From: Candidatus Omnitrophota bacterium
Lineage (GTDB): Bacteria; Omnitrophota; Gorgyraeia; Aquiviventales; Aquiviventaceae
Direction: 5' to 3'
Length of the DNA: 52,926 nucleotides
Assembly: GCA_016193195.1 (NCBI GenBank)
Contig: JACPSQ010000035.1
Span: 2,435 to 55,360, forward strand
The position numbers were made by a program, and so were the translations under genes. This document shows, one piece after another, positions 1 to 52,926 of this stretch (the first letter of the stretch is position 1; each line of letters begins with the position of its first letter). Below the pieces are notes generated by a model that was not told the DNA's origin, searched no databases, and was given only the letters and a program-made list of their open reading frames with translations.

Positions 1-1
1 C

Positions 2-244
2 GTGGGGCTGGCGAACCTCATCCGCCGCACCCCGCTGCGGCTGCACCCGGACGAAGTGTCCAGGATCCCATCGTTCCCATGGATCCGGGGGCTCTTGGCG
101 AAGAATCGCTTCCGGGTGCTCGAGACCCGGTTCGGCTGGCGGGACCTGTTTACGTATGTCGTGGTGGTGGGTCAGCCCGAGGAAGCTGGAGGAAAGCCGT
201 CGGCGCGCCGGCCGCTCGCCGCCCCTGAGGAGGTCGCTGCCTAA
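2..244 (+). CDS. 3' end of an upstream gene, product not recognisable (partial at window edge)
   Basis: The frame is open from the window edge to TAA 242-244. Third codon positions are almost all G/C, like the recognisable genes downstream. The 80 aa seen carry no motif I can name. Confidence 0.4.
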   Translation: MGLANLIRRTPLRLHPDEVSRIPSFPWIRGLLAKNRFRVLETRFGWRDLFTYVVVVGQPEEAGGKPSARRPLAAPEEVAA

Positions 245-245
245 G

Positions 246-1559
246 ATGACCCGGCGTCCTCTGTGGATGACCCTGCTGCTCGTCCTCCTCGTGGCGTACA
301 GCCTCGCGCACGTCGGCTATTCGATCGCGCAGTACAATCCGATCTCCTATCCGTATGTGAGCGGGGATTTCGGGAGGGCGTTCGGTGAAATGCTCCACTG
401 GCGGGCAGGGGACGCCCTCGCGCCGCGCGAGATCTTGCACCCGCCCCTCTACTATGTCCTCTTGCGCCCGCTCGCCCCGCTGCCGTTCACCACCGTGGCG
501 AAGCTCCTCTATTTCTCCCAGTTCATCTTGTACGCCCTGGCGATCCGGTGGATGGTCCTGGCGGCCTCGGGCGCGTCCCGGCCCCGTGCCGTCGACTACC
601 TCCTGGCGGCCGTCCTGACGGTGAACTTCCAGCCGTTCTTGGAAACGGTCGCCCTGCACAAGGTGGAAGGTATCGAGTTTGTGCTCATCTGCCTGGCCAT
701 CTTCTCGTTCAGGAAGCGGCGGGACGCCCTCACCGGGGCGCTTGTGGTCTTGGCGGCGAACCTGAAGTACCTGCCAGGGATCTTGGGCCTCTACTTCCTG
801 GTGAAGCGCGAGCGACGGGTCATGGTGGGCATGCTCGTGGCCTCTGTCGTCGTGCTGGCGGTGAGCGTCGTGGCGATGGCCGGTCCTATGGGTGGGTGGG
901 TCGCGGTGCTGCGCTACCCGCTGGCCCTCCTTGCCGACCACCAACATGAGGGCAACCGTCCGGAGGCGAGCATCGAGTTCCAGACGTTGAGCGGCACGGT
1001 CAATCGATGGCTGGTTGGCCCGGAAGGCATGGTGAGGCATTTCGAGACCCAGGCCTACGCGGCCGTGAGCCAGCCGGGGCTGGCCCTGGCGATCGCTGCG
1101 GTCCTGAAGCTGGGGCTCGTGGGCCTCTACCTGTACGCGATGAGGAGGCGGTGGACGGCGCGCGCGCGGGAGACGCACTGGCCGGTGGTCCTGTGCGAGA
1201 TCTCGCTGACGCTCACCCTGATCTTCATCATTGCCCAGGCCTCGCGCGTCCATTACGCCGTCCTGCTGTTACCCGCGTTCGTGAGCGCGGCGCTCCTGCT
1301 CATGCGCTACCCTGACGTCCTCGGATGGTCTGAGCGGATCCTCTTCGCCGCGGCGTACGGGTTGACCGCCATGCTGATCCCCGGAGGTCTGCTGAACCGG
1401 CTCCCCCCGCACCACCTGTGGGGAGCGCATCCCTCCTTCGCGTATCTGTGGTTCTCGCTGCCGTTCTCCGGCTACCTCCTGCTGGGCGTGTGCCTGCTCC
1501 GGTGCCGCTCGCGGCTGCTGCGCGCAGGCGTCGTCGCGGGGGAGCAGGCGGGTGGGTAG
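246..1559 (+). CDS. Polytopic membrane protein, GT-C-like (DUF2029/GT87-type glycosyltransferase candidate)
   Basis: ORF track gives 156..1559. I prefer ATG 246 (MTRRPLWMTLLLVLLVAY...), which lies 1 nt after the upstream stop and is where the hydrophobic N-terminus begins. There are about 10 hydrophobic segments. 'LAANLKYLPGILGLYFLVKRERR' resembles the conserved loop of DUF2029-type proteins. Confidence 0.6.
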   Translation: MTRRPLWMTLLLVLLVAYSLAHVGYSIAQYNPISYPYVSGDFGRAFGEMLHWRAGDALAPREILHPPLYYVLLRPLAPLPFTTVAKLLYFSQFILYALAIRWMVLAASGASRPRAVDYLLAAVLTVNFQPFLETVALHKVEGIEFVLICLAIFSFRKRRDALTGALVVLAANLKYLPGILGLYFLVKRERRVMVGMLVASVVVLAVSVVAMAGPMGGWVAVLRYPLALLADHQHEGNRPEASIEFQTLSGTVNRWLVGPEGMVRHFETQAYAAVSQPGLALAIAAVLKLGLVGLYLYAMRRRWTARARETHWPVVLCEISLTLTLIFIIAQASRVHYAVLLLPAFVSAALLLMRYPDVLGWSERILFAAAYGLTAMLIPGGLLNRLPPHHLWGAHPSFAYLWFSLPFSGYLLLGVCLLRCRSRLLRAGVVAGEQAGG

Positions 1560-1568
1560 GGGAGCGCG

Positions 1569-2660
1569 ATGCGGATTCTGGCGTTGGCGACGCATGGGGA
1601 GGCCGGGCCCAGCACGCGGTTTCGCGTGTTGCAGTGGGCTCCTTATCTTCGCCAGATGGGATGCTTCCTCTCGCTCAAGGCGTTTTTCTCCGCCGAGATG
1701 ACGGTCGCCTTCTATCAGCCTGGGCGGGTCATGGCGAAAGCCGCCGAGATTGCAGCCGGCACGGCCCGACGCTGGGCGACGCTCGCCAGCCTCTCCAAGC
1801 AGGCGGACGCGCTGCTCATTCATCGCGAGCTCTTCCCGCTCGGCCGCAGGCCCTTCTGGGGGGCGCTGGAGCGGTTCCCCGGGCCGGTGATCTACGATTA
1901 CGACGACGCGATGTTCCTGCCGCAGCGCGCCGGCCGCGGGATCCTGGGTCGGCTGGAGAATGTCGAGACGCCCAAAGCGGTGATGAGGCGCAGCGATGTG
2001 GTGCTGGCGGGCAATCAGTTTTTGGCCGACTACGCAAGGCCCTATGCCCGGCGTGTCGTCGTGCTGCCGACCTGCATCGACACCGGCCGCTTCGTCCCTC
2101 GGCCTGCCTCCGTCGACGGCGGCGGGACGCCGGTGGTGGGCTGGATCGGCAGCTACACGGCTGCCAAGTACCTCCACAGCCTCGCTGGGGCGCTCAGGGA
2201 GGCGGCGCGCACGGCGCCGTTCCGCTTGTACGCGATCGGCTCCGACGCGCTGCCGGTGATCGAGGGGGTGCAGATTGAGCAGGTGGAGTGGGAGCTGGAG
2301 CGCGAGGTGGAAGATTTTCAGCGATGCGACATCGGGCTCTACCCCCTCTGGGACGACGCGTGGGCGAGGGGCAAATGCGCCTTCAAGGCGATCCAGTTCA
2401 TGGCCTGCGGCGTGCCCGTGCTGGCCTCGGCGATCGGGATGAACCTCGAGCTGATTCAGGACGGCGTCAACGGGTATCTCGCGTCGACGCGGGAGGAGTG
2501 GGTGGACAAATTGACCAGATTGTTTGAGGATCCGCAGTTGCGTCTGCGCCTGGGGCGCGCAGGGCGTCAGACGGTCGAAGCCCGCTACGCGGCGCACGTG
2601 CACGCGCCGACCCTCCTGGGGGTTCTGCGTGAAACGCTGAACGGGCGATCGGATGCCTGA
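1569..2660 (+). CDS. Glycosyltransferase, GT4 (group 1) family
   Basis: The C-terminal half is typical GT-B/GT4: 'VVGWIGSYTAAKYL', 'KCAFKAIQFMACGVPVLASAIGMNLELIQDGVNGYLA', 'EWVDKLTRLFEDPQLRLRLGRAGRQTVEARY'. Confidence 0.85.
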   Translation: MRILALATHGEAGPSTRFRVLQWAPYLRQMGCFLSLKAFFSAEMTVAFYQPGRVMAKAAEIAAGTARRWATLASLSKQADALLIHRELFPLGRRPFWGALERFPGPVIYDYDDAMFLPQRAGRGILGRLENVETPKAVMRRSDVVLAGNQFLADYARPYARRVVVLPTCIDTGRFVPRPASVDGGGTPVVGWIGSYTAAKYLHSLAGALREAARTAPFRLYAIGSDALPVIEGVQIEQVEWELEREVEDFQRCDIGLYPLWDDAWARGKCAFKAIQFMACGVPVLASAIGMNLELIQDGVNGYLASTREEWVDKLTRLFEDPQLRLRLGRAGRQTVEARYAAHVHAPTLLGVLRETLNGRSDA

Positions 2661-4368
2661 GATGGCGCTGCCGGTGTGGCTGGTCGTCCTGGCACTCTGT
2701 GCGTTGGGAGCCTGGCTCTTGTGGTGGTTGGTCGGTTGCGCCACCGATGACGGCTCTCCCATGCAGGCGGGGTCGGATCGACGGTTTCTGCGCCGCGTGC
2801 TGTTGTGGTCGTATGGCCTGCGGGCGGTGTTGGGGATCGCCTTGTACCTCATCTCGTATTGGGGCTTGCCGATTTTGCCCTCATTGCAATTCCCATCGGA
2901 ACCTGGGTTTTGGGTCTTTGGACTCGATTCGCATTTGTACCACCACTACGGCTACCTCATCGCCGAGGCGTGGAAGCATGGCACCGAGCTCCCCGTGCTG
3001 GAGCTGAGCCCTGAGTATTTTGCGGTTGTCGCGGTGATCTACCGTTTGCTGGGAGCCCATCTGCTCTATCCGATCCTGCTGAGCTGTTGGCTGGGCGCGA
3101 TCACGGGGCTGCTGGCCTTCCGGATCGGCCGGCGGCTCTTCAGCGTTCGCGCCGCGCGGCTGGGCGCTTTGCTGGTGAGCTGCTGGCCGTCTTCGATGCT
3201 CTGGTCCGCTCAGTTGTTGAAGGATTCGTTGAGCTCGTTTCTCGTGTTCAGTGCCCTCGCGCTCACGCTGCGGCTCGCCTTCGAAGAACGGCCGATCCGT
3301 CGCAGGGGATGGCACGCGATGCTCTTGTGGACAGGGCTGGTCGTCACCATCATGCTCGTCACCCGTCTGCGCTTCTATCTCGGCTCGGCGCTCTCGCTGA
3401 CAGCCGTACTCATCTTGGTGCCCAGTGGATGCGCATTGCTGATGCGGCGCAGCAGAGGCCCGGCCATTGCCGCGTTTGGCGTCGCGCTGATCGTCGTGGC
3501 CTCCACCGTGGTGGCCCGGACGCTCGATCCTCTCGCGTGGGTGTCCCCGCCTCATCCGGAGATCGGCCATCGACGACTGGCGAGATCCTACTGGCAACAA
3601 GGGAACTTCAAGGAGGCCAGCCGTGAGTTCAGCCGCGCGATCGTGCTGAACAAGGTGGACAAACCCAGCTATCTGGGTCTCGCCGGCCTGTACGCCCAAC
3701 AAGGTCGCTTTGACGAGGCGCTCGGGGTCTACGCCAGCTACGTGCAGGTCGCCGAGCCCGATGAGCAGAGCCTCATCCGGCGCACGATTGGCGGACTGTG
3801 CGTCGAGCGTGCGGACGAGGCCCTTGGGCACGGTCGCGCCGCAGAGGCGGTTGCCAACTATGAGCGGGCGCTGGCGTTCGATCCTGCGGCGCTGTCTCCG
3901 TTCACGTACCTCGGGCTGACGTTGCTTGAGCGCGGCGAGCTGGAACTGGCTGCGGAATTCCTGGAGAAGGCGCGATCGTTGAACTCGACCGCTGCTGACC
4001 AGCGTCGGGTTGGGCTCATCCAGGAGCGCCTGGCGGCAAAGCAGCACCTGCTCGATGAGGTGGCACGGTTAACGGCGTTGCGGGCTCGCTTCAAAGAAGA
4101 AGAGGTGCGGCTGATCGAAGCCCAGAAAAGCTTTCAAGCGGGGCGGCCTGATGTGGGGCAGCCGCCTGCCACCGCGGCCGCGCCGCCTGCCACCGCGGCC
4201 GCGCCGCCTGCCACCGCGGAGGCGCAGCTTAGGGCAGAGGAAGCGCAGTTGGCTGAGATGCTGCTCACGGTGAGGGGAACCATCCAGGAAGGTTGGCGGT
4301 GTGCCGCTCGGGGCGCTCATGAAGGGGCTGAGCGACGTGACCACGGCCGCGAGGCAAACGGTGTCTGA
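2653..4368 (+). CDS. Membrane protein: ~8-TM GT-C-like region + TPR repeats + coiled-coil + Ala/Pro repeat tail (possibly the 5' part of a split gene)
   Basis: ATG 2653 overlaps the GT4 stop by 8 nt. Hydrophobic segments run to about aa 290. TPR-like units are 'YWQQGNFKEASREFSRAIVLN', 'LAGLYAQQGRFDEALGVY', 'AEAVANYERALAFDP' and 'LLERGELELAAEFLEKARSLN'. A heptad-like stretch is 'LLDEVARLTALRARFKEEEVRLIEAQKSF', followed by PPATAAA x3. Confidence 0.7.
   Translation: MPEMALPVWLVVLALCALGAWLLWWLVGCATDDGSPMQAGSDRRFLRRVLLWSYGLRAVLGIALYLISYWGLPILPSLQFPSEPGFWVFGLDSHLYHHYGYLIAEAWKHGTELPVLELSPEYFAVVAVIYRLLGAHLLYPILLSCWLGAITGLLAFRIGRRLFSVRAARLGALLVSCWPSSMLWSAQLLKDSLSSFLVFSALALTLRLAFEERPIRRRGWHAMLLWTGLVVTIMLVTRLRFYLGSALSLTAVLILVPSGCALLMRRSRGPAIAAFGVALIVVASTVVARTLDPLAWVSPPHPEIGHRRLARSYWQQGNFKEASREFSRAIVLNKVDKPSYLGLAGLYAQQGRFDEALGVYASYVQVAEPDEQSLIRRTIGGLCVERADEALGHGRAAEAVANYERALAFDPAALSPFTYLGLTLLERGELELAAEFLEKARSLNSTAADQRRVGLIQERLAAKQHLLDEVARLTALRARFKEEEVRLIEAQKSFQAGRPDVGQPPATAAAPPATAAAPPATAEAQLRAEEAQLAEMLLTVRGTIQEGWRCAARGAHEGAERRDHGREANGV
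4162..4224 (+). repeat. In-frame 21-bp tandem repeat x3 (ccgcctgccaccgcggccgcg), encoding PPATAAA-PPATAAA-PPATAEA
   Basis: Read directly. Units 4162-4182 and 4183-4203 are identical. Unit 4204-4224 differs at 2 positions (gag for gcc). Confidence 0.9.
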
Positions 4369-4921
4369 GGCGCGGCCTCAGGAGCTGGCAGGTTGGCGTC
4401 ACGGGTTCGTGGAGCAACAAGGGCAGCATGCGCTGGTGGATGTCTGGGCACAGATCTCGACCCCTCGCGGGCTCCTGAGCTACCTGCCGAGGGCTCTCCT
4501 CATCGGCGTGTTCGCGCCATTTCCCTGGCAGTGGTTTTACACGGAAGGAAGCACCGGCGTCATGCGGGTGTTGTCCGGCGTGGAGATGCTCTTCTGGTAC
4601 TTCCTGGTTCCTGGGCTCCTGATTGGGAGTCGGAAGGTCATCACGTCCCGTCGGGCCGATCAGCTCTTCCTGCTGGCCTTCGGCGTGCTGGTTTTGGTGC
4701 CGATCGCGCTGGTGATTCCTAACCTCGGGACGCTCTACCGGCTCCGGCTGAGCGCGCTCCTGCCTCTGCTGATCATTGTAGCCGCAGGCGATCCACGCAG
4801 GTTCTACGAAGACCTCAGGCACTGGATGAAGGCTCATCGAGCAAGACGCGTGGCGCTGGCGTTTGAGCGGGATGTCACGGAGCCAGCGTCTGTAGAAATT
4901 TCGCTTCGCAAAATTTCCTAA
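4301..4921 (+). CDS. 4-TM membrane protein, probably the 3' part of the preceding gene in a different frame
   Basis: This frame opens at 4274, right after a TGA at 4271-4273. It overlaps the end of 2653..4368 by 68 nt. Possible starts are GTG 4301 or ATG 4319. Four hydrophobic segments are present ('LLIGVFAPFPWQWF', 'MLFWYFLVPGLLIG', 'LFLLAFGVLVLVPIALVIPNLG', 'LSALLPLLIIVAAG'). Confidence 0.55.
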   Translation: MPLGALMKGLSDVTTAARQTVSEARPQELAGWRHGFVEQQGQHALVDVWAQISTPRGLLSYLPRALLIGVFAPFPWQWFYTEGSTGVMRVLSGVEMLFWYFLVPGLLIGSRKVITSRRADQLFLLAFGVLVLVPIALVIPNLGTLYRLRLSALLPLLIIVAAGDPRRFYEDLRHWMKAHRARRVALAFERDVTEPASVEISLRKIS

Positions 4922-4926
4922 GCAGG

Positions 4927-6879
4927 ATGTGCGGGATCTTTGGGGTGATCCGCTTCGACGGACAGACGGTGGAGGGGAAGCTTCTCACCCAGATGGGCGA
5001 AACGTTGCGGCACAGGGGGCCGGAGGGGTTTGGTGTCCGGGCCTTCGCCTCAGCGCCTGTCCATGCGGGCCTTGGCCATACGCGCTTGCGGATCATTGAT
5101 CTGTCGGAGGCGGCCTCCCAGCCGATGGCCAACGACGACGGGACCGTCTGGGTGACGTTTAACGGGGAGATCTACAACTATCAGGCGTTGCGCGCCGAGC
5201 TGGAGACCCGCGGCGCGCGGTTTCGGACTCGCTCTGATACCGAGGTCGTGTTGCGCTCGTACGAAGCTTGGGGGCAGGCGTGCGTGAGGCGCCTGGATGG
5301 GATGTTCGCCGTTGCAGTGTGGGACGGGCGGGCCCGCCGACTGGTGCTCGCCAGGGACCGGGTGGGAAAGAAACCCCTCTTCTACCACCTGTCGCCGCGG
5401 AGGCTCGCCTTCGCTTCGGAGATCAAGGCGCTCCTCCGACATCCAGGGATTCCGGCCGAGGTGGATGAGGATGTGCTGCCGAGCTTCTTCCTCTTTGGGT
5501 ATGTGCCCACCCCGGCAACGCTCTACCGGGGGATTCGCAAGCTCCCACCGGGGCACCTCTTGGAAGTGGACGCCGGGGGCCAAGCCCGTCTTGAGGCCTA
5601 CTGGGATCTCAGGCAGCCGTTCGAACGCCTCGGCCGCGTCCCGTCGTGGGCTGAGGCAAGATCGACGGTCCGCGCCTTGGTGACTGAGGCGGTCCACAAG
5701 CGGCTCATCGCGGATGTGCCGCTGGGGGCGTTTTTGAGCGGCGGGATTGACTCCTCCATCGTCGTGGGGATCATGAGCCGTCTGATGCGCGAGCCGGTGC
5801 GGACCTTCAGCATCGGCTTTGCCAAGGACCCGCAGTTCGACGAAACGGCCTATGCCCGTCTGGTGGCGAGGCGATTCAAGACCCGTCATACGGAGTTTGT
5901 CGTGGAGCCCTCCTCAGTGGCGCTCGTGGAAGAGCTGGTCTGGCACCACGACGGCCCGTTCAGCGACTCCTCGGCGATCCCGACATATCTGCTCTCAAAG
6001 CTGACCCGGCAGCATGTCACCGTGGCCCTCAATGGGGATGGCGGCGATGAGCTCTTCGCGGGCTACCTGCGGTTTTACGCCGCCATCCTGTCTGAGCGCA
6101 TCCCCCTGCGCTTCCGCCGCGCAGCCGCAGGACTGCCGTCCGGCCTTCCGGCGTGGGGGAACCACCGCGGCCTGTTTCGCCGCCTGCAGAAATTCACCGC
6201 GAGCGCCTCGCTCCCATTTGCCGAGCGCTTCAGCCGGTGGATCGCCGTGTTCTACGACGACCTCGATCGCCTCTTGCCATCCGATGGCGATGGCCTGAGC
6301 GGTTCGGCCCCGCCGCCACTGGCCGCCTTGGAGCCCTATCTGGCGCGCGCGCAGCGGGCGAGTCCCCTGACGCAATTGCTGTACCTGAACTTGAAGACGT
6401 ATCTGCTGGATGACCTCCTGGTCAAGATGGATCGCTGCTCGATGGCACATGCGCTGGAAGCCCGCTCTCCTTTCCTGGATCACCACTTGATCGAGTACGT
6501 CTTCGGACTCCCCGATCAGATGAAGCTTCGGTGGGGACGGACCAAGGTCGTCCTGCGCCAGGCGTTTGCTGATCTGGTGCCGCCGCAGATCCTTCGACGC
6601 GGCAAAATGGGTTTTGGGGTTCCATTGCGGCTGTGGTTTCGAGAGGACCTGCGGGAGTACCTTCACGACGCGCTGCTAGCGCCGAGCGCTCGGCTGCGTC
6701 GCTACGTGGATCAGGCGTACGTCCGCGAGCTGGTTCAGCATCATCTCTCCGGGCGCGCCGATTACTCCGATCGGCTCTGGACGCTGCTGACCTTCGAGAT
6801 GTGGCTGCGCAATCTGGCGCTTCACCCGCCGGGCCAGGCGGCGCCGCCCCCAGCGGTGGAAGCGGCGCTGAGGAGCTGA
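4927..6879 (+). CDS. asnB: Asparagine synthase (glutamine-hydrolysing) family amidotransferase
   Basis: 'MCGIFGV' supplies the N-terminal Cys2 nucleophile. 'HRGPEG...GLGHTRLRIIDLS' is Ntn-type glutaminase sequence. The PP-loop is 'GAFLSGGIDSSIVVGIM'. The AsnB C-terminal region is present ('LYLNLKTYLLDDLLVKMDRCSMAHALEARSPFLD'). Confidence 0.9.
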   Translation: MCGIFGVIRFDGQTVEGKLLTQMGETLRHRGPEGFGVRAFASAPVHAGLGHTRLRIIDLSEAASQPMANDDGTVWVTFNGEIYNYQALRAELETRGARFRTRSDTEVVLRSYEAWGQACVRRLDGMFAVAVWDGRARRLVLARDRVGKKPLFYHLSPRRLAFASEIKALLRHPGIPAEVDEDVLPSFFLFGYVPTPATLYRGIRKLPPGHLLEVDAGGQARLEAYWDLRQPFERLGRVPSWAEARSTVRALVTEAVHKRLIADVPLGAFLSGGIDSSIVVGIMSRLMREPVRTFSIGFAKDPQFDETAYARLVARRFKTRHTEFVVEPSSVALVEELVWHHDGPFSDSSAIPTYLLSKLTRQHVTVALNGDGGDELFAGYLRFYAAILSERIPLRFRRAAAGLPSGLPAWGNHRGLFRRLQKFTASASLPFAERFSRWIAVFYDDLDRLLPSDGDGLSGSAPPPLAALEPYLARAQRASPLTQLLYLNLKTYLLDDLLVKMDRCSMAHALEARSPFLDHHLIEYVFGLPDQMKLRWGRTKVVLRQAFADLVPPQILRRGKMGFGVPLRLWFREDLREYLHDALLAPSARLRRYVDQAYVRELVQHHLSGRADYSDRLWTLLTFEMWLRNLALHPPGQAAPPPAVEAALRS

Positions 6880-6918
6880 GCAGCCGATGGCGTCCCGTTC
6901 GCCGGCCAGAGATTTTGG

Positions 6919-6947
6919 TTGCAGGGAGCCTGCGCTTTCTTTATACT
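6919..6947 (+). promoter_or_regulatory. Candidate sigma70-type promoter: TTGCAG (6919-6924), 17-nt spacer, TATACT (6942-6947)
   Basis: Read directly in the only AT-richer intergenic stretch (6880-6984). The spacing is canonical. It lies 38 nt upstream of ATG 6985. Confidence 0.5.
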
Positions 6948-6954
6948 CTCTTGA

Positions 6955-6973
6955 GTGTTCAGAATCTGAACAC
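6955..6973. promoter_or_regulatory. Perfect palindrome GTGTTCAG-AAT-CTGAACAC (8-3-8), candidate operator
   Basis: Read directly. It sits between the putative -10 and the regulator start codon, at or just after the expected transcription start. Confidence 0.6.
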
Positions 6974-6984
6974 TGGTCCTCATC

Positions 6985-7656
6985 ATGAAGATTGACGCCT
7001 ATCGTGATTTTCGGCTGCTGACCGAAATCTCCTCCGACGTCTCCGTCACCCAGCGGCAGCTGGCCAAGAAGTTCGGCCTGGCGCTGGGGTTGACCAACTT
7101 CCTGATGCGCCGGCTGGTGAGAAAAGGCCACATCAAGGCCGTCAACCTGGAACGCAAGCGCCTTCGGTATTTGCTCACGCCCAAGGGCGTGGCGGCCAAG
7201 GCCCGCCTGACTTACGACTATCTTGAGTACTCGCTCCACCTCTACCACGCCATCCGGACCTTTCTGGCGCACACGCTCTCCGTGATCGTGGAGTCGGGTC
7301 GCACCCAGACGGTCCTGGTGGGGACGGGCGAAGTGGCCGAGATCGCGTTTCTCATCCTGCAGCAGCACGGGGTGCAGGTCACCGCGGTCGCGGAGGAATC
7401 GCTCGACGGCCGAAGCCTCTTCTTTAACCAACAGGTGAGGACCCTGGAGGAGCTGTCCACCGTGTCCTATGATTGGGTCGTGATTGCCTCCTTCAAGGAT
7501 ACGCGGCCGATCCTCAACCGCCTGTCTCAGTGGGGGGTGCCGAAGGAGCGGATCATCAGGATTCCGGACCGGGAACCGGTGGACGCGGCTCACCCACTGC
7601 CGGTTGCGGCCATGCGCGATTCGTTGGAACCCGTCGTGGGGGCTCACCTCCTATGA
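6985..7656 (+). CDS. wHTH transcriptional regulator (MarR family, EPS-associated type) with an extra C-terminal Rossmann-like domain
   Basis: The N-terminus 'FRLLTEISSDVSVTQRQLAKKFGLALGLTNFLMRRLVRKGHIKAVNLERKRLRYLLTPKGVAAKARLTYDYLEYSL' fits the EPS-locus MarR pattern. The C-terminus 'TVLVGTGEVAEIAFLILQQHGVQVTAVAEE...YDWVVIASF' looks like a small nucleotide-binding/NeuD-N-terminal-like fold. Confidence 0.8.
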   Translation: MKIDAYRDFRLLTEISSDVSVTQRQLAKKFGLALGLTNFLMRRLVRKGHIKAVNLERKRLRYLLTPKGVAAKARLTYDYLEYSLHLYHAIRTFLAHTLSVIVESGRTQTVLVGTGEVAEIAFLILQQHGVQVTAVAEESLDGRSLFFNQQVRTLEELSTVSYDWVVIASFKDTRPILNRLSQWGVPKERIIRIPDREPVDAAHPLPVAAMRDSLEPVVGAHLL

Positions 7657-8378
7657 GGCCCAGACGCCGCATCCTGTGGACGTCCCTCTTTGCCGCGCTC
7701 GCTCTCGCGGGGCTCTGGGGCGTGGCCTCGTCTCCGGCCACGACGCGGCAGGGCGTCAACTTCGAGGTGTCGGCGAAGCGCATGCCCCTGTATGTGAAGA
7801 CGATCGACTTCCTCCATCGACACTCCCACTATCAATTGCTCGCCAACGAGATCACCCGGGGTCTTCGGTCAGACCGAGAGCGGGTCCTGGCCGTCTTTGA
7901 GTGGACGCGGCGGCATATCCGCCACACCCCAAAAGGCTGGCCGGTCGTCGATGACCATGTCCTGGACATCATCATCCGGGGGCACGGCCTGGACGACCAG
8001 ATGGCCGATGTCTTCACCACGCTGACGACCTACGCCGGCGTGCCGGCCTTCTGGTGGCCGGGCTCGGTGGTCGTGTCCTTTGCGCGCGTCGACGGACGAT
8101 GGCGGATGTTCGACGTCGCCAATGGGTTGATCTTCACCGATGCCCAGGGACAACTGGCAGATGTCCACGAGCTGCTGGATGAGCCTTCGCTGATCGACGC
8201 GGCTGCCGGCGGGCTGACTGCCGGAGGGCAGGTGTATGCCGAGTATGTGAGGAAGCGGCTGGGTTCGTTTGAGGTCCCCGCGGTGCTTCGGGCGGAGCAA
8301 CAGATGCCGCTGCCCAGGCTGACGTGTGAGATCCGCAGCGCAGTCCAGCACCTATGGGCAGCGCAGGATCACCCGTAA
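7653..8378 (+). CDS. Secreted/anchored transglutaminase-like protein, apparently lacking the catalytic Cys and His
   Basis: I prefer ATG 7653 (ATGA overlap with the regulator stop), giving signal-like 'MRPRRRILWTSLFAALALAGLWGVASS'. It is a clear paralogue of 45135..46250, but carries 'GHGLDDQMADVF' where the paralogue has 'GIGWCDYMAKVY', and 'SFARV' where it has 'HTVAEV'. Confidence 0.65.
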   Translation: MRPRRRILWTSLFAALALAGLWGVASSPATTRQGVNFEVSAKRMPLYVKTIDFLHRHSHYQLLANEITRGLRSDRERVLAVFEWTRRHIRHTPKGWPVVDDHVLDIIIRGHGLDDQMADVFTTLTTYAGVPAFWWPGSVVVSFARVDGRWRMFDVANGLIFTDAQGQLADVHELLDEPSLIDAAAGGLTAGGQVYAEYVRKRLGSFEVPAVLRAEQQMPLPRLTCEIRSAVQHLWAAQDHP

Positions 8379-8387
8379 GGAGGACGC

Positions 8388-9491
8388 GTGACAATCCCAT
8401 CAAGCCACTTTTTGGACGGCAAGACGATCTTGGTCACCGGGGGGACCGGGTCGTTTGGCCAGCAGTTCGTCGACACGGTCCTGAGACTCAGCCAGCCGGA
8501 AGCCATCCGTATCTACTCCCGTGACGAGCTCAAACAGCAGCAGATGCAGCGGCGCGTTCCGGATCAGCGGCTGCGGTTCCTCATCGGGGACGTACGCGAT
8601 AAGGAGCGGCTCTACCGGGCGATGCGAGGTGTGGAGATCGTGGTCCACGCGGCGGCGCTCAAGCAAGTTCCGGCGTGCGAATACAACCCCTTTGAAGCCG
8701 TCAAGACCAACGTGCTGGGGGCGGCCAATGTGATCGACGCGGCGATCGACTGTAGTGTTGACCGTGTGCTGGCGATCAGCACCGACAAGGCGGTCAACCC
8801 GATCAACCTCTATGGCGCGACGAAGCTCTGCGCCGAGAAGCTGTTCATCCAAGGCAATGCCTACTCAAGGGAGCGGAGGAAGCGGTTTAGCTGCGCGCGA
8901 TATGGCAACGTGGTCGCCAGTCGTGGCAGCGTGGTCCCCCTGTTCCTGCAACAACGGTCCAATGGGAGAATCACGGTGACGGATCGGCGGATGGCCCGGT
9001 TCTGGATGACCCTCGAGCAAGGGGTGGCATTCGTCTTGCGCTGCCTGGACCTCATGCATGGTGGTGAGATCTTTGTTCCGAAGATCCCAAGCATGAGCAT
9101 TATGGATTTGGCCAATGTGATCGCCCCTGGGTGCCGGATTACGTTCACAGGCATCCGGCCAGGGGAGAAGCTCCATGAGCTGCTCATTTCTCCTGATGAA
9201 GCCCAACATACCAGGGCGTTCCCAGACATGTTTGTCATCCAACCTGCCCACCCGTGGTGGACCACAGGTAGGTGGCGAGGAGGCACATCTCTGCCCGAAG
9301 GTTTTAGTTATAGCAGCGCCACGGCTCCGCGCCTGAGCGTGGAGGAGCTTGGCAGGATCGTCGCCCGGCTGGAGCAGCAGTCGGCCATCCCCGTCGTGCC
9401 AGATGGTGACGACGGCGACACGGCTCCCTTGACGCCTCCACAGCCCCGCGCACGGCCACGACGCACTCGGGTGTTGGTCAAACATGGCTGA
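8388..9491 (+). CDS. pseB: UDP-N-acetylglucosamine 4,6-dehydratase (inverting), PseB/FlaA1/CapD-type
   Basis: The start is GTG. Motifs: 'GKTILVTGGTGSFGQQFV', 'IRIYSRDELKQ', 'FLIGDVRDKERL', 'VVHAAALKQVPACEYNPFEAVKTNVLGAANV', 'ISTDKAVNPINLYGATKLCAEKLF'. A Pro/Arg-rich tail of about 35 aa extends beyond the usual length. Confidence 0.9.
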   Translation: MTIPSSHFLDGKTILVTGGTGSFGQQFVDTVLRLSQPEAIRIYSRDELKQQQMQRRVPDQRLRFLIGDVRDKERLYRAMRGVEIVVHAAALKQVPACEYNPFEAVKTNVLGAANVIDAAIDCSVDRVLAISTDKAVNPINLYGATKLCAEKLFIQGNAYSRERRKRFSCARYGNVVASRGSVVPLFLQQRSNGRITVTDRRMARFWMTLEQGVAFVLRCLDLMHGGEIFVPKIPSMSIMDLANVIAPGCRITFTGIRPGEKLHELLISPDEAQHTRAFPDMFVIQPAHPWWTTGRWRGGTSLPEGFSYSSATAPRLSVEELGRIVARLEQQSAIPVVPDGDDGDTAPLTPPQPRARPRRTRVLVKHG

Positions 9492-10710
9492 AGGAGAACC
9501 AAAGGCCGCTGCTCCCTTGGCATCCACCACGCTTGCGTTGGAGGCAAGCGTCCAGGCGCGGACGCCCATGCTGCCGTACGGCCGGCACACTGTGGTTGAG
9601 GCGGACATCCAAGCGGTGGTGGAGGTGTTGCGATCCGAGCGCCTGACGCAGGGTCCTGTGGTTGACGCGTTTGAGGCGGCGGTGGCCGAGGCCGTCGGGG
9701 CCCGCTACGCTGTGGCGTTCAGCTCGGGCACGGCCGCGCTCCATGCCGCGGTGTTTGCAGCCGGACTTGGGCCAGGGGATGAGGCGATTACAACGCCCCT
9801 GACCTTTTGCGCGACGGCCAACAGTGTGCTGTACCAGGGGGCCCAGCCGGTGTTTGCGGATGTGTGTCCTGATACGCTCAACCTCGATCCGAGCGAGGCC
9901 GCGAGGCGGGTCACCCCTCGCACGAAAGCGATCCTCCCGGTCGATTATGCGGGGCATCCAGCGGATCTTGACGCGTTCCTCGCGGTGGCCGATCGGCATG
10001 GCCTCGTCATCATCGAGGACGCCTGTCATGCCCTGGGCGCGACGTTCAAGGGTAAGCGGGTGGGGGGGCTGAGCCATATGACGGTGTTCAGCTTTCACCC
10101 CGTTAAGCACATCACGACCGGCGAGGGCGGGATGGTGACGACCGATCACCAGGGGTTCGCGCGTCGCCTGCGCGTGTTTCGCCAACACGGCATCGAGGAG
10201 GATGAGAGGCACCGGGATCCCCACCGGCCCTGGTACTACGAGATGACCGAGTTGGGGTACAACTACCGGCTGAGCGACATTGGCTGCGCGTTGGGACTCT
10301 CCCAATTGACGCGCCTCCAGGCGAACCTGGAGCGAAGGGCCGCCATCGCGCAGCGCTACCACGAGGCGTTTGGGAGTTTGCCAGGGCTGCGCTGTCCGGC
10401 GCAGAGATCCGGGGTCCGGCACGCGTGGCATCTCTATCCGATCCGCCTGGAGTCGCCAACGCACGGGATGGACAGGGCCAAGGTCATCCACGAGTTGCGG
10501 GCACGGGGGCTTGGGGTCAGCGTCCATTTCATTCCGGTGTACTGGCATCCCTATTACCGGCAGCGGCTTGGCATGCGGCCGGGGCTATGCCCTGTGGCGG
10601 AAGACGCCTATCACCAATTGATCAGCCTCCCGATGTTTCACGGCATGGGGCAGGACGAGGTTGAGCGGGTGATTGTAGCGGTGGCAGACGTCTTCAGGGC
10701 ACTGGCCTGA
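9484..10710 (+). CDS. pseC: DegT/DnrJ/EryC1-type aminotransferase, PseC-like (UDP-4-amino-4,6-dideoxy-N-acetyl-beta-L-altrosamine transaminase)
   Basis: 'LPYGRHTVVEADIQAVVEVLRSERLTQGPVVDAFE', 'FSFHPVKHITTGEGGMVTT' (PLP Lys) and 'NYRLSDIGCALGLSQL'. An alternative start at ATG 9568 (MLPYGRH) is equally plausible. Confidence 0.85.
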   Translation: MAEGEPKAAAPLASTTLALEASVQARTPMLPYGRHTVVEADIQAVVEVLRSERLTQGPVVDAFEAAVAEAVGARYAVAFSSGTAALHAAVFAAGLGPGDEAITTPLTFCATANSVLYQGAQPVFADVCPDTLNLDPSEAARRVTPRTKAILPVDYAGHPADLDAFLAVADRHGLVIIEDACHALGATFKGKRVGGLSHMTVFSFHPVKHITTGEGGMVTTDHQGFARRLRVFRQHGIEEDERHRDPHRPWYYEMTELGYNYRLSDIGCALGLSQLTRLQANLERRAAIAQRYHEAFGSLPGLRCPAQRSGVRHAWHLYPIRLESPTHGMDRAKVIHELRARGLGVSVHFIPVYWHPYYRQRLGMRPGLCPVAEDAYHQLISLPMFHGMGQDEVERVIVAVADVFRALA

Positions 10711-10717
10711 TTCCGAG

Positions 10718-12442
10718 ATGATGCAGGCGCGCTCCACAACCGATCAAGCGCCGGAGCGGTTCTATCAACGGTTTGGGCCGGACGGGCGAGTGCTGAACCC
10801 CACCTGGCCTCGGTTGACGACGGAAGCGTCCCTCCAGGCGTTCCCCTCGCGGCCGAGCGGCCGGCGGCTGCTGCTGATCAATGCGCCGATTCGGGAATGG
10901 TCCTATCCGAACATCATGCCCATCGGGCACGGGTATGTCGCTGCGGCGGCCATCATGGATGGCCATACGGTACGTGCCCTGGATCTGAATGCGGCGCGCC
11001 GAGGACCGATGCAGCTGGATGCCGAGGCCCTGGCCGCATGGGTTGAGCGACACGTGCTTGACGCGTTGGAAGAGGACAAGCCGGACGTCATTGGGCTGGG
11101 CGGCATTGTGACCCAGTACGCCCGGATCAAGCAGGTCGCCCGCCTCTGCAAGTCCGTGTATCCCGATGTCCCCATCGTGCTGGGCGGGGGTATTGCGTCC
11201 TCGATTCCGGAGTTCATGGTCCAACGCCTGCCGGTCGATGTGGCGGTGCAAGAAGAAGGCGAAGTGACGTTCTCTGAGTTGCTTCATCGGCTGGAGGAGG
11301 GGGCGTCCCTTGAAGGACTGAGGGGCACGGTGTCTCGACGGACCATTCGTCCAGGTGAGTGGGACATCCGCAATCACGGCTTGCGTCCCTCCGTCAAGAG
11401 TCGAACCCTTGGGCTGGATGCGCTGCCTTGGCCGCTGAGGACGCTCTGGCCGATTGACGGGGTCTACAAGCGCAACCCTGTCGGACACCTCAACTGGAAG
11501 ACGAAGTGGATTGATGGCGCGCCCACCGGGCCGGATCAGTATTCGGAGTCCATGATCGCTTCCAGGGGATGCCCTTATGCGGCGCGTGCGTGCGACTACT
11601 GCTACGCGGCCTATCTGGGCAAGCAGTATCGGCTCCGGAGCCCTCAGGATATAGTGGATGAAATGGAATTCCTCAAGCGGCGCTACGGGCTGTGCTACAT
11701 CCATTTCCTGGATGACCTCATGATGACGGATTTTCGGTGGGCCCTGGAGTTCTGCGCGGAGCTGCGCCAGCGCCGCCAACGGACGGGATTTGCCATCATG
11801 TGGGGCGGAACGTGTCGAACCAACATCGTGGCCGATGACGTCATTCGGGCTCGACAGGAAGGCCGGCCGCACATGCTGGAACAGGCGTTTGAGGTCGGGA
11901 TGCGGCAGGCAGGCTATGGGGTGGAATCCGCGAGCCCCACGATCCTCAAGGCCATTGATAAGAGCGGACAGACTGTGGAGAAGATGGAGCTGGCGATTCG
12001 GGAGACTCGGCGCATTATGGGCTACGCGGACTGCTCCTTCATGATCGGTTCTCCAAGCGAGTCTCGAGAGACCGTTCAGGAGACGGTGGACTTTTGCCGG
12101 CGCGTGGGGCTCAAGCCGGAGGTGTTCTTCTTCACGACGGCCTATCCGGCGACGACCTTTTGGGCCCTGGCGCTGGAGAAGGGCCTGATCGCCAAAGCCG
12201 TCACCGGCAAGCCCGGTCCGGCTGATGAGGACATCATTGAGGAGTACCTGATCCGGCTGGGTGAGCAGGGGGAGGCGATTCGGACGAACTTCAGCGACCT
12301 GCCGGATGAGGAAGTGGTGGACCTCTCGTGGTGGGCGATTCAGGAGCTGGGGGCCCAGAACACCGTGCGGCATCCCCACACGGGTGATGAGCAGGTGTTG
12401 AGGAAGAGCGCGGTTCGTGGCGCGACGCGGGCGGACCTCTAG
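10718..12442 (+). CDS. B12-binding-domain radical SAM protein (class B-like)
   Basis: The N-terminal B12-binding-like region is 'RLLLINAPIREWSYPNIMPIGHGYVAAAAIMDGHTVRALDLN...VIGLGGIVTQY...VPIVLGGGIAS'. The radical SAM core is 'IASRGCPYAARACDYCYAAY' followed by 'IHFLDDLMM'. Confidence 0.85.
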   Translation: MMQARSTTDQAPERFYQRFGPDGRVLNPTWPRLTTEASLQAFPSRPSGRRLLLINAPIREWSYPNIMPIGHGYVAAAAIMDGHTVRALDLNAARRGPMQLDAEALAAWVERHVLDALEEDKPDVIGLGGIVTQYARIKQVARLCKSVYPDVPIVLGGGIASSIPEFMVQRLPVDVAVQEEGEVTFSELLHRLEEGASLEGLRGTVSRRTIRPGEWDIRNHGLRPSVKSRTLGLDALPWPLRTLWPIDGVYKRNPVGHLNWKTKWIDGAPTGPDQYSESMIASRGCPYAARACDYCYAAYLGKQYRLRSPQDIVDEMEFLKRRYGLCYIHFLDDLMMTDFRWALEFCAELRQRRQRTGFAIMWGGTCRTNIVADDVIRARQEGRPHMLEQAFEVGMRQAGYGVESASPTILKAIDKSGQTVEKMELAIRETRRIMGYADCSFMIGSPSESRETVQETVDFCRRVGLKPEVFFFTTAYPATTFWALALEKGLIAKAVTGKPGPADEDIIEEYLIRLGEQGEAIRTNFSDLPDEEVVDLSWWAIQELGAQNTVRHPHTGDEQVLRKSAVRGATRADL

Positions 12443-12461
12443 GGTGATGGATGAAGGAAGG

Positions 12462-12857
12462 ATGCGATTGATTCTCCTGGGTGCTGGCTCAATCGGGCGG
12501 CGTCACCTCCAGAATGCCCTGGCGTTGGGGCATGAGGTGGTGGCCGTCGCTGATCCCGATCCCTCGAGCCTGGGGCTGGTCCGACGCCAGTGGCACATCC
12601 CCGTGCTGACGGCAGACGTCTCGGAGGCGTTTCGACAGCGGGCCGAGGCGGCGGTGATCTGTTCGCCGACCGTAGAGCATGTGTCGCAGGCTCGGTGGGC
12701 GGTGCGCGAGGGCCTCCATGTGCTTGTTGAGAAACCCCTTTCGCACACGCTGGATCAGGTGGATGAACTGATTGCGGAAGCGGCTGCCGCCCAGCGGGTT
12801 GTCCTCATCGGATGTAACCTGCGGTTCTTCCCAAGCTTGCAGGGGAGTGCTCCTTGA
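12462..12857 (+). pseudogene. Gfo/Idh/MocA oxidoreductase, N-terminal Rossmann fragment ending at a frameshift/deletion
   Basis: ATG 12462 is preceded by 'gaaggaagg'. The sequence reads 'MRLILLGAGSIGRRHLQNALALGHEVVAVADP...VICSPTVEHVSQARWAVREGLHVLVEKPLS...LIGCNLRFFPSLQ', then GSAP-stop. The matching C-terminal domain continues in another frame (next feature). Confidence 0.7.
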
Positions 12858-14931
12858 CTGGATCCACGAGTTTGATTATCTGCGCTGGTTCTTTGGGCAG
12901 GTCGGGGAGGTGTTCTGCTATACCGGGACCACGGGGACGCTGGATGTGGAGGTCGAGGACTACGCGGAAGTCCTCTTGCGATTTGACGCCGGCGTCGTCG
13001 CGAATGTCCATCTGGACTACCTGCAGCGGACCTACCGTCGCTCATGCGAGATTATCGGCGCTGAGGGCGTGCTCATCTGGGACTACATCGCCCAGACCGT
13101 GACGTGCTACGGCAGGACGGATCGCCAGGTCGAAGTCTTCACAGAGCAGATCGATACAGAACGGAATCAGATGTTCCTTGAAGAAAGGATGAACGGTGAG
13201 GGGGTCTTTCGCTCGGTCAGCGTGATTGCCGACATGGCCCTGTCGTATGAGGGATCGTATGATCTGGCCTTGGCGACCGTGGAGGCCGCCGCGGAGGCCC
13301 ATGCAGGCGCCATCAATTTTCAGATTTTCCTCGCGGATGAGTTGGCCGTGCCAGGCTACCACTATTACCCCTTGTATACCCGGCTGGAATTGCCGCCCGA
13401 ACGCTGGGCGAGCCTCATCACTCATGCACATCAGCGTGGCCTGAAGGTTACCGCGAATGTCTTCGGAGCCGCGACGGCCATGTGGCTTGCCGAGGCCGGC
13501 GTCGACGCCTTCAAGGTTCACGCGGCCGATGTCGGCAACCGCCCCTTCCTGCAGCGGATCGGTGCGCTCGGCAAGCCGGTCCTCCTGTCGGCTGGCGGCA
13601 GTACGCTCGGAGAAATCAGCCATGCCCTCCGCGTCCTCCAACAACACGGCGCCCCTGAGGTGGCCCTCCTGGCGGGCGTGCAGAACACCCCGACGGCAGT
13701 GGACGACACCCACCTCGCCCGCATCCGGTTGTTGAAAGAACGCTTCGGCCTACCCGTGGGCTATGCCGATCACCTGGATGCCGACGCCCCTCTGGCTCCC
13801 GTCGTGCCGCTCCTGGCGATTGCAGCCGGTGCTGACTTCGTGGAAAAACACATCACCCTGGCCCGGGCGCTCAAGCGCGGGGACTATGTCTCTGCGCTGA
13901 ACCCGGATGAGTTTGCGGAGTTTGTCTTGCGTCTCCATGAGGCTCGCCGGTGCGTGGGGGTGCCGGGAGGGGATTTGGGAGAAGGGGAGCTCTCCTACCG
14001 AGAGGGCATGAAGAAGCGCGTCGTGGCAAGGCGGAGCCTCGAAGCCGGCCACGCGCTGCGTGAAGAGGATCTGACGCTGCTCAGGACGGACGAACCGAGC
14101 GATCTGTGGACGCTGGAACACGCCGTGGGTCGGGCCGTTTCACGAACGATTTCCCAATACGGCTCGATCGGCGAGCGCGATCTCTCGGCTCGTCCTGACG
14201 CTCTCAAACGGCTCGTGGCGGTGCTGTTGTGCCGGGCGAGTTCCTCCCGGCTGTATGCCAAACCGCTTCAGCGCGTCGGGGACAAGACGATCCTCGAGCA
14301 TCTCATTGGCCAGATCCGCTTGATCCCACGCCTTGACGAGATCATCCTGGCTATCAGTGAAGGGCCGGCGAATGCAGGATTTGTCAAACTGGCCAACCAG
14401 TTGGATCTGGACTATGTCATCGGGGACGAAGAAGACGGGCTGAGCCGCATGCTTCGCGCTGCGGAGTTTGCGCGTGCGGACACCGTGTTTCGCGTCACCA
14501 CAGAGAATCCGTTCTTGCACATCGAGAACATCAACCAGCTCATCGAGACGCATGCGGAGCGCCAATCGGATTTGACCTATTGCGACCGGCTGCCGGAAGG
14601 GACGTTTTCGGAGCTGGTGGAGCTGTCCGCCTTGCGGCGGTCCTATGAGCGGGGAACCAGACGCCACCGCAGCGCCTGGGTCAATCTCTATATCCGGGAG
14701 CACCCGGAGCAGTTCCGCATCGCGACCCTGCTGCCGCCTGAGGAACTGCAGCGTCCGGAGATCAGGCTGACCGTGGATTATCCGGAGGACCTGATCGTCG
14801 CGCGCAAGGTCTATGAGGCCTTCGACGGCCGGATGCCGATCCCCATCCGCTCGATCATCAGGTTTCTGGACGAGCATCCGGAGATCAAGGCGATCAACCA
14901 AGGCCTGGAAGTTGGGGCGCTGCCCGTCTGA
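12772..14931 (+). CDS. Fusion ORF: Gfo/Idh/MocA C-terminal remnant + NeuB/SpsE-like synthase with SAF domain + SpsF/PseF-type cytidylyltransferase
   Basis: 'GVLLDWIHEFDYLRWFFG...EDYAEVLLRFDAGVVANVHLDY' is the Gfo C-terminal domain. 'VIADMALSYEG...AINFQIF...LLSAGGSTLGEI...VGYADHLD...FVEKHITL' plus the SAF-like 'RVVARRSLEAGHALREEDL' is NeuB-like. 'VAVLLCRASSSRLYAKPLQRVGDKTILEHLI...VIGDEEDGLSRML...FRVTTENPF...RLTVDYPEDL' is the cytidylyltransferase. The functional start is uncertain: TTG 12772 per the ORF track, and the internal ATG 13189 would give a NeuB-like+CT protein. Confidence 0.75.
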   Translation: MRKRLPPSGLSSSDVTCGSSQACRGVLLDWIHEFDYLRWFFGQVGEVFCYTGTTGTLDVEVEDYAEVLLRFDAGVVANVHLDYLQRTYRRSCEIIGAEGVLIWDYIAQTVTCYGRTDRQVEVFTEQIDTERNQMFLEERMNGEGVFRSVSVIADMALSYEGSYDLALATVEAAAEAHAGAINFQIFLADELAVPGYHYYPLYTRLELPPERWASLITHAHQRGLKVTANVFGAATAMWLAEAGVDAFKVHAADVGNRPFLQRIGALGKPVLLSAGGSTLGEISHALRVLQQHGAPEVALLAGVQNTPTAVDDTHLARIRLLKERFGLPVGYADHLDADAPLAPVVPLLAIAAGADFVEKHITLARALKRGDYVSALNPDEFAEFVLRLHEARRCVGVPGGDLGEGELSYREGMKKRVVARRSLEAGHALREEDLTLLRTDEPSDLWTLEHAVGRAVSRTISQYGSIGERDLSARPDALKRLVAVLLCRASSSRLYAKPLQRVGDKTILEHLIGQIRLIPRLDEIILAISEGPANAGFVKLANQLDLDYVIGDEEDGLSRMLRAAEFARADTVFRVTTENPFLHIENINQLIETHAERQSDLTYCDRLPEGTFSELVELSALRRSYERGTRRHRSAWVNLYIREHPEQFRIATLLPPEELQRPEIRLTVDYPEDLIVARKVYEAFDGRMPIPIRSIIRFLDEHPEIKAINQGLEVGALPV

Positions 14932-14933
14932 CG

Positions 14934-16217
14934 ATGCGCGACTCGCATTCGCAGGAGTGGCTCGCCCGCAGCCGCCAGGTGATTCCCGGTTGCACACAAA
15001 CGTTCAGCAAAGGTCCTACGCAGTTCGTGCAGGGCGCCTCGCCAGCCTTCCTCGTCCGCGGGCGCGGCAGTCACGTCTGGGACGTGGATGGCCAGGAGTA
15101 TCTCGATTACTCGATGGCCCTAGGGCCGGTCATTCTGGGATATCGCGATCCGGTCGTCACCAAGGCGGTGAAACGGCAACTAGAGTCTGGGACGATCTTT
15201 TCACTGCCACATCCACTTGAAGTCGAGGTCGCCGAACTGCTCACCCAGGTTGTCCCATGCGCCCAGATGGTGCGATTCGCCAAGAACGGCTCTGATGCGA
15301 CCGCGGGCGCGGTGAGACTCGCCAGGGCCGTGACAGGACGGGATCTCATCGCGTGCTGTGGCTACCATGGGAATCAGGACTGGTACATTGGGACGACCAC
15401 GCGCAATCGGGGCGTGCCCGAATCGGTTCGACGCTTGACCATCCCGTTTGTCTATAACGACATTGACAGTCTTGCGCGGATCTTCGCCGAGCATCCCCAC
15501 CAGGTTGCTGCGGTGATCATGGAACCGGTAGGCCTTGAGCCGCCGCGCGAGCAGTTTTTGGAACAGGTACGCGACCTGACGCATCGGGAAGGCGCGGTCC
15601 TCATCTTTGATGAAGTGCTGACAGGATTCCGCGTGGCGCTGGGTGGGGCGCAGGAGTACTTCGGCGTCACACCTGACCTGGCCTGCTTCGGCAAGGCCAT
15701 GGCGAACGGCTACCCCCTGTCAGCCGTGGTCGGACGACGGGAGATCATGGAAGCGTTTGAAGAGGTCTTCTTCTCGTTTACGTTCGGGGGGGAAGCGCTC
15801 TCGCTGGCCGCGGCGAAGGCGACGATCACAACGCTGCGCAGCCACGCGATCATTCCGCAGTTGTGGGAACATGGTCGTCGCCTTCAAGACGGATTCAACC
15901 GACTGGCGGCTCAGTTCGGTCTTGCGCAGCGCGTCGTCTGTGAGGGACTGCCGCCGCGGACGATGGTGAGCTTCACCGATGGGACCGGAGCTGAGTCGCT
16001 GCCAGTGAAGAGCTTGTTTCAACAGGAGTGTCTGACGCGCGGCGTGCTGTTTTCAGGAAGCCACAACCTGTGCGCCAGCCACACTCGGGAAGACGTGGAA
16101 CAGACCCTCCGGGTGTATCGGGAAGCGATGGCGGTCGTGGCAGAGGCCGTGGCGGCTGGCGATGTCCTGGAGCGGCTGCAGGGTACGCCGGTGCAGCCGG
16201 TCTTCCGTCGCGCCTAG
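14934..16217 (+). CDS. Class III (HemL/glutamate-1-semialdehyde aminomutase-like) PLP aminotransferase
   Basis: 'RGRGSHVWDVDGQEYLDYSMALGPVILGY', 'FDEVLTGFRVALGGAQEYFGVTPDLACFGKAMANGYPLSAVVGRREIM' (Lys in FGKAM). Confidence 0.9.
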   Translation: MRDSHSQEWLARSRQVIPGCTQTFSKGPTQFVQGASPAFLVRGRGSHVWDVDGQEYLDYSMALGPVILGYRDPVVTKAVKRQLESGTIFSLPHPLEVEVAELLTQVVPCAQMVRFAKNGSDATAGAVRLARAVTGRDLIACCGYHGNQDWYIGTTTRNRGVPESVRRLTIPFVYNDIDSLARIFAEHPHQVAAVIMEPVGLEPPREQFLEQVRDLTHREGAVLIFDEVLTGFRVALGGAQEYFGVTPDLACFGKAMANGYPLSAVVGRREIMEAFEEVFFSFTFGGEALSLAAAKATITTLRSHAIIPQLWEHGRRLQDGFNRLAAQFGLAQRVVCEGLPPRTMVSFTDGTGAESLPVKSLFQQECLTRGVLFSGSHNLCASHTREDVEQTLRVYREAMAVVAEAVAAGDVLERLQGTPVQPVFRRA

Positions 16218-16230
16218 CATCAGGTCATCC

Positions 16231-18102
16231 ATGCGGATCGTATTCCTGGGAAATAACTGGGTCGCGTGGCAGGCGCTTCGCTGGTTGAAGGCCCAAGGCG
16301 AATTGATCGTGGGATTAGTGGTGCATCCGCCCCACAAGCAGCGCTATGGCGAGGAGCTGCTCAGCACCGTGGCAGGTGATGCGACGAAGTGCTTTGACGG
16401 CTCGCGGCTGCGGGAGCCGGGAACGATTGCGGCCATTCGGGATCTTCAGGTTGAGATGGCCGTGTCCGTCTCGTTTGGTTACCGCTTGGATCCGTCGTTC
16501 CTGGCGCTGTTCCCGCGCGGGGTCATCAACCTCCATGCAGGCTACCTCCCGTACAACCGGGGCACGCATCCCAACATCTGGAGCATTGTCGAAGGGACCC
16601 CGGCTGGCGCGACGCTCCATTACGTCGATGCCGGGATCGACACGGGAGACATTATTGCACAACGAGCGATTCCAGTGGAGCCAACGGACACGGGTGAGAC
16701 GCTGTATCGAAAGCTTGAACGAGTCTGCATGGAGCTGTTGATGGCAACGTGGCCGTCAATTCGCGACGGCACGGCACCTCGGCACCCACAGCCGTCAGGA
16801 GGCACGGCGCATCAGCGGCGGGATGTGGAGCGCATCGATGAGATCGCACCCGAGCGCCGGTATACAGCTAGGGAATTGATCGACATCCTTCGCGCACGGA
16901 CCTTCCCTCCCTACCCCGGAGCCTATCTCCGGCATGGGGGGCAGAAGATCTCCCTGCGTCTTTCTGCCGCCAAGGAAGACCACCCCGCCCCATGGCTTCA
17001 GCCAACGATTGATATCGGGTGCCGGCGTATTGGTGCTGGCTATCCAACCTACATCGTTGCGGAGATTTCAGCGAATCACAACCAGGACTTTGAGCTGGCC
17101 GTGAAACTGCTTCAGGCGGCCAAGGCTGCCGGGGCGGATGCGGTGAAGCTGCAAACCTACACCCCAGAGACCATGACGATTCCTTGTCACCGCGAGCCGT
17201 TTCAGATCAAGGGCACCCTGTGGGATGGACAGACCCTCTACGATCTCTACCGCCGAGCGTACACGCCGTGGGAGTGGCACCCAAAGCTGAAAGCGGTCGC
17301 GAACGAGATGGGTCTCGATCTGTTTTCGACCGCCTTTGACGCCACGGCTGTGGATTTCCTGGAATCCCTGGGGGTGCCGGTTCATAAGGTCGCTTCGTTT
17401 GAGATGGTGGATCTGGCTTTGTTGGCGAAGATGGCCCTGACCGGCAAGCCGGTGATCCTCTCGACAGGGATGGCAACCTTCCAGGAGATCGCTGAAGCGG
17501 TGCAGACCGTTCGCGGGGTGGGTGCGACGACACAAGTCGCGCTGCTCAAGTGCACAAGTGCCTATCCCGCACTTCCTGAAGAGATGAACCTGCGTGCCAT
17601 CCCGCACTTGACCGAGCAGTTTCAGGTACCCGTCGGCCTCTCGGATCACACCCTGGGCACGTCCGTTGCACTTGCCGCAGTCGCGCTTGGCGCCTGCATG
17701 GTGGAGAAGCATTTGACCCTCTCTCGCTCTGTTGCCACGCCGGATGCGGCCTTTTCCCTTGAGCCCGACGAGTTCAAGGCGATGGTGAAAGGGGTTCGGG
17801 AGGTGGAGCGGGCCCTGGGAGAGGTGCGTTATGGAGTCAGTCGTGGGGAGACCCAGAGCCAGGTCTTCCGGCGTTCCCTGTTCGTGGTGAGAGGGATGAA
17901 AGCCGGAGAGGTGTTTTCAGAGCGGAATGTCCGGTCGATCCGGCCGGGTTATGGGCTCCACCCCCGATACCTGAAGGACGTGTTGGGGCGGCAGGCGAGG
18001 TGTGATATTGCTGGGGGGACACCCTTCGCGTGGAAACTGGTGGACCCAGCGGGAGCAGAGGCTGCCTCGCCGGAAGAACCGAGTGCCAAGCGTGTGACCT
18101 GA
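16231..18102 (+). CDS. pseI: Fusion: Fmt-like N-formyltransferase domain + pseudaminic acid synthase (PseI/NeuB family) with SAF domain
   Basis: I prefer ATG 16231 ('MRIVFLGNNWVAWQALRWL'). The formyltransferase triad context is 'INLHAGYLPYNRGTHPNIWSIVEGTPAGATLHYVDAGIDTGDII'. The synthase part starts around 17005: 'TYIVAEISANHNQDFELAVKLLQAAKAAGADAVKLQTY', 'VGLSDHTLG', 'MVEKHLTL', and SAF 'SLFVVRGMKAGEVFSERNVRSIRPG'. Confidence 0.85.
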   Translation: MRIVFLGNNWVAWQALRWLKAQGELIVGLVVHPPHKQRYGEELLSTVAGDATKCFDGSRLREPGTIAAIRDLQVEMAVSVSFGYRLDPSFLALFPRGVINLHAGYLPYNRGTHPNIWSIVEGTPAGATLHYVDAGIDTGDIIAQRAIPVEPTDTGETLYRKLERVCMELLMATWPSIRDGTAPRHPQPSGGTAHQRRDVERIDEIAPERRYTARELIDILRARTFPPYPGAYLRHGGQKISLRLSAAKEDHPAPWLQPTIDIGCRRIGAGYPTYIVAEISANHNQDFELAVKLLQAAKAAGADAVKLQTYTPETMTIPCHREPFQIKGTLWDGQTLYDLYRRAYTPWEWHPKLKAVANEMGLDLFSTAFDATAVDFLESLGVPVHKVASFEMVDLALLAKMALTGKPVILSTGMATFQEIAEAVQTVRGVGATTQVALLKCTSAYPALPEEMNLRAIPHLTEQFQVPVGLSDHTLGTSVALAAVALGACMVEKHLTLSRSVATPDAAFSLEPDEFKAMVKGVREVERALGEVRYGVSRGETQSQVFRRSLFVVRGMKAGEVFSERNVRSIRPGYGLHPRYLKDVLGRQARCDIAGGTPFAWKLVDPAGAEAASPEEPSAKRVT

Positions 18103-18115
18103 TCCGGTTGGTACG

Positions 18116-19234
18116 GTGATGGCGGTGGTGTTGTTTCGGACAGACGCTGCTCCTGCAGTTGGCCTCGGCCACCTGCGACGGTGCCTTTCGCTGGCGGCAG
18201 CGCTCCAACGGCAGGATGTGCGCAGTGTGTTTGTGGTCCCGGAGGATCGACAGGTTCGCCGGTGCGTCAGGGAGGCAGGGTGCAGCATCGAGATCGTGGA
18301 GCGTGTCACGGCGGGGGATGCCGTTGATCTGCAGCACGTGCTCCGTGCGGCAAGCCGCTCCGAGGCCGCCGCGGTGATCGTGGATTCCTACCAGATCGGT
18401 GCGGACTACCTGGAGGCGCTTCGGCAGGCAGGACTGTATGTCGCGGTCATTGATGATCTGGCAGCCATGGCCTTTCCGTGCCACGTGGTGGTCAACGGTG
18501 GGCCGCATGCGTGCCGGTTGCCGTACCGTTCGTCCTCCGGGGAAACCACGTTCTTGCTCGGTCCCTCCTATGCGTTGCTGGGTCCAGCATTCTGGAACGT
18601 TGGCCCTCGACCGGTGCGCCAGACCGTGCAGCATGTCCTGCTCACGCTGGGCGGGGCGGATCCTCATCACCTGATGCCGAGGCTGCTGGGCCTGCTCGAC
18701 GATCTCCCTGGCGAGTTTGGCGTCACGGCCGTGATTGGCCCATTCTTCCAGAACCGTCTTGAGGTTCAACATGTGGCCAAGCGGTGCCAACGAACGGTGA
18801 GGCTCGTTGATGCGCCGGCGTCCCTGCGTGACCTGATGCTCGAGGCGGACCTTGCTGTGTCGGCTGGCGGACAGACCTTGTTCGAGCTGGCGCGTGTGGG
18901 ATGTCCCGCCGTTGCCGTCAGGACCGCATCGAATCAGGTCGCTCAGCTACGGGCCTTTGTGGAGTCTGGAGCTATGCGCCTTGCAGGAGACGCCGGGGAT
19001 GCCCACGTGATGGCTGCCGTACGTGACAGCGTGGCCTCATTGGTGGGGGATCAGGGGGAACGAGGTCGCATGAGCCTGGCGGGCCGTCGGCTCGTCGACG
19101 GACGAGGCGCCCAACGGACCGCCGACGCGATTGCAGCGGGGATTCGGACGCGGCTGGCCGCGGCGATCAAGCGCAATGAGGTGGAGCACCGGCTCGAAGG
19201 GCGCATGGTCTCGCCGGTGTTTCGGACGGCGTGA
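18116..19234 (+). CDS. pseG: PseG-like UDP-2,4-diacetamido-2,4,6-trideoxy-beta-L-altropyranose hydrolase (GT28-C-like fold)
   Basis: 'VVLFRTDAAPAVGLGHLRRCLSLAAALQRQDV', 'VLLTLGGADPHHL', 'ADLAVSAGGQTLFELARVGCPAVAV'. The start is GTG 18116 or ATG 18119. Confidence 0.8.
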   Translation: MMAVVLFRTDAAPAVGLGHLRRCLSLAAALQRQDVRSVFVVPEDRQVRRCVREAGCSIEIVERVTAGDAVDLQHVLRAASRSEAAAVIVDSYQIGADYLEALRQAGLYVAVIDDLAAMAFPCHVVVNGGPHACRLPYRSSSGETTFLLGPSYALLGPAFWNVGPRPVRQTVQHVLLTLGGADPHHLMPRLLGLLDDLPGEFGVTAVIGPFFQNRLEVQHVAKRCQRTVRLVDAPASLRDLMLEADLAVSAGGQTLFELARVGCPAVAVRTASNQVAQLRAFVESGAMRLAGDAGDAHVMAAVRDSVASLVGDQGERGRMSLAGRRLVDGRGAQRTADAIAAGIRTRLAAAIKRNEVEHRLEGRMVSPVFRTA

Positions 19235-19264
19235 CCACGCAGGGTGTGGGGTGAGGGCTGCTCG

Positions 19265-20182
19265 ATGCGTCGGGTCCTGGTGACGGGGAGCAGTGGATTG
19301 CTGGGGGCGCATGTGGCCCGGCAGGCGTCAGGAGGCTACGACGTCACGGCCCTCCACCATACACACCCGGTCGAGCTCGCCGGCTGCGACAACCGGCCGT
19401 GCGACCTGACCGATGACGCAGAGGTGGCGAGCTGCCTTGGCGCGGCGCGGCCGGAGGTCATCATTCACTGCGCGGCGCTGACCGATGTGGAGTTGTGCGA
19501 GCGACGGCCTGATCTGGCGGAGCGCCTCAATGTTGAGGCCACCGCGACCCTCGTCGAGTGGGCACGACGCCGGAACGCTCAGTTCGTGCATCTCTCGACC
19601 GACGCGGTCTTTGGTGGGAGCGCTGGGGCGTATCGTGAAGACCAGTCCCCCGAGCCGGTGAATTGGTATGGCCGCACGAAGGCCAAGGCCGAGGGCGTGG
19701 TGAGCGCGGCCGTGCCCGACGCCATGATCATCCGGACGAACTTCTATGGATGGAACGTCCAGCCCAAGCTGAGCCTCGGCGAATGGATCATTGACCGGCT
19801 GGTTCAGGGCGAGCGTTGCCCGGCGTTTGTCGATGTGTTCTTCAATCCGCTGGTGGCGGATCAACTCGCCGAAGTCGTCCTGTCCCTCATCGCGCAAGGC
19901 GCCAGCGGGATCTACCACGTCGCCGCGCGCGATCGCTGCTCAAAGCACAAATTCGCCGTCCGTCTGGCGAAGACCTTTGGGCTCTCCGCAGCCGGCATCG
20001 TGCCGACCTGTGTCGATCAGTCTCCGTTGCTGGCCCGGCGGCCCAAGCGCAGCACGCTGGCGGTTGACAAGGTGTGCCGGGATCTTGGTCGGCCGATGCC
20101 GTCCATCCAGGAGGGTCTGGAGCGGTTCAAGGCGTCCCAGCGCGCCGCGGCGTCGCGAGTCGGCGTGGGGGACATCCGGTGA
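19265..20182 (+). CDS. SDR-family sugar-nucleotide reductase, dTDP-4-dehydrorhamnose reductase (RfbD)-like
   Basis: Start at ATG 19265, 'MRRVLVTGSSGLLGAHV'. Also 'IIHCAALTDVELCE', 'STDAVFGG....YREDQSPEPVNWYGRTKAKAEG' (YxxxK). Confidence 0.8.
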   Translation: MRRVLVTGSSGLLGAHVARQASGGYDVTALHHTHPVELAGCDNRPCDLTDDAEVASCLGAARPEVIIHCAALTDVELCERRPDLAERLNVEATATLVEWARRRNAQFVHLSTDAVFGGSAGAYREDQSPEPVNWYGRTKAKAEGVVSAAVPDAMIIRTNFYGWNVQPKLSLGEWIIDRLVQGERCPAFVDVFFNPLVADQLAEVVLSLIAQGASGIYHVAARDRCSKHKFAVRLAKTFGLSAAGIVPTCVDQSPLLARRPKRSTLAVDKVCRDLGRPMPSIQEGLERFKASQRAAASRVGVGDIR

Positions 20183-20346
20183 GGGATGCCCGTCTCCTCT
20201 ATGTCTCGGCGGGCTACACGGCCCATGACCGCAAGTTCCTGGAGCAGCTTGCTGGTTCCGCCCACGAGCTGTGGTTCTGCCGTGCATGGTGGATGGGACG
20301 GCGCCTGCCGATGCGATTCCGCCCTACCGCATCGGCGAGGTGGTGA
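20179..20346 (+). pseudogene. Probable remnant of a group-1 glycosyltransferase N-terminus (55 codons)
   Basis: GTG 20179 overlaps the RfbD-like stop (GTGA). 'RLLYVSAGYTAHDRKFLEQLAGSAHELWF' resembles the N-termini of a GT4 subfamily. The frame then runs into an Arg/Trp-rich tail and stops. It is followed by 169 nt without a convincing ORF. Confidence 0.35.
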
Positions 20347-20515
20347 GCCGTCGTCTCCGACGGGCGATGCGGCGGGGGGAGCATGTCACCTGGGAGGCGC
20401 TTGAGTGACCATGGCGCGGCAGGTTCGGCATGTGTCGCTGGTCCCAGCTCGGGGAAGGAACGCGACTAGCAGCGTGGAGCGGCGGGTCCCTCGAGGGATG
20501 CGAGGTCGCGTGCTC

Positions 20516-21061
20516 ATGGGATCACGGCTGTGCCTGCGACCACTGACGGAGGCTGACGTGACCACGGAGTACCTGAGGTGGCTGAACGATCCCGAGGTCA
20601 CGCGGTTCCTCGAGGTCGGTCGGCAGCGCTCCACGCGCCAGACGGTGCGCAGGTACCTCACGCGGTTCCACGGCAGCCGAACGGACTTCATCTTTGCGAT
20701 GATCGAGAGGGAGACCGGACGCCACATCGGCAACGTCACCCTCAATCGGATACATCGAGTTGACCGCACGGCCGATACGGGCCTGATGATCGGACGGAAG
20801 GACCTGTGGGGAAAAGGATATGCCAGCGAGGCCTGGAGTCTTGTGCTGGCGCATGCGTTCCGGGATCTTGGGGTGCGGAAGGTGGTAGCGGGGGTGGTAG
20901 TGGACAACGTCCGGAGCCTCCAGGCCCTGAAGAAAGTTGGTTTTCGCGTTGAAGGGGTCCTTCGCCAAGAGTGGTTCGTCAACGGGACCTACAAGGATAT
21001 CGTGCGGCTCGGCCTGTTCAGCCATGAGTTCGAGCCTAAGAGCGCTCTAAAGGGTGGATGA
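20516..21061 (+). CDS. GNAT-family N-acetyltransferase (RimJ/RimL-like; candidate PseH-type step)
   Basis: I prefer ATG 20516 ('MGSRLCLRPLTEADVTTEYLRWLNDPEV'). Also 'IGNVTLNRIHRVDRTADTGLMIG...WGKGYASEAWSLVLAHAF..LGVRKVVAGVVVDNVRSLQALKKVGFRVEG'. Confidence 0.8.
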   Translation: MGSRLCLRPLTEADVTTEYLRWLNDPEVTRFLEVGRQRSTRQTVRRYLTRFHGSRTDFIFAMIERETGRHIGNVTLNRIHRVDRTADTGLMIGRKDLWGKGYASEAWSLVLAHAFRDLGVRKVVAGVVVDNVRSLQALKKVGFRVEGVLRQEWFVNGTYKDIVRLGLFSHEFEPKSALKGG

Positions 21062-23046
21062 TGAGCGGGGAGCGATTGCGGGTCATTGTGGGTCGGCTGG
21101 CGGAGGGCGCCGTCCTCCCCGACGGAGGCCTGACGACGCTGTACGAGGCGGGTCGCCTTACGATCCAAGGCGACACCGACACGGTGCGGCTCGCCCAGGG
21201 GAACCGCGAGCTCGCCCTCCTGGTCGGAGAGGTCGTGGGGGTGCGCCATGGGGCGGGGGCTTTGCGCAGGCCATCGTCGGCCCAGGAGGCGGTGGGGGTG
21301 GCCCTCCGGGCGGATCACGCCCGCTGGCGGGAGGAGCTGGAGGGACGGTTCATCCTTCTGCGAGTGGACGGCGAGCGAGCGGTGATCGAGAGCGACCGGT
21401 TCGGCCAGAAGGAGCTGTATCTTCAGCGCGACCGCGGCGCCACCGTGCTCGCCACAGACCTCAGCCTGCTCTCGATCGCCCCGGGGGCGGCGGGCTACGA
21501 TCAGGCGGCGCTTGCGCACACGCTGTGCATCTACGGCTATCGCCCCCCGAAACGGCATACCCTCTATCGGGATGTCCGACGTCTCGGCGTCGGGGAATGG
21601 GTGGAGATCGCCGAGGGGGCTGTGCGCGTCGCAGAGCACCCCTTTCAACCCCTGGCGATGGGGGCGTACGGGGAACGGGAGCTGCAGGCGTACGCCAAGA
21701 CGCTGCTGGATGCCGTGGCGCTGCGCGGCTCCCGCCACGGGAACGTCGTGTATCTCTCCTCCGGATGGGATTCGACGGCCCTCCTGGCCTGCCTGGTGAA
21801 GGTCTTCGGGCCCCGCAAGGTCCGGGCAGTCATCGGGCGGATGCAGTATGCCGAGCGTAGCGGGGTGATCAACCAGTTTGAGATTGACCGGGCCCGGGCC
21901 GTCGCCGACTACTTTGGCGTGCGGCTCGACGTCGTGGAGTTTGATTACCGGGCTGAGGGGCCTGCGGTGGCGGAGCGGTTGCAGCCGCTCCTGCGATCCC
22001 ACCAGTTCCACAGCCTGGCCGCCCTCAACGAGGCGCTCCTCGCCGAGGGCGTGGCGCGCACGGCCGATCGCCCGGAGGTCGTCTTCGCCGGGGAGATCAG
22101 CGATGGGGCGCACAACCTCGGCTTCAGCCAATTCACGACGATCTTCCACCCGATGCTGGAGTTTCGGGAGTATAGCGACAAGATGGCCAGCTATCTCTTC
22201 GGCCCGACGTTCTTGGGGCTCCTGGAGCGCGGCCAGGGGGTCCACGATGTGGTGTATCAGTTGCTGCGAGGCCGCTGCGGCGAGGCGAGCTTCGATGAGC
22301 CGTCGCCGGACCGCGTGACGCGGCGGATGCAGCTGCTCGCCGGCTTTTTCCTCCGGGCGCATCGGATCCCGCTGTGGTCGGTGCGCAACCATCGGCTGCT
22401 CACCGCGGCCGGACAGGACCTGTACAGCCATGAGATGGAGGAGACGTACCTTCGCGCCGCCGCCGAGGCGCTCACCCCAGAGACCGTGTACGCGTGGCTG
22501 CTCCATCTGTACAACTCGTTCCATTGGCAGGGATCGACCGTGGCGCCGATGGCCATTACGGCACGAGCCCAGGGATTGCGGCTGGTGCTCCCGTTTTGGG
22601 ACAGCTGGCTCCAGGCTTTTCTGTCCGCCATGCCGGAATCCTGGGGCAGGAGCCTTGATCTGAACCCCACCAAATATCCGCTCAAATGGATGTTGAAGCA
22701 CCGGATTGACTATCCGTTGCATCTCCAGACGGGTCCGCATTCCTACCTCTATGACGTGGATCCCAATTTCAGCCATGGAGCGGAGATCCTCTACGGCTCC
22801 GCCTTCACGCCGTATTTCAGGACCCTGCTCAAGGGGCGCCCATACGACGAGGTCTTATCTCATCGGGTCTTTGACCGTGCGTACATCGAGGCGATCGTGG
22901 AGCGGTATCTTCAGGGAACCGAGGTGCGGGGCGCGGAGATGAACGACCTCCTCGCGCTGGCCTTCCTCTCGATGGTGGGATGGTACGGCGGGAGCGGTCT
23001 CTCGGAGACCGCTGACTCTGCGGTGGCCCTGCGTGCCAGGGACTAA
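21058..23046 (+). CDS. Asparagine-synthase-family ATP-dependent amidoligase homologue lacking the N-terminal Cys nucleophile
   Basis: It starts MMSGERLRV, with no Cys2. An AsnB N-domain trace remains ('DRFGQKELYL...VLATDLSLL'). The PP-loop is a variant, 'VVYLSSGWDSTALLACLV'. The start overlaps the GNAT stop (ATGA). Confidence 0.8.
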   Translation: MMSGERLRVIVGRLAEGAVLPDGGLTTLYEAGRLTIQGDTDTVRLAQGNRELALLVGEVVGVRHGAGALRRPSSAQEAVGVALRADHARWREELEGRFILLRVDGERAVIESDRFGQKELYLQRDRGATVLATDLSLLSIAPGAAGYDQAALAHTLCIYGYRPPKRHTLYRDVRRLGVGEWVEIAEGAVRVAEHPFQPLAMGAYGERELQAYAKTLLDAVALRGSRHGNVVYLSSGWDSTALLACLVKVFGPRKVRAVIGRMQYAERSGVINQFEIDRARAVADYFGVRLDVVEFDYRAEGPAVAERLQPLLRSHQFHSLAALNEALLAEGVARTADRPEVVFAGEISDGAHNLGFSQFTTIFHPMLEFREYSDKMASYLFGPTFLGLLERGQGVHDVVYQLLRGRCGEASFDEPSPDRVTRRMQLLAGFFLRAHRIPLWSVRNHRLLTAAGQDLYSHEMEETYLRAAAEALTPETVYAWLLHLYNSFHWQGSTVAPMAITARAQGLRLVLPFWDSWLQAFLSAMPESWGRSLDLNPTKYPLKWMLKHRIDYPLHLQTGPHSYLYDVDPNFSHGAEILYGSAFTPYFRTLLKGRPYDEVLSHRVFDRAYIEAIVERYLQGTEVRGAEMNDLLALAFLSMVGWYGGSGLSETADSAVALRARD

Positions 23047-23057
23047 GAAGTTCCGTC

Positions 23058-25034
23058 ATGAGGCCGGAGATCTTCATTGAGCGGTTGACCCACGCGCACC
23101 GACCCCTCATCGCGTGGTGGGTCCGGCGCGGGCATCGGGTCTGTGTCTTTGACTTTGACCACTGTGCGCGGCTGCGATCATTCGGGTGGCTGCGCAGGCT
23201 GCTGGACCAGGGCAAGGTCGAAACCATCTACGTGCCTTCGAGCTCGGTAGCCGACTCGCTGGCCATTGACACGGCCGAGCGGTTCTTTCCCGCTTTCTCG
23301 TCCCACCCGTTGGTTCGAGCGATGGGAAGGATCTTTGGGGAGCACGAAGCGGCCCCCGTGCTGAAGAAGGCGCTAGTGGAGAGTCTCTTTCGGTATTTCT
23401 ATATCAAGCAGTCCCTCACAGATCGGGCTCGAGGGGCATCGGGTCGGCAGGCGGCGATCGTCGTCTCATCCCTCTATTGGGCCTGGGAGGTGCGCCTGCG
23501 CGAGGTGGCCCGCGACGTGCCGACCCCAGCGCCCACGAGTTGCCCCTGGTGGGCTCGTGGGTATGACGCGGTGGCCAGAAGGATCCAGGACGTCCTGTGG
23601 TCTCTCGCCGTATGCGGGGGGATCCTGCTCCATGCGGGCTCGATCATCGTGGGGAGGATGCTGGCGAGATCCCAGCCGGCTCTGCAGCAGGCCGATCACG
23701 TCTTCGCGGTGGATTCGCCCTTCCAGGTGAAGTTCCAGGGGCCGCGGCGAGCCGACTTCTTGCTCGACCACCAGCAGGTGACGAAGCAGAACACGGTCTT
23801 TGTCGTGCACCGGCTTGGCGAGGGGCCCTGGATCCAGCAGGCCCGGTGCGCCGGCTATCGGCTGATTCGCCAGGCGGAGTTCGCCGATGTGCGGCATCCG
23901 TGGCGGCACATGCGTCAGCCGCCCCGCAGCGTGCGCCTGGGGCCCGCCCTGCGAGCCGGAGGCTGCCTGGCGGCGCACCCGTGGGCCGCCGGGTGGCTGG
24001 TGGACGCGGCCGGGCGTGGCCTGGTCGCCTACCTCACGAAGTCCGCCCTGCTGGAGCGGGTCAACTTTGTCAACTACGTCTATATGGACCAGGATCACCT
24101 GTCGCAGCAATGCCTGAATATCCTCATTCGAAAGCAGGGAGGTCAGAGCTGGAACTTCGCTTACGCGATCGGAGGCGGTTACCTCTATGGGAATGGGCAG
24201 GTACCGGGGCATCGCCAGCGGCGGCTCGCGTACCAGAACCCGGATCACTTTGTCGGCACGAGTCAGCGGATGACGCGCTACCATCAGGAGCACCGCCAGG
24301 GGGTCCGCGCATACCACGCCGTCGGGAACCTCTGGTCGCAGTCGGTGTCGCTTGCGGCGAGCGCGACGGACATCCGGCGGCTTCGGTCGGCCTGGTTTGG
24401 CGCTGCGGCCGATCAGGGCAGGGTGGTGGCGTGGTTTGACACCACCTTCATCGAAGGGGCCGGCTCCCCCAGCACCTATCATGAGGCGGTCGCCTGGTAC
24501 CGGGACATCTGGCGGATAGTGAGCGAGGACGAACGGTTGCTCGCGGTGATCAAGCCGTCAAAGGACGACGCCTGCTTCGTGGACGGCCGTTCCCAGCTCA
24601 TGCACCCGCTGGGCCAGTCGGTGATCGGGGAATGGGCGCGACTGAAGCAGCATCCGCGGGTGCATTTTGCGGGACATGCCATCGATCCTTCCCTCGTAAT
24701 TGCCGCCAGCGACCTGACCGTGACCTTTTGCTTTTCCTCGCCGACTGCCGAGGCGCTGGGGGCAGGCAAGCGGGCGATGTGGTATGAACCGGGCGAGCGC
24801 TGGCGGGATACCCTCTACGGGGCCGAGCCGCTGTTGGTCGCCCATGGGTATCCTGAGCTGCGCCGGCTCGTGGGCACGCTCCTCAACGACATGGACGATG
24901 AGGCGTATCGGCAGTTCCTTGAGAGGCGCGTTCGGGGTTTGGTCGAAGACTTCCTGGATGGGAACGGGCTCTCCAGGTTCCGTGAGCTGCTCGCCGACGC
25001 CGCGCGGCCGGCGGCCTGGAGCCCCCGCGCATGA
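23058..25034 (+). CDS. Hypothetical 658-aa protein, possible GT-B-like C-terminal domain
   Basis: A long ORF with the local codon bias. The only family-like feature I recognise is the C-terminal 'HPRVHFAGHAIDPSLVIAASDLTVTFCFSSPTAEALGAGKRAMWYEP', reminiscent of GT-B/capsule-type transferases. Confidence 0.7.
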   Translation: MRPEIFIERLTHAHRPLIAWWVRRGHRVCVFDFDHCARLRSFGWLRRLLDQGKVETIYVPSSSVADSLAIDTAERFFPAFSSHPLVRAMGRIFGEHEAAPVLKKALVESLFRYFYIKQSLTDRARGASGRQAAIVVSSLYWAWEVRLREVARDVPTPAPTSCPWWARGYDAVARRIQDVLWSLAVCGGILLHAGSIIVGRMLARSQPALQQADHVFAVDSPFQVKFQGPRRADFLLDHQQVTKQNTVFVVHRLGEGPWIQQARCAGYRLIRQAEFADVRHPWRHMRQPPRSVRLGPALRAGGCLAAHPWAAGWLVDAAGRGLVAYLTKSALLERVNFVNYVYMDQDHLSQQCLNILIRKQGGQSWNFAYAIGGGYLYGNGQVPGHRQRRLAYQNPDHFVGTSQRMTRYHQEHRQGVRAYHAVGNLWSQSVSLAASATDIRRLRSAWFGAAADQGRVVAWFDTTFIEGAGSPSTYHEAVAWYRDIWRIVSEDERLLAVIKPSKDDACFVDGRSQLMHPLGQSVIGEWARLKQHPRVHFAGHAIDPSLVIAASDLTVTFCFSSPTAEALGAGKRAMWYEPGERWRDTLYGAEPLLVAHGYPELRRLVGTLLNDMDDEAYRQFLERRVRGLVEDFLDGNGLSRFRELLADAARPAAWSPRA

Positions 25035-26512
25035 TGGGCAAGGCGCTTGCCTACCTGCTGGCCTTTGGGGTCAACATGGCCGTGCCGGTGTTTGCCCTGC
25101 CCATCCTGACTCGATGGCTGAGCCCTGCGGACTACGGGGTCCTCGCGATCGGCCAGGTGGTCGCGCTGCTGTTTGCGGCCGTGGTGAACCTCGGGATCGG
25201 CACCGGATTTGAGCGGAACTTCTTCACGCACGAGCGCCACCCAGGGCAACTCGACAGCCTGCTGTACACCACCTCGGCATTTCTCATCGGCGGCCTCATT
25301 GCGTGGGGTGCTCTCCTCTATGCGGCCCGAGCGTGGCTCTCCCTGGTCCTCACAGGGTCTCGGTCGTTCGGCCTGGTGATGTGGATCCAGTGCCTGACGG
25401 TGGGCGTGGGGCTGCTGGGCCTGCTGCAATTGACCGGCTTTCGCAACGGTGGCCGGACCCGAGCGTATGTGGCCTACAGCGTTGGAGGCGTCGTCCTGGA
25501 ACACGCGCTGGCGATTGGTCTGGTGGTGGCGGGCCACATGGGTGTGCTTGGTGTCGTGGTGGGACAGTTGGGAGGGAAGCTCATCGTGTTGGGGCTCATG
25601 TGGCGGCAGGCGTTTTGCGGGCGTCGAGCCCGCCTTGACCCTTCCCTGGTGAGGCCGCTCCTGGCCATTGGCTGGCCGGTGTTGCCGAAGGCCTGCGTGG
25701 GGGTGGCCGAGATGCTCCTGGATCGCGTCCTGGTCAGATGGTTGGGCTCCCTCAGCCAGGTGGGGGTGTTTGGGCTGGCCCACGCGGCCGGCTACGCGGT
25801 GTTTTCCTTCCTGACCAGCCTCGAGCAGGCGTATATCCCGCAGGTGTATCGCTCCATGTTTCAAGCCGATCACGATGGCGGCAGGCGGATCGGCACGTAT
25901 CTGACGCCGTACCTGTACGGCTCCCTGGCCGTCCCGGTGCTCCTGGTCCTGTTTGCCGAGGAGGCGCTGCGGATCTTGGTGCCGCCGGCCTATTATGCGA
26001 TCAAGGATCCGCTCGCCCTCCTTGCGGTGTACTACGGCCAGATGGTGTTTGGCAAGATCGTCGGCGCGCAGCTGCTCTACCGCAAGAAGGTCTGGTACAC
26101 CATCCCGTTTGGTGTGGCGCGGGTCCTGGTCCACCTGGGGCTCGCCCTCCTGTGGATTCCCCGCCATGGGGCCTTCGGGGCTGCGGCTTCGCTGTGGGTG
26201 AGCGGGGTGCTCATGGAGTGGCTGGCGGTCGTCGTGGCCCAGCGGGAATATCCCATCCACTATGAACGTCGGGTGGTGCTGCCTCTCGTGGCCCTGTTGT
26301 ACGCCTCGATGGGCTGGGTCTTGCTGCCGCGGGTTGCGCCCCTGTCCTACGACGCCTTGCTGTGTGGCAAGATCGTGCTGCTGGGCGCGGTGGGGCTCAT
26401 CGGGATGCGATGGATTCCGCAGCTCCGCGAGTCACTTGGCAGGTTCCACCGGCAGCGGCATGGCCTGGCGGCGAGCCTTCCGCTCGCCGACGCGGTGGAA
26501 ACTCGAGCGTAA
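25031..26512 (+). CDS. wzx: Polysaccharide/oligosaccharide flippase, MOP superfamily (Wzx-like)
   Basis: 'LAYLLAFGVNMAVPVFALPILTRWLSPADYGVLAIGQVVALLFAAVVNLGIGTGFERNFF'. About 12-14 hydrophobic segments. ATGA overlap with the preceding gene. Confidence 0.8.
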   Translation: MMGKALAYLLAFGVNMAVPVFALPILTRWLSPADYGVLAIGQVVALLFAAVVNLGIGTGFERNFFTHERHPGQLDSLLYTTSAFLIGGLIAWGALLYAARAWLSLVLTGSRSFGLVMWIQCLTVGVGLLGLLQLTGFRNGGRTRAYVAYSVGGVVLEHALAIGLVVAGHMGVLGVVVGQLGGKLIVLGLMWRQAFCGRRARLDPSLVRPLLAIGWPVLPKACVGVAEMLLDRVLVRWLGSLSQVGVFGLAHAAGYAVFSFLTSLEQAYIPQVYRSMFQADHDGGRRIGTYLTPYLYGSLAVPVLLVLFAEEALRILVPPAYYAIKDPLALLAVYYGQMVFGKIVGAQLLYRKKVWYTIPFGVARVLVHLGLALLWIPRHGAFGAAASLWVSGVLMEWLAVVVAQREYPIHYERRVVLPLVALLYASMGWVLLPRVAPLSYDALLCGKIVLLGAVGLIGMRWIPQLRESLGRFHRQRHGLAASLPLADAVETRA

Positions 26513-26522
26513 CAGCAGGCGG

Positions 26523-27449
26523 ATGCCCGAGTTCTCGCATAAGCTGGCCTTTGTCATTCCGACCATGAACCGGCCGGGGCCGCTGCGGCGCCTGTTGCGC
26601 AGCCTCGAGGCACAGACGGTTCGGCCGCATCAGCTCATCTTGGTGGATGCCGGGGAGCAGCCGGTGGACGACGTCATCGGCGAGTTTCCGGCGCTGCGCA
26701 TCGACTATCGCCGCGTGCTGCCGCCGTCGCTCTCCAAGCAGCGCAACGTGGGCATGGCCGCGGTGGACCCCGCCATGACGCTGGCCGGCTATTTGGATGA
26801 CGACCTGGTCTTTGAGCCCAATGCGATGGACATGATGCTGCGGTTCTGGGAGGCGGCGGCGCCTGATGTGGGCGGCGCCAACTTCCACGTCACCAACGCC
26901 GAAGCCTACCGGCACCGCTGGGCGCTGACCTTCTTTGGCCTGGAGAGCGCCGAACGGGGGCTGCTCTTACCCTCCGGATTCCAGACCCCGCTGTGGCCGG
27001 TCGACGAGGCGCCGCGGGAAAGACAGTGGCTCTGCGGTGGGGCGACGGTGTGGCGCCGCGAGGTCATCGAGCGCTTTCGCTACGATGAGTGGTACATCGG
27101 CACCGGCTACCTGGAGGACGTTGACTACAGTTATCGCGTCAGCAAGGCGTACCGGCTGCTCCTCGTGCCGGACGCCCGCGTCTGGCATGACTTCCAGCCC
27201 ATCAAGACCGACCGCAATGAGCTCATGGGCATCTGGGAGATCATCAACCGGCTGTACTTCGTGAAGAAGCACCCGGAGTTCTCGCTCCTCCGGTGCTACT
27301 GGGCGCTCACCGGCCGCTTCCTGCTCAATCTTGGGATGGGTCTGCAGCGCGCCGACCGGGGGTATCTCTTGCGGGCGCGCGGCAACCTGACCGGCTTTGC
27401 CAGGGTGTTGGCCGGCCGGTTCGATACGTTAGGCGGCACTGTCAAATGA
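26523..27449 (+). CDS. Glycosyltransferase family 2
   Basis: I prefer ATG 26523 ('MPEFSHKLAFVIPTMNRPGPLRRLLRSLEAQTVRPHQLILVDAGE'). The ORF-track start 26262 lies inside wzx. Also 'YLDDDLVFEP', 'GGATVWRREV'. Confidence 0.85.
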   Translation: MPEFSHKLAFVIPTMNRPGPLRRLLRSLEAQTVRPHQLILVDAGEQPVDDVIGEFPALRIDYRRVLPPSLSKQRNVGMAAVDPAMTLAGYLDDDLVFEPNAMDMMLRFWEAAAPDVGGANFHVTNAEAYRHRWALTFFGLESAERGLLLPSGFQTPLWPVDEAPRERQWLCGGATVWRREVIERFRYDEWYIGTGYLEDVDYSYRVSKAYRLLLVPDARVWHDFQPIKTDRNELMGIWEIINRLYFVKKHPEFSLLRCYWALTGRFLLNLGMGLQRADRGYLLRARGNLTGFARVLAGRFDTLGGTVK

Positions 27450-28441
27450 TGCTGCCAAACCCAGAGCTCGTGCAGCAGCTCTTTCAGGCGTACTATGCGA
27501 CTGAGCCAGCCCGTCAGGAGGCCTACGTCTCATCCCATTGGGCCGACTACAGCGGCCAGTTCGACGTCATCATGGACTCCGAGGGCAGCATCCGCAAGTT
27601 GGTGGGCAGAGGGTTTGGGGGCATGACCACGCGCAATCCGCTGGAGGTCCTGGTTCAGTATGCCGGCCACCTCTCGTATCTCTCCTGGCTCCCGAATCGC
27701 CGGGAGATCCTGGCCTTGATGCGGGTCGCTCAACCGGTCTGCCTGGCGATGGGGTTTTTCCTCTCCTTCGATGCCTTCAGGCAATTGTGTGCCTTGGCGC
27801 TCATCCGAGGGTGGATGAGTCCTGCGGTGCGTGCAAAACGTTTAACCGTCCTGATGATCGGGGACGGGTACGGATTCCTCTCGTCCATGGTGAAGACCCT
27901 CTACCCCAGGGCAACGCTCGTGCTGGTGGATATCGGCCGAACCCTCTTGTTCCAGAGCATCTACTGTCAGCGGGCGCACCCGACCGCCAGGCATTACGGG
28001 ATGACTGGGGATCGGCTCAACGAGGCCGCAACGCTGGCCGACCACGATTTCATCTATTGTCCGACGGAATACCTCGATGCCGTGCGGCCCTTGCGCTACG
28101 ACCTCGCGGTGGCGATCGCCTCCCTGCAGGAAATGAACGCCGCGACCGTGGAGCGCTACTTTCGGTTCTTGAGGGACCGTCTGCACGAGGACCATCTCTT
28201 CTACTGCTGCAACCGGGAATCCAAGGTCCTGCGGGGAGGCGAGGTCTCGACGTTCGCCGGGTATCCGTGGGATCCGCGCGATCGCCACCTTGTGGATGAG
28301 CGTTGTCCGTGGTACCAGTATGCCTGTTCCTGGCGGACGTGCGGCCCGGGGCCTCGCCTCTTCGGTCTGAGGGTTCCGTTCATCAACGCCTTTGACGGGC
28401 CGTTTCGGCATCGTCTTTCGATCCTAGCTCGGAGGTCGTGA
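27446..28441 (+). CDS. Putative SAM-dependent (sugar O-) methyltransferase
   Basis: ATG 27446 makes an ATGA overlap with the GT2 stop. The class I motif-I-like stretch is 'LTVLMIGDGYGFLSSMVKTLYPRATLVLVDIG'. The remainder is not confidently assignable. Confidence 0.55.
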   Translation: MMLPNPELVQQLFQAYYATEPARQEAYVSSHWADYSGQFDVIMDSEGSIRKLVGRGFGGMTTRNPLEVLVQYAGHLSYLSWLPNRREILALMRVAQPVCLAMGFFLSFDAFRQLCALALIRGWMSPAVRAKRLTVLMIGDGYGFLSSMVKTLYPRATLVLVDIGRTLLFQSIYCQRAHPTARHYGMTGDRLNEAATLADHDFIYCPTEYLDAVRPLRYDLAVAIASLQEMNAATVERYFRFLRDRLHEDHLFYCCNRESKVLRGGEVSTFAGYPWDPRDRHLVDERCPWYQYACSWRTCGPGPRLFGLRVPFINAFDGPFRHRLSILARRS

Positions 28442-30291
28442 TGGGGTCTTCGGGATTGATGATCGGCTCCCGTCTCGTTGACGAGCAGCACCCGCTCCTC
28501 ATCGCCGAGATCGCCTCGGCGCACGACGGTCAGGTGGAGCAGGCCTGTGCGCTGGTCCGGGCGGCGGCCGATGGGGCAGGCGAGGCCGTCAAATTTCAAC
28601 TGGTGATCGCGGAGGAATTGCTCACGCCCTCCCACCCGGACTTCGAGATGTTCCATCGCCTGGAACTCAAGCTGCAGGACTGGCAGACAGTGGTGGGGGA
28701 AGCGCGCCAACGGGGATTGATCTCGAGTGCCGATGTGTTCGGGGAGCAGAGCCTTCGGCTCGCCCAAGACCTCGGGATCCAGCTGCTGAAGATCCCCTCG
28801 TCCAGCTTGACGGATCCGGTCCTGGTTCCCCTCGTGGCCTCGCGGGGTGTGCCCACCCTGCTCTCTGTTGCGGGGGCGACGGAGGAGGAAATCGCGTGGG
28901 TGGTTGAGCAATTCCGGCAGGCCGGGCATCGCGCGTTTGTCCTGATCCACGGCTTTCAAGGCTTTCCGACCCCGCTGGCGGCGACGCACCTCAACAGGCT
29001 GTCTTGGTTGCGTCAGCGCTTTGCATGCCCTGTGGGACTTTCCGATCACCTCCCGGCCGACACGGCGGTCGCGCGACACCTGCCGCTTGTCGCGGTGGGG
29101 TTGGGCGCATCGGTGATTGAGAAGCACCTGACGCAAAGCCGCAGCCGGCGAGGTCCTGACTGGGTGTCCGCGCTCGAACCGGCTGAATTTGGGCAGCTTC
29201 AGGAGGCGCTGCGACACATAAGTGCGGCGTTCGGTCCTGAGGAGGGAGCGTGCTGGATGGAGGGGGAAGCGCGGTACCGCCGGCAGATGCGTCGGCAGCT
29301 CGTGGCTGGGCGGACCCTTCAGGCCGGCGAGATCCTCACCGCCGACAAGATCACTCAACGTCGCGCCATCGCGCCGGGCAGCATGGATCCCTGGTTTTTC
29401 CCTCGGCGGGTGGCGGGCAAGACCTTGCGGCGGTCGTTGTCACCGGATGAGGCGATCACGTGGGACTCGCTGAGCGATCCCCTCGTGGCGGTCCTGATCG
29501 CCGTCCGCATGAAGTCGGCCCGGCTTCCTCGCAAGGCGCTGGCGGATCTTGCCGGAAAGCCCGTCATCGAACGATTGGTGGAGCGGATGAAAACCGCCCG
29601 CCATCCCCAGCGGCTGGTGCTCTGCACGTCCACCCATGCCGATGACCGGGTCTTGGTGGAGCTGGCCAGGCGGTTGGGGATCGAGTGGGTCTGCGGGGAG
29701 GAAGAGGATGTCATGGCGCGATTCCTCCGCGCCGCCGAACAGACGCAGGCCGAGCTCATCGTGCGCGTGACAGGGGATAACCCGCTGACGGACGCCGAGA
29801 CGATGGATCGGATGATCGTCAGCCACCTCGAGCGCGACGTGGAGTACACCTACACGGACGACCTCCCCTTCGGCACCCGCCCCGAGATCATCTCCGTGGA
29901 AGCCCTGCGGCGCGTCCAGGCCTTGGCGGAAGATCCTGGGCAGACCGAGTACATGACCGCCTACCTCAAGCAGCCCGAGGCCGTGAAGTCCTACCGGTAT
30001 GTCGTGCAGGACGCGCAGCTGGTTCGACCCCACTACCGGCTCACCCTGGACACCCCTGAGGATCTCGCAGTGTTGCAGCAGATCTACGCGCGGTTCGGCC
30101 CCGACGGATCAACCGTGTCGTTGCGGGAGGTGATTCGGCTGCTGGATCAATCGCCGGAGCTGGTGGCGATGAATGCCGCCGTGCAGCAGCGTCAGGTCGC
30201 CGGCGTGATCAATGCGCGTCTGCGGGCTCCACGCGCGCCTGCGGAGGCAGGCGTCGTGGACATTGCAGGAGGGGATGAGGATGCTCGGTAG
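28438..30291 (+). CDS. Fusion: NeuB/SpsE-like synthase with SAF domain + SpsF/PseF-type cytidylyltransferase
   Basis: 'PLLIAEIASAHDGQVEQACALVRAAADGAGEAVKFQLV', 'LLSVAGATEEEI', 'VGLSDHLPAD', 'VIEKHLTQ', and SAF 'QLVAGRTLQAGEILTADKI'. From about 29480: 'VAVLIAVRMKSARLPRKALADLAGKPVIERLV', 'VCGEEEDVMARFL', 'VRVTGDNPL', 'RLTLDTPEDL'. Confidence 0.85.
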   Translation: MMGSSGLMIGSRLVDEQHPLLIAEIASAHDGQVEQACALVRAAADGAGEAVKFQLVIAEELLTPSHPDFEMFHRLELKLQDWQTVVGEARQRGLISSADVFGEQSLRLAQDLGIQLLKIPSSSLTDPVLVPLVASRGVPTLLSVAGATEEEIAWVVEQFRQAGHRAFVLIHGFQGFPTPLAATHLNRLSWLRQRFACPVGLSDHLPADTAVARHLPLVAVGLGASVIEKHLTQSRSRRGPDWVSALEPAEFGQLQEALRHISAAFGPEEGACWMEGEARYRRQMRRQLVAGRTLQAGEILTADKITQRRAIAPGSMDPWFFPRRVAGKTLRRSLSPDEAITWDSLSDPLVAVLIAVRMKSARLPRKALADLAGKPVIERLVERMKTARHPQRLVLCTSTHADDRVLVELARRLGIEWVCGEEEDVMARFLRAAEQTQAELIVRVTGDNPLTDAETMDRMIVSHLERDVEYTYTDDLPFGTRPEIISVEALRRVQALAEDPGQTEYMTAYLKQPEAVKSYRYVVQDAQLVRPHYRLTLDTPEDLAVLQQIYARFGPDGSTVSLREVIRLLDQSPELVAMNAAVQQRQVAGVINARLRAPRAPAEAGVVDIAGGDEDAR

Positions 30292-31351
30292 GTATTATCA
30301 AGAAGTGGGATGGCTCAGGCGCAGGGTCGCCGCGGCGAGAGAGTTGTGGAAGCGCCGATTCGAGTGGCGGTTTCTCCTGTACCGGGCGAAGTTTCATTGG
30401 TCGCATCGGCTGGATCTGCCCAGCGCCTTTCCCGCCCACCTCGATATCGAGACCACCGACGCGTGCAATCTCCGTTGCATCATGTGCGTGCAGGGCATCG
30501 GGGAAGGAGTCAAGGATACCGGCATGATCGAGATGGACTTTGCGAAACGGCTCATTGATGAAGGGGCTCGCAATGGCCTCTACTCGATCAAGTTCAACTG
30601 GCGGGGCGAACCCGCCCTTCATTCGGGATTGGCGGAGCTGGTGCGCTATGCCAAAGCGCGGGGGATCCTGGAGGTGCAATTCAACACCAACGGGATTCCC
30701 TACACGGAGTCCAAAATCAGGGAGCTGGTGTTGTCCGGCCTTGATCGGGTGATCTTCTCCATGGATGGCGCGTCGAAGGACACGTATGAGCGCATCCGCG
30801 TGGGAAGCAGCTACGACAAGCTCGTCGAGAACGTGAAGTTCTTTCATGCCATCCGGGAGGCCCTGGGCCGGGAACGGCCGTTCATCCGCATTCAGATGGT
30901 TCGGATGAAAGCCAACCAGCACGAGGTCGACCAGTTCGTGGAGATGTGGAAGCCCTTCGTGGACGACATTCGGATTGAGGATGTGTCGGACCGCGGCCAA
31001 GGTGAGCAACTCTCCGTGGGGGACTGGGTCACGACAGGCCGGAAGCGCTGCCCGCAACCCTGGCAGCGCATGGTCGTCTCTCGAGATGGGAAGGTCCTGC
31101 CGTGCTGTGCGGACTGGCATCGCGAGTTCATCATCGGGGACGCGACCCAGGAATCCCTGAAGGCGATCTGGCGTGGCAAGCGGATGGAGATGATGCGCCA
31201 GGTGCAGCGGGAGGTCCGGTTGGATCAGGTCAGCCCCTGTCGCCAGTGCTACGTCAAGGAGAGTTTTGTGTGGAAGCGGCGTCCCACGCCGGCGGCGAGC
31301 GAGCCGCCCGAGACCCCGCAGCCGCATGAGGACGCCGACGTCACGGTGTAA
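30275..31351 (+). CDS. Radical SAM enzyme with a partial SPASM/Twitch-like C-terminal Cys domain
   Basis: The CX3CX2C motif is 'ETTDACNLRCIMCVQG'. 'IKFNWRGEPAL' is the GGEP-like element. The C-terminus reads 'CPQPWQRMVVSRDGKVLPCCADW...SPCRQCY'. Start is ATG 30275 or 30281, the latter after 'ggagggga'. It overlaps the upstream stop. Confidence 0.85.
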   Translation: MRMLGRYYQEVGWLRRRVAAARELWKRRFEWRFLLYRAKFHWSHRLDLPSAFPAHLDIETTDACNLRCIMCVQGIGEGVKDTGMIEMDFAKRLIDEGARNGLYSIKFNWRGEPALHSGLAELVRYAKARGILEVQFNTNGIPYTESKIRELVLSGLDRVIFSMDGASKDTYERIRVGSSYDKLVENVKFFHAIREALGRERPFIRIQMVRMKANQHEVDQFVEMWKPFVDDIRIEDVSDRGQGEQLSVGDWVTTGRKRCPQPWQRMVVSRDGKVLPCCADWHREFIIGDATQESLKAIWRGKRMEMMRQVQREVRLDQVSPCRQCYVKESFVWKRRPTPAASEPPETPQPHEDADVTV

Positions 31352-31355
31352 CCCG

Positions 31356-32492
31356 ATGCCGACGGTGAGGATTGGACAGAAGCTGATCGGCCCCGGCCAA
31401 CCGGTGTTCGTCATTGCGGAGGCCGGGTGTAATCACGGATGCAATCTCCAGGTGGCGAAACGGATGGTCCGTCAGGCGGCGTGGGCCGGGGTGGATGCGA
31501 TCAAATTCCAGACCTACAAAGCCGAGCTGCTGGCGACGCGGACCGCCCCGACGTACTGGAAGCGGACGCCGGGTGCCCCGCGAACCCAATTTGAATTCTT
31601 CAAGCAGTTGGATCATTTCGATCGTGCGGACTACGCGGCGTTGGCGGCGGAGTGCCGCCGCGCCGGTCTGCTCTTTTTATCGACGCCGTGGGATTTCCAC
31701 AGCGCGGATATGCTTGATGAGCTCGGGGTGCCGGCCTTCAAGATCGGTTCCGCCGATCTGACCTACCTGCCGCTCATCCGACACTGCGCTAGCAAGGGAA
31801 AGCCCATCCTGCTCTCAACCGGCGCGGCGACGATCGAAGAGATTGAGGAGGCGGTCCGGACGGTCCGAGCCGTCGGGAACCGCCAGGTGATCCTGTTACA
31901 CTGCATCCTGGCCTATCATACGCTGCCTCACGATGTGCATCTCGCGATGATCGGAGAGCTGCAGCGCCGGTTTCCGGACTATCCGGTGGGATTTTCGGAT
32001 CATACGATTGCGGATGAACACCTGACGATCCAGACCGCTGCGGTCGCGCTGGGGGCCTGCGTGGTTGAGAAGCACTATACCTTAAACAAGCGTGCCCCTG
32101 GAAACGACCACTGGCACTCCCTGGAGCCGCGTGAGTTCAGACAGATGATCGCTAACGCTCAGCTCGTGCAAGCGGCGATGGGGCGCAGTGGTCCACGGGT
32201 GCCGCTGCCGTGCGAGCGACCCGCGAGACGGTTTGCCCGTCGCAGTCTCGTGGCGCTGCATGACATCCCCAAAGGCTCCGTCATCACGGCCTCCGATCTG
32301 ACCTGCAAGCGGCCTGGGACCGGCATTTCACCAGGACAGCTCGACCGGGTGGTCGGAGCACGAGCCAAGCGAACGATTCTCGAGGACACGGTGATCACAT
32401 GGTCCATGGTGGATGGATGCCATCCCACACGCCTCCCGGTGCGTGGCGGGACATCTGAGGGAGCGAGGCGCCGTGAGCCCATTGCCGCTTGA
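31356..32492 (+). CDS. NeuB-family nonulosonic acid synthase with SAF domain
   Basis: I prefer ATG 31356 ('MPTVRIGQKLIGPGQPVFVIAEAGCNHGCNLQVAKRMVRQAAWAGVDAIKFQTY'). Also 'LLSTGAATIEEI', 'VGFSDHTIAD', 'VVEKHYTL', and SAF 'SLVALHDIPKGSVITASDLTCKRPG'. Confidence 0.85.
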   Translation: MPTVRIGQKLIGPGQPVFVIAEAGCNHGCNLQVAKRMVRQAAWAGVDAIKFQTYKAELLATRTAPTYWKRTPGAPRTQFEFFKQLDHFDRADYAALAAECRRAGLLFLSTPWDFHSADMLDELGVPAFKIGSADLTYLPLIRHCASKGKPILLSTGAATIEEIEEAVRTVRAVGNRQVILLHCILAYHTLPHDVHLAMIGELQRRFPDYPVGFSDHTIADEHLTIQTAAVALGACVVEKHYTLNKRAPGNDHWHSLEPREFRQMIANAQLVQAAMGRSGPRVPLPCERPARRFARRSLVALHDIPKGSVITASDLTCKRPGTGISPGQLDRVVGARAKRTILEDTVITWSMVDGCHPTRLPVRGGTSEGARRREPIAA

Positions 32493-35400
32493 GATCGATC
32501 CCCCGCACGTCACCATTCATCTCCAAGGCGGACGGCAGATCGGCATGGGGCATGTCGTCCGGATGCTCTGGCTGGCCCAGAGCCTCACGGCGCGGGGGCT
32601 GGCGGTGGAGATGCTCCTCCGAGGAGAGCCGGAAGCCGCCGCCATGATTCGGCAGGCGGGCTTCCCGGTGCAGGCCTATTCTGCCGGAGCGTCTGCCGTG
32701 GTCACGGTGGAGCGTTACCTCGACCAGCCGGGTCCGCAACCCTCGGTCTGGGTCAACGATTGTCTGACGGTGAGCCCCTCGGTGCACGCGGCGCTTCAGC
32801 GTCGAGCGATTCCCATCGTTTCGCTGGATGACGAGGGCCGAGGCCTGAGCCGTCTGGATCTTGTCGTCAATGCCATGCCCGCGTTCTGGCAAGAGGCGCT
32901 TCCCACAGGGGCGCAGATGTATCAAGGCCCCGAGTACATGATTCTCAATCCGCTGGTCAAGGTGTATCATGACCGGCCCAGACCAATCCGCACGCGGCCC
33001 AGCCAGGCCGTGGTGACGCTGGGGGGCAGCGATCCGCATGGGGTGATCTTCAACGTGCTCCGGGCTCTCGCGACCATGCCCTCCGCGCTTGAATGGCATG
33101 TGTTTGTCGGGCCGCTCTTTGCCCATCGTCGCGCGCTCGACCGGTGGCAGAAGCGCCTGGCTGGGCAGGTGTGTCTCCGCTGGCATGACGGGCAGTCCGA
33201 AGTGATCCCGACGTTTGCCCAAGCGGACGTGGCGATCTGCGCGAGCGGCCACACCCTCTTTGAAATGCTGAGTGTGGGCACGCCGGTCTTGGCAATCGCG
33301 AACGCCAGGCACGAAATCGTCAACGGCAGATATTTTGCCTCACTGGGTGCCTGCCATTTCCTTGGGCTGCATACCGCTGTGACCCCAGGTCGCATCGGGC
33401 AGGCGGTTCGTCAATTACTGGCGGATCCAACCCAGCGGGCGCGTCTCTCGCAGCGGGGCCAGTCCTACATCGATGGACGTGGGGCTGAGCGGGTGACGGA
33501 GCTGCTCGAACGTCTCGCCAGGCGTCCCGTGTCGGCCAGACGCGTGGTGGAGGCGGTGGAGCAACAGGCTCACGCGGCAGCTCCGACTGGACCGACGGCC
33601 CGGGAAGACGGACACCCCGGCGTGTTGCTGTGCGATCGGTTGGAGCCTCTGATGAGGCTCTCGAGGCGGCATGGGCTCTCGCAGGCGCGATTCATTGTGC
33701 TGTCAGAGACTTCGGAACACGCTGCCATCCGCGGATGGCTTCGTGAGCGGCTCGGGGCGGAGGAACTGCCCTATGTGGAATTGTCGCGGGCGCGCCGGCA
33801 GGCATTCCAGCCTCGGTATATCGAGTTCATTGGGCGGTTCAACCGGACGCACCGCTCGCCGTTTTGGTTGGCGATGCCGTTTACGGCCAAGAGCATGCTC
33901 TCAACGGGGTTGTGCCGCAATACGTTCCAGTTCCTCCTCATCGTGGAGTTGCTCCAGACCAGCGACCGGCCACTGATCGTGATCACTCATAACCGGACCA
34001 TGGCTGACCAGGTGGTGTTATGGGCACGGGTCCAGCCCCGATGGGTGTGCAATGCGGTCCGTGGCCGTTCGGTCCTGAAACGCCTCTTCAAACGTTTCAC
34101 CCCGCTGGCGATCCTTGTGGCGATGATTCGGACCTCGGTGGTGTGGGTCCTGAGCAGGCGATTCCGGCTGGACGGGGACCGGTGGCGTGATGCCACCATC
34201 GTGGTGACGACATTTCCGAATTCGTCCATCCAGCTTCCGGTCTACCGAGAAGCCTATTTTGGGTCCCTGCCGGCCTCCTTGACTCAACACGGCCAGCGGG
34301 TGGTGCTGTTTGCCTTGTATGCGGAGCGCGCGCTGTCGCACATCCTGGCGCTGCGCCGTGTCAGCCAAGGCCTGCCGGTGGTCCCGCAGGAGGCCTACCT
34401 GACCTGGCCAGATCTCTTGGCCTGTGGCGTTCGGGCCCTCATACAGTGGATGAAGCGGTTTCCGTATCGTGAGCCGGTGCAGATCGATGGGATCAGCGTG
34501 GACGTCTTGGTCGAGCGGGAAATCGCTGAGAGCTGCCAGTCGAGGAGCCTCTTCTGGCATTTGTGCATCGCCGCGGCGGCTCGACGGCTGGGTCAGCGCC
34601 TTGCCCCTGCCAGGTGCTTGTATCCGTTCGAGAACCGCGCGTGGGAGAAAATGTTCCTGATCGGCCTGCGGGAAGCCTCGCCCCATACCGAGACGATTGG
34701 CTATCAACATACCGTCTTTACCTTCGCGCATACGAACCTGTTCTTCGGGGAAGGCGAGGCGAGACTCACGCCGCTCCCCAATTGCATTCTCACGGCTGGA
34801 GAGGTCACGAAGCAGCGTCTTGAAGAGCATGGTCGGTATCCGGACGGTTTGTTGAGGCTGGGGTGTGCCTTGTATCAACGGCAACCGCAATCGCTGGAGC
34901 GCCGGACGTCCCGTCCGGTTCAGCTCACGAATCTCTTGGTCGCGCTCAGCAACGACCGAGAGGAGTATGTCCGCGTGTTGCAGTTTTTGCGGGAAGCGCT
35001 GGCGGACCTCCACGGCTATCAGATTCGGCTCCGCCCGAACCCGGGGCTTGGCGTCCGGCTCCTGGAGGAGGCCCTGGCGACGGTCCGCCACCCCGCAGGG
35101 GGCCGCTACGATGTCAGCCGGACATCCTTGCCTGAAGACCTGCGCTGGGCTCACGTCGTGCTCTACGCCTCCTCCTCGGTCGCCCTCGCTGCGCTCAGCC
35201 ATGGGATCCCGGTCATCTTTGTGGATGTCGGGAAATTCCTCGATCCTGATCCGTGCCTGGCGATGCACGATCTCAAGTGGGCGGTGGACGAGCCTTCAGC
35301 GTTGCATCCGACCCTCCGCCGGATCGCGGCCCTCCCCGATGAGATGTTTGAGCTCCAACAACGGCGCGCCCTCGCGTATGTTGAGCGCTATTTCCCTGCG

Positions 35401-35514
35401 CCCACCGAGGCGCGGCTCCAGGCCTTCAGGCAGGCGGAGGACGCACGCGACCCCGACGTGGCTGAGGCGGCGGCTGACGCGCGACCGGAAGCTGGGCTGA
35501 CCACGGTTGCATAA
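32473..35514 (+). CDS. Fusion: PseG-like (GT28-C-type) domain + ~650-aa region of unknown function
   Basis: GTG 32473 is in frame with the ORF-track start 32413, which lies deep inside neuB. The PseG-like part is 'VTIHLQGGRQIGMGHVVRMLWLAQSL', 'VVTLGGSDPHGV', 'ADVAICASGHTLFEMLSVGTPVLAI'. After about aa 400 I see no motif I can assign, except the GT-B-like 'HVVLYASSSVALAALSHGIPVIFVD'. Confidence 0.75.
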   Translation: MSPLPLEIDPPHVTIHLQGGRQIGMGHVVRMLWLAQSLTARGLAVEMLLRGEPEAAAMIRQAGFPVQAYSAGASAVVTVERYLDQPGPQPSVWVNDCLTVSPSVHAALQRRAIPIVSLDDEGRGLSRLDLVVNAMPAFWQEALPTGAQMYQGPEYMILNPLVKVYHDRPRPIRTRPSQAVVTLGGSDPHGVIFNVLRALATMPSALEWHVFVGPLFAHRRALDRWQKRLAGQVCLRWHDGQSEVIPTFAQADVAICASGHTLFEMLSVGTPVLAIANARHEIVNGRYFASLGACHFLGLHTAVTPGRIGQAVRQLLADPTQRARLSQRGQSYIDGRGAERVTELLERLARRPVSARRVVEAVEQQAHAAAPTGPTAREDGHPGVLLCDRLEPLMRLSRRHGLSQARFIVLSETSEHAAIRGWLRERLGAEELPYVELSRARRQAFQPRYIEFIGRFNRTHRSPFWLAMPFTAKSMLSTGLCRNTFQFLLIVELLQTSDRPLIVITHNRTMADQVVLWARVQPRWVCNAVRGRSVLKRLFKRFTPLAILVAMIRTSVVWVLSRRFRLDGDRWRDATIVVTTFPNSSIQLPVYREAYFGSLPASLTQHGQRVVLFALYAERALSHILALRRVSQGLPVVPQEAYLTWPDLLACGVRALIQWMKRFPYREPVQIDGISVDVLVEREIAESCQSRSLFWHLCIAAAARRLGQRLAPARCLYPFENRAWEKMFLIGLREASPHTETIGYQHTVFTFAHTNLFFGEGEARLTPLPNCILTAGEVTKQRLEEHGRYPDGLLRLGCALYQRQPQSLERRTSRPVQLTNLLVALSNDREEYVRVLQFLREALADLHGYQIRLRPNPGLGVRLLEEALATVRHPAGGRYDVSRTSLPEDLRWAHVVLYASSSVALAALSHGIPVIFVDVGKFLDPDPCLAMHDLKWAVDEPSALHPTLRRIAALPDEMFELQQRRALAYVERYFPAPTEARLQAFRQAEDARDPDVAEAAADARPEAGLTTVA

Positions 35515-35517
35515 CTC

Positions 35518-36267
35518 ATGCAGGACCTGCACGACAGAGCCAAGGTGGAAATCCAGGCCCGCTACGATCGGATGGCCAAGGCCGAACTGACCGGCGCAGG
35601 GTCGTTTGAGCCGGTGGGCCGAGCCAAACACTACTTCCGGGCCCGCAAGCTCCAGGCCGCCCTCGCCTTGGGGTCGTTTCCCGCAGGGGGGCGGCTCCTG
35701 GAGATTGGCTGCTCCGTGGGCCAGTTTTCGTTTCCGCTGGCCAGGTTGGGCTATCAGGTCTGCGGGATGGACTTGTCTTCGAACTCGGTCGAGGTGGCCA
35801 CGCAGCGGGCCCAGGCCCAAGAGCTGACCGGGCTGACGTTCGTGGTCGGCGATGCCGAGCTCCTGAGCCGGTTTCCCACGGACGGATTTGACGGGATCGT
35901 GTCGTTTTCCACCCTGCGCTATGTCAACAATCTCTCGAACGCCCTCGTTGAGGTGTACCGGGTGCTGAAGCCGGGCGCCAGAGCGGTCATCGACTTCCCG
36001 AACCGGTGGTGCCCGTGGTTCTACCTGAAGCCGTGGCTGGGCAGCGAGCCTCACCCGCACGACCACTGGTTCTCGGAGGGCGCCCTGCGGAAGCTGTTCG
36101 CGCAGGCGGGCTTCCGCGACGTGCAGGTGCGGCACCTGCTCTTCACCCCCACGGTGGCGCCCGACCGCGCGCTCCGTGTCTTTCAAGGGATGGACTGGAT
36201 CGGTGAACGGCTCCCCCTCGTCCGGCGGCTGGCGGGCATCATCATGGTGGGCGCGAGGAAGCCATGA
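35518..36267 (+). CDS. Class I SAM-dependent methyltransferase
   Basis: 'GRLLEIGCSVGQFSFPLARLGYQVCGMDLS', 'FDGIVSFSTLRYV', 'VYRVLKPGARAVIDFPN'. Confidence 0.85.
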   Translation: MQDLHDRAKVEIQARYDRMAKAELTGAGSFEPVGRAKHYFRARKLQAALALGSFPAGGRLLEIGCSVGQFSFPLARLGYQVCGMDLSSNSVEVATQRAQAQELTGLTFVVGDAELLSRFPTDGFDGIVSFSTLRYVNNLSNALVEVYRVLKPGARAVIDFPNRWCPWFYLKPWLGSEPHPHDHWFSEGALRKLFAQAGFRDVQVRHLLFTPTVAPDRALRVFQGMDWIGERLPLVRRLAGIIMVGARKP

Positions 36268-39104
36268 GACCGGTGGACGTGCTCCTGACCTGTGATATCC
36301 ACACCCACATGTCTGGGAGCGAGCCGGTCCGGCGTGACCTGGTGGAGGCCCGCCGGCTCCTGCAGGCCGTGGGGGTGCGGTGCACCTTTTTCTTTCCCGC
36401 GCGGTCGGCGGAGCTGCTGCGGGATCAAGTGGAGGCCCTGCGCGCGGAAGGGCATGAGATCGGCTGCCACGGCTTGACGCATGACCCGTCGGAGAACTAC
36501 GGCCGGCTGCCGCGTCAGGCCCAAGAGACGCTGCTGACGGAGGCCACAAGGCGGTTGACCGGCGTGCTAGGGCAGCCGCCCGTCAGCTTCCGAGCGCCGG
36601 TGTTCAAGCTCTCGCGCGACACTATCCGCGTGCTCGAGGCGCTGGGGTACCGCACCGATTTGTCGGTGACCGCGCAGCGGCTCGGCGTCTTCGGCTCAGA
36701 CCTCTATGACATGAAGCCGTTCTTCGCCCCACGGCGACCGTATCATCCGACCCTCTCCAATCCCTTCAGGAAAGGCGCGGCGCAGATCTGGGAGATTCCG
36801 GTGTCGGCCTGGCTGCTGCCCTTCCTGTCCAACACGGAGCGGTTGTGCGGCCTGCGATTCATGCAATGGTTCTTTCGAGCGCTGTATATCGAGGCGCGGA
36901 CGACGGGCAAGCCCATCGTCTTCATGTTCCATGCGGAGGACTTGAACGCGGCGCGCGGGGCGCAGGAACCGTGGCGCTTATCCTGGCGGGATTTCATCCC
37001 GTCGAGGACCTTCGGGTTCCAGTTCCGCCATGCGCTCTTGGAGCGCGACTGGCGTCGGGTCCAACAAGACCTGGTGGCCCTGCTGCGGTTCATGGCCGGA
37101 TTTCCGGCGGTGCGATTTCTGACGGTGAACGAGTACCTCCCCCTGCTCGAAGACGGACACGCGGTTCCGGAGGCGACCCCGACACCCGCGGCTGTGGCCG
37201 TGGCGGCGGCGTCAGCCGCGGCGCCTGCGGCGCGCCGCGAGGAGCCGCGGAAGGACATCCTCTGCATCTCCTCCATTGATTGGGACTTTATCTGGCAGGG
37301 CCACCAGGAGGTCATGGCGACCTTGGCGGCGCAGGGGAACCGGGTGCTCTTCATCGAGAACACCGGGGTCCGCGCCCCCACCCTGCACGATCTTCCACGC
37401 CTGACACATCGCGTCGTGAACTGGGTGCGCAGCGTCAAGGGATTCCGCCAGGAGCGGGAGCGCCTGTTCATCTACTCGCCCCTGGTCCTCCCGTTTCCCT
37501 ATTCCACCCCAGCCCGGTGGCTCAATCGCAGCCTGATGCTCCGGGCGCTCCAGCGGTGGATGCGCGCCACGGGGTTTCACCGGCCGCTCCTCTGGACGTT
37601 TCTGCCGACCCCGCTCACCATTGATCTGATCCACGAGCTGGATCCTGAGCTGACCGTCTATTACTGTATTGATGACCTCGCCTCAAGCTCCTCAGCCGCC
37701 CGCCGGATCAGCCGGAGCGAAACCCGCCTCTTCAAGATGGCGGACGTGGTGTTCGTGACCTCTGAGAAGCTCCAGCAGCACGCCGCGCGCTTCAACGACC
37801 GTGTCTCCCTGTTCCCCTTCGGCGTGGATTTTGAGGCCTTCGAGCGGGTTCGCGAGGAGGCCGATGAGATCCCGCCAGATCTGCGCGTGCTGCCGCGGCC
37901 TGTCATCGGGTACGTCGGGGGCATCCACCAATGGGTGGATCAAGACCTGCTGGTCGCCGTCGCCAAGGCGATGCCACAGGCCAGCGTGGCGCTCGTCGGG
38001 CCGCTGCAGACCGACGTGTCGAAGCTGGCGAGGCAGCCCAACATCCACCTGCTCCGCGGGCGTCCTCATGCGGAGCTGCCGCGGTACATCAAGGGGTTCG
38101 ATGTCGGGATCATCTCCTACCGGTTGAGCGACTACACGGCCCATGTCTACCCGACCAAGCTCAATGAATACCTCGCCATGGGCATTCCCGTGGTGGCGAC
38201 CGACCTGCCGGAGATCCGTCGCTTCAATGCGGAGCACGGGGGGATTGTCAGCGTTGCACGGGATGCCAAGGAGTTCGTGCACGCAATCCGCCATGTCCTT
38301 GCCTCCAGTTCCCCTGAGCTCATCCGGCGGCGGATCGATGTCGCGCGGCAGAATAGCTGGCAGTCGAGGATCGCCCAGATGTCAGCCCTCATCAACGAGG
38401 CGATGGAGCGGCGGCGCGCCGAACCGGAGGCGTGGGAGCAGAAGCTCCGCCGGGTCTATCGGGCGGCCCGGCGCCGGATCCTGAAGGCGGCCATCGCCGC
38501 CACCCTGGCCTACCTGGTGGTGTTCCAAAGCCCCGTGGTGTGGTGGATGGCGGAGCCGCTGCGATTGGCGGCGCCCGCCAGGCCCGCGGATGCCATCGTC
38601 GTGCTGGGGGGCGGGGTGGGGGAGTCAGGCAAAGCCGGCCAGGGCTATCAGGAGCGCGTCAAGCACGCCGTGGACCTGTACCGGGCGGGGCAGGCACCGA
38701 GCCTCATCTTCTCCTCCGGCTATACCTTCATCTTCCAGGAGACGGAGGTGATGCGGGAGCTTGCGATCGCCGAGGGCGTGCCCGCCTCGGCAATCAGCCT
38801 GGAGACCCGCGCGGCGAACACCTTCGAGCAGGCGCGTGCGGTGTCGCGGATGCTCCAGGGGGAGCCACGCGGGTCGATCCTCCTGGTGAGCTCGCCCTTC
38901 CACATGCGGCGCGCCGTGTGGACCTTTCGCAGGGTCGCCCCCTCGATCGAGGTGATTCCCGCCCCCATTCCTGAGAGCCAGTTTTACGCGCATGCCCGCG
39001 GCGCCAGCCTCCGGCAGATGTGGGGCATCTTCCACGAGTATGTCGGCATCGTCTATTACTGGGTGAAGGGGTGGATCCGGTTGACGCCGGCGGCCGGAGG
39101 ATGA
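36264..39104 (+). CDS. Triple-domain protein: polysaccharide deacetylase-like + group-1 glycosyltransferase + DUF218 (YdcF/ElyC-like)
   Basis: Deacetylase-like: 'VRCTFFFPARSAELL...EGHEIGCHGLTHD'. An Ala-rich linker sits around 37190-37240. GT: 'ILCISSIDWDFIWQGHQEVMATLAAQGNRVLFIENTG', 'IGYVGGIHQWVDQDLL', 'PTKLNEYLAMGIPVVATDLPE'. One TM segment is 'AIAATLAYLVVF'. DUF218: 'ADAIVVLGGGV...LIFSSGY...ETRAANTFEQA...ILLVSSPFHMRRA'. Confidence 0.85.
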   Translation: MRPVDVLLTCDIHTHMSGSEPVRRDLVEARRLLQAVGVRCTFFFPARSAELLRDQVEALRAEGHEIGCHGLTHDPSENYGRLPRQAQETLLTEATRRLTGVLGQPPVSFRAPVFKLSRDTIRVLEALGYRTDLSVTAQRLGVFGSDLYDMKPFFAPRRPYHPTLSNPFRKGAAQIWEIPVSAWLLPFLSNTERLCGLRFMQWFFRALYIEARTTGKPIVFMFHAEDLNAARGAQEPWRLSWRDFIPSRTFGFQFRHALLERDWRRVQQDLVALLRFMAGFPAVRFLTVNEYLPLLEDGHAVPEATPTPAAVAVAAASAAAPAARREEPRKDILCISSIDWDFIWQGHQEVMATLAAQGNRVLFIENTGVRAPTLHDLPRLTHRVVNWVRSVKGFRQERERLFIYSPLVLPFPYSTPARWLNRSLMLRALQRWMRATGFHRPLLWTFLPTPLTIDLIHELDPELTVYYCIDDLASSSSAARRISRSETRLFKMADVVFVTSEKLQQHAARFNDRVSLFPFGVDFEAFERVREEADEIPPDLRVLPRPVIGYVGGIHQWVDQDLLVAVAKAMPQASVALVGPLQTDVSKLARQPNIHLLRGRPHAELPRYIKGFDVGIISYRLSDYTAHVYPTKLNEYLAMGIPVVATDLPEIRRFNAEHGGIVSVARDAKEFVHAIRHVLASSSPELIRRRIDVARQNSWQSRIAQMSALINEAMERRRAEPEAWEQKLRRVYRAARRRILKAAIAATLAYLVVFQSPVVWWMAEPLRLAAPARPADAIVVLGGGVGESGKAGQGYQERVKHAVDLYRAGQAPSLIFSSGYTFIFQETEVMRELAIAEGVPASAISLETRAANTFEQARAVSRMLQGEPRGSILLVSSPFHMRRAVWTFRRVAPSIEVIPAPIPESQFYAHARGASLRQMWGIFHEYVGIVYYWVKGWIRLTPAAGG

Positions 39105-39907
39105 GCGGCGATGGCTGTTCGGCCGACTACTACGCCCGCTACATCGAAGCCGCGCAGTCGCACTGGTGGTTCCGGGGGCGGGCGCGGGTGATCCGGTCGC
39201 TGGGGCGGGGGCTGGCCATGCCGCTCTACCCCGTGGTGGTCGTGGATGTCGGCAGCGGGCCAGGCGGACCGGCGCGCGCGGTGTTTCCGAATCACCATCT
39301 CGTGGCGATGGACCTGAGCCCGCTTCCCCTGCGGGCCTACGCCGCGGCGGAGAGCCGGGTGGTGGCGGACGCCGACTGGTTGCCCTGTCGGGAGGCGAGC
39401 GTGGCGGCGGTCTGCGCCTTCGACGTGCTGGAACACCTGGGCGACGATCGGCGCGCGCTCCTGGAGTGGCGCCGGGCGCTGGTAGGCGGCGGCTATCTCC
39501 TGCTGACCGTGCCTGCCTATCGGTGGTTATGGGGATCGCATGACGTCGCCAATGGCCACCGGCGGCGCTACTCGGCGGCCGCCCTGTTGGGCCTCTTGAC
39601 TGACGCCGGGTTTATCGTGGAGCGGCTGACATATTTCAATATGCTCATGCTGCCCGCAGTGGCTGTCGTGCGCTGGACCGAGCGGTGGTTCCGTTCTCAC
39701 CAGGAGGGAAACAGCCAGCCAGTGCAGCTGGACTGCCAACGGCGGTTCCCAGCGTGGATCGAACGCTGTTGTGAAGGGGCGATGGCGCTCGAGGCCTGGT
39801 GGCTCCGGCGCCGTCGCTTGGGGGCTGGCGTGTCGCTCGGCGTGATCGCGAGAAAAGCCGGGGACGCGTCGCAGACATGCGCGCAGGCACGGAGCGCTCA
39901 CGGATAA
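39101..39907 (+). CDS. Class I SAM-dependent methyltransferase
   Basis: ATG 39101 makes an ATGA overlap. 'HWWFRGR', 'VVVDVGSGPGG', 'VCAFDVLEHLGDDRRALLEWRRALVGGGYLLLTVPA'. Confidence 0.8.
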   Translation: MSGDGCSADYYARYIEAAQSHWWFRGRARVIRSLGRGLAMPLYPVVVVDVGSGPGGPARAVFPNHHLVAMDLSPLPLRAYAAAESRVVADADWLPCREASVAAVCAFDVLEHLGDDRRALLEWRRALVGGGYLLLTVPAYRWLWGSHDVANGHRRRYSAAALLGLLTDAGFIVERLTYFNMLMLPAVAVVRWTERWFRSHQEGNSQPVQLDCQRRFPAWIERCCEGAMALEAWWLRRRRLGAGVSLGVIARKAGDASQTCAQARSAHG

Positions 39908-41143
39908 ATGCGGGAGAACGGGGGAAAGGCAAAACTGATCGAAGGCGTCGCCCCTGTTGATGAGCGTGCGTCAGGCCGGCCGCCGGACGCGCACGGGGCA
40001 AGGGGCGAGGTGACCGTTCCCTTTCACGTGCCGTTTCTTGACGAGGAAGAGACGCGGGCTGTGATCGCGGCGCTGCGAGCGGGAAGTTTGGGAGGGGGGG
40101 GAGCGTACAGCCGGCAAGTTGAAGCGCATCTCCGGGCCGTGCTGAAGAGTCCTGCCGCGTTCTTTGTGACCTCATGCACGCATGCGCTGGAGCTGGCGTT
40201 GATGGCTCTCAGGATCGGGCGAGGCGATGAGGTGATTCTGCCGAGCTTTACATTCCCGAGCACGGCGACCTGTGTCCTGCGCCAGGGAGCGATCCCTGTC
40301 TTTGCCGATGTCGCATCCGACACGTGGATCATGGGCGCCGAGGAGGTGAGCCGGTGCCTGAGTGCGAAGACGCGGGCGACGATTCTCGTCCATTATGCGG
40401 GCCATCCGGCTCCGGCGAAGGAGATTGCCGCCCGCCTCCCTGCGGGCTGCCTGATCATTGAGGACGCCGCGCATGCCTTTGGAGCGATGACTGATCAAGG
40501 ACGACCGGTCGGTATGCTGGGAGACGCAGGGTGTTTTAGTTTCCATGCCACGAAGAACCTCACCTGCGGCGAAGGCGGGGCGCTGGTTCTGAAAGACCCT
40601 GAGATCGCTCAGCGGGCGGAGCGCATCCGGGAGAAGGGCACGAACCGTTCGGAATTCCTCAGGGGAGAGGTCGATCGGTATTCCTGGGTGTCGGAGGGCT
40701 CGAGTTATGTCGCGTCGGATCTTCTGGCCGCCGTCTTAGTGGAGCAACTCAAAAAGAGCCCGCTCATTTACGAACGGCGTCGAGCGATTTGGCATCGGTA
40801 CGCCCAGCGCCTGGCCCCGTTGGCGGCGCGGGGAGGACTCCAGCTGCCGATCCTTCAGCCAGGCGTCCAGTCCAGTTACCATATTTTTGCGATTCTCGTT
40901 GCGCCCGATCGCCGGGATGGGCTCAGACAGCAGCTGCTGAGGCGTGGCGTTGAGACGACATCGCACTATGTCCCTCTGCACACCTCTCCGTATTGGCGGC
41001 ACGCGACCCGGAACGCGCAACGACCGCTTCCTGTGACGGAGCACATCGGCCGATCGCTGTTGCGCTTGCCGATCTACCCCAGTTTGGAGCCGGCGCAGCA
41101 GGATCTGGTCATCGATACGTTGTACGAGCTCTTGTCCGCCTAA
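39908..41143 (+). CDS. DegT-family aminotransferase, WecE-like (dTDP-4-amino-4,6-dideoxyhexose transaminase type)
   Basis: 'ILPSFTFPSTATCVLRQGAIPVFADV', 'GCFSFHATKNLTCGEGGALVL', 'IREKGTNRSEFLRGEVDRYSWVSEGSSYVASDLLAAVL'. The last closely parallels the E. coli WecE segment as I remember it. An alternative in-frame start is GTG 40010 (VTVPFHVPF). Confidence 0.85.
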   Translation: MRENGGKAKLIEGVAPVDERASGRPPDAHGARGEVTVPFHVPFLDEEETRAVIAALRAGSLGGGGAYSRQVEAHLRAVLKSPAAFFVTSCTHALELALMALRIGRGDEVILPSFTFPSTATCVLRQGAIPVFADVASDTWIMGAEEVSRCLSAKTRATILVHYAGHPAPAKEIAARLPAGCLIIEDAAHAFGAMTDQGRPVGMLGDAGCFSFHATKNLTCGEGGALVLKDPEIAQRAERIREKGTNRSEFLRGEVDRYSWVSEGSSYVASDLLAAVLVEQLKKSPLIYERRRAIWHRYAQRLAPLAARGGLQLPILQPGVQSSYHIFAILVAPDRRDGLRQQLLRRGVETTSHYVPLHTSPYWRHATRNAQRPLPVTEHIGRSLLRLPIYPSLEPAQQDLVIDTLYELLSA

Positions 41144-41144
41144 G

Positions 41145-41930
41145 ATGGCCCGGATCGCCGGCGTCAGCGGTGGAGGAGGGGCTGAGAGCCTTGATTTGAG
41201 CTTGGTGCTGGCGTGCTACAACGAAGAGCCGCTGCTCGTTCAGAGCGTGAAGGACATCGTCGCCGTGCTCGAGGCCAGTCGGCTGTCCTATGAAATCATC
41301 TTCGTTGATGATGCGAGCAGGGATCGAACGAGATCGCTAATTGACATGATCCTGAGGGAGTACCAGGGGCGGACAACCATGCGGGCCCTCTTTCATGACC
41401 GGAACATTGGCCGGGGCGGAGCCGTGCAGGATGGTTTCCGAGCCGCGCGGGGTGAGATTATCGGGTATCTGGACGTCGACCTGGAAATCCAGGCCTTGGC
41501 GATCCTCGCCTGCGTGCTCGCGATTCGGCGCGGGTGCGATGTCGCGGTGGCAAAGCGCCTGTACGCCTTTACCTGGCGGTCGGTGGATCGGAATATCCTC
41601 AGCAAGGGGTATGCGTGGCTCGTTCGGAGGGTCCTGGGGATTCGGGAGCTGACCGACACGGAATCGGGCTGCAAATTTTTTCGCCGCGATACGCTCGGGC
41701 CCGTGCTTCAGCAGTGTGAACATATGGGCTGGTTTTGGGATACGGAGATCATGGTGCGCTGCCATGCGGCAGGGCTGCGGATGACGGAAGTGCCGTTGCT
41801 GTATCTGCGTCGTTTTGATAAACCCTCCTCGGTTCGGCCCTGGAAGGACGCGATGGACTATTTCGTCCAGCTCCTTCGATTTCGGACGAAGATGGCGCAG
41901 GCTCACACGAAAGAGCCGGTGTCGTCATGA
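41145..41930 (+). CDS. GT2 glycosyltransferase, polyprenyl-phosphate sugar synthase-like (DPM1/ArnC/GtrB type)
   Basis: 'LSLVLACYNEEPLLVQSVKDIVAVLEASRLSYEIIFVDDASRDRT', 'GYLDVDLE', 'ESGCKFFRR'. Confidence 0.8.
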   Translation: MARIAGVSGGGGAESLDLSLVLACYNEEPLLVQSVKDIVAVLEASRLSYEIIFVDDASRDRTRSLIDMILREYQGRTTMRALFHDRNIGRGGAVQDGFRAARGEIIGYLDVDLEIQALAILACVLAIRRGCDVAVAKRLYAFTWRSVDRNILSKGYAWLVRRVLGIRELTDTESGCKFFRRDTLGPVLQQCEHMGWFWDTEIMVRCHAAGLRMTEVPLLYLRRFDKPSSVRPWKDAMDYFVQLLRFRTKMAQAHTKEPVSS

Positions 41931-42487
41931 GAGCGATCCGTGAAATTGGTTGGCGCCGGACGCTGAAATTTGCGCTGTTCACGTGCGCGCATGCGGTCTA
42001 TGAGGCCGCCCTGTTTCCCCCATTGCGAGCGGCGATGCTGACGCTCTTCGGCGCACACGTCGGCCGGGGTGCCGTCGTGCAGCGCGTCCGGTTCTGCAAT
42101 ATGGATCGGACGGGCTTCCGGGGGCTGTGCATCGGTGATTCCTGTTTCCTGGGTGATGAATGCCTGATTGATTTGGCGGACGAGGTGACGATGGAAGCGC
42201 AGACGACGCTCGCGGAGCGCGTCACGATCCTGACGCATACGAATGTCGGGTATCGCGATCACCCGTTGCGGGCGTTCATCCCCTCGATGACGGCTCCTGT
42301 GGTGCTGCGACGAGGAGCGTTCGTCGGGGCGAATGTCACGGTGCTGCCTGGCGTGGAGATCGGGGAGTGCGCGGTGGTGGCGGCGGGCGCCGTTGTGCGC
42401 GAGTCTGTGCCGCCGTGGACTGTGGTGGGCGGCGTGCCGGCGCACGTCCTCAAGCGCCTGCGCGACACCTCGGCGGCCTCGGCATGA
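41927..42487 (+). CDS. Left-handed beta-helix (hexapeptide-repeat) acetyltransferase, WbbJ/WcaF-like
   Basis: 'VVLRRGAFVGANVTVLPGVEIGECAVVAAGAVVRESVPPWTVVGGVPAHVLKRL'. ATGA overlaps at both ends. Confidence 0.8.
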   Translation: MRAIREIGWRRTLKFALFTCAHAVYEAALFPPLRAAMLTLFGAHVGRGAVVQRVRFCNMDRTGFRGLCIGDSCFLGDECLIDLADEVTMEAQTTLAERVTILTHTNVGYRDHPLRAFIPSMTAPVVLRRGAFVGANVTVLPGVEIGECAVVAAGAVVRESVPPWTVVGGVPAHVLKRLRDTSAASA

Positions 42488-43743
42488 CGCCGGCGCTGTC
42501 ATCCCGCGAACGCCGGGCGCTGATCGGCGTGGTGCTGTTGAGCGTGATCGTGCGCGTGGCGGTTCGGCTGGCCTGCCACGGGCAGGCGGTAGAGACGTTC
42601 GAGCATGAGGACATCGCGCAGCACCTGCTGGAAGGCCGGGGGTTTGGGCTGGAGAGCTACGGGGGTGCGTGGTACCGCACGTTCGGCAGCCCGCCCTTTG
42701 CCTACCTATGCGCGGCGGTGTATGCCCTGACCGGGCATTCGCACGCAGCGATGCTGGGCGTGCAGTGGCTGTTCTCGGCGGTGACGGTGGCGGCCTGTTA
42801 TCTCCTCGGCCGCCGGCTGTTCTCCGCGCGCGCGGGACTGGCGGCGGCTCTGCTGACGGCGTGCCACCCCGGGTTCGTGTTCTATGACACGCAGAAGATC
42901 AATGCCCTGAGCCTGGATGCGATGCTGGCGGTACTGGGGATCGCCAGCGTGTTCGCGCTGAAGGTGGGGCGCTCGCTGAAGACGGCGGTGGCCACCGGCG
43001 TGGTGCACGGGCTGGCGCTCTTTGAGCGGAGCACGCAAGTGGCGTTGGCGCCGCTGGCGGCGCTGTCTCTGTGGCAGTCGCGGCGCGCCGGCGGGTTCGT
43101 CCGCCGCGCGGCGGTGTACGGGATCGCGATCCTGGCCGTGATGGGCCCGTGGATCGTGCGGAACCTTCTGCTCTATCACCGGCCCGTGCTCGTCACCACG
43201 ACGAGCGCGGACGTCTTCTGGCGGGGCAACAACCCACTTGCCAGCGGCGGCGCGTACGCGAACGGGCGGCCCGGCGTCTCCGTGTTTGAGGCCAGCCCGC
43301 CCGAGTTTCAGCGCCAGATGGTGGGGAAGGGCGAGCTCGCCCAAAGCGACATCTTCCGGCGGGAAGGGATGGCGTACGTGCGGAGCCATCCGAGGGAAGC
43401 GCTGAAACTCTACGCGCTTAAGCTAAAGATTTTTTGGTGGTTCGCTCCAGCCACCGGGTTCCTGTATCCGCCCGCGTACCTGACGGTCTACAAAGTCTAT
43501 TACGGGTTCCTGCTTGGGCTGGCGGCCTTGGGGCTGTGGGCCGCCGTCCAGGCCTCGACGGCGCAGCAGCGGCAGGAGCAGGCCATGCTGGCCGGGTTTC
43601 TCCTGTCCGTGTCCCTCGTGCAGGCGGCATTTTACGTGGAGATTCGGCATCGGTGGGGCGTCGAGCCGCTGCTCTTGCTGTGGTCGGCGGCCGGCGGCGT
43701 CGCGCTTTGCGAAGCGGCCGGGCGCCGCCTGCGTACGAGCTGA
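42484..43743 (+). CDS. GT-C membrane glycosyltransferase, ArnT/PMT_2-like
   Basis: ATG 42484 makes an ATGA overlap. 'LIGVVLLSVIVRVAV', first loop 'FEHEDIAQHLLEGRGFG'. More than 9 hydrophobic segments. Confidence 0.75.
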   Translation: MTPALSSRERRALIGVVLLSVIVRVAVRLACHGQAVETFEHEDIAQHLLEGRGFGLESYGGAWYRTFGSPPFAYLCAAVYALTGHSHAAMLGVQWLFSAVTVAACYLLGRRLFSARAGLAAALLTACHPGFVFYDTQKINALSLDAMLAVLGIASVFALKVGRSLKTAVATGVVHGLALFERSTQVALAPLAALSLWQSRRAGGFVRRAAVYGIAILAVMGPWIVRNLLLYHRPVLVTTTSADVFWRGNNPLASGGAYANGRPGVSVFEASPPEFQRQMVGKGELAQSDIFRREGMAYVRSHPREALKLYALKLKIFWWFAPATGFLYPPAYLTVYKVYYGFLLGLAALGLWAAVQASTAQQRQEQAMLAGFLLSVSLVQAAFYVEIRHRWGVEPLLLLWSAAGGVALCEAAGRRLRTS

Positions 43744-43744
43744 C

Positions 43745-43921
43745 ATGGCCCCGGCACGGCCTTTGCGCGTCGCGCTGTTCATTTCCGCCAATTCGTATGG
43801 CGGGATCAACTGCGTCGGGGATTCGCCCTGGGAGCTCAAGCGGACCCGGATCGGGTGGGAAGATCGGTTATGGCGGTTCCGCTTGAAAATGGCGGGAGCC
43901 TACGATTGGATCGATCGATGA
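43745..43921 (+). CDS. Candidate 58-aa small ORF (or gene remnant), Trp/Arg-rich
   Basis: ATG 43745 lies 2 nt after the upstream stop. Its TGA 43919-43921 overlaps ATG 43918 of the next gene (ATGA). The sequence is MAPARPLRVALFISANSYGGINCVGDSPWELKRTRIGWEDRLWRFRLKMAGAYDWIDR. No family is recognised. Confidence 0.35.
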   Translation: MAPARPLRVALFISANSYGGINCVGDSPWELKRTRIGWEDRLWRFRLKMAGAYDWIDR

Positions 43922-45138
43922 GAGTGCTGCGCGTCCTCACGCGCCTGAATATCGGGGGGCCCGCCATCCATGCGGCTCTGCTCTCCACGAGACTGGATCC
44001 TGCGCGCTTCGCCACCTGGCTGGTGGTCGGTGAGCCGGAGGCGACCGAAGGCGACTTGAGCGCGCTCGTCCGCGATTCACCGGCGCGTCTCATTCACTTG
44101 CGGACGCTCAAGCGCCCGATTCGTCCGTGGGCGGATCTCGTATCACTCATCCGCCTTATCCGGATCCTCTGGGACGTCCGTCCGCAGCTCATCCATACCC
44201 ATATGGCCAAGGCTGGGGCCTTGGGTCGGCTGGCTGGTCTGATCTATAATCGGTTCGGGGATGGCCGAAGACCAGGTCAGCGTGCCGTGCTCATCCACAT
44301 CTTCCATGGCCATGTGCTTGATGGCTACTTCCCGGGGTGGCTCTCACAGGTGTTCGTGATGATCGAGCGATGGCTGGCCCGACACACCGATGTGCTAATT
44401 GCGGTCAGTGGGGCGATTCGGGATGAGCTCCTGCAAAAAGGCGTGGGTCGTCACGACCGGTGGCGCGTCGTCCCGCTTGGGGTGGATCTCTCAGGATTGG
44501 TGCAGTTGCCCTTTCCTCAGGGGACGAGCCCGCTCCGGGTCGGCGTGGTGGGCCGGTTGGTTCCGATCAAGAACACCAGTCTCTTTCTGCAGGCCTTCGC
44601 GAGTCTTGCGCGAGAGCCCTCCAGTCCTGCCATGCGAGGCGTCGTCGTCGGCAATGGCCCGCTGCGCGAGACCCTTGAGCGCGAAGCAAGACGCCTTGGC
44701 CTGGAGCAGGTCGTCCACTTTACCGGGTGGCAGCGGGATCTGCGCGCCGTCTACGAGGACCTGGACGTGGCCTGCCTGACCTCCTGGAACGAGGGCACGC
44801 CGGTCTCGCTCATCGAGGCGATGGCGGCCGGCCGCGCGGTCGTGGCCACGGATGTCGGGGGCGTTCGGGATGTGCTTGAGCCGGAAGGCGGCTCGAACGG
44901 GCCGATCCAACCGGGTGGGTTCCGCCGGGCCGCCCTCGGGCTCCTCGTTCGGCCCGGGGATGTGGAGGGATTGGCCGAGGCGCTTCGGGTGATGGCCGCG
45001 GATTCGGCGTTGCGCGCTCGGATCGGCCAAGCTGCGCGGGCCTCCGTGACGCAGCGCTTCTCGGCGGAACGGCTGATTCGAGAGATGACGCAACTCTATG
45101 ATTCGCTGCGGCCGCTGGAGGGCACACAGAGGGCATGA
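43918..45138 (+). CDS. Glycosyltransferase, GT4 family
   Basis: I prefer ATG 43918 ('MRVLRVLTRLNIGGPAIHAALLSTRL'). Also 'HTHMAKAGALG', 'VGVVGRLVPIKN', 'LTSWNEGTPVSLIEAMAAGRAVVATDVGGVRDVL'. Confidence 0.85.
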   Translation: MRVLRVLTRLNIGGPAIHAALLSTRLDPARFATWLVVGEPEATEGDLSALVRDSPARLIHLRTLKRPIRPWADLVSLIRLIRILWDVRPQLIHTHMAKAGALGRLAGLIYNRFGDGRRPGQRAVLIHIFHGHVLDGYFPGWLSQVFVMIERWLARHTDVLIAVSGAIRDELLQKGVGRHDRWRVVPLGVDLSGLVQLPFPQGTSPLRVGVVGRLVPIKNTSLFLQAFASLAREPSSPAMRGVVVGNGPLRETLEREARRLGLEQVVHFTGWQRDLRAVYEDLDVACLTSWNEGTPVSLIEAMAAGRAVVATDVGGVRDVLEPEGGSNGPIQPGGFRRAALGLLVRPGDVEGLAEALRVMAADSALRARIGQAARASVTQRFSAERLIREMTQLYDSLRPLEGTQRA

Positions 45139-46250
45139 GCCGGCGGCGGGTGTGCCTTAGGGTTGTGGGTGGAGTGGTTGCGCTGGGCTTGCTGGCGGCG
45201 CTGGCGCCCATCGGGATCCTGTGGTGTCCTGGTGCAGCGTCCTGGCGCGCGCACAGCTACCGGCGAGTGCTGTATACCCATCTCGCAACGCGCATCGCGC
45301 AGGGATGTCGTTCGACCCCAGAGGTGATCGACGCCACCGGCGAATACGTCCAGACACATCTCTGGCCGGCGGTTGACGTCGTGCCGTACGACGGCAAGCC
45401 GCTCAGTTACTTGGTGAATGGCATCGGCTGGTGCGACTACATGGCGAAAGTCTACATGCGGCTGCTGGCGGTCCATCATATCCCGGCGCGCTACGCGATG
45501 CTGCGGGAGGCCGGTGGCGGCTCTCCCCACACCGTCGCGGAAGTCTGGTATCGCAACCGGTGGGGGGTGCACGATGTCCTGTTTGGCATCCGCTTTACCG
45601 ATGCCCAGGGCGAGCCGCTGACGCTGGAGGAACTGTCTCGTTCGCCTGAGTTACTTGAGGCGCAGTCCCCGATGAGGTGGTTACGTCAAGAAGCGGTTGG
45701 CAGGACCGAGGAGATCCGCGAACTCTACGGACGCGTCCTGCCCGTCCCCATGCCGCCTCGTCGATCACATGCCGGGACCGCGCGCCTGACGCCGTTCGAT
45801 CGTGTGCTCATGCGCTACGTGGCATGGGGCGGGCAGCCGTTTGTGGACTGGTATCAAGACCGGTATCTGGCTTCCAGCGGAGTGGCGCGACCATCGACTC
45901 CTGAGGAACGCTTGACGCTCGCCCGTCACTGGCATATGGCGGGGCGGAGGGCGATCGCGCGGCGCGCCTACGAGCGTTGCCTCCGCGAAGGAACCGGCTC
46001 CCCCGCCGCTTCCGATGCGCGGTTCTGGCTCGGGCTCCTGCACTGGGAACTCGAGGCGGACGCCGTCGCCGCCCTCCAGACTTTTGAGACCTTGTTGGCC
46101 GACAATCCCAACTCCCACTGGCGCGCGTTGGCGTGGTATTATATGGGCCGCTGCGAGGAGGCGCTGGGACGTGCCGGTCAGGCCCAGGTGTGGTATACCA
46201 AGGCGCTCGGTGGGGGGGTCGTGACAGCCCGTCAGGGGATAGGAGGTTGA
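45135..46250 (+). CDS. Membrane-anchored transglutaminase-like protein (Cys/His/Asp candidates present) with C-terminal TPR-like repeats
   Basis: The anchor is 'VVGGVVALGLLAALAPIGILW'. The core is 'GIGWCDYMAKVYMRLLAVHHIPARYAML....SPHTVAEVWYRNRWGVHDVLFG'. The TPR-like part is 'HWHMAGRRAIARRAYERCL', 'WRALAWYYMGRCEEALGRAGQAQVWYTKAL'. Confidence 0.7.
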   Translation: MSRRRVCLRVVGGVVALGLLAALAPIGILWCPGAASWRAHSYRRVLYTHLATRIAQGCRSTPEVIDATGEYVQTHLWPAVDVVPYDGKPLSYLVNGIGWCDYMAKVYMRLLAVHHIPARYAMLREAGGGSPHTVAEVWYRNRWGVHDVLFGIRFTDAQGEPLTLEELSRSPELLEAQSPMRWLRQEAVGRTEEIRELYGRVLPVPMPPRRSHAGTARLTPFDRVLMRYVAWGGQPFVDWYQDRYLASSGVARPSTPEERLTLARHWHMAGRRAIARRAYERCLREGTGSPAASDARFWLGLLHWELEADAVAALQTFETLLADNPNSHWRALAWYYMGRCEEALGRAGQAQVWYTKALGGGVVTARQGIGG

Positions 46251-47237
46251 ATGCGGGTGTTGGTGACAGGGGGAGCGGGGTTCATCGGTTCGCACCTCGC
46301 GGAGGCCCTGGTGGCGCGGGGCGATCAGGTGACGATTCTTGACAACCTCTCCACCGGCCGCTACGAGCATGTCGCGCATCTGGACGGCCGACCGGGATTC
46401 CAGATCGTCACCGGGACCATCCTCAACGAACCGCTGGTCGATAAGCTGGTGGAACGCTGCGACGTGGTCTTTCACCTGGCGGCGGCGGTGGGGGTGGAGC
46501 TCATCATTAAGAAGCCCTTGGAGTCCTTGATGACGAATATCCGGGGCAGCGAAGTGGTCTTGGAGATGGCCCACCGCTACCGCAAGAAAGTGCTGATTGC
46601 CTCGACCTCGGAGATCTACGGCAAGAATACCAACGGGCCGCTGCGCGAAGACACCGACCGGATCCTCGGCTCGCCGCTCAAAAGCCGATGGAGCTACTCG
46701 ACGTCCAAGGCGGTCGACGAAATCCTCGCGTATATCTACTGGAAGGAGAAGGGCGTGCCGACGGTCATCGTCCGGCTCTTCAACACGGTCGGCCCCCGCC
46801 AGAGCGGGGCGTATGGCATGGTGATCCCGCGGTTCGTGGCCAACGCCCTGGCGGGCACGCCGCTGCAGGTGCACGGGACGGGCAAGCAGTCGCGGTGCTT
46901 CCTGCATGTGAGGGATGTGGTGGAGGCCGTGCTGAAACTCGCGGACCATCCGGCGGCGGTCGGAGAGGTCTTCAACCTCGGAAGCCAAGAAGAAGTGACG
47001 ATTGAGGAGCTAGCCCGGCGGGTGATCCGCCTGACGAAGAGCGCCTCGACGATCGAGCGCATTCCCTACGAACAGGCCTATGAGGAGGGCTTCGAGGATA
47101 TGCCTCGCCGCGTTCCCGATATCAGCAAGATCCGATCGCTGATTGGATTTACACCGACCATGAACCTTGATCAGATCATCGCTAGCGTGGTGGACAGCCT
47201 GCGTCCCTCCGTGCCGTCGAACGCCCTGCCCGTGTAG
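46251..47237 (+). CDS. NAD-dependent sugar-nucleotide epimerase/dehydratase, UDP-glucuronate decarboxylase (ArnA C-terminal/UXS)-like
   Basis: 'MRVLVTGGAGFIGSHLAEAL', 'VFHLAAAVGV', 'SRWSYSTSKAVDEILAYIYW' (compare the ArnA 'RWIYSVSKQLLDRVIWAY' segment as I remember it), 'RLFNTVGPRQ'. Confidence 0.8.
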   Translation: MRVLVTGGAGFIGSHLAEALVARGDQVTILDNLSTGRYEHVAHLDGRPGFQIVTGTILNEPLVDKLVERCDVVFHLAAAVGVELIIKKPLESLMTNIRGSEVVLEMAHRYRKKVLIASTSEIYGKNTNGPLREDTDRILGSPLKSRWSYSTSKAVDEILAYIYWKEKGVPTVIVRLFNTVGPRQSGAYGMVIPRFVANALAGTPLQVHGTGKQSRCFLHVRDVVEAVLKLADHPAAVGEVFNLGSQEEVTIEELARRVIRLTKSASTIERIPYEQAYEEGFEDMPRRVPDISKIRSLIGFTPTMNLDQIIASVVDSLRPSVPSNALPV

Positions 47238-47239
47238 CA

Positions 47240-49054
47240 ATGGAGCTCCTGCGACCCGTGAGCCTGGTCGGCGCCGCAGGCGCCTCGGCGTTTTGCCTGG
47301 CATTCCTTCTGACTCCCCTCGTCCGCCGCATTGCGGTCCGCGTGGGATGGATCGTCCGCCCCGCCGAGGACCGCTGGGGCAGGCGGGCGACGGCCCGCTC
47401 GGGCGGGATCGCGATGTTCCTCGGATTTCTGGGGGCGTTGCTGGTCTGGGTATCGCTGGAGTCGGTCTCCGTGTGGCTGCTCGGCGGCGCGGCGCTCGTC
47501 TTTGCGTTGGGCTTGTTGGACGACCTGCGCCGGCTCCCGCCGTACACGAAGCTGATCGCTCAGCTCCTTGTGGGATGCCTGATGGTCATTGGAGGCATCC
47601 GGATTGAGCTGGCGCAGTGGACCTGGGTGTCGATCCCGCTGTCGGTCCTCTGGTTCGTCCTGATCATGAACGCGTTCAATCTGCTGGATAACATGGACGG
47701 GCTGGCGGCGGGGATCGGGGCCATCGCGTCTGGATTCTGCATGCTCCATGCGATGCTGGTGGGCCAGGGGACCGTCGCCGTCGTGGCCGCCATGCTGCTG
47801 GGGGTGTGCGTGGGATTTCTCTGGTACAACTTTCCACCCGCGAAAATCTACATGGGCGACTCCGGCAGTCATTTTCTCGGGTTGATGTTGGCGGCCCTGG
47901 CCCTCCTCCTGGGCAGCCCCCCGCACTCCACCTCGCTGCTGAGCGTCTTGGCCGTGCCCTCGCTCGTGCTGGCCGTCCCCCTCTTCGACACCTGTTTTGT
48001 GACCCTGCAGCGTCTCGCCCACCGGCAGCATCCCTTTCTGGGAGGGACGGATCACGTGTCGCATCGCCTGGCCATTCTCGGCTTGTCCGTTCGGCAGACG
48101 GTCTGCGCGCTGTACGGCCTGAGCCTTCTCTTAGGGGTGGTGAGCCTGCTCTCGGCGCAGGTGAAGCCGTTTCAAGCCGCCGTCCTGTGGCTGCTCATCG
48201 GCGCGGTGCTGGTGGTGGTGGGCCGCTACCTCGCGCGGGTCAACGTGTATCGCGTGGGGCCTAAGCCCGCGCAGGCGGCGGTCGAGGACACCGCACGACG
48301 CGCCACGGTGATCGACACGATGCTGTTGCACAAGCGCCGGCTGCTCGAGATCTTAGTCGATTTCGCGCTGCTCAGCAGCACCTACGTGGTGGCCTGGCTG
48401 TTGCGATTCGAGGGGACCCTGCCTCCCTTCTTGCAGCAGTTGATCCTGACGTCGCTGCCGATCATCCTGGTCGTCAAGCTCTCCTGCTTCGCGGGCTGCG
48501 GCGTCTACCGCGGCGTCTGGCGGTACTGGGGGCTCTCAGACGCCGTCACCGTGTTCAAAGCGGTCACGTTGGGCTCGGTGCTGTCCTCCTTGGTGCTGCT
48601 GTTCCTGTGGCGGTTTGAGGGCTATTCCCGTGCCGTGCTGATCATTGATTGGGCGCTGTCGTTCCTCGCCGTCGGTGGCTCGCGCGTGCTGGAGCGGGTC
48701 CTGGACGAGTGGATCGGCACGGTGACCGAACGGGGCGAGCCGGTGATCATTCTCGGAGCGGGCGATACCGGCGAGCGGGTGCTGCGATACCTCAAATATG
48801 ACAGCAAGTCCACGCGCCGGGTCGTGGGGTTTCTCGACGATGACGCGCGAACCCATGGGAACCACATCCATGGCTGCGTGGTGCTTGGCGGGCGGGGACG
48901 GCTCGTCGAGCTGCTCAAGCGGCACCACATCCGTGAGGTGCTGATTGCCATCAGCGATCCGCCGGGGGTCCTGCTCGAGTATGTCCGAGCCTGTTGCGAG
49001 CCGAGCGGGGTCGCCTGGAAGGTGGTCAGTGCAGGGCTCGTGAACACGTTATGA
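47240..49054 (+). CDS. Fusion: WecA/MraY-family polyprenyl-phosphate hexosamine-1-phosphate transferase + 4-TM/Rossmann-like region resembling the N-terminal half of CapD/WbpM/PglF, without the dehydratase domain
   Basis: PNPT motifs: 'LGLLDDLRRLPPYTKL', 'MNAFNLLDNMDGLAAG', 'YNFPPAKIYMGDSGSHFLG'. The C-terminal half has 4 hydrophobic segments, then 'VIILGAGDTGERVLRYLKYDSKSTRRVVGFLDDDARTHGNHIHGCVVLGG...IREVLIAIS'. Confidence 0.8.
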   Translation: MELLRPVSLVGAAGASAFCLAFLLTPLVRRIAVRVGWIVRPAEDRWGRRATARSGGIAMFLGFLGALLVWVSLESVSVWLLGGAALVFALGLLDDLRRLPPYTKLIAQLLVGCLMVIGGIRIELAQWTWVSIPLSVLWFVLIMNAFNLLDNMDGLAAGIGAIASGFCMLHAMLVGQGTVAVVAAMLLGVCVGFLWYNFPPAKIYMGDSGSHFLGLMLAALALLLGSPPHSTSLLSVLAVPSLVLAVPLFDTCFVTLQRLAHRQHPFLGGTDHVSHRLAILGLSVRQTVCALYGLSLLLGVVSLLSAQVKPFQAAVLWLLIGAVLVVVGRYLARVNVYRVGPKPAQAAVEDTARRATVIDTMLLHKRRLLEILVDFALLSSTYVVAWLLRFEGTLPPFLQQLILTSLPIILVVKLSCFAGCGVYRGVWRYWGLSDAVTVFKAVTLGSVLSSLVLLFLWRFEGYSRAVLIIDWALSFLAVGGSRVLERVLDEWIGTVTERGEPVIILGAGDTGERVLRYLKYDSKSTRRVVGFLDDDARTHGNHIHGCVVLGGRGRLVELLKRHHIREVLIAISDPPGVLLEYVRACCEPSGVAWKVVSAGLVNTL

Positions 49055-50292
49055 CGTCGGCGCGGCCGTGGCGCCTGGCCTGTCGCATGCAAGAAGCAGG
49101 CCTGTATGTCCTCTGCGGGTTGCTCCCCTTCTCGAAAGCCGCGATTGAAATCGCCTTCGGCGTCCTCCTGATCGGGTGGCTTGCGGAGCGACTCAACCCC
49201 GCGACCCGGTGGCAGACGGTGTGGCTGGATGGGCGGCTCCGCTCGCTGGCATGGGCGCTGGGAGCCTATCTGGCGGCCTGCGCGCTCTCCATCCCCCTGA
49301 GCGATGCCCCGTCGTTAAGCGTCCGAGGCTTTGTGCGGAAATGGCTGGAATACGCGCTGCTGTTTGTGATGATGGCCGAGCTGGGCGCGCGTCCCACGCT
49401 CGTCAGGCGCGCCATGGCGCTGTTGGCCTGCTCCTCGCTCCTCGTCTTGATCCAGGCGATCTCCCAGGAGATCACCATCTGGCGCACCATCTCTCACTAT
49501 GACAGCCGATTCGTCTACGGACGCATGATGGGGCCCTATGAAAACCCGATTGATCTGGCCACCTACCTGATGGTAGTCGTTCCGGTTCTCCTGATGTTCG
49601 CCCCAGCCTGCCGACCGCCCCTGCGAAGGGCGATCTGGACCTTGGCGACGCTCCTGATCGTCTGTGTGGGGCGGACCCAGGCGCAGGGGGCCTGGGTCGG
49701 CCTGGGGGTTGGGCTGGTGTTGCTCGCCATGTGGGAGCGGCGCATCCGGAAGGCGGTGCTGATGACCGCGCTGGTGGCGCTGTCCCTCATCGGGCTTTGG
49801 CTGCATGCCGGGGGACGGCTCCAGCAGGCCGTGACGACGTTTGATCGGGGGTTCCAGGACCGGCTCTACATGTGGCAGGCGGCCTGGGGGATGATCCGGG
49901 ACCGACCCGTCGTCGGCCACGGCCTCAACACGTTTATGGCCAGGTATCTTGACTACTGGGTGGGCGGCGAGCGGGCGCCGCGGTACGCCCACAACGGCTA
50001 TCTCCAGATCTGGGCGGAGACCGGGCTCATCGGGCTCGGCACGTTCCTCTGGTTGCTCTGGCGGATGTGGACCGGGTGGCTCGCCGGGGCGCGCAGCGCG
50101 TTGGACGATCGTCACCGCATGTTTCTGCTCGGGATGGTGGCGGGGTTGCTGGCCTTCTTGGTCCAGTCTGCCGTCGACACGAATTTTTACTCGTTGCGGC
50201 AGGCCACGCTCTTTTGGGCCCTGGCCGGCCTGGCGACAGGGCTTGCCGTCGTCATAGGGCAGCGGGGGGTTCAGCAGACTCGGACCCCGTGA
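49051..50292 (+). CDS. O-antigen ligase/polymerase family (Wzy_C-type) membrane protein
   Basis: ATG 49051 makes an ATGA overlap. 'GHGLNTFMARY...RYAHNGYLQIWAETGLIGLGTFLWLLW'. About 10 hydrophobic segments. Confidence 0.8.
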   Translation: MTSARPWRLACRMQEAGLYVLCGLLPFSKAAIEIAFGVLLIGWLAERLNPATRWQTVWLDGRLRSLAWALGAYLAACALSIPLSDAPSLSVRGFVRKWLEYALLFVMMAELGARPTLVRRAMALLACSSLLVLIQAISQEITIWRTISHYDSRFVYGRMMGPYENPIDLATYLMVVVPVLLMFAPACRPPLRRAIWTLATLLIVCVGRTQAQGAWVGLGVGLVLLAMWERRIRKAVLMTALVALSLIGLWLHAGGRLQQAVTTFDRGFQDRLYMWQAAWGMIRDRPVVGHGLNTFMARYLDYWVGGERAPRYAHNGYLQIWAETGLIGLGTFLWLLWRMWTGWLAGARSALDDRHRMFLLGMVAGLLAFLVQSAVDTNFYSLRQATLFWALAGLATGLAVVIGQRGVQQTRTP

Positions 50293-50346
50293 GCGAGTCC
50301 CGTCACCCCCTTCCAGCCCTTCATCGTGAGCTGAACGATCCCTGCC

Positions 50347-51360
50347 ATGTTGAGGCCGATCCTGCAGCGGATGCTCTTTATCCGGACAGACCGGCTGGGG
50401 GATGTGCTGTTGAACCTCCCCGCCGTCTTCGCTCTTCGGGCCGTGTATCCGACAGCCCATCTCGCGATGCTGGTGCAGCCTGGGCTCGTGGAGCTCTTCG
50501 ATCGGCGGTGCGGTGTTGACCAGTGCCTCCCGGATGAAGCCGCTGTCAGGATACCCTGGTGGCTGGAGGCAATCCGCCTGGCTCATCGGTTGCGCGCTGG
50601 GCGCTTCGACGTCGTGATCGTGTCCAACCCCCATAAGACGTTCCACCTCGCGACCTTCCTGGCAGGGATCCCGGTGCGCGTGGGGTACGATCGAAAGTGG
50701 GGATGGCTGTTGACCCACCGGATCCCAGATCGGAAAGGTAGCGGTCAGCGCCATGAGGTGGAATATAACCTCGAGCTCCTGAAGCCCCTGGGGATCGCGG
50801 TCCCGGAGCGCCCGCAGTGCGAGTTGCCTCTTGACGAAGAGGCCAACGCCCAATGTGACCGGCTGATACAGGGCAGGGGCATCACGCTGACCGAGCCTCT
50901 GGTGGCTGTTCATCCGTGGAGCTCAAGCGCCAACAAACAGTGGGCGATGGAGCGATTTCGGCGGCTCGTGCAACAGCTCGCGCAGAGGCCGGACGTGAAG
51001 GTCGTGGTGATCGGGGGACAGGAAGAGCGGGATCGAGCGTCTGAGGTTATTCCCGGAGAGGAGCGCGAGCTCATCGTCAACCTGGTCGGGTGTCTTTCTC
51101 TCCGCGAGCTGGCAGCGCTCCTCCGACGGGTCCAGGTGCTGGTGACCAACGATTCCGGGCCCATGCACATCGCGGCGGCGGTGGGGACACCGGTTGTCGC
51201 GCTGTTTGGGACCGGCGACCCCGGCTCGCATCCAACCCGATGGGGGCCGTGGGGATTGCGGCACACCGTCATTCACAGGCCGCTGTCCGAGATCGCGGTG
51301 GATGAGGTGCTGAGGGCTGCGCTGCGCTACGTGACCGCCCCTAACGGGGTGCGGCGATGA
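50347..51360 (+). CDS. Glycosyltransferase family 9 (LPS heptosyltransferase-like)
   Basis: 'MLFIRTDRLGDVLLNLPAVFALRAVYPTAHLAMLV', 'VAVHPWSS...KQWAMERF', 'LVTNDSGPMHIAAAVGTPVVALFG'. Confidence 0.85.
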   Translation: MLRPILQRMLFIRTDRLGDVLLNLPAVFALRAVYPTAHLAMLVQPGLVELFDRRCGVDQCLPDEAAVRIPWWLEAIRLAHRLRAGRFDVVIVSNPHKTFHLATFLAGIPVRVGYDRKWGWLLTHRIPDRKGSGQRHEVEYNLELLKPLGIAVPERPQCELPLDEEANAQCDRLIQGRGITLTEPLVAVHPWSSSANKQWAMERFRRLVQQLAQRPDVKVVVIGGQEERDRASEVIPGEERELIVNLVGCLSLRELAALLRRVQVLVTNDSGPMHIAAAVGTPVVALFGTGDPGSHPTRWGPWGLRHTVIHRPLSEIAVDEVLRAALRYVTAPNGVRR

Positions 51361-52496
51361 CGATCGCTGATGACCACTCCCGACATCCTCGCCTGCTCAT
51401 CGTGAATCCCTTCGGGATCGGGGATGTGCTGTTCTCCACCCCGCTGGTCCGTGCGATCCGGCAGGCGTTCCCCCGCGCCTACCTGGCGTACCTGTGCAAC
51501 CGGCGGACGGAAAGGATTCTCCACCGCAACCCGCACCTCGATGAGTTGTTCGTCTACGAGAAAGACGAGCTCATGCAGTTCTGTCGCACGGCCCCGATCC
51601 GGTGCCTGTGGCAGCTCAGCGGCCTGATCCGACGCATCTGGCGTCGGCGCTTGGACCTCGTCATCGATCTCTCCTTGGGCGAGCGCTACAGCTTCCTCCT
51701 GGCCCTGCTGCGGGTCCCACGACGCATCGGCTTCAACTACCGAAACCGGGGACGCTTCCTGACGCATGCCCTGGCCATTGACGGCTATCATGAAGGCCAC
51801 GTCGTTGAGTACTACCGGCGCCTCCTGCATGGCTTCGGCATCCGGCTCCTCGACGGCTCGTTGGAGTTGCCAGTCGCTGGCGAGGATCAGCGCTGGGCGC
51901 AGCGGTGGCTTGAAGAGCACCGCCTCCTTGGGCGTGAGCGGCTGCTGGTTGGCATCCTCCCGGCAGGAGGGGTGAGCTGGGGGGTGGACGCGGCGTTTCG
52001 GCGGTGGAGCTTCAAGGGGTTTGCGGCGGTTGGGGATGCGCTCGTCGAGCGCTACGGGGCCCAGATCATCCTCTTTGGAGAGGCCTCGGATACGGCGGTC
52101 TGCAGGACCGTGACGCACCTCATGCGGCAGCCGACGATCGACGTGAGCGGCCATACCACCTTGGGGCAGTTCGTCAGTCTGTTGAGCCACCTCAGCCTGG
52201 TCCTCTGCAACGACGGGGGGCCGTTACATCTTGCCGTGAGCCAGGGGGTGAAGACGGTGTCCGTCTTTGGGCCCGTGGACCCCGATGTGTACGGCCCGTA
52301 CCCGCCAGCCTCTTCATCCCATCAGGTGGTAGTCCACGAAGGCCTGCCGTGCCGGCCTTGCTACCACCACTTTAAGCTCCCGCCATGCCCATATGAGCGC
52401 GCGTGCCTCATGACGATTGAGCCTGATGAGGTCATTGCAGCGTGCGCGGCGCTGCTGGATGGGGAGCGCCATGGGGAGGCGACCACCGCCGAATGA
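51357..52496 (+). CDS. Glycosyltransferase family 9 (LPS heptosyltransferase-like), second tandem copy
   Basis: 'LLIVNPFGIGDVLFSTPLVRAIRQAFPRAYLAYLC', 'VLCNDGGPLHLAVSQGVKTVSVFGP'. ATGA overlaps at both ends. Confidence 0.85.
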   Translation: MTIADDHSRHPRLLIVNPFGIGDVLFSTPLVRAIRQAFPRAYLAYLCNRRTERILHRNPHLDELFVYEKDELMQFCRTAPIRCLWQLSGLIRRIWRRRLDLVIDLSLGERYSFLLALLRVPRRIGFNYRNRGRFLTHALAIDGYHEGHVVEYYRRLLHGFGIRLLDGSLELPVAGEDQRWAQRWLEEHRLLGRERLLVGILPAGGVSWGVDAAFRRWSFKGFAAVGDALVERYGAQIILFGEASDTAVCRTVTHLMRQPTIDVSGHTTLGQFVSLLSHLSLVLCNDGGPLHLAVSQGVKTVSVFGPVDPDVYGPYPPASSSHQVVVHEGLPCRPCYHHFKLPPCPYERACLMTIEPDEVIAACAALLDGERHGEATTAE

Positions 52497-52926
52497 GGGT
52501 CGCGGCGGTCTACTGCGTCTACAACGAAGATGAGTACATCGAGTACTCCATTCGGTCGGTGGCGGGGTTGGTCGATCGCCTCTATGTGTTGCTCGGCGAC
52601 GGCCCCTACATCGCCTATAACCGGCTGGCCCGCAGCGAGTTCCGGGCGGCTGACCAGACGGAAGCCATCGTGCAGCGGCTGGCCGCCACCTTCCCGCACA
52701 TCCGGCTTGTGAAGGGACGGTGGGACTCTGAGCTGGACCACCGCAACGCGGGCATCAGGCTCTGCCGTGAAGACGGTATGGATTACTACTTCCTGGTGGA
52801 CGGCGATGAGGTGTACCGCCGCGATCACCTCGAGCGCCTCCGACAGGAGATCCAGGCACGCCCGCACGTGGGCCAATTCATCATCAAGTGTGATACGTTC
52901 TGGAGGAGCTTCCGCTACCGGATCCC
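52493..52926 (+). CDS. Glycosyltransferase family 2-like, 5' partial (runs off the window)
   Basis: This ORF is not in the ORF track because it has no stop. My own translation from ATG 52493 is MRVAAVYCVYNEDEYIEYSIRSVAGLVDRLYVLLGDGP...YYFLVDGDEVYRRDHL (GT2-like N-terminus and DxD). The frame stays open to the window end. Confidence 0.6.
   Translation, partial: MRVAAVYCVYNEDEYIEYSIRSVAGLVDRLYVLLGDGPYIAYNRLARSEFRAADQTEAIVQRLAATFPHIRLVKGRWDSELDHRNAGIRLCREDGMDYYFLVDGDEVYRRDHLERLRQEIQARPHVGQFIIKCDTFWRSFRYRI

Follow-up and report, generated by a model that had tools for sequence, protein, structure and literature searches.

A Twitch-type radical SAM gene linked to a separate NeuB synthase clade and a cytidylyltransferase, a candidate for CMP-ulosonate biosynthesis in Omnitrophota

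The stretch of DNA analysed here (the window, 52,926 nucleotides) carries on its forward strand a radical SAM gene, hereafter R, located between two NeuB paralogues, as stated in the original prediction. The upstream gene (28438..30291, + strand), characterised with Pfam, NCBIfam and a clade assignment, is a fusion comprising a synthase of the NeuB_b clade (HMM coordinates approximately 28459-29472), a SAF domain and a CTP_transf_3 domain (approximately 29482-30198). The downstream gene (31356..32492, +) encodes a NeuB+SAF synthase of the NeuB_a clade, the closest solved relative of which is SpsE of B. subtilis. Next comes a gene for a 1033-aa protein (32413..35514, +) with a PseG-like NDP-sugar hydrolase at residues 33-299 and a surface-carbohydrate region of the TIGR04326 (LIC13510) type at residues 552-983; in the relative L009, too, NeuB_a is followed by a protein of the TIGR04326 type. 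Further along the window, an extended-SDR gene (46251..47237, +) matches the SDR325 profile with 230 bits and is of the type that adjoins the cassette in relatives. A second NeuB_b copy, at 13213-14178, has no adjoining Twitch-type R and carries a Gfo/Idh/MocA domain instead.

The most likely reading frame of R, judged from the sequence, is 30281..31351 (+). The original prediction had placed the gene at 30275-31351, which translates into 358 aa. The stop codon, at 31349-31351, stands; for the start, a Shine-Dalgarno sequence (AGGAGG, 30267-30272) lies 8 nt from ATG 30281 and only 2 nt from ATG 30275, which favours the former. An identical database protein (P0002, 100% identity) is 356 aa long, and a further alternative start is found at ATG 30212. 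Since the fusion ORF ends at 30291, R overlaps its upstream neighbour, and a 4-nt gap separates it from the NeuB_a start codon at 31356, both as described earlier. Genes abut or overlap throughout 28438-35514, so that no intergenic space is left for a precursor-peptide gene, in agreement with the earlier remark that none lies near R.

The CX3CX2C site expected to bind the radical SAM [4Fe-4S] cluster is encoded at 30464..30487 (+) as C64-N-L-R-C68-I-M-C71, the CNLRCIMC motif noticed originally. The only other cysteines of R are C259, C277, C278, C322 and C325, which make up the Twitch region C259-x12-G272-x4-C277-C278 ... C322-x2-C325 (31049..31249, +). All eight cysteines, those of the CX3CX2C site included, are invariant in an alignment of 40 sequences (A1), and the 73 related genome loci, which take in a paralogous subfamily with approximately 30% identity, have the pattern C-x17-CC...CxxC without exception; this conservation indicates that the pattern is not due to chance. 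The alignment also exhibits invariant arginine or lysine residues at R37, K106, R110, K127, R158, R175, R205, R240, R256, R265 and R308. The 33 residues past C325 contain no cysteine, and with the five listed above this means that the CX2CX5CX3C part of a full SPASM domain is absent. Where the seven-Cys SPASM motif reads CX9-15GX4C ... CX2CX5CX3C ... C, R exhibits only CX12GX4C(C) ... CX2C, and the X5C, X3C and final C are missing from R and from all 73 loci, which bears out the original count of too few cysteines. Pfam detects two domains only, Radical_SAM at residues 58-191 (PF04055, 59.8 bits for a cut-off of 29.5) and SPASM at residues 259-326 (59 bits), the latter profile being still matched because it spans the part common with Twitch domains. 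Four auxiliary-cluster ligands are predicted from this sequence, together with one extra invariant cysteine, C278.

The AlphaFold2 model of R (pLDDT 87.5, pTM 0.87) exhibits the partial (beta/alpha)6 TIM barrel of radical SAM enzymes, and a Foldseek search with it returned 169 matches at E<=0.001, the top 50 of which are all radical SAM enzymes. BtrN, the 2-deoxy-scyllo-inosamine dehydrogenase of the butirosin pathway (PDB 4m7t/4m7s), is the best match among solved structures both in sequence (phmmer E 2e-9) and in fold (Foldseek E 6e-13, TM 0.76 on BtrN). When the Twitch segment was searched alone, BtrN was the sole significant match (E 8e-5), the remaining ones having E values of about 1, and EpeE was absent from the sequence matches of this region. 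C259, C277, C322 and C325 align gap-free and one-to-one with positions 169, 187, 232 and 235 of the 4m7s chain, the four Twitch cysteines that presumably ligate the auxiliary cluster of BtrN. R possesses the cysteines for exactly one such Fe-S cluster, and the alignment and the model confirm the predicted Twitch-like, rather than full SPASM, nature of the C-terminal domain.

The CX3CX2C motif and the Twitch domain are common to R and BtrN, and both proteins occur in small-molecule carbohydrate settings. Nevertheless, they share only approximately 18% identity, BtrN exhibits CF where R has the invariant CC, and R carries an N-terminal extension of 50 residues, folded as two helices in the model and containing a conserved YR(R)KW motif. 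Aminoglycoside genes are not near R, the partners of which are NeuB_b and CTP_transf_3; with such an identity and no 2-deoxystreptamine gene context, R is not a BtrN orthologue (DOIA dehydrogenase). Because of this low identity and of the additional helical extension, the reaction type of BtrN is not transferable to R. Further sequence matches are the sugar/nucleoside enzymes BlsE (cytosylglucuronate decarboxylase) and DesII (TDP-4-amino-4,6-dideoxyglucose deaminase/dehydrogenase), both radical SAM enzymes, whose substrates are sugars, a sugar acid among them, bound to a nucleoside or nucleotide. In the sequence and in the fold matches they come after BtrN, from second place on. Only their radical SAM core is matched; their C-terminal parts do not align with the Twitch cysteines of R. 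Other fold matches comprise SuiB, SkfB, CteB, anSME, EpeE and CTP-bound viperins.

With regard to the partners of R, the metal and PEP residues known from the NeuB of N. meningitidis (NmNeuB) are conserved in the NeuB_b domain, namely E25, K53, K129, S132, S154, S213, H215, E234, H236, D247 and R314, and the fused cytidylyltransferase, for which the best PDB match is 6oew, keeps the RxxSxRLPxK and TGDNPL motifs. On the basis of these residues, both look active. Gene context was counted in the 65 loci that span 4.5 kb or more, clades and cysteines in all 73. A CTP_transf_3 domain is found in 61 of the 65, and the four loci without it are all truncated downstream. The original prediction had paired R with a NeuB synthase, and the co-occurrence with neuB-like genes holds, a synthase being present in 54/65 loci. 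Nevertheless, the conserved partner is not the downstream NeuB_a, which was rejected in favour of the NeuB_b clade (49/65) and, above all, of CTP_transf_3. NeuB_b is the next domain after R in 43/65 loci, and NeuB_b-CTP3 precedes R, as in the window, in three of them; both NeuB clades are present in 34/73. The common order is SDR, rSAM, NeuB_b, CTP_transf_3, (GT2-CTP_transf_3), NeuB_a, of which the window exhibits a permuted form; the cassette is small, comprising 3-6 genes, five in the Nitrospira cassette of L016. R thus has two core partners, the distinct NeuB_b clade of synthases and a cytidylyltransferase resembling KdsB/PseF, and the window carries them as one fusion protein.

The loci belong to Omnitrophota, Nitrospirota, Alpha- and Gammaproteobacteria (including Pelagibacteraceae), Planctomycetota, Patescibacteria and one Firmicute, as well as to DPANN or methanogen archaea. 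At E<=1e-30 the family comprises over 1,100 sequence clusters, and 37% of the Omnitrophota genomes sampled carry it. Independent sampling of 35 Omnitrophota genomes gave 38 strong matches to the family, 27 of which have a NeuB gene within 10 kb. In one related subfamily with the CC pair (approximately 300 bits), the neighbours are polysaccharide export genes and a CoADR-like flavoprotein, and the contig has no NeuB; the family as a whole therefore extends beyond ulosonate pathways.

Domain fusions bring R close to the activation step. The window shares the fusion of NeuB_b to CTP_transf_3 with L005, L007 and L010, and CTP_transf_3 is fused to the radical SAM domain in P0152, a protein 36% identical to R that carries the cysteine signature and is encoded on a 2.2-kb contig. 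Even in relatives without a NeuB gene, CTP_transf_3 directly follows (P0163, P0148, L079-L081). A similar pairing is seen in the spiro-SPASM profile TIGR04321, in which a CTP_transf_3-like N-terminal domain and a radical SAM/SPASM domain form one protein: positions 225-502 match R with 90 bits and positions 15-165 match the upstream cytidylyltransferase with 41 bits. In the window, these domains are split over two genes, and both scores are far below the 250-bit cut-off, so R is not a spiro-SPASM protein. The two kinds of fusion lean towards a step of R at or after CMP activation.

Based on these observations, we give an even chance to the reading that R is a BtrN-like radical SAM enzyme with one predicted auxiliary [4Fe-4S] cluster, belonging to a conserved CMP-ulosonate cassette and acting on the ulosonate near its activation. 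The fold of R, its cysteine ligands, its gene linkage and the domain fusions are results of this analysis; what R acts on, where it attacks and what it makes are inferred, as follows. NeuB_b would condense PEP with an aldose, and the CTP_transf_3 domain would activate the product with CMP. R would cleave SAM reductively, and the resulting 5'-deoxyadenosyl radical would take a hydrogen atom from a carbon of the ulosonic acid, either just before CMP activation or, more likely, just after it. With the auxiliary cluster and the invariant C278 assisting, the substrate radical could then be resolved in one of two ways. A hydrogen atom could return from the opposite face, resulting in a net epimerisation as in EpeE or NeoN, or the radical could lose one electron to give a keto or aldehyde sugar, as in BtrN. 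Tentatively, and with somewhat less confidence than for the reading as a whole, R might be an epimerase or oxidase acting on C-H bonds by radical SAM chemistry, the first of its kind known from the biosynthesis of ulosonic acids.

For the first outcome, a protein cysteine serves as hydrogen donor in the radical SAM sugar epimerase NeoN. For the second, the side-chain alcohol of an ulosonic acid is oxidised around the CMP-activation step in the KdnB/KdnA route of Shewanella to Kdo8N; KdnB belongs, however, to the metal-dependent alcohol dehydrogenases rather than to the radical SAM enzymes, and the R cassette has no aminotransferase as a regular member. The extended Twitch domain of EpeE (YydG) houses one auxiliary cluster only; Cys223 of this enzyme quenches the substrate radical, and re-reduction of the thiyl radical by the cluster has been proposed (PMC13012085). 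This combination may be seen as a precedent for a cysteine hydrogen donor in R, although the substrate of EpeE is a peptide and the likeness of C278 to Cys223 is one of analogy, the two residues not being alignable. C278 could also have a structural role or be an alternative ligand.

It is also conceivable, though on the whole unlikely, that R acts earlier, together with the adjoining extended SDR, and remodels an NDP-hexose or a free aldose to supply the unusual aldose of NeuB_b. The reactions would be radical oxidation, deoxygenation, epimerisation or nucleotide elimination, which comes near the original idea that R feeds the adjacent synthase. That idea keeps its footing in the commonest gene order, SDR325, R, NeuB_b, CTP3, which, if colinear with the pathway, would place R before the synthase. 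An SDR of the dTDP-glucose-dehydratase/GalE/LegB type lies directly upstream of R in 8/28 orthologue loci, a NeuC- or PseG-type hydrolase is missing from most cassettes, and NDP-sugars and cyclitols are the substrates of DesII and BtrN. In contrast, the CTP_transf_3-rSAM fusions and the NeuB-less R-CTP_transf_3 pairs tie R to activation rather than to hexose remodelling, and no SDR is found near the minimal Nitrospira and alphaproteobacterial cassettes. The further suggestion that R substitutes for a missing dehydratase or epimerase is unsupported, since relatives keep an SDR beside R: in the closest one (L010, 82% identity), an extended-SDR dehydratase/epimerase lies directly beside the cassette, and the window has its own extended-SDR gene.

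In a different scheme, R would oxidise the terminal alcohol of the CMP-ulosonate to an aldehyde, to which NeuB_a would add a second PEP to give a C11-C12 sugar acid. We consider this improbable, and a shade more so that the cassette is an iterative chain-extension line (NeuB_b, R, NeuB_a) leading to a hitherto undescribed kind of CMP-linked C11-C12 sugar diacid. Two active-looking PEP synthases do flank R in the window, the two NeuB clades occur together in the 34 loci mentioned above, and dehydrogenases of the fold class of R yield aldehydes or ketones, with anSME and BtrN among the fold matches. Nevertheless, L021, L025, L039, L042 and L062 have no NeuB_a despite approximately 10 kb of sequence on the relevant side, which makes NeuB_a dispensable for the R/NeuB_b/CTP3 core, and NeuB_a is nearest to an ordinary LegI-like SpsE. 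CMP-activated ulosonic acids longer than C9 have been reported in Magnetospirillum gryphiswaldense (10.64898/2026.04.20.719630); these are C10 compounds of unknown origin (10.64898/2026.04.20.719630), the extra mass of which corresponds to one carbon and not to three. A search seeded with a Rhodospirillaceae orthologue gave only MAG and metagenome sequences, with no named Magnetospirillum homologue of R among the matches listed, and a link of R to these C10 acids was dropped.

A role as peptide or protein maturase, either of the RiPP type or as an anSME-like activator of a partner enzyme, is very improbable and was rejected, although NCBIfam finds partial N-terminal similarity to metalloenzyme and peptide maturases and SuiB, SkfB, CteB and anSME are among the fold matches. 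No RRE/PqqD domain accompanies the two Pfam domains, the N-terminal extension being formed of two helices, and no precursor gene is adjacent, there being no intergenic space for one. The auxiliary cysteines are five and not seven or eight, too few for an anSME, and a fusion to a cytidylyltransferase would be unexpected for a maturase. No sulfatase appears in the window annotation or related loci, and RiPP, protease, transporter and sulfatase genes were not seen in any of the contexts examined. The original prediction had held that consistent RiPP or sulfatase-maturation contexts would speak against a sugar substrate; sugar contexts were found instead in every locus examined. Least probable of all is a viperin-like modification of the nucleotide itself (CTP or CMP), the product of which the cytidylyltransferase would take: it would fit the linkage of R to CTP-using enzymes and the CTP-bound viperins among its fold matches, but viperins have no auxiliary cluster and are poorer fold matches than BtrN and BlsE, the Twitch region matches BtrN only, and we know of no CMP-sugar with a modified cytidine.

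The preferred reading remains that of an enzyme acting on the ulosonate near CMP activation. To our knowledge, sialic-acid-like sugars (neuraminic, legionaminic and pseudaminic acids, and Kdo) are made by NAD-, PLP-, acetyl-CoA- and PEP-dependent enzymes, and no radical SAM step has been described in these pathways. A full-text literature search found no paper linking radical SAM/SPASM enzymes to nonulosonic-acid pathways, NeuB or the cytidylyltransferase. The tight linkage of a Twitch radical SAM enzyme with a synthase of a separate clade and with a cytidylyltransferase recurs in phyla ranging from SAR11 and Nitrospira to DPANN archaea, and this cassette points to a radical step in the making of sialic-acid-type surface sugars. 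Should R indeed catalyse the epimerisation or oxidation of a CMP-sugar at an unactivated carbon, this would represent a new reaction class for Twitch enzymes, and abundant, mostly uncultured microbes would have new sialic-acid-like sugars on their surfaces and flagella.

The 358-residue translation of 30275-31351 (P0001, whose numbering is used here) exhibits the motif CNLRCIMC at C64/C68/C71. Its only other cysteines form the pattern C259-x12-G272-x4-C277-C278 ... C322-RQ-C325, the last 33 residues being Cys-free. The position of an AGGAGG at 30267-30272 favours the ATG at 30281 as the probable start of the gene, hereafter R (30281-31351, + strand); the identical database protein has 356 residues. 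The upstream gene ends within R, at 30291, and the stop codon of R (31349-31351) lies 4 nt ahead of the ATG of the next neuB (31356). From 28438 to 35514 each gene overlaps or adjoins the next, and no precursor-peptide-like ORF is present near R. Every element of the sequence description in the original prediction is borne out by the translation, the Cys pattern and the gene borders, including the radical SAM motif, the shortage of C-terminal cysteines for a seven-Cys SPASM motif (five are found, none after C325), the gene overlap and the missing peptide ORF. Pfam identifies Radical_SAM (58-191) and SPASM (259-326, 59 bits) and no other domain in P0001. In NCBIfam all matches stay below the model cut-offs, the top ones being partial matches to maturase-type families and to the spiro-SPASM model TIGR04321.

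Among all PDB sequences, BtrN is the best match of R (E 2e-9), and C259, C277, C322 and C325 align without gaps with the four cysteines of the BtrN C-terminal domain (4m7s chain positions 169, 187, 232 and 235). BtrN is also the sole significant match of the 96-residue Twitch segment searched alone (E 8e-5, other rows having E ~1). The AlphaFold2 model, made from an alignment of 40 homologues, is confident (pLDDT 87.5, pTM 0.87), and a Foldseek comparison with the PDB ranks BtrN (E 6e-13, TM 0.76 normalised to BtrN) and BlsE first. R thus has a predicted fold of the BtrN type, with sites for the radical SAM cluster and for a single auxiliary one. The N-terminal 50 residues are modelled as two helices and not as an RRE. 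We also collected 73 related loci from one-genome-per-species contigs, a set that takes in a paralogous radical SAM subfamily of only 26-33% identity. C-x17-CC ... CxxC is present in 73/73 of them, and none has the additional cysteines that a two-cluster SPASM motif requires. Ligand alignment and structure prediction, both suggested with the original prediction, agree on Twitch and not SPASM. The 40-sequence alignment shows no variation at any of the eight cysteines or at G272. The second Cys of the doublet, C278, corresponds to a Phe in BtrN. Since the CC pattern is kept in this alignment and in all 73 loci, C278 is, as judged from sequence, a hallmark of the family; it is replaced in ~10% of the more distant representatives of the wider family.

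A word-index search yielded 289 homologues (E<=0.001), the best 120 of which are 50-82% identical to R, with named sources that are all metagenomes or MAGs. An exhaustive search yielded 1,165 50%-identity clusters (E<=1e-30). Among the sources listed, homologues bear generic names such as 'radical SAM protein' and 'SPASM domain-containing protein'. In six neighbourhoods examined, relatives of R adjoin NeuB and CTP_transf_3 genes: an Omnitrophota MAG, a Pelagibacteraceae, a Nitrospira/alphaproteobacterial contig with fliD and motAB adjoining, a contig with flagellin adjoining, a deltaproteobacterium and a 600-kb contig.

The 73 loci were profiled with HMMs made from proteins of the window and its relatives. 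A tree of 107 NeuB domains separates two clades, NeuB_b (including window copies 28459-29472 and 13213-14178) and NeuB_a (31365-32414 and 17011-18042). A CTP_transf_3 domain (CTP3) follows NeuB_b in 52/58 cases, and a GT2-CTP_transf_3 fusion gene precedes NeuB_a in 23/49. The common order, in both radical SAM subfamilies, is (SDR), R, NeuB_b, CTP3, (GT2-CTP3), NeuB_a, (CTP3), where SDR denotes an extended-SDR dehydratase/epimerase-type gene. The permuted order NeuB_b-CTP3, R, NeuB_a is that of the window, of L010 (82% identical), L047 and L049. The recurrent fusion that many cassettes have between NeuB_b-CTP3 and NeuB_a comprises a GT2 glycosyltransferase and a PseF-like cytidylyltransferase in 460 aa (e.g. 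L005 10812-12191, L007 4243-5649, L008 3315-4724, L009 10823-12199), and is absent from the window. The Pelagibacteraceae locus L002 carries both subfamilies, an orthologue and a ~30%-identical paralogue (2508-3584 and 8001-9089), each adjoining a cytidylyltransferase; the cluster also contains carbamoyltransferase, formyltransferase and asparagine-synthase-like genes.

The NeuB counts required >=2.5 kb to one side of R, and the CTP_transf_3 count >=4.5 kb in total; each filter left 65 usable loci. R is directly followed by a NeuB_b domain in 43/65, NeuB_b-CTP3 lies immediately before R in 3/65, and any NeuB_b or any NeuB occurs in 49/65 and 54/65, respectively. A CTP_transf_3-type domain occurs in 61/65, and the four remaining loci all end <=3.2 kb downstream. 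In an independent sample of 35 Omnitrophota genomes that have a family match, a NeuB gene occurs <=10 kb from 27/38 strong matches and <=1.5 kb from 17/38. Because these genomes have only one to seven NeuB genes each, the linkage is far beyond chance, and the co-occurrence with neuB on which the original prediction could be checked holds in both sets. A family match (E<=1e-30) is present in 111/301 Omnitrophota genomes. The expansion in this phylum is strong, with up to six matches in some genomes and tandem pairs (e.g. G024:C24 2685-4579, G242:C3 277247-279189 and G224:C20 13655-15463, as genome:contig). At G043:C4:168000-185000 (L094 7693-10139), a related CC-bearing Twitch radical SAM protein, which scores ~300 bits with the family profile, has a CoADR/Nox-like pyridine-nucleotide-disulfide oxidoreductase as its partner and adjoins Wza/Wzz polysaccharide export genes, on a contig without NeuB.

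The deepest link of R is to the cytidylyltransferase. Positions 225-502 of TIGR04321 match R and positions 15-165 match the upstream cytidylyltransferase domain. One of the 150 best representatives, P0152 (584 aa), joins CTP_transf_3 directly to Radical_SAM and SPASM and has the family Cys signature. For P0163, a D-2-hydroxyacid-dehydrogenase fusion that has lost the second Cys of the doublet, and for P0148, with a CN variant, the next gene encodes CTP_transf_3 and the vicinity lacks NeuB, as in L079-L081. In the wider family, P0167 is an FkbM methyltransferase fusion. Linkage of R to a cytidylyltransferase and to a synthase clade of its own is thus near-obligate, with occasional fusions.

With regard to these partners, NeuB_b keeps E25, K53, Q55, K129, S132, S154, S213, H215, E234, H236, D247 and R314 of N. 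meningitidis NeuB, with the changes N184 to Q, Y186 to F and, in 'EIGINHEG', NH to AH. By these residues it resembles a working PEP-condensing enzyme whose sugar pocket differs. NeuB_a is nearest to B. subtilis SpsE (E 1e-56). The fused cytidylyltransferase, nearest to that of PDB 6oew, keeps RxxSxRLPxK and TGDNPL, as in KdsB.

The window, from an Omnitrophota MAG of 1.04 Mb (64% complete), is a single long glycan island of co-directional genes with four NeuB domains. NeuB-SAF-CTP_transf_3 (28438-30291) and NeuB-SAF (31356-32492) flank R upstream and downstream, and one ORF at 16162-18102 combines a formyltransferase (Formyl_trans_N, N_formyltrans_C) with a NeuB_a-clade NeuB and SAF. The first nonulosonate set (10718-16217) includes an ORF (12772-14931) with an N-terminal Gfo/Idh/MocA C-terminal domain, a NeuB_b-clade NeuB, SAF and CTP_transf_3, without an adjoining Twitch radical SAM gene; it lies between a B12-binding radical SAM gene (10718-12442, upstream) and a class-III aminotransferase gene (14934-16217, downstream). 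What R does in the second set may be done there by an NAD-type oxidoreductase together with an aminotransferase. PseB, PseC, PseG, a GNAT, methyltransferases, glycosyltransferases, a flippase and Wzy are also encoded. The 1033-aa protein 3' of the downstream NeuB (32413-35514) fuses PseG-like and TIGR04326 (LIC13510-type) domains; a TIGR04326 surface-carbohydrate protein also follows NeuB_a in the distant relative L009 (13268-14758). It may be a further cassette member, perhaps the transferase.

NeuB_b would produce an ulosonic acid, its accompanying CTP_transf_3 domain would activate it, and R would take a hydrogen atom from it around the activation step. We consider the chances evenly balanced that R acts at this ulosonate level. 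BtrN-type oxidation needs the auxiliary cluster only. As the invariant C278 of R adjoins a predicted cluster ligand, our slight preference is for epimerisation at an unactivated carbon; oxidation comes a close second. Cys223 of EpeE has been proposed to return the hydrogen atom, its thiyl radical being re-reduced by the cluster (PMC13012085), and the invariant cysteine of R would, by analogy, fit such a role. The NAD-dependent dehydrogenase domain and lost second Cys of P0163, a single case, would fit an oxidise-then-reduce variant.

It is rather unlikely that R acts on a precursor, before the synthase. The common order SDR, R, NeuB_b argues for this, whereas the chain of NeuB_b-CTP3 and CTP3-R fusions suggests the order synthase, activation, R. 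The proposal that R replaces a missing dehydratase/epimerase finds no support, as SDRs co-occur with R: one immediately precedes the fusion gene in the closest relative, one immediately precedes R in 8/28 orthologue loci, and the window has one of the same type at 46251-47237 (+). A UDP-sulfoquinovose-synthase-like protein is encoded two genes 5' of R in L009 (5864-7012; 444 bits to NF041015, cut-off 575), and weak SDR-profile matches of similar length recur at the corresponding place in L014, L015 and L019. These genes hint at a C6-modified hexose precursor.

That NeuB_a extends the chain of the R product is attractive but weakened by its absence from several full-flank loci (L021, L025, L039, L042, L062). 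CMP-activated ulosonic acids whose backbone is elongated to C10, and CMP-linked species without a keto acid, have been reported in Magnetospirillum gryphiswaldense, where biosynthetic genes were not assigned (bioRxiv 10.64898/2026.04.20.719630). Viperin-like modification of the nucleotide is very unlikely, its support from the modelled fold being weak. A peptide or protein maturase, as the partial NCBIfam matches would have it, is very unlikely in view of the Twitch Cys pattern, the N-terminus and the NeuB/CTP_transf_3 contexts.

In the full-text searches made, we found nothing relevant joining radical SAM/SPASM to nonulosonic-acid, legionaminic, pseudaminic, NeuB/synthase or cytidylyltransferase. 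R is a known kind of enzyme, a Twitch radical SAM protein, which would be new in a pathway class where no radical step is known to have been described.

Follow-up and report, generated by a model that had tools for sequence, protein, structure and literature searches.

PseG (TIGR03590; Cj1312 of C. jejuni, PDB 3HBM/3HBN) is the UDP-2,4-diacetamido-2,4,6-trideoxy-beta-L-altropyranose hydrolase, and its fold is known to be MurG-like. PseG is commonly joined to other enzymes of its pathway, as in PseG-PseH GNAT (~500 aa), PseG-SpsF and PseG-formyltransferase proteins, and an extra domain on PseG is therefore not unusual in itself. Transferases that use pseudaminic- or legionaminic-type sugars, or other sugar acids activated by CMP, are to our knowledge sparsely documented. 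Sialyltransferases and the related Kdo transferase WbbB rely on the histidine of an HP motif to protonate the CMP phosphate, and the H265A mutant of WbbB is severely compromised (PMC9587256); KpsC keeps the catalytic histidine of WbbB and has an HP motif too (PMC10148158). The family TIGR04326 (O_ant_LIC13510, "surface carbohydrate biosynthesis protein") is uncharacterised: our literature search found no paper on it, and its descriptive name in a single passing mention. The window analysed here, a 52,926-nucleotide stretch of DNA from an uncultured Omnitrophota bacterium, encodes a protein that resembles the PseG fusions above in combining PseG and a same-pathway enzyme in one polypeptide, and that is unlike them in its partner, a TIGR04326 GT-B module.

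A single gene from two cassette genes

The fusion gene occupies 32473..35514 (+), as delimited from the open reading frame list, the translation, the start of its orthologue and the upstream sequence. Its GTG start at 32473, used in the preliminary description, yields 1013 aa, agrees with the start of the orthologous gene P0003 and has a purine-rich GGGAG/GAGG just 5′ of it; the first upstream ATG, at 32413, gives the alternative reading frame 32413..35514 (+) of 1033 aa, from which residue numbers are counted here. The frame contains zero stops and zero frameshifts, and the earlier claim that this is one gene holds for the window sequence as well as for P0003, which carries the same fusion at 59% identity over 96% of its length, in another metagenome, in two assemblies and with the same neighbours. 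The window sequence is the consensus of a fragmented metagenome bin (129 contigs, 64% complete), and close lineages have the split form, as would be expected if the fusion were an assembly or sequencing artefact and the cell had two genes, like G025. The 59%-identical orthologue with a different linker sequence, the coding bias that is unbroken across the module junction and the ~3.1 kb over which no frame change is needed make this explanation very improbable, and we conclude that this is a single genuine gene, which joins a PseG-type hydrolase predicted to be intact to a large module that has a glycosyltransferase fold and belongs to an uncharacterised family.

The two modules are connected by an Ala/Pro/Arg-rich linker (33523..33627 (+), aa 371-405) that comparison with P0003, G025 and L068 identifies as a former gene boundary. 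Both halves of the gene are under purifying selection and the linker is neutral, being 18% identical to that of P0003 with an omega of 1.44, and not alignable between the fusions. At the linker position, G025 and L068 have a stop codon and a frame change; in G025 the PseG-like and TIGR04326-like genes are adjacent yet separate, each with its own frame and stop, and in L068 they are likewise separate and adjacent. A 620-aa gene call from Met414 (P0002) was not taken as evidence of a further separate C-terminal gene because its source contig is only 2.1 kb long. The fusion thus arose from two neighbouring genes of a nonulosonic-acid cassette that are still split in two other lineages.

Upstream of the fusion, this cassette consists of a NeuB-like/CMP-type cytidylyltransferase fusion (28438..30291 (+)), a radical SAM/SPASM protein (30212..31351 (+)) and a NeuB-type synthase (31266..32492 (+)), followed by the PseG-like and TIGR04326-like parts. 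G025 has all three upstream genes in the same order, at 61%, 79% and 74% identity, and L001 has the radical SAM/SPASM and NeuB genes only, also in this order, at 80% and 75% identity; its 7.3-kb contig gave no CMP-transferase match. A promoter and terminator scan of 28-40 kb of the window returned nothing above chance.

Among 5.8 billion clustered proteins, the joining of PseG to a TIGR04326 GT-B module has just two instances, P0003 being the one other full-length case. P0003 is the sole case among the best 150 of 2190 family representatives, and the window is the sole case among 36 matches in 301 genomes of the phylum. The preliminary description had called the coupling of such domains unusual, which is correct for this pairing and not for fusions of PseG to other enzymes.

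The PseG-type module

The N-terminal module (32473..33522 (+), aa 21-370) is a predicted PseG-type GT-B UDP-sugar hydrolase of diverged sequence. Its resemblance to PseG was recognised in the preliminary description, whose four quoted peptides are all present in the translation. It matches TIGR03590 over aa 33-299 (E 5.7e-29, 101.6 bits), below the equivalog cut-off of 153.55 bits, and its AF2 model (pLDDT 93.0) has a GT-B fold for which Foldseek returns MurG as the best matches (TM 0.64-0.77; TMq 0.64-0.70 for the top ones). Whole-protein searches of the PDB by sequence gave weak GT1 matches to aa 267-367 only and none to the C-terminal part, and Pfam gave sub-threshold GT-B C-terminal matches to the N-terminal module and none to the C-terminal one. 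Like PseG, the module combines a MurG-like GT-B fold with GxGH..R and the catalytic histidine, the conservation of which had been singled out earlier for checking. This residue, His47 of the GMGH motif (32551..32553 (+)), is the counterpart of the catalytic His17 of C. jejuni PseG, an equivalence established through the true PseG of the window aligned to 3HBM and a three-way alignment; histidine occupies this column in 97% of the PseG alignment. A search on PseG with His17 found nothing in the literature collection that was consulted.

In its setting, too, the fusion resembles PseG loci, with PseB, PseC, a GNAT and NeuB/PseI-type synthases encoded nearby. The same locus has a bona fide PseG (18116..19234 (+); TIGR03590 185.4 bits, above the cut-off), a paralogue that is 24-26% identical to the fused module, which itself belongs to a tiny paralogue clade made up of the window's copy, P0003, P0155 and P0156. 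Unlike canonical PseG, to which it is 24-31% identical, the module falls short of the equivalog score, is fused to a 630-aa module and adjoins a synthase whose NeuB/Leg-type score is better than its PseI score.

The low score, the MurG structural matches and the presence of a bona fide PseG in the locus could be read as signs of a true MurG/GT28-like glycosyltransferase, in which case the protein would be a tandem of transferase-fold modules making two consecutive linkages. We regard this as improbable, since PseG itself is MurG-like in fold, every PseG-wide conserved residue is kept, including the catalytic histidine and the DD pair, and the module lies, in a conserved gene order, directly 3′ of a NeuB-type synthase, an enzyme that requires its sugar in free form. 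The residues present predict that catalysis is intact in this PseG-type module, and its omega relative to P0003 is 0.11. It would supply the adjacent NeuB-type synthase by freeing a 2,4-diamino-2,4,6-trideoxyhexose derivative from UDP, and together with the cassette it may add a second branch to the canonical Pse pathway, whose genes lie upstream.

The C-terminal module and its family

The preliminary description had found no assignable motif in the C-terminal region beyond a GT-B-like element, a view that the confident GT-B model and family motifs resembling the HP and SS motifs of CMP-sugar transferases qualify; the resemblance that it noted to a "surface carbohydrate biosynthesis protein" family proved correct. 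The module (33628..35442 (+), aa 406-1010) matches TIGR04326 over aa 552-983 (E 8.9e-17) with 60.7 bits against a curated cut-off of 250, which no genome of the phylum reaches (top score 249.2 bits). A phmmer search with the module retrieved ~2190 clusters of standalone ~600-aa proteins, and the best standalone match (E 4.6e-128, query residues 4-605) indicates full-length homology. The AF2 model (pLDDT 93.1, pTM 0.93) has an extra alpha/beta subdomain (~aa 401-590) followed by a GT-B fold (~aa 595-1005), for which Foldseek returned many GT-B enzymes at probability 1.0 (E 3e-9 and weaker) and no close solved relative. An acidic/Ala-rich C-terminal tail (35443..35514 (+)) is predicted to be disordered, with pLDDT <50 for the last residues. 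The module shares with TIGR04326 proteins the same three-part architecture and the YPFEN..WEK and GYQH motifs, and is unlike nearly all of them, which are standalone, in being fused to a PseG-like module.

Like KpsC/KpsS (GT107), WbbB (GT99) and sialyltransferases of GT38, GT52 and GT80, the TIGR04326 family has a modified GT-B fold and genes that adjoin CMP-type cytidylyltransferases, and in its C-terminal Rossmann domain an HP motif comes after the second strand, with an SS/ST..E helix behind it. No Asp nucleophile or QXXXKW-type motif was identified. When the family profile was compared with the PDB, the best hits were to KpsC: its RPHP...SST..LEA..G.PVI stretch aligned with the KpsC HP region over ~80 residues at a marginal E of 0.08-0.1. 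Of 80 relatives, 5 weakly match Pfam Capsule_synth. Of the 20 family loci sampled in the phylum, 18 have a CTP_transf_3 (CMP-type) cytidylyltransferase no more than 10 kb away. Therefore the family probably consists of CMP-sugar transferases, with the CMP donor suggested by this marginal profile match and by the neighbourhood; RPHP, SST..E and CALRQ, together with the neighbours, would point to CMP-activated donors for the GT-B enzymes from which the C-terminal module appears to derive. NeuB is near the family gene in 1 of the 20 loci, so the family is not specific to nonulosonic acids, a specificity that we rejected. Overall, the reading in the preliminary description is partly supported. A shared family for the fusion and 23058..25034, for which a pairwise comparison had been suggested, was also rejected: BLASTP gave E 1.1, and hhalign a probability of 1%, with only an SS..EAL.G helix aligning.

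Donor-side losses and the possible role of the fused protein

The conservation table shows that the window's copy retains the acceptor-side motifs YPFENRAWEK (E740, N741, E745) and GYQH (Q765, H766) at 34630..34710 (+) and, in the donor half, the motif residues P877, Y918, S921, G931, P933, D946 and P947. It departs from the family at four donor-side positions, of which the Arg and the His are near-invariant. Tyr821 (TAT, 34873..34875 (+)) replaces the Arg of CALRQ, present in 104 of 105 proteins; Asn876 (AAC, 35038..35040 (+)) replaces the His of the KpsC HP-aligned RPHP (again 104 of 105), so that the motif reads RPNP and has NP where KpsC, WbbB and HP-motif sialyltransferases have HP; and Ser922 and Ala926 (35176..35190 (+)) stand for the Thr and Glu of SST..LEA. 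Among the 105 family proteins, the window's alone lacks both the Arg and the His. At 32 columns conserved in ≥90% of sequences it deviates six times against a family median of 1, the split G025 orthologue having 0 deviations, P0003 4 and P0004 6; at least five also occur in 3 of 104 ordinary family members. P0004 differs from the window at the same sites with different replacements (N/S, S/A, A/T), and elsewhere the genome encodes a canonical paralogue in which R and HP are intact. From these substitutions, the transferase site of the window's copy is probably degenerate or rewired. The "scaffold" role that the preliminary description had offered as an alternative gains weight because the copy has lost the family Arg and the HP-motif His.

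Purifying selection acts throughout the C-terminal module (omega 0.19-0.28). The donor-side half has the highest value, 0.40, compared with 0.22-0.27 in the remaining parts and 0.20-0.23 in neighbouring genes, as estimates that carry no confidence intervals per sub-domain. An omega of 0.40 still means constraint, and with so many donor motif residues kept it is also compatible with an enzyme that is active but chemically altered. The module might accordingly be a working transferase for the CMP-nonulosonic acid of the cassette with a rewired leaving-group site, making the protein a bifunctional hydrolase and final transferase in which, for example, Tyr821 could take over the phosphate contact from the Arg/His pair. 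Sialyltransferase CstII contacts the CMP phosphate by tyrosines rather than by histidine, Tyr821 is present in all three clade members, as expected of a new functional residue, the acceptor-side motifs are intact, and the gene lies directly 3′ of the synthase and cytidylyltransferase genes. What makes this reading doubtful is that positions 876, 922 and 926 vary among the three close relatives (N/H/S, S/T/A and A/D/T) in a drift-like manner with no fixed new solution, that the donor half has the top omega, and that WbbB, the related Kdo transferase, is severely impaired when its HP histidine is mutated (PMC9587256). In addition, DUF6716 is matched by 40 of 80 relatives, whereas the window's module matches no Pfam glycosyltransferase model even weakly.

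With moderate confidence, we favour a fusion of two cassette genes in which an intact PseG-type hydrolase is joined to a TIGR04326 GT-B module with a decayed donor-side signature. In this lineage Arg gave way to Tyr first, and Asn for His, Ser for Thr and Ala for Glu came later; the HP-motif transfer chemistry of the ancestor is probably lost from the module or strongly changed in it. Purifying selection still maintains the module as a folded part, whose most plausible use is to bind the acceptor or to keep pathway enzymes together. Because the C-terminal module lacks the family residues that apparently bind the activated sugar, we see the fusion as rare but understandable and not as a new kind of system. 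More tentatively, the TIGR04326 module of the small clade could be a pseudo-glycosyltransferase, folded and selected but catalytically silent, on which different catalytic domains have been grafted (in the window and P0003 a PseG-type hydrolase, in P0004 a SAM methyltransferase) and which acts as a scaffold for acceptor binding or assembly, and the wider family could represent new HP-motif CMP-sugar transferases.

In other respects the locus reflects ordinary surface-glycan biosynthesis of an uncultured Omnitrophota bacterium. The fusion serves as a "Rosetta stone" that ties the large, uncharacterised TIGR04326 family to the nonulosonic-acid pathway, and the family motifs and cytidylyltransferase neighbours provide a concrete, testable proposal for its role. 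The window's copy, with its decayed donor signature, and the canonical split orthologue of G025 form a natural pair for tests of residue requirements. If the scaffold reading is true, the nonulosonic-acid pathway would be physically organised, and TIGR04326 (~2000 clusters) would stand out as a family of CMP-sugar transferases with an HP motif that is new.

The fused gene and its surroundings

A single uninterrupted frame of 1033 aa runs on the + strand from an ATG at 32413 to 35514, joining a PseG-like N-terminal module to a C-terminal module of the TIGR04326 family. The preliminary description had begun the gene at a GTG at 32473, and all four peptides that it quoted are present in the translation. 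This GTG, which would yield a 1013-aa product, is more likely to be the start than the ATG, because the closest full-length orthologue starts at the equivalent position and a GGGAG/GAGG stretch lies just ahead of it; residues are nevertheless numbered throughout from 32413. Third-position GC is high over the entire frame. The gene is part of a long co-directional operon-like array, a placement based on the finding of no promoter or terminator candidate above chance in a scan of 28–40 kb. Depending on the start chosen, its overlap with the preceding gene (31266..32492, overlapped at 32413..32492) is 20–80 nt, and 4-nt overlaps are common elsewhere in the array. Such tight packing makes fusion by loss of a stop codon easy.

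The window, from a 1.04-Mb bin that is 64% complete, is very densely packed with surface-glycan genes. Its pseudaminic-acid set is complete, consisting of PseB (8388), PseC (9484), a formyltransferase-PseI fusion (16162; 473 bits as PseI), a bona fide PseG (18116..19234; 185 bits against a cut-off of 153.55) and a GNAT protein (20405). Further genes encode a B12 radical SAM enzyme, an aminotransferase, an AsnB-like protein, a PFTS-motif protein, a flippase, a GT2 and an O-methyltransferase. The gene under study belongs to a second cassette, ordered as a NeuB-like/cytidylyltransferase fusion (28438), a radical SAM/SPASM protein (30212), NeuB (31266; 337 bits as NeuB, 259 as PseI), the gene itself, a methyltransferase and a deacetylase-GT4-DUF218 fusion. 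Multi-domain fusions are unusually many here: four NeuB-family synthase genes lie within one 20-kb stretch (12772..14931, 16162..18102, 28438..30291 and 31266..32492), two of them with a fused cytidylyltransferase domain and a third with a fused formyltransferase, and the deacetylase-GT4-DUF218 protein (36264..39104) reaches 946 aa. The cytidylyltransferase half of 28438..30291 and the radical SAM/SPASM protein (30212..31351) match different parts of the NCBIfam model TIGR04321, ‘spiro-SPASM protein’, so that family has the two functions in fused form, a hint that the second cassette’s radical SAM enzyme might act on a CMP-sugar.

Rarity and origin of the fusion

The fusion is genuine, recent and rare. 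Its architecture recurs in just one of 5.8 billion clustered proteins, P0003 (1003 aa, 59% identity, 96% coverage), whose neighbours are those of the window (radical SAM/SPASM and NeuB at 80% and 75% identity). P0003 alone bears an N-terminal extension among the best 150 of 2190 TIGR04326 family representatives, and the window has the only open frame longer than 725 aa among 36 matches in 301 genomes of the phylum. A genome of the same order, G025, keeps the whole cassette (61%, 79% and 74% identity) with the two parts separate: a 383-aa PseG-like gene (54% identity) ends at its own stop and is followed, in a different frame, by a TIGR04326-like gene. The pair is also split on a groundwater contig, where the genes overlap by 32 nt. 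Between the two fusions, the linker (aa 371–405) is only 18% identical and has an omega of 1.44, indicating neutral evolution, while the modules that it joins are constrained, at 0.11 for the N module and 0.19 for the C module (0.28 for the latter against the closer relative at locus L009). That relative, P0004 (L009:2111-4918; 79% identity), is the closest to the C module. It carries an extra C-terminal SAM methyltransferase domain, a PseG-like part is found nowhere on its 6.7-kb contig, and its downstream but not its upstream genes are syntenic with those of the window; the C module is thus joined to varying partners. While PseG is often fused to other enzymes of its pathway, here the partner is a TIGR04326 module. 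Most likely, neighbouring operon genes became fused; the genome is compact and carries several fusions of this kind at the locus.

The N module (aa 33–299) matches the PseG model TIGR03590 with an E value of 5.7e-29 and 101.6 bits, under the equivalog cut-off, and is 24–26% identical to the true PseG of the locus. Its confidently predicted structure (pLDDT 93.0, pTM 0.90, from 34 sequences) has MurG enzymes as top structural matches (TM 0.64–0.77), and the PseG fold is related to that of MurG. Alignment of the locus’s true PseG with Campylobacter jejuni PseG (3HBM) places the catalytic His17 in a GxGH motif, at which position the fused module has GMGH, with H47. In the 34-sequence alignment it retains every residue conserved at 90% or more: G44, G46, H47, R50, L54, A55, D116, D139, D140, G172, L178, T202, G204, G205, G233, D272, G279, E284, P291, G318, D354, G357 and R360. 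We read the module as a predicted intact UDP-sugar hydrolase. Its clade is very small, comprising the window, P0003 and two further PseG-like paralogues, P0155 and P0156 (52–63% identity), beyond which identity drops to about 31% for the next matches, all ordinary PseG; its substrate may be somewhat unlike that of canonical PseG.

TIGR04326 as a putative CMP-sugar transferase family

The preliminary description likened the protein to an uncharacterised surface carbohydrate biosynthesis family, and aa 552–983 identify it as TIGR04326 (E 8.9e-17, 60.7 bits, cut-off 250). With aa 401–1033 as query, 1.84 billion representative proteins yielded 2190 matching clusters at E ≤1e-3 and 322 at E ≤1e-30; nearly all are proteins of about 600 aa that stand alone and align end to end. 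To our knowledge, no member of TIGR04326 has been characterised, and a literature search found no paper naming it. The AlphaFold model of the C module is very confident (105 sequences; pLDDT 93.1, pTM 0.93). Its first 190 or so residues make up an extra alpha/beta subdomain, and two Rossmann-like halves come after it. A Foldseek comparison with the PDB returned hundreds of GT-B enzymes, including CalG4, NeuC, MurG, BshA, WecB and WaaA, at E values of 3e-9 and weaker and with TM-scores of only 0.3–0.4 on the query and 0.5–0.6 on the targets, so the predicted structure is that of a GT-B fold lacking a close solved relative. Of 80 family members, half gave weak matches to the Pfam family DUF6716 (‘putative glycosyltransferase’) and a few matched GT4-type models or Capsule_synth; unlike these members, the window’s C module had zero Pfam matches. 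In a genome of the same taxonomic family, ‘2 TGA’ were flagged in a 713-aa stretch matching the C module (G012:C4:15760-17793, locus L016), where the gene as called is intact and about 611 aa long; these stops are probably located ahead of its real start.

The family alignment contains the motifs YPFEN..WEK, GYQH, E....PLPD, CALRQ, IRPHP, Y.SSTV.LEAL..G.PVI and DP. The family profile placed KpsC beta-Kdo transferases at the top among PDB sequences, at marginal E values of 0.08–0.1, aligning ‘iiiRpHP...VlYvsSTvalEAl..G.PVi’ with ‘VKVHP...VSSQ.GFE.L..G’. The His of the HP motif protonates the phosphate of the departing CMP in sialyltransferases and in WbbB, a related Kdo transferase whose H265A variant is severely compromised (PMC9587256). 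This catalytic His is conserved in KpsC, and the HP motif is common to KpsC and CMP-sialic-acid transferases (PMC10148158). In the window, the PFTS-motif protein (23058..25034; TIGR04417, E 4e-11) has ‘KQHPRVHF’ and then ‘FCFSSPTAEALGAGK’ near its C-terminus, the same HP and SS..EAL.G pattern that TIGR04326 members and KpsC show; this protein too may be a CMP-sugar transferase, and possibly the one that is functional in this locus.

For 20 TIGR04326-like genes in other genomes of the phylum, we sampled the surrounding 20 kb and grouped the neighbouring frames into clusters. A cytidylyltransferase of the CTP_transf_3 family, that of CMP-Kdo and CMP-NeuAc synthetases, lies within 10 kb of the gene in 18 of the 20 loci. 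When L004, L015 and L016 were included (23 clustered loci), recurrent neighbours were GT2 (15), SAM methyltransferase (13), radical SAM/SPASM (12, of which 9 within the 20), 2-hydroxyacid dehydrogenase (11) and HAD phosphatase (8). Based on the motifs and this neighbourhood, TIGR04326 is best read as a family of putative CMP-sugar-dependent transferases, and one that would extend beyond nonulosonic acids, since NeuB is among the neighbours in just 1 of the 20 loci. The six neighbour types form a cassette that recurs at the sampled loci (L047–L066) and on another contig of the window’s own genome (G000:C77, L067), which points to a so far undescribed pathway, with a radical SAM step, for a sugar or acid activated by CMP.

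Altered donor-side residues in the fused module

Among 105 aligned family members, the window’s protein is the only one to lack the Arg of CALRQ, replaced by Tyr821 (TAT), and also the only one to lack the His of RPHP, replaced by Asn876 (AAC). In its SST..LEA motif, Thr is replaced by Ser922 and Glu by Ala926, and His914 and Asn790 each stand in place of Asp. At 32 columns conserved at 90% or more in the other 104 sequences, the window’s protein deviates at 6, against a family median of 1; only 3 of the 104 have at least 5 deviations and the split G025 orthologue has none. P0003 has four (L, E, Y821 and Asp for Glu), and P0004 has six, with replacements that differ from the window’s at the same sites (Ser for His, Ala for Thr, Thr for Glu). 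Because Tyr821 is shared while residues 876, 922 and 926 diverge, this looks like constraint released after the Arg-to-Tyr change. Omega against L009 is 0.40 for the donor-side half, 0.22 for the acceptor-side half, 0.27 for the extra subdomain and 0.20–0.23 for the two downstream genes (point values, no confidence intervals). A second, more distant paralogue, on contig C77, keeps the Arg and HP residues in the setting typical of the phylum (HAD, CTP_transf_3, 2-hydroxyacid dehydrogenase, GT2).

The product would thus combine a predicted active PseG-type hydrolase with a TIGR04326 module in which the ancestral HP-motif chemistry appears to be lost or altered, and which would still be selected as a folded part. 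The preliminary description had offered a nonulosonic-acid transferase or a scaffold, and our best picture, a decayed donor signature in a module still under selection, comes close to the latter. The main rival, less likely but compatible with the sequence evidence, is that the C module is still the transferase of the cassette, with Tyr821 taking the place of the Arg/His contacts; the acceptor-side motif residues E740, N741, E745, Q765, H766 and E782 are intact.

Both halves of the protein belong to catalogued families. What is new is this rare fusion, the proposed GT-B/HP-motif reading of TIGR04326 with its cytidylyltransferase association, and the apparent decay of the donor signature in the fusion clade. 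The interest of the gene lies mainly in the handle that it gives on TIGR04326, an uncharacterised family of putative transferases.
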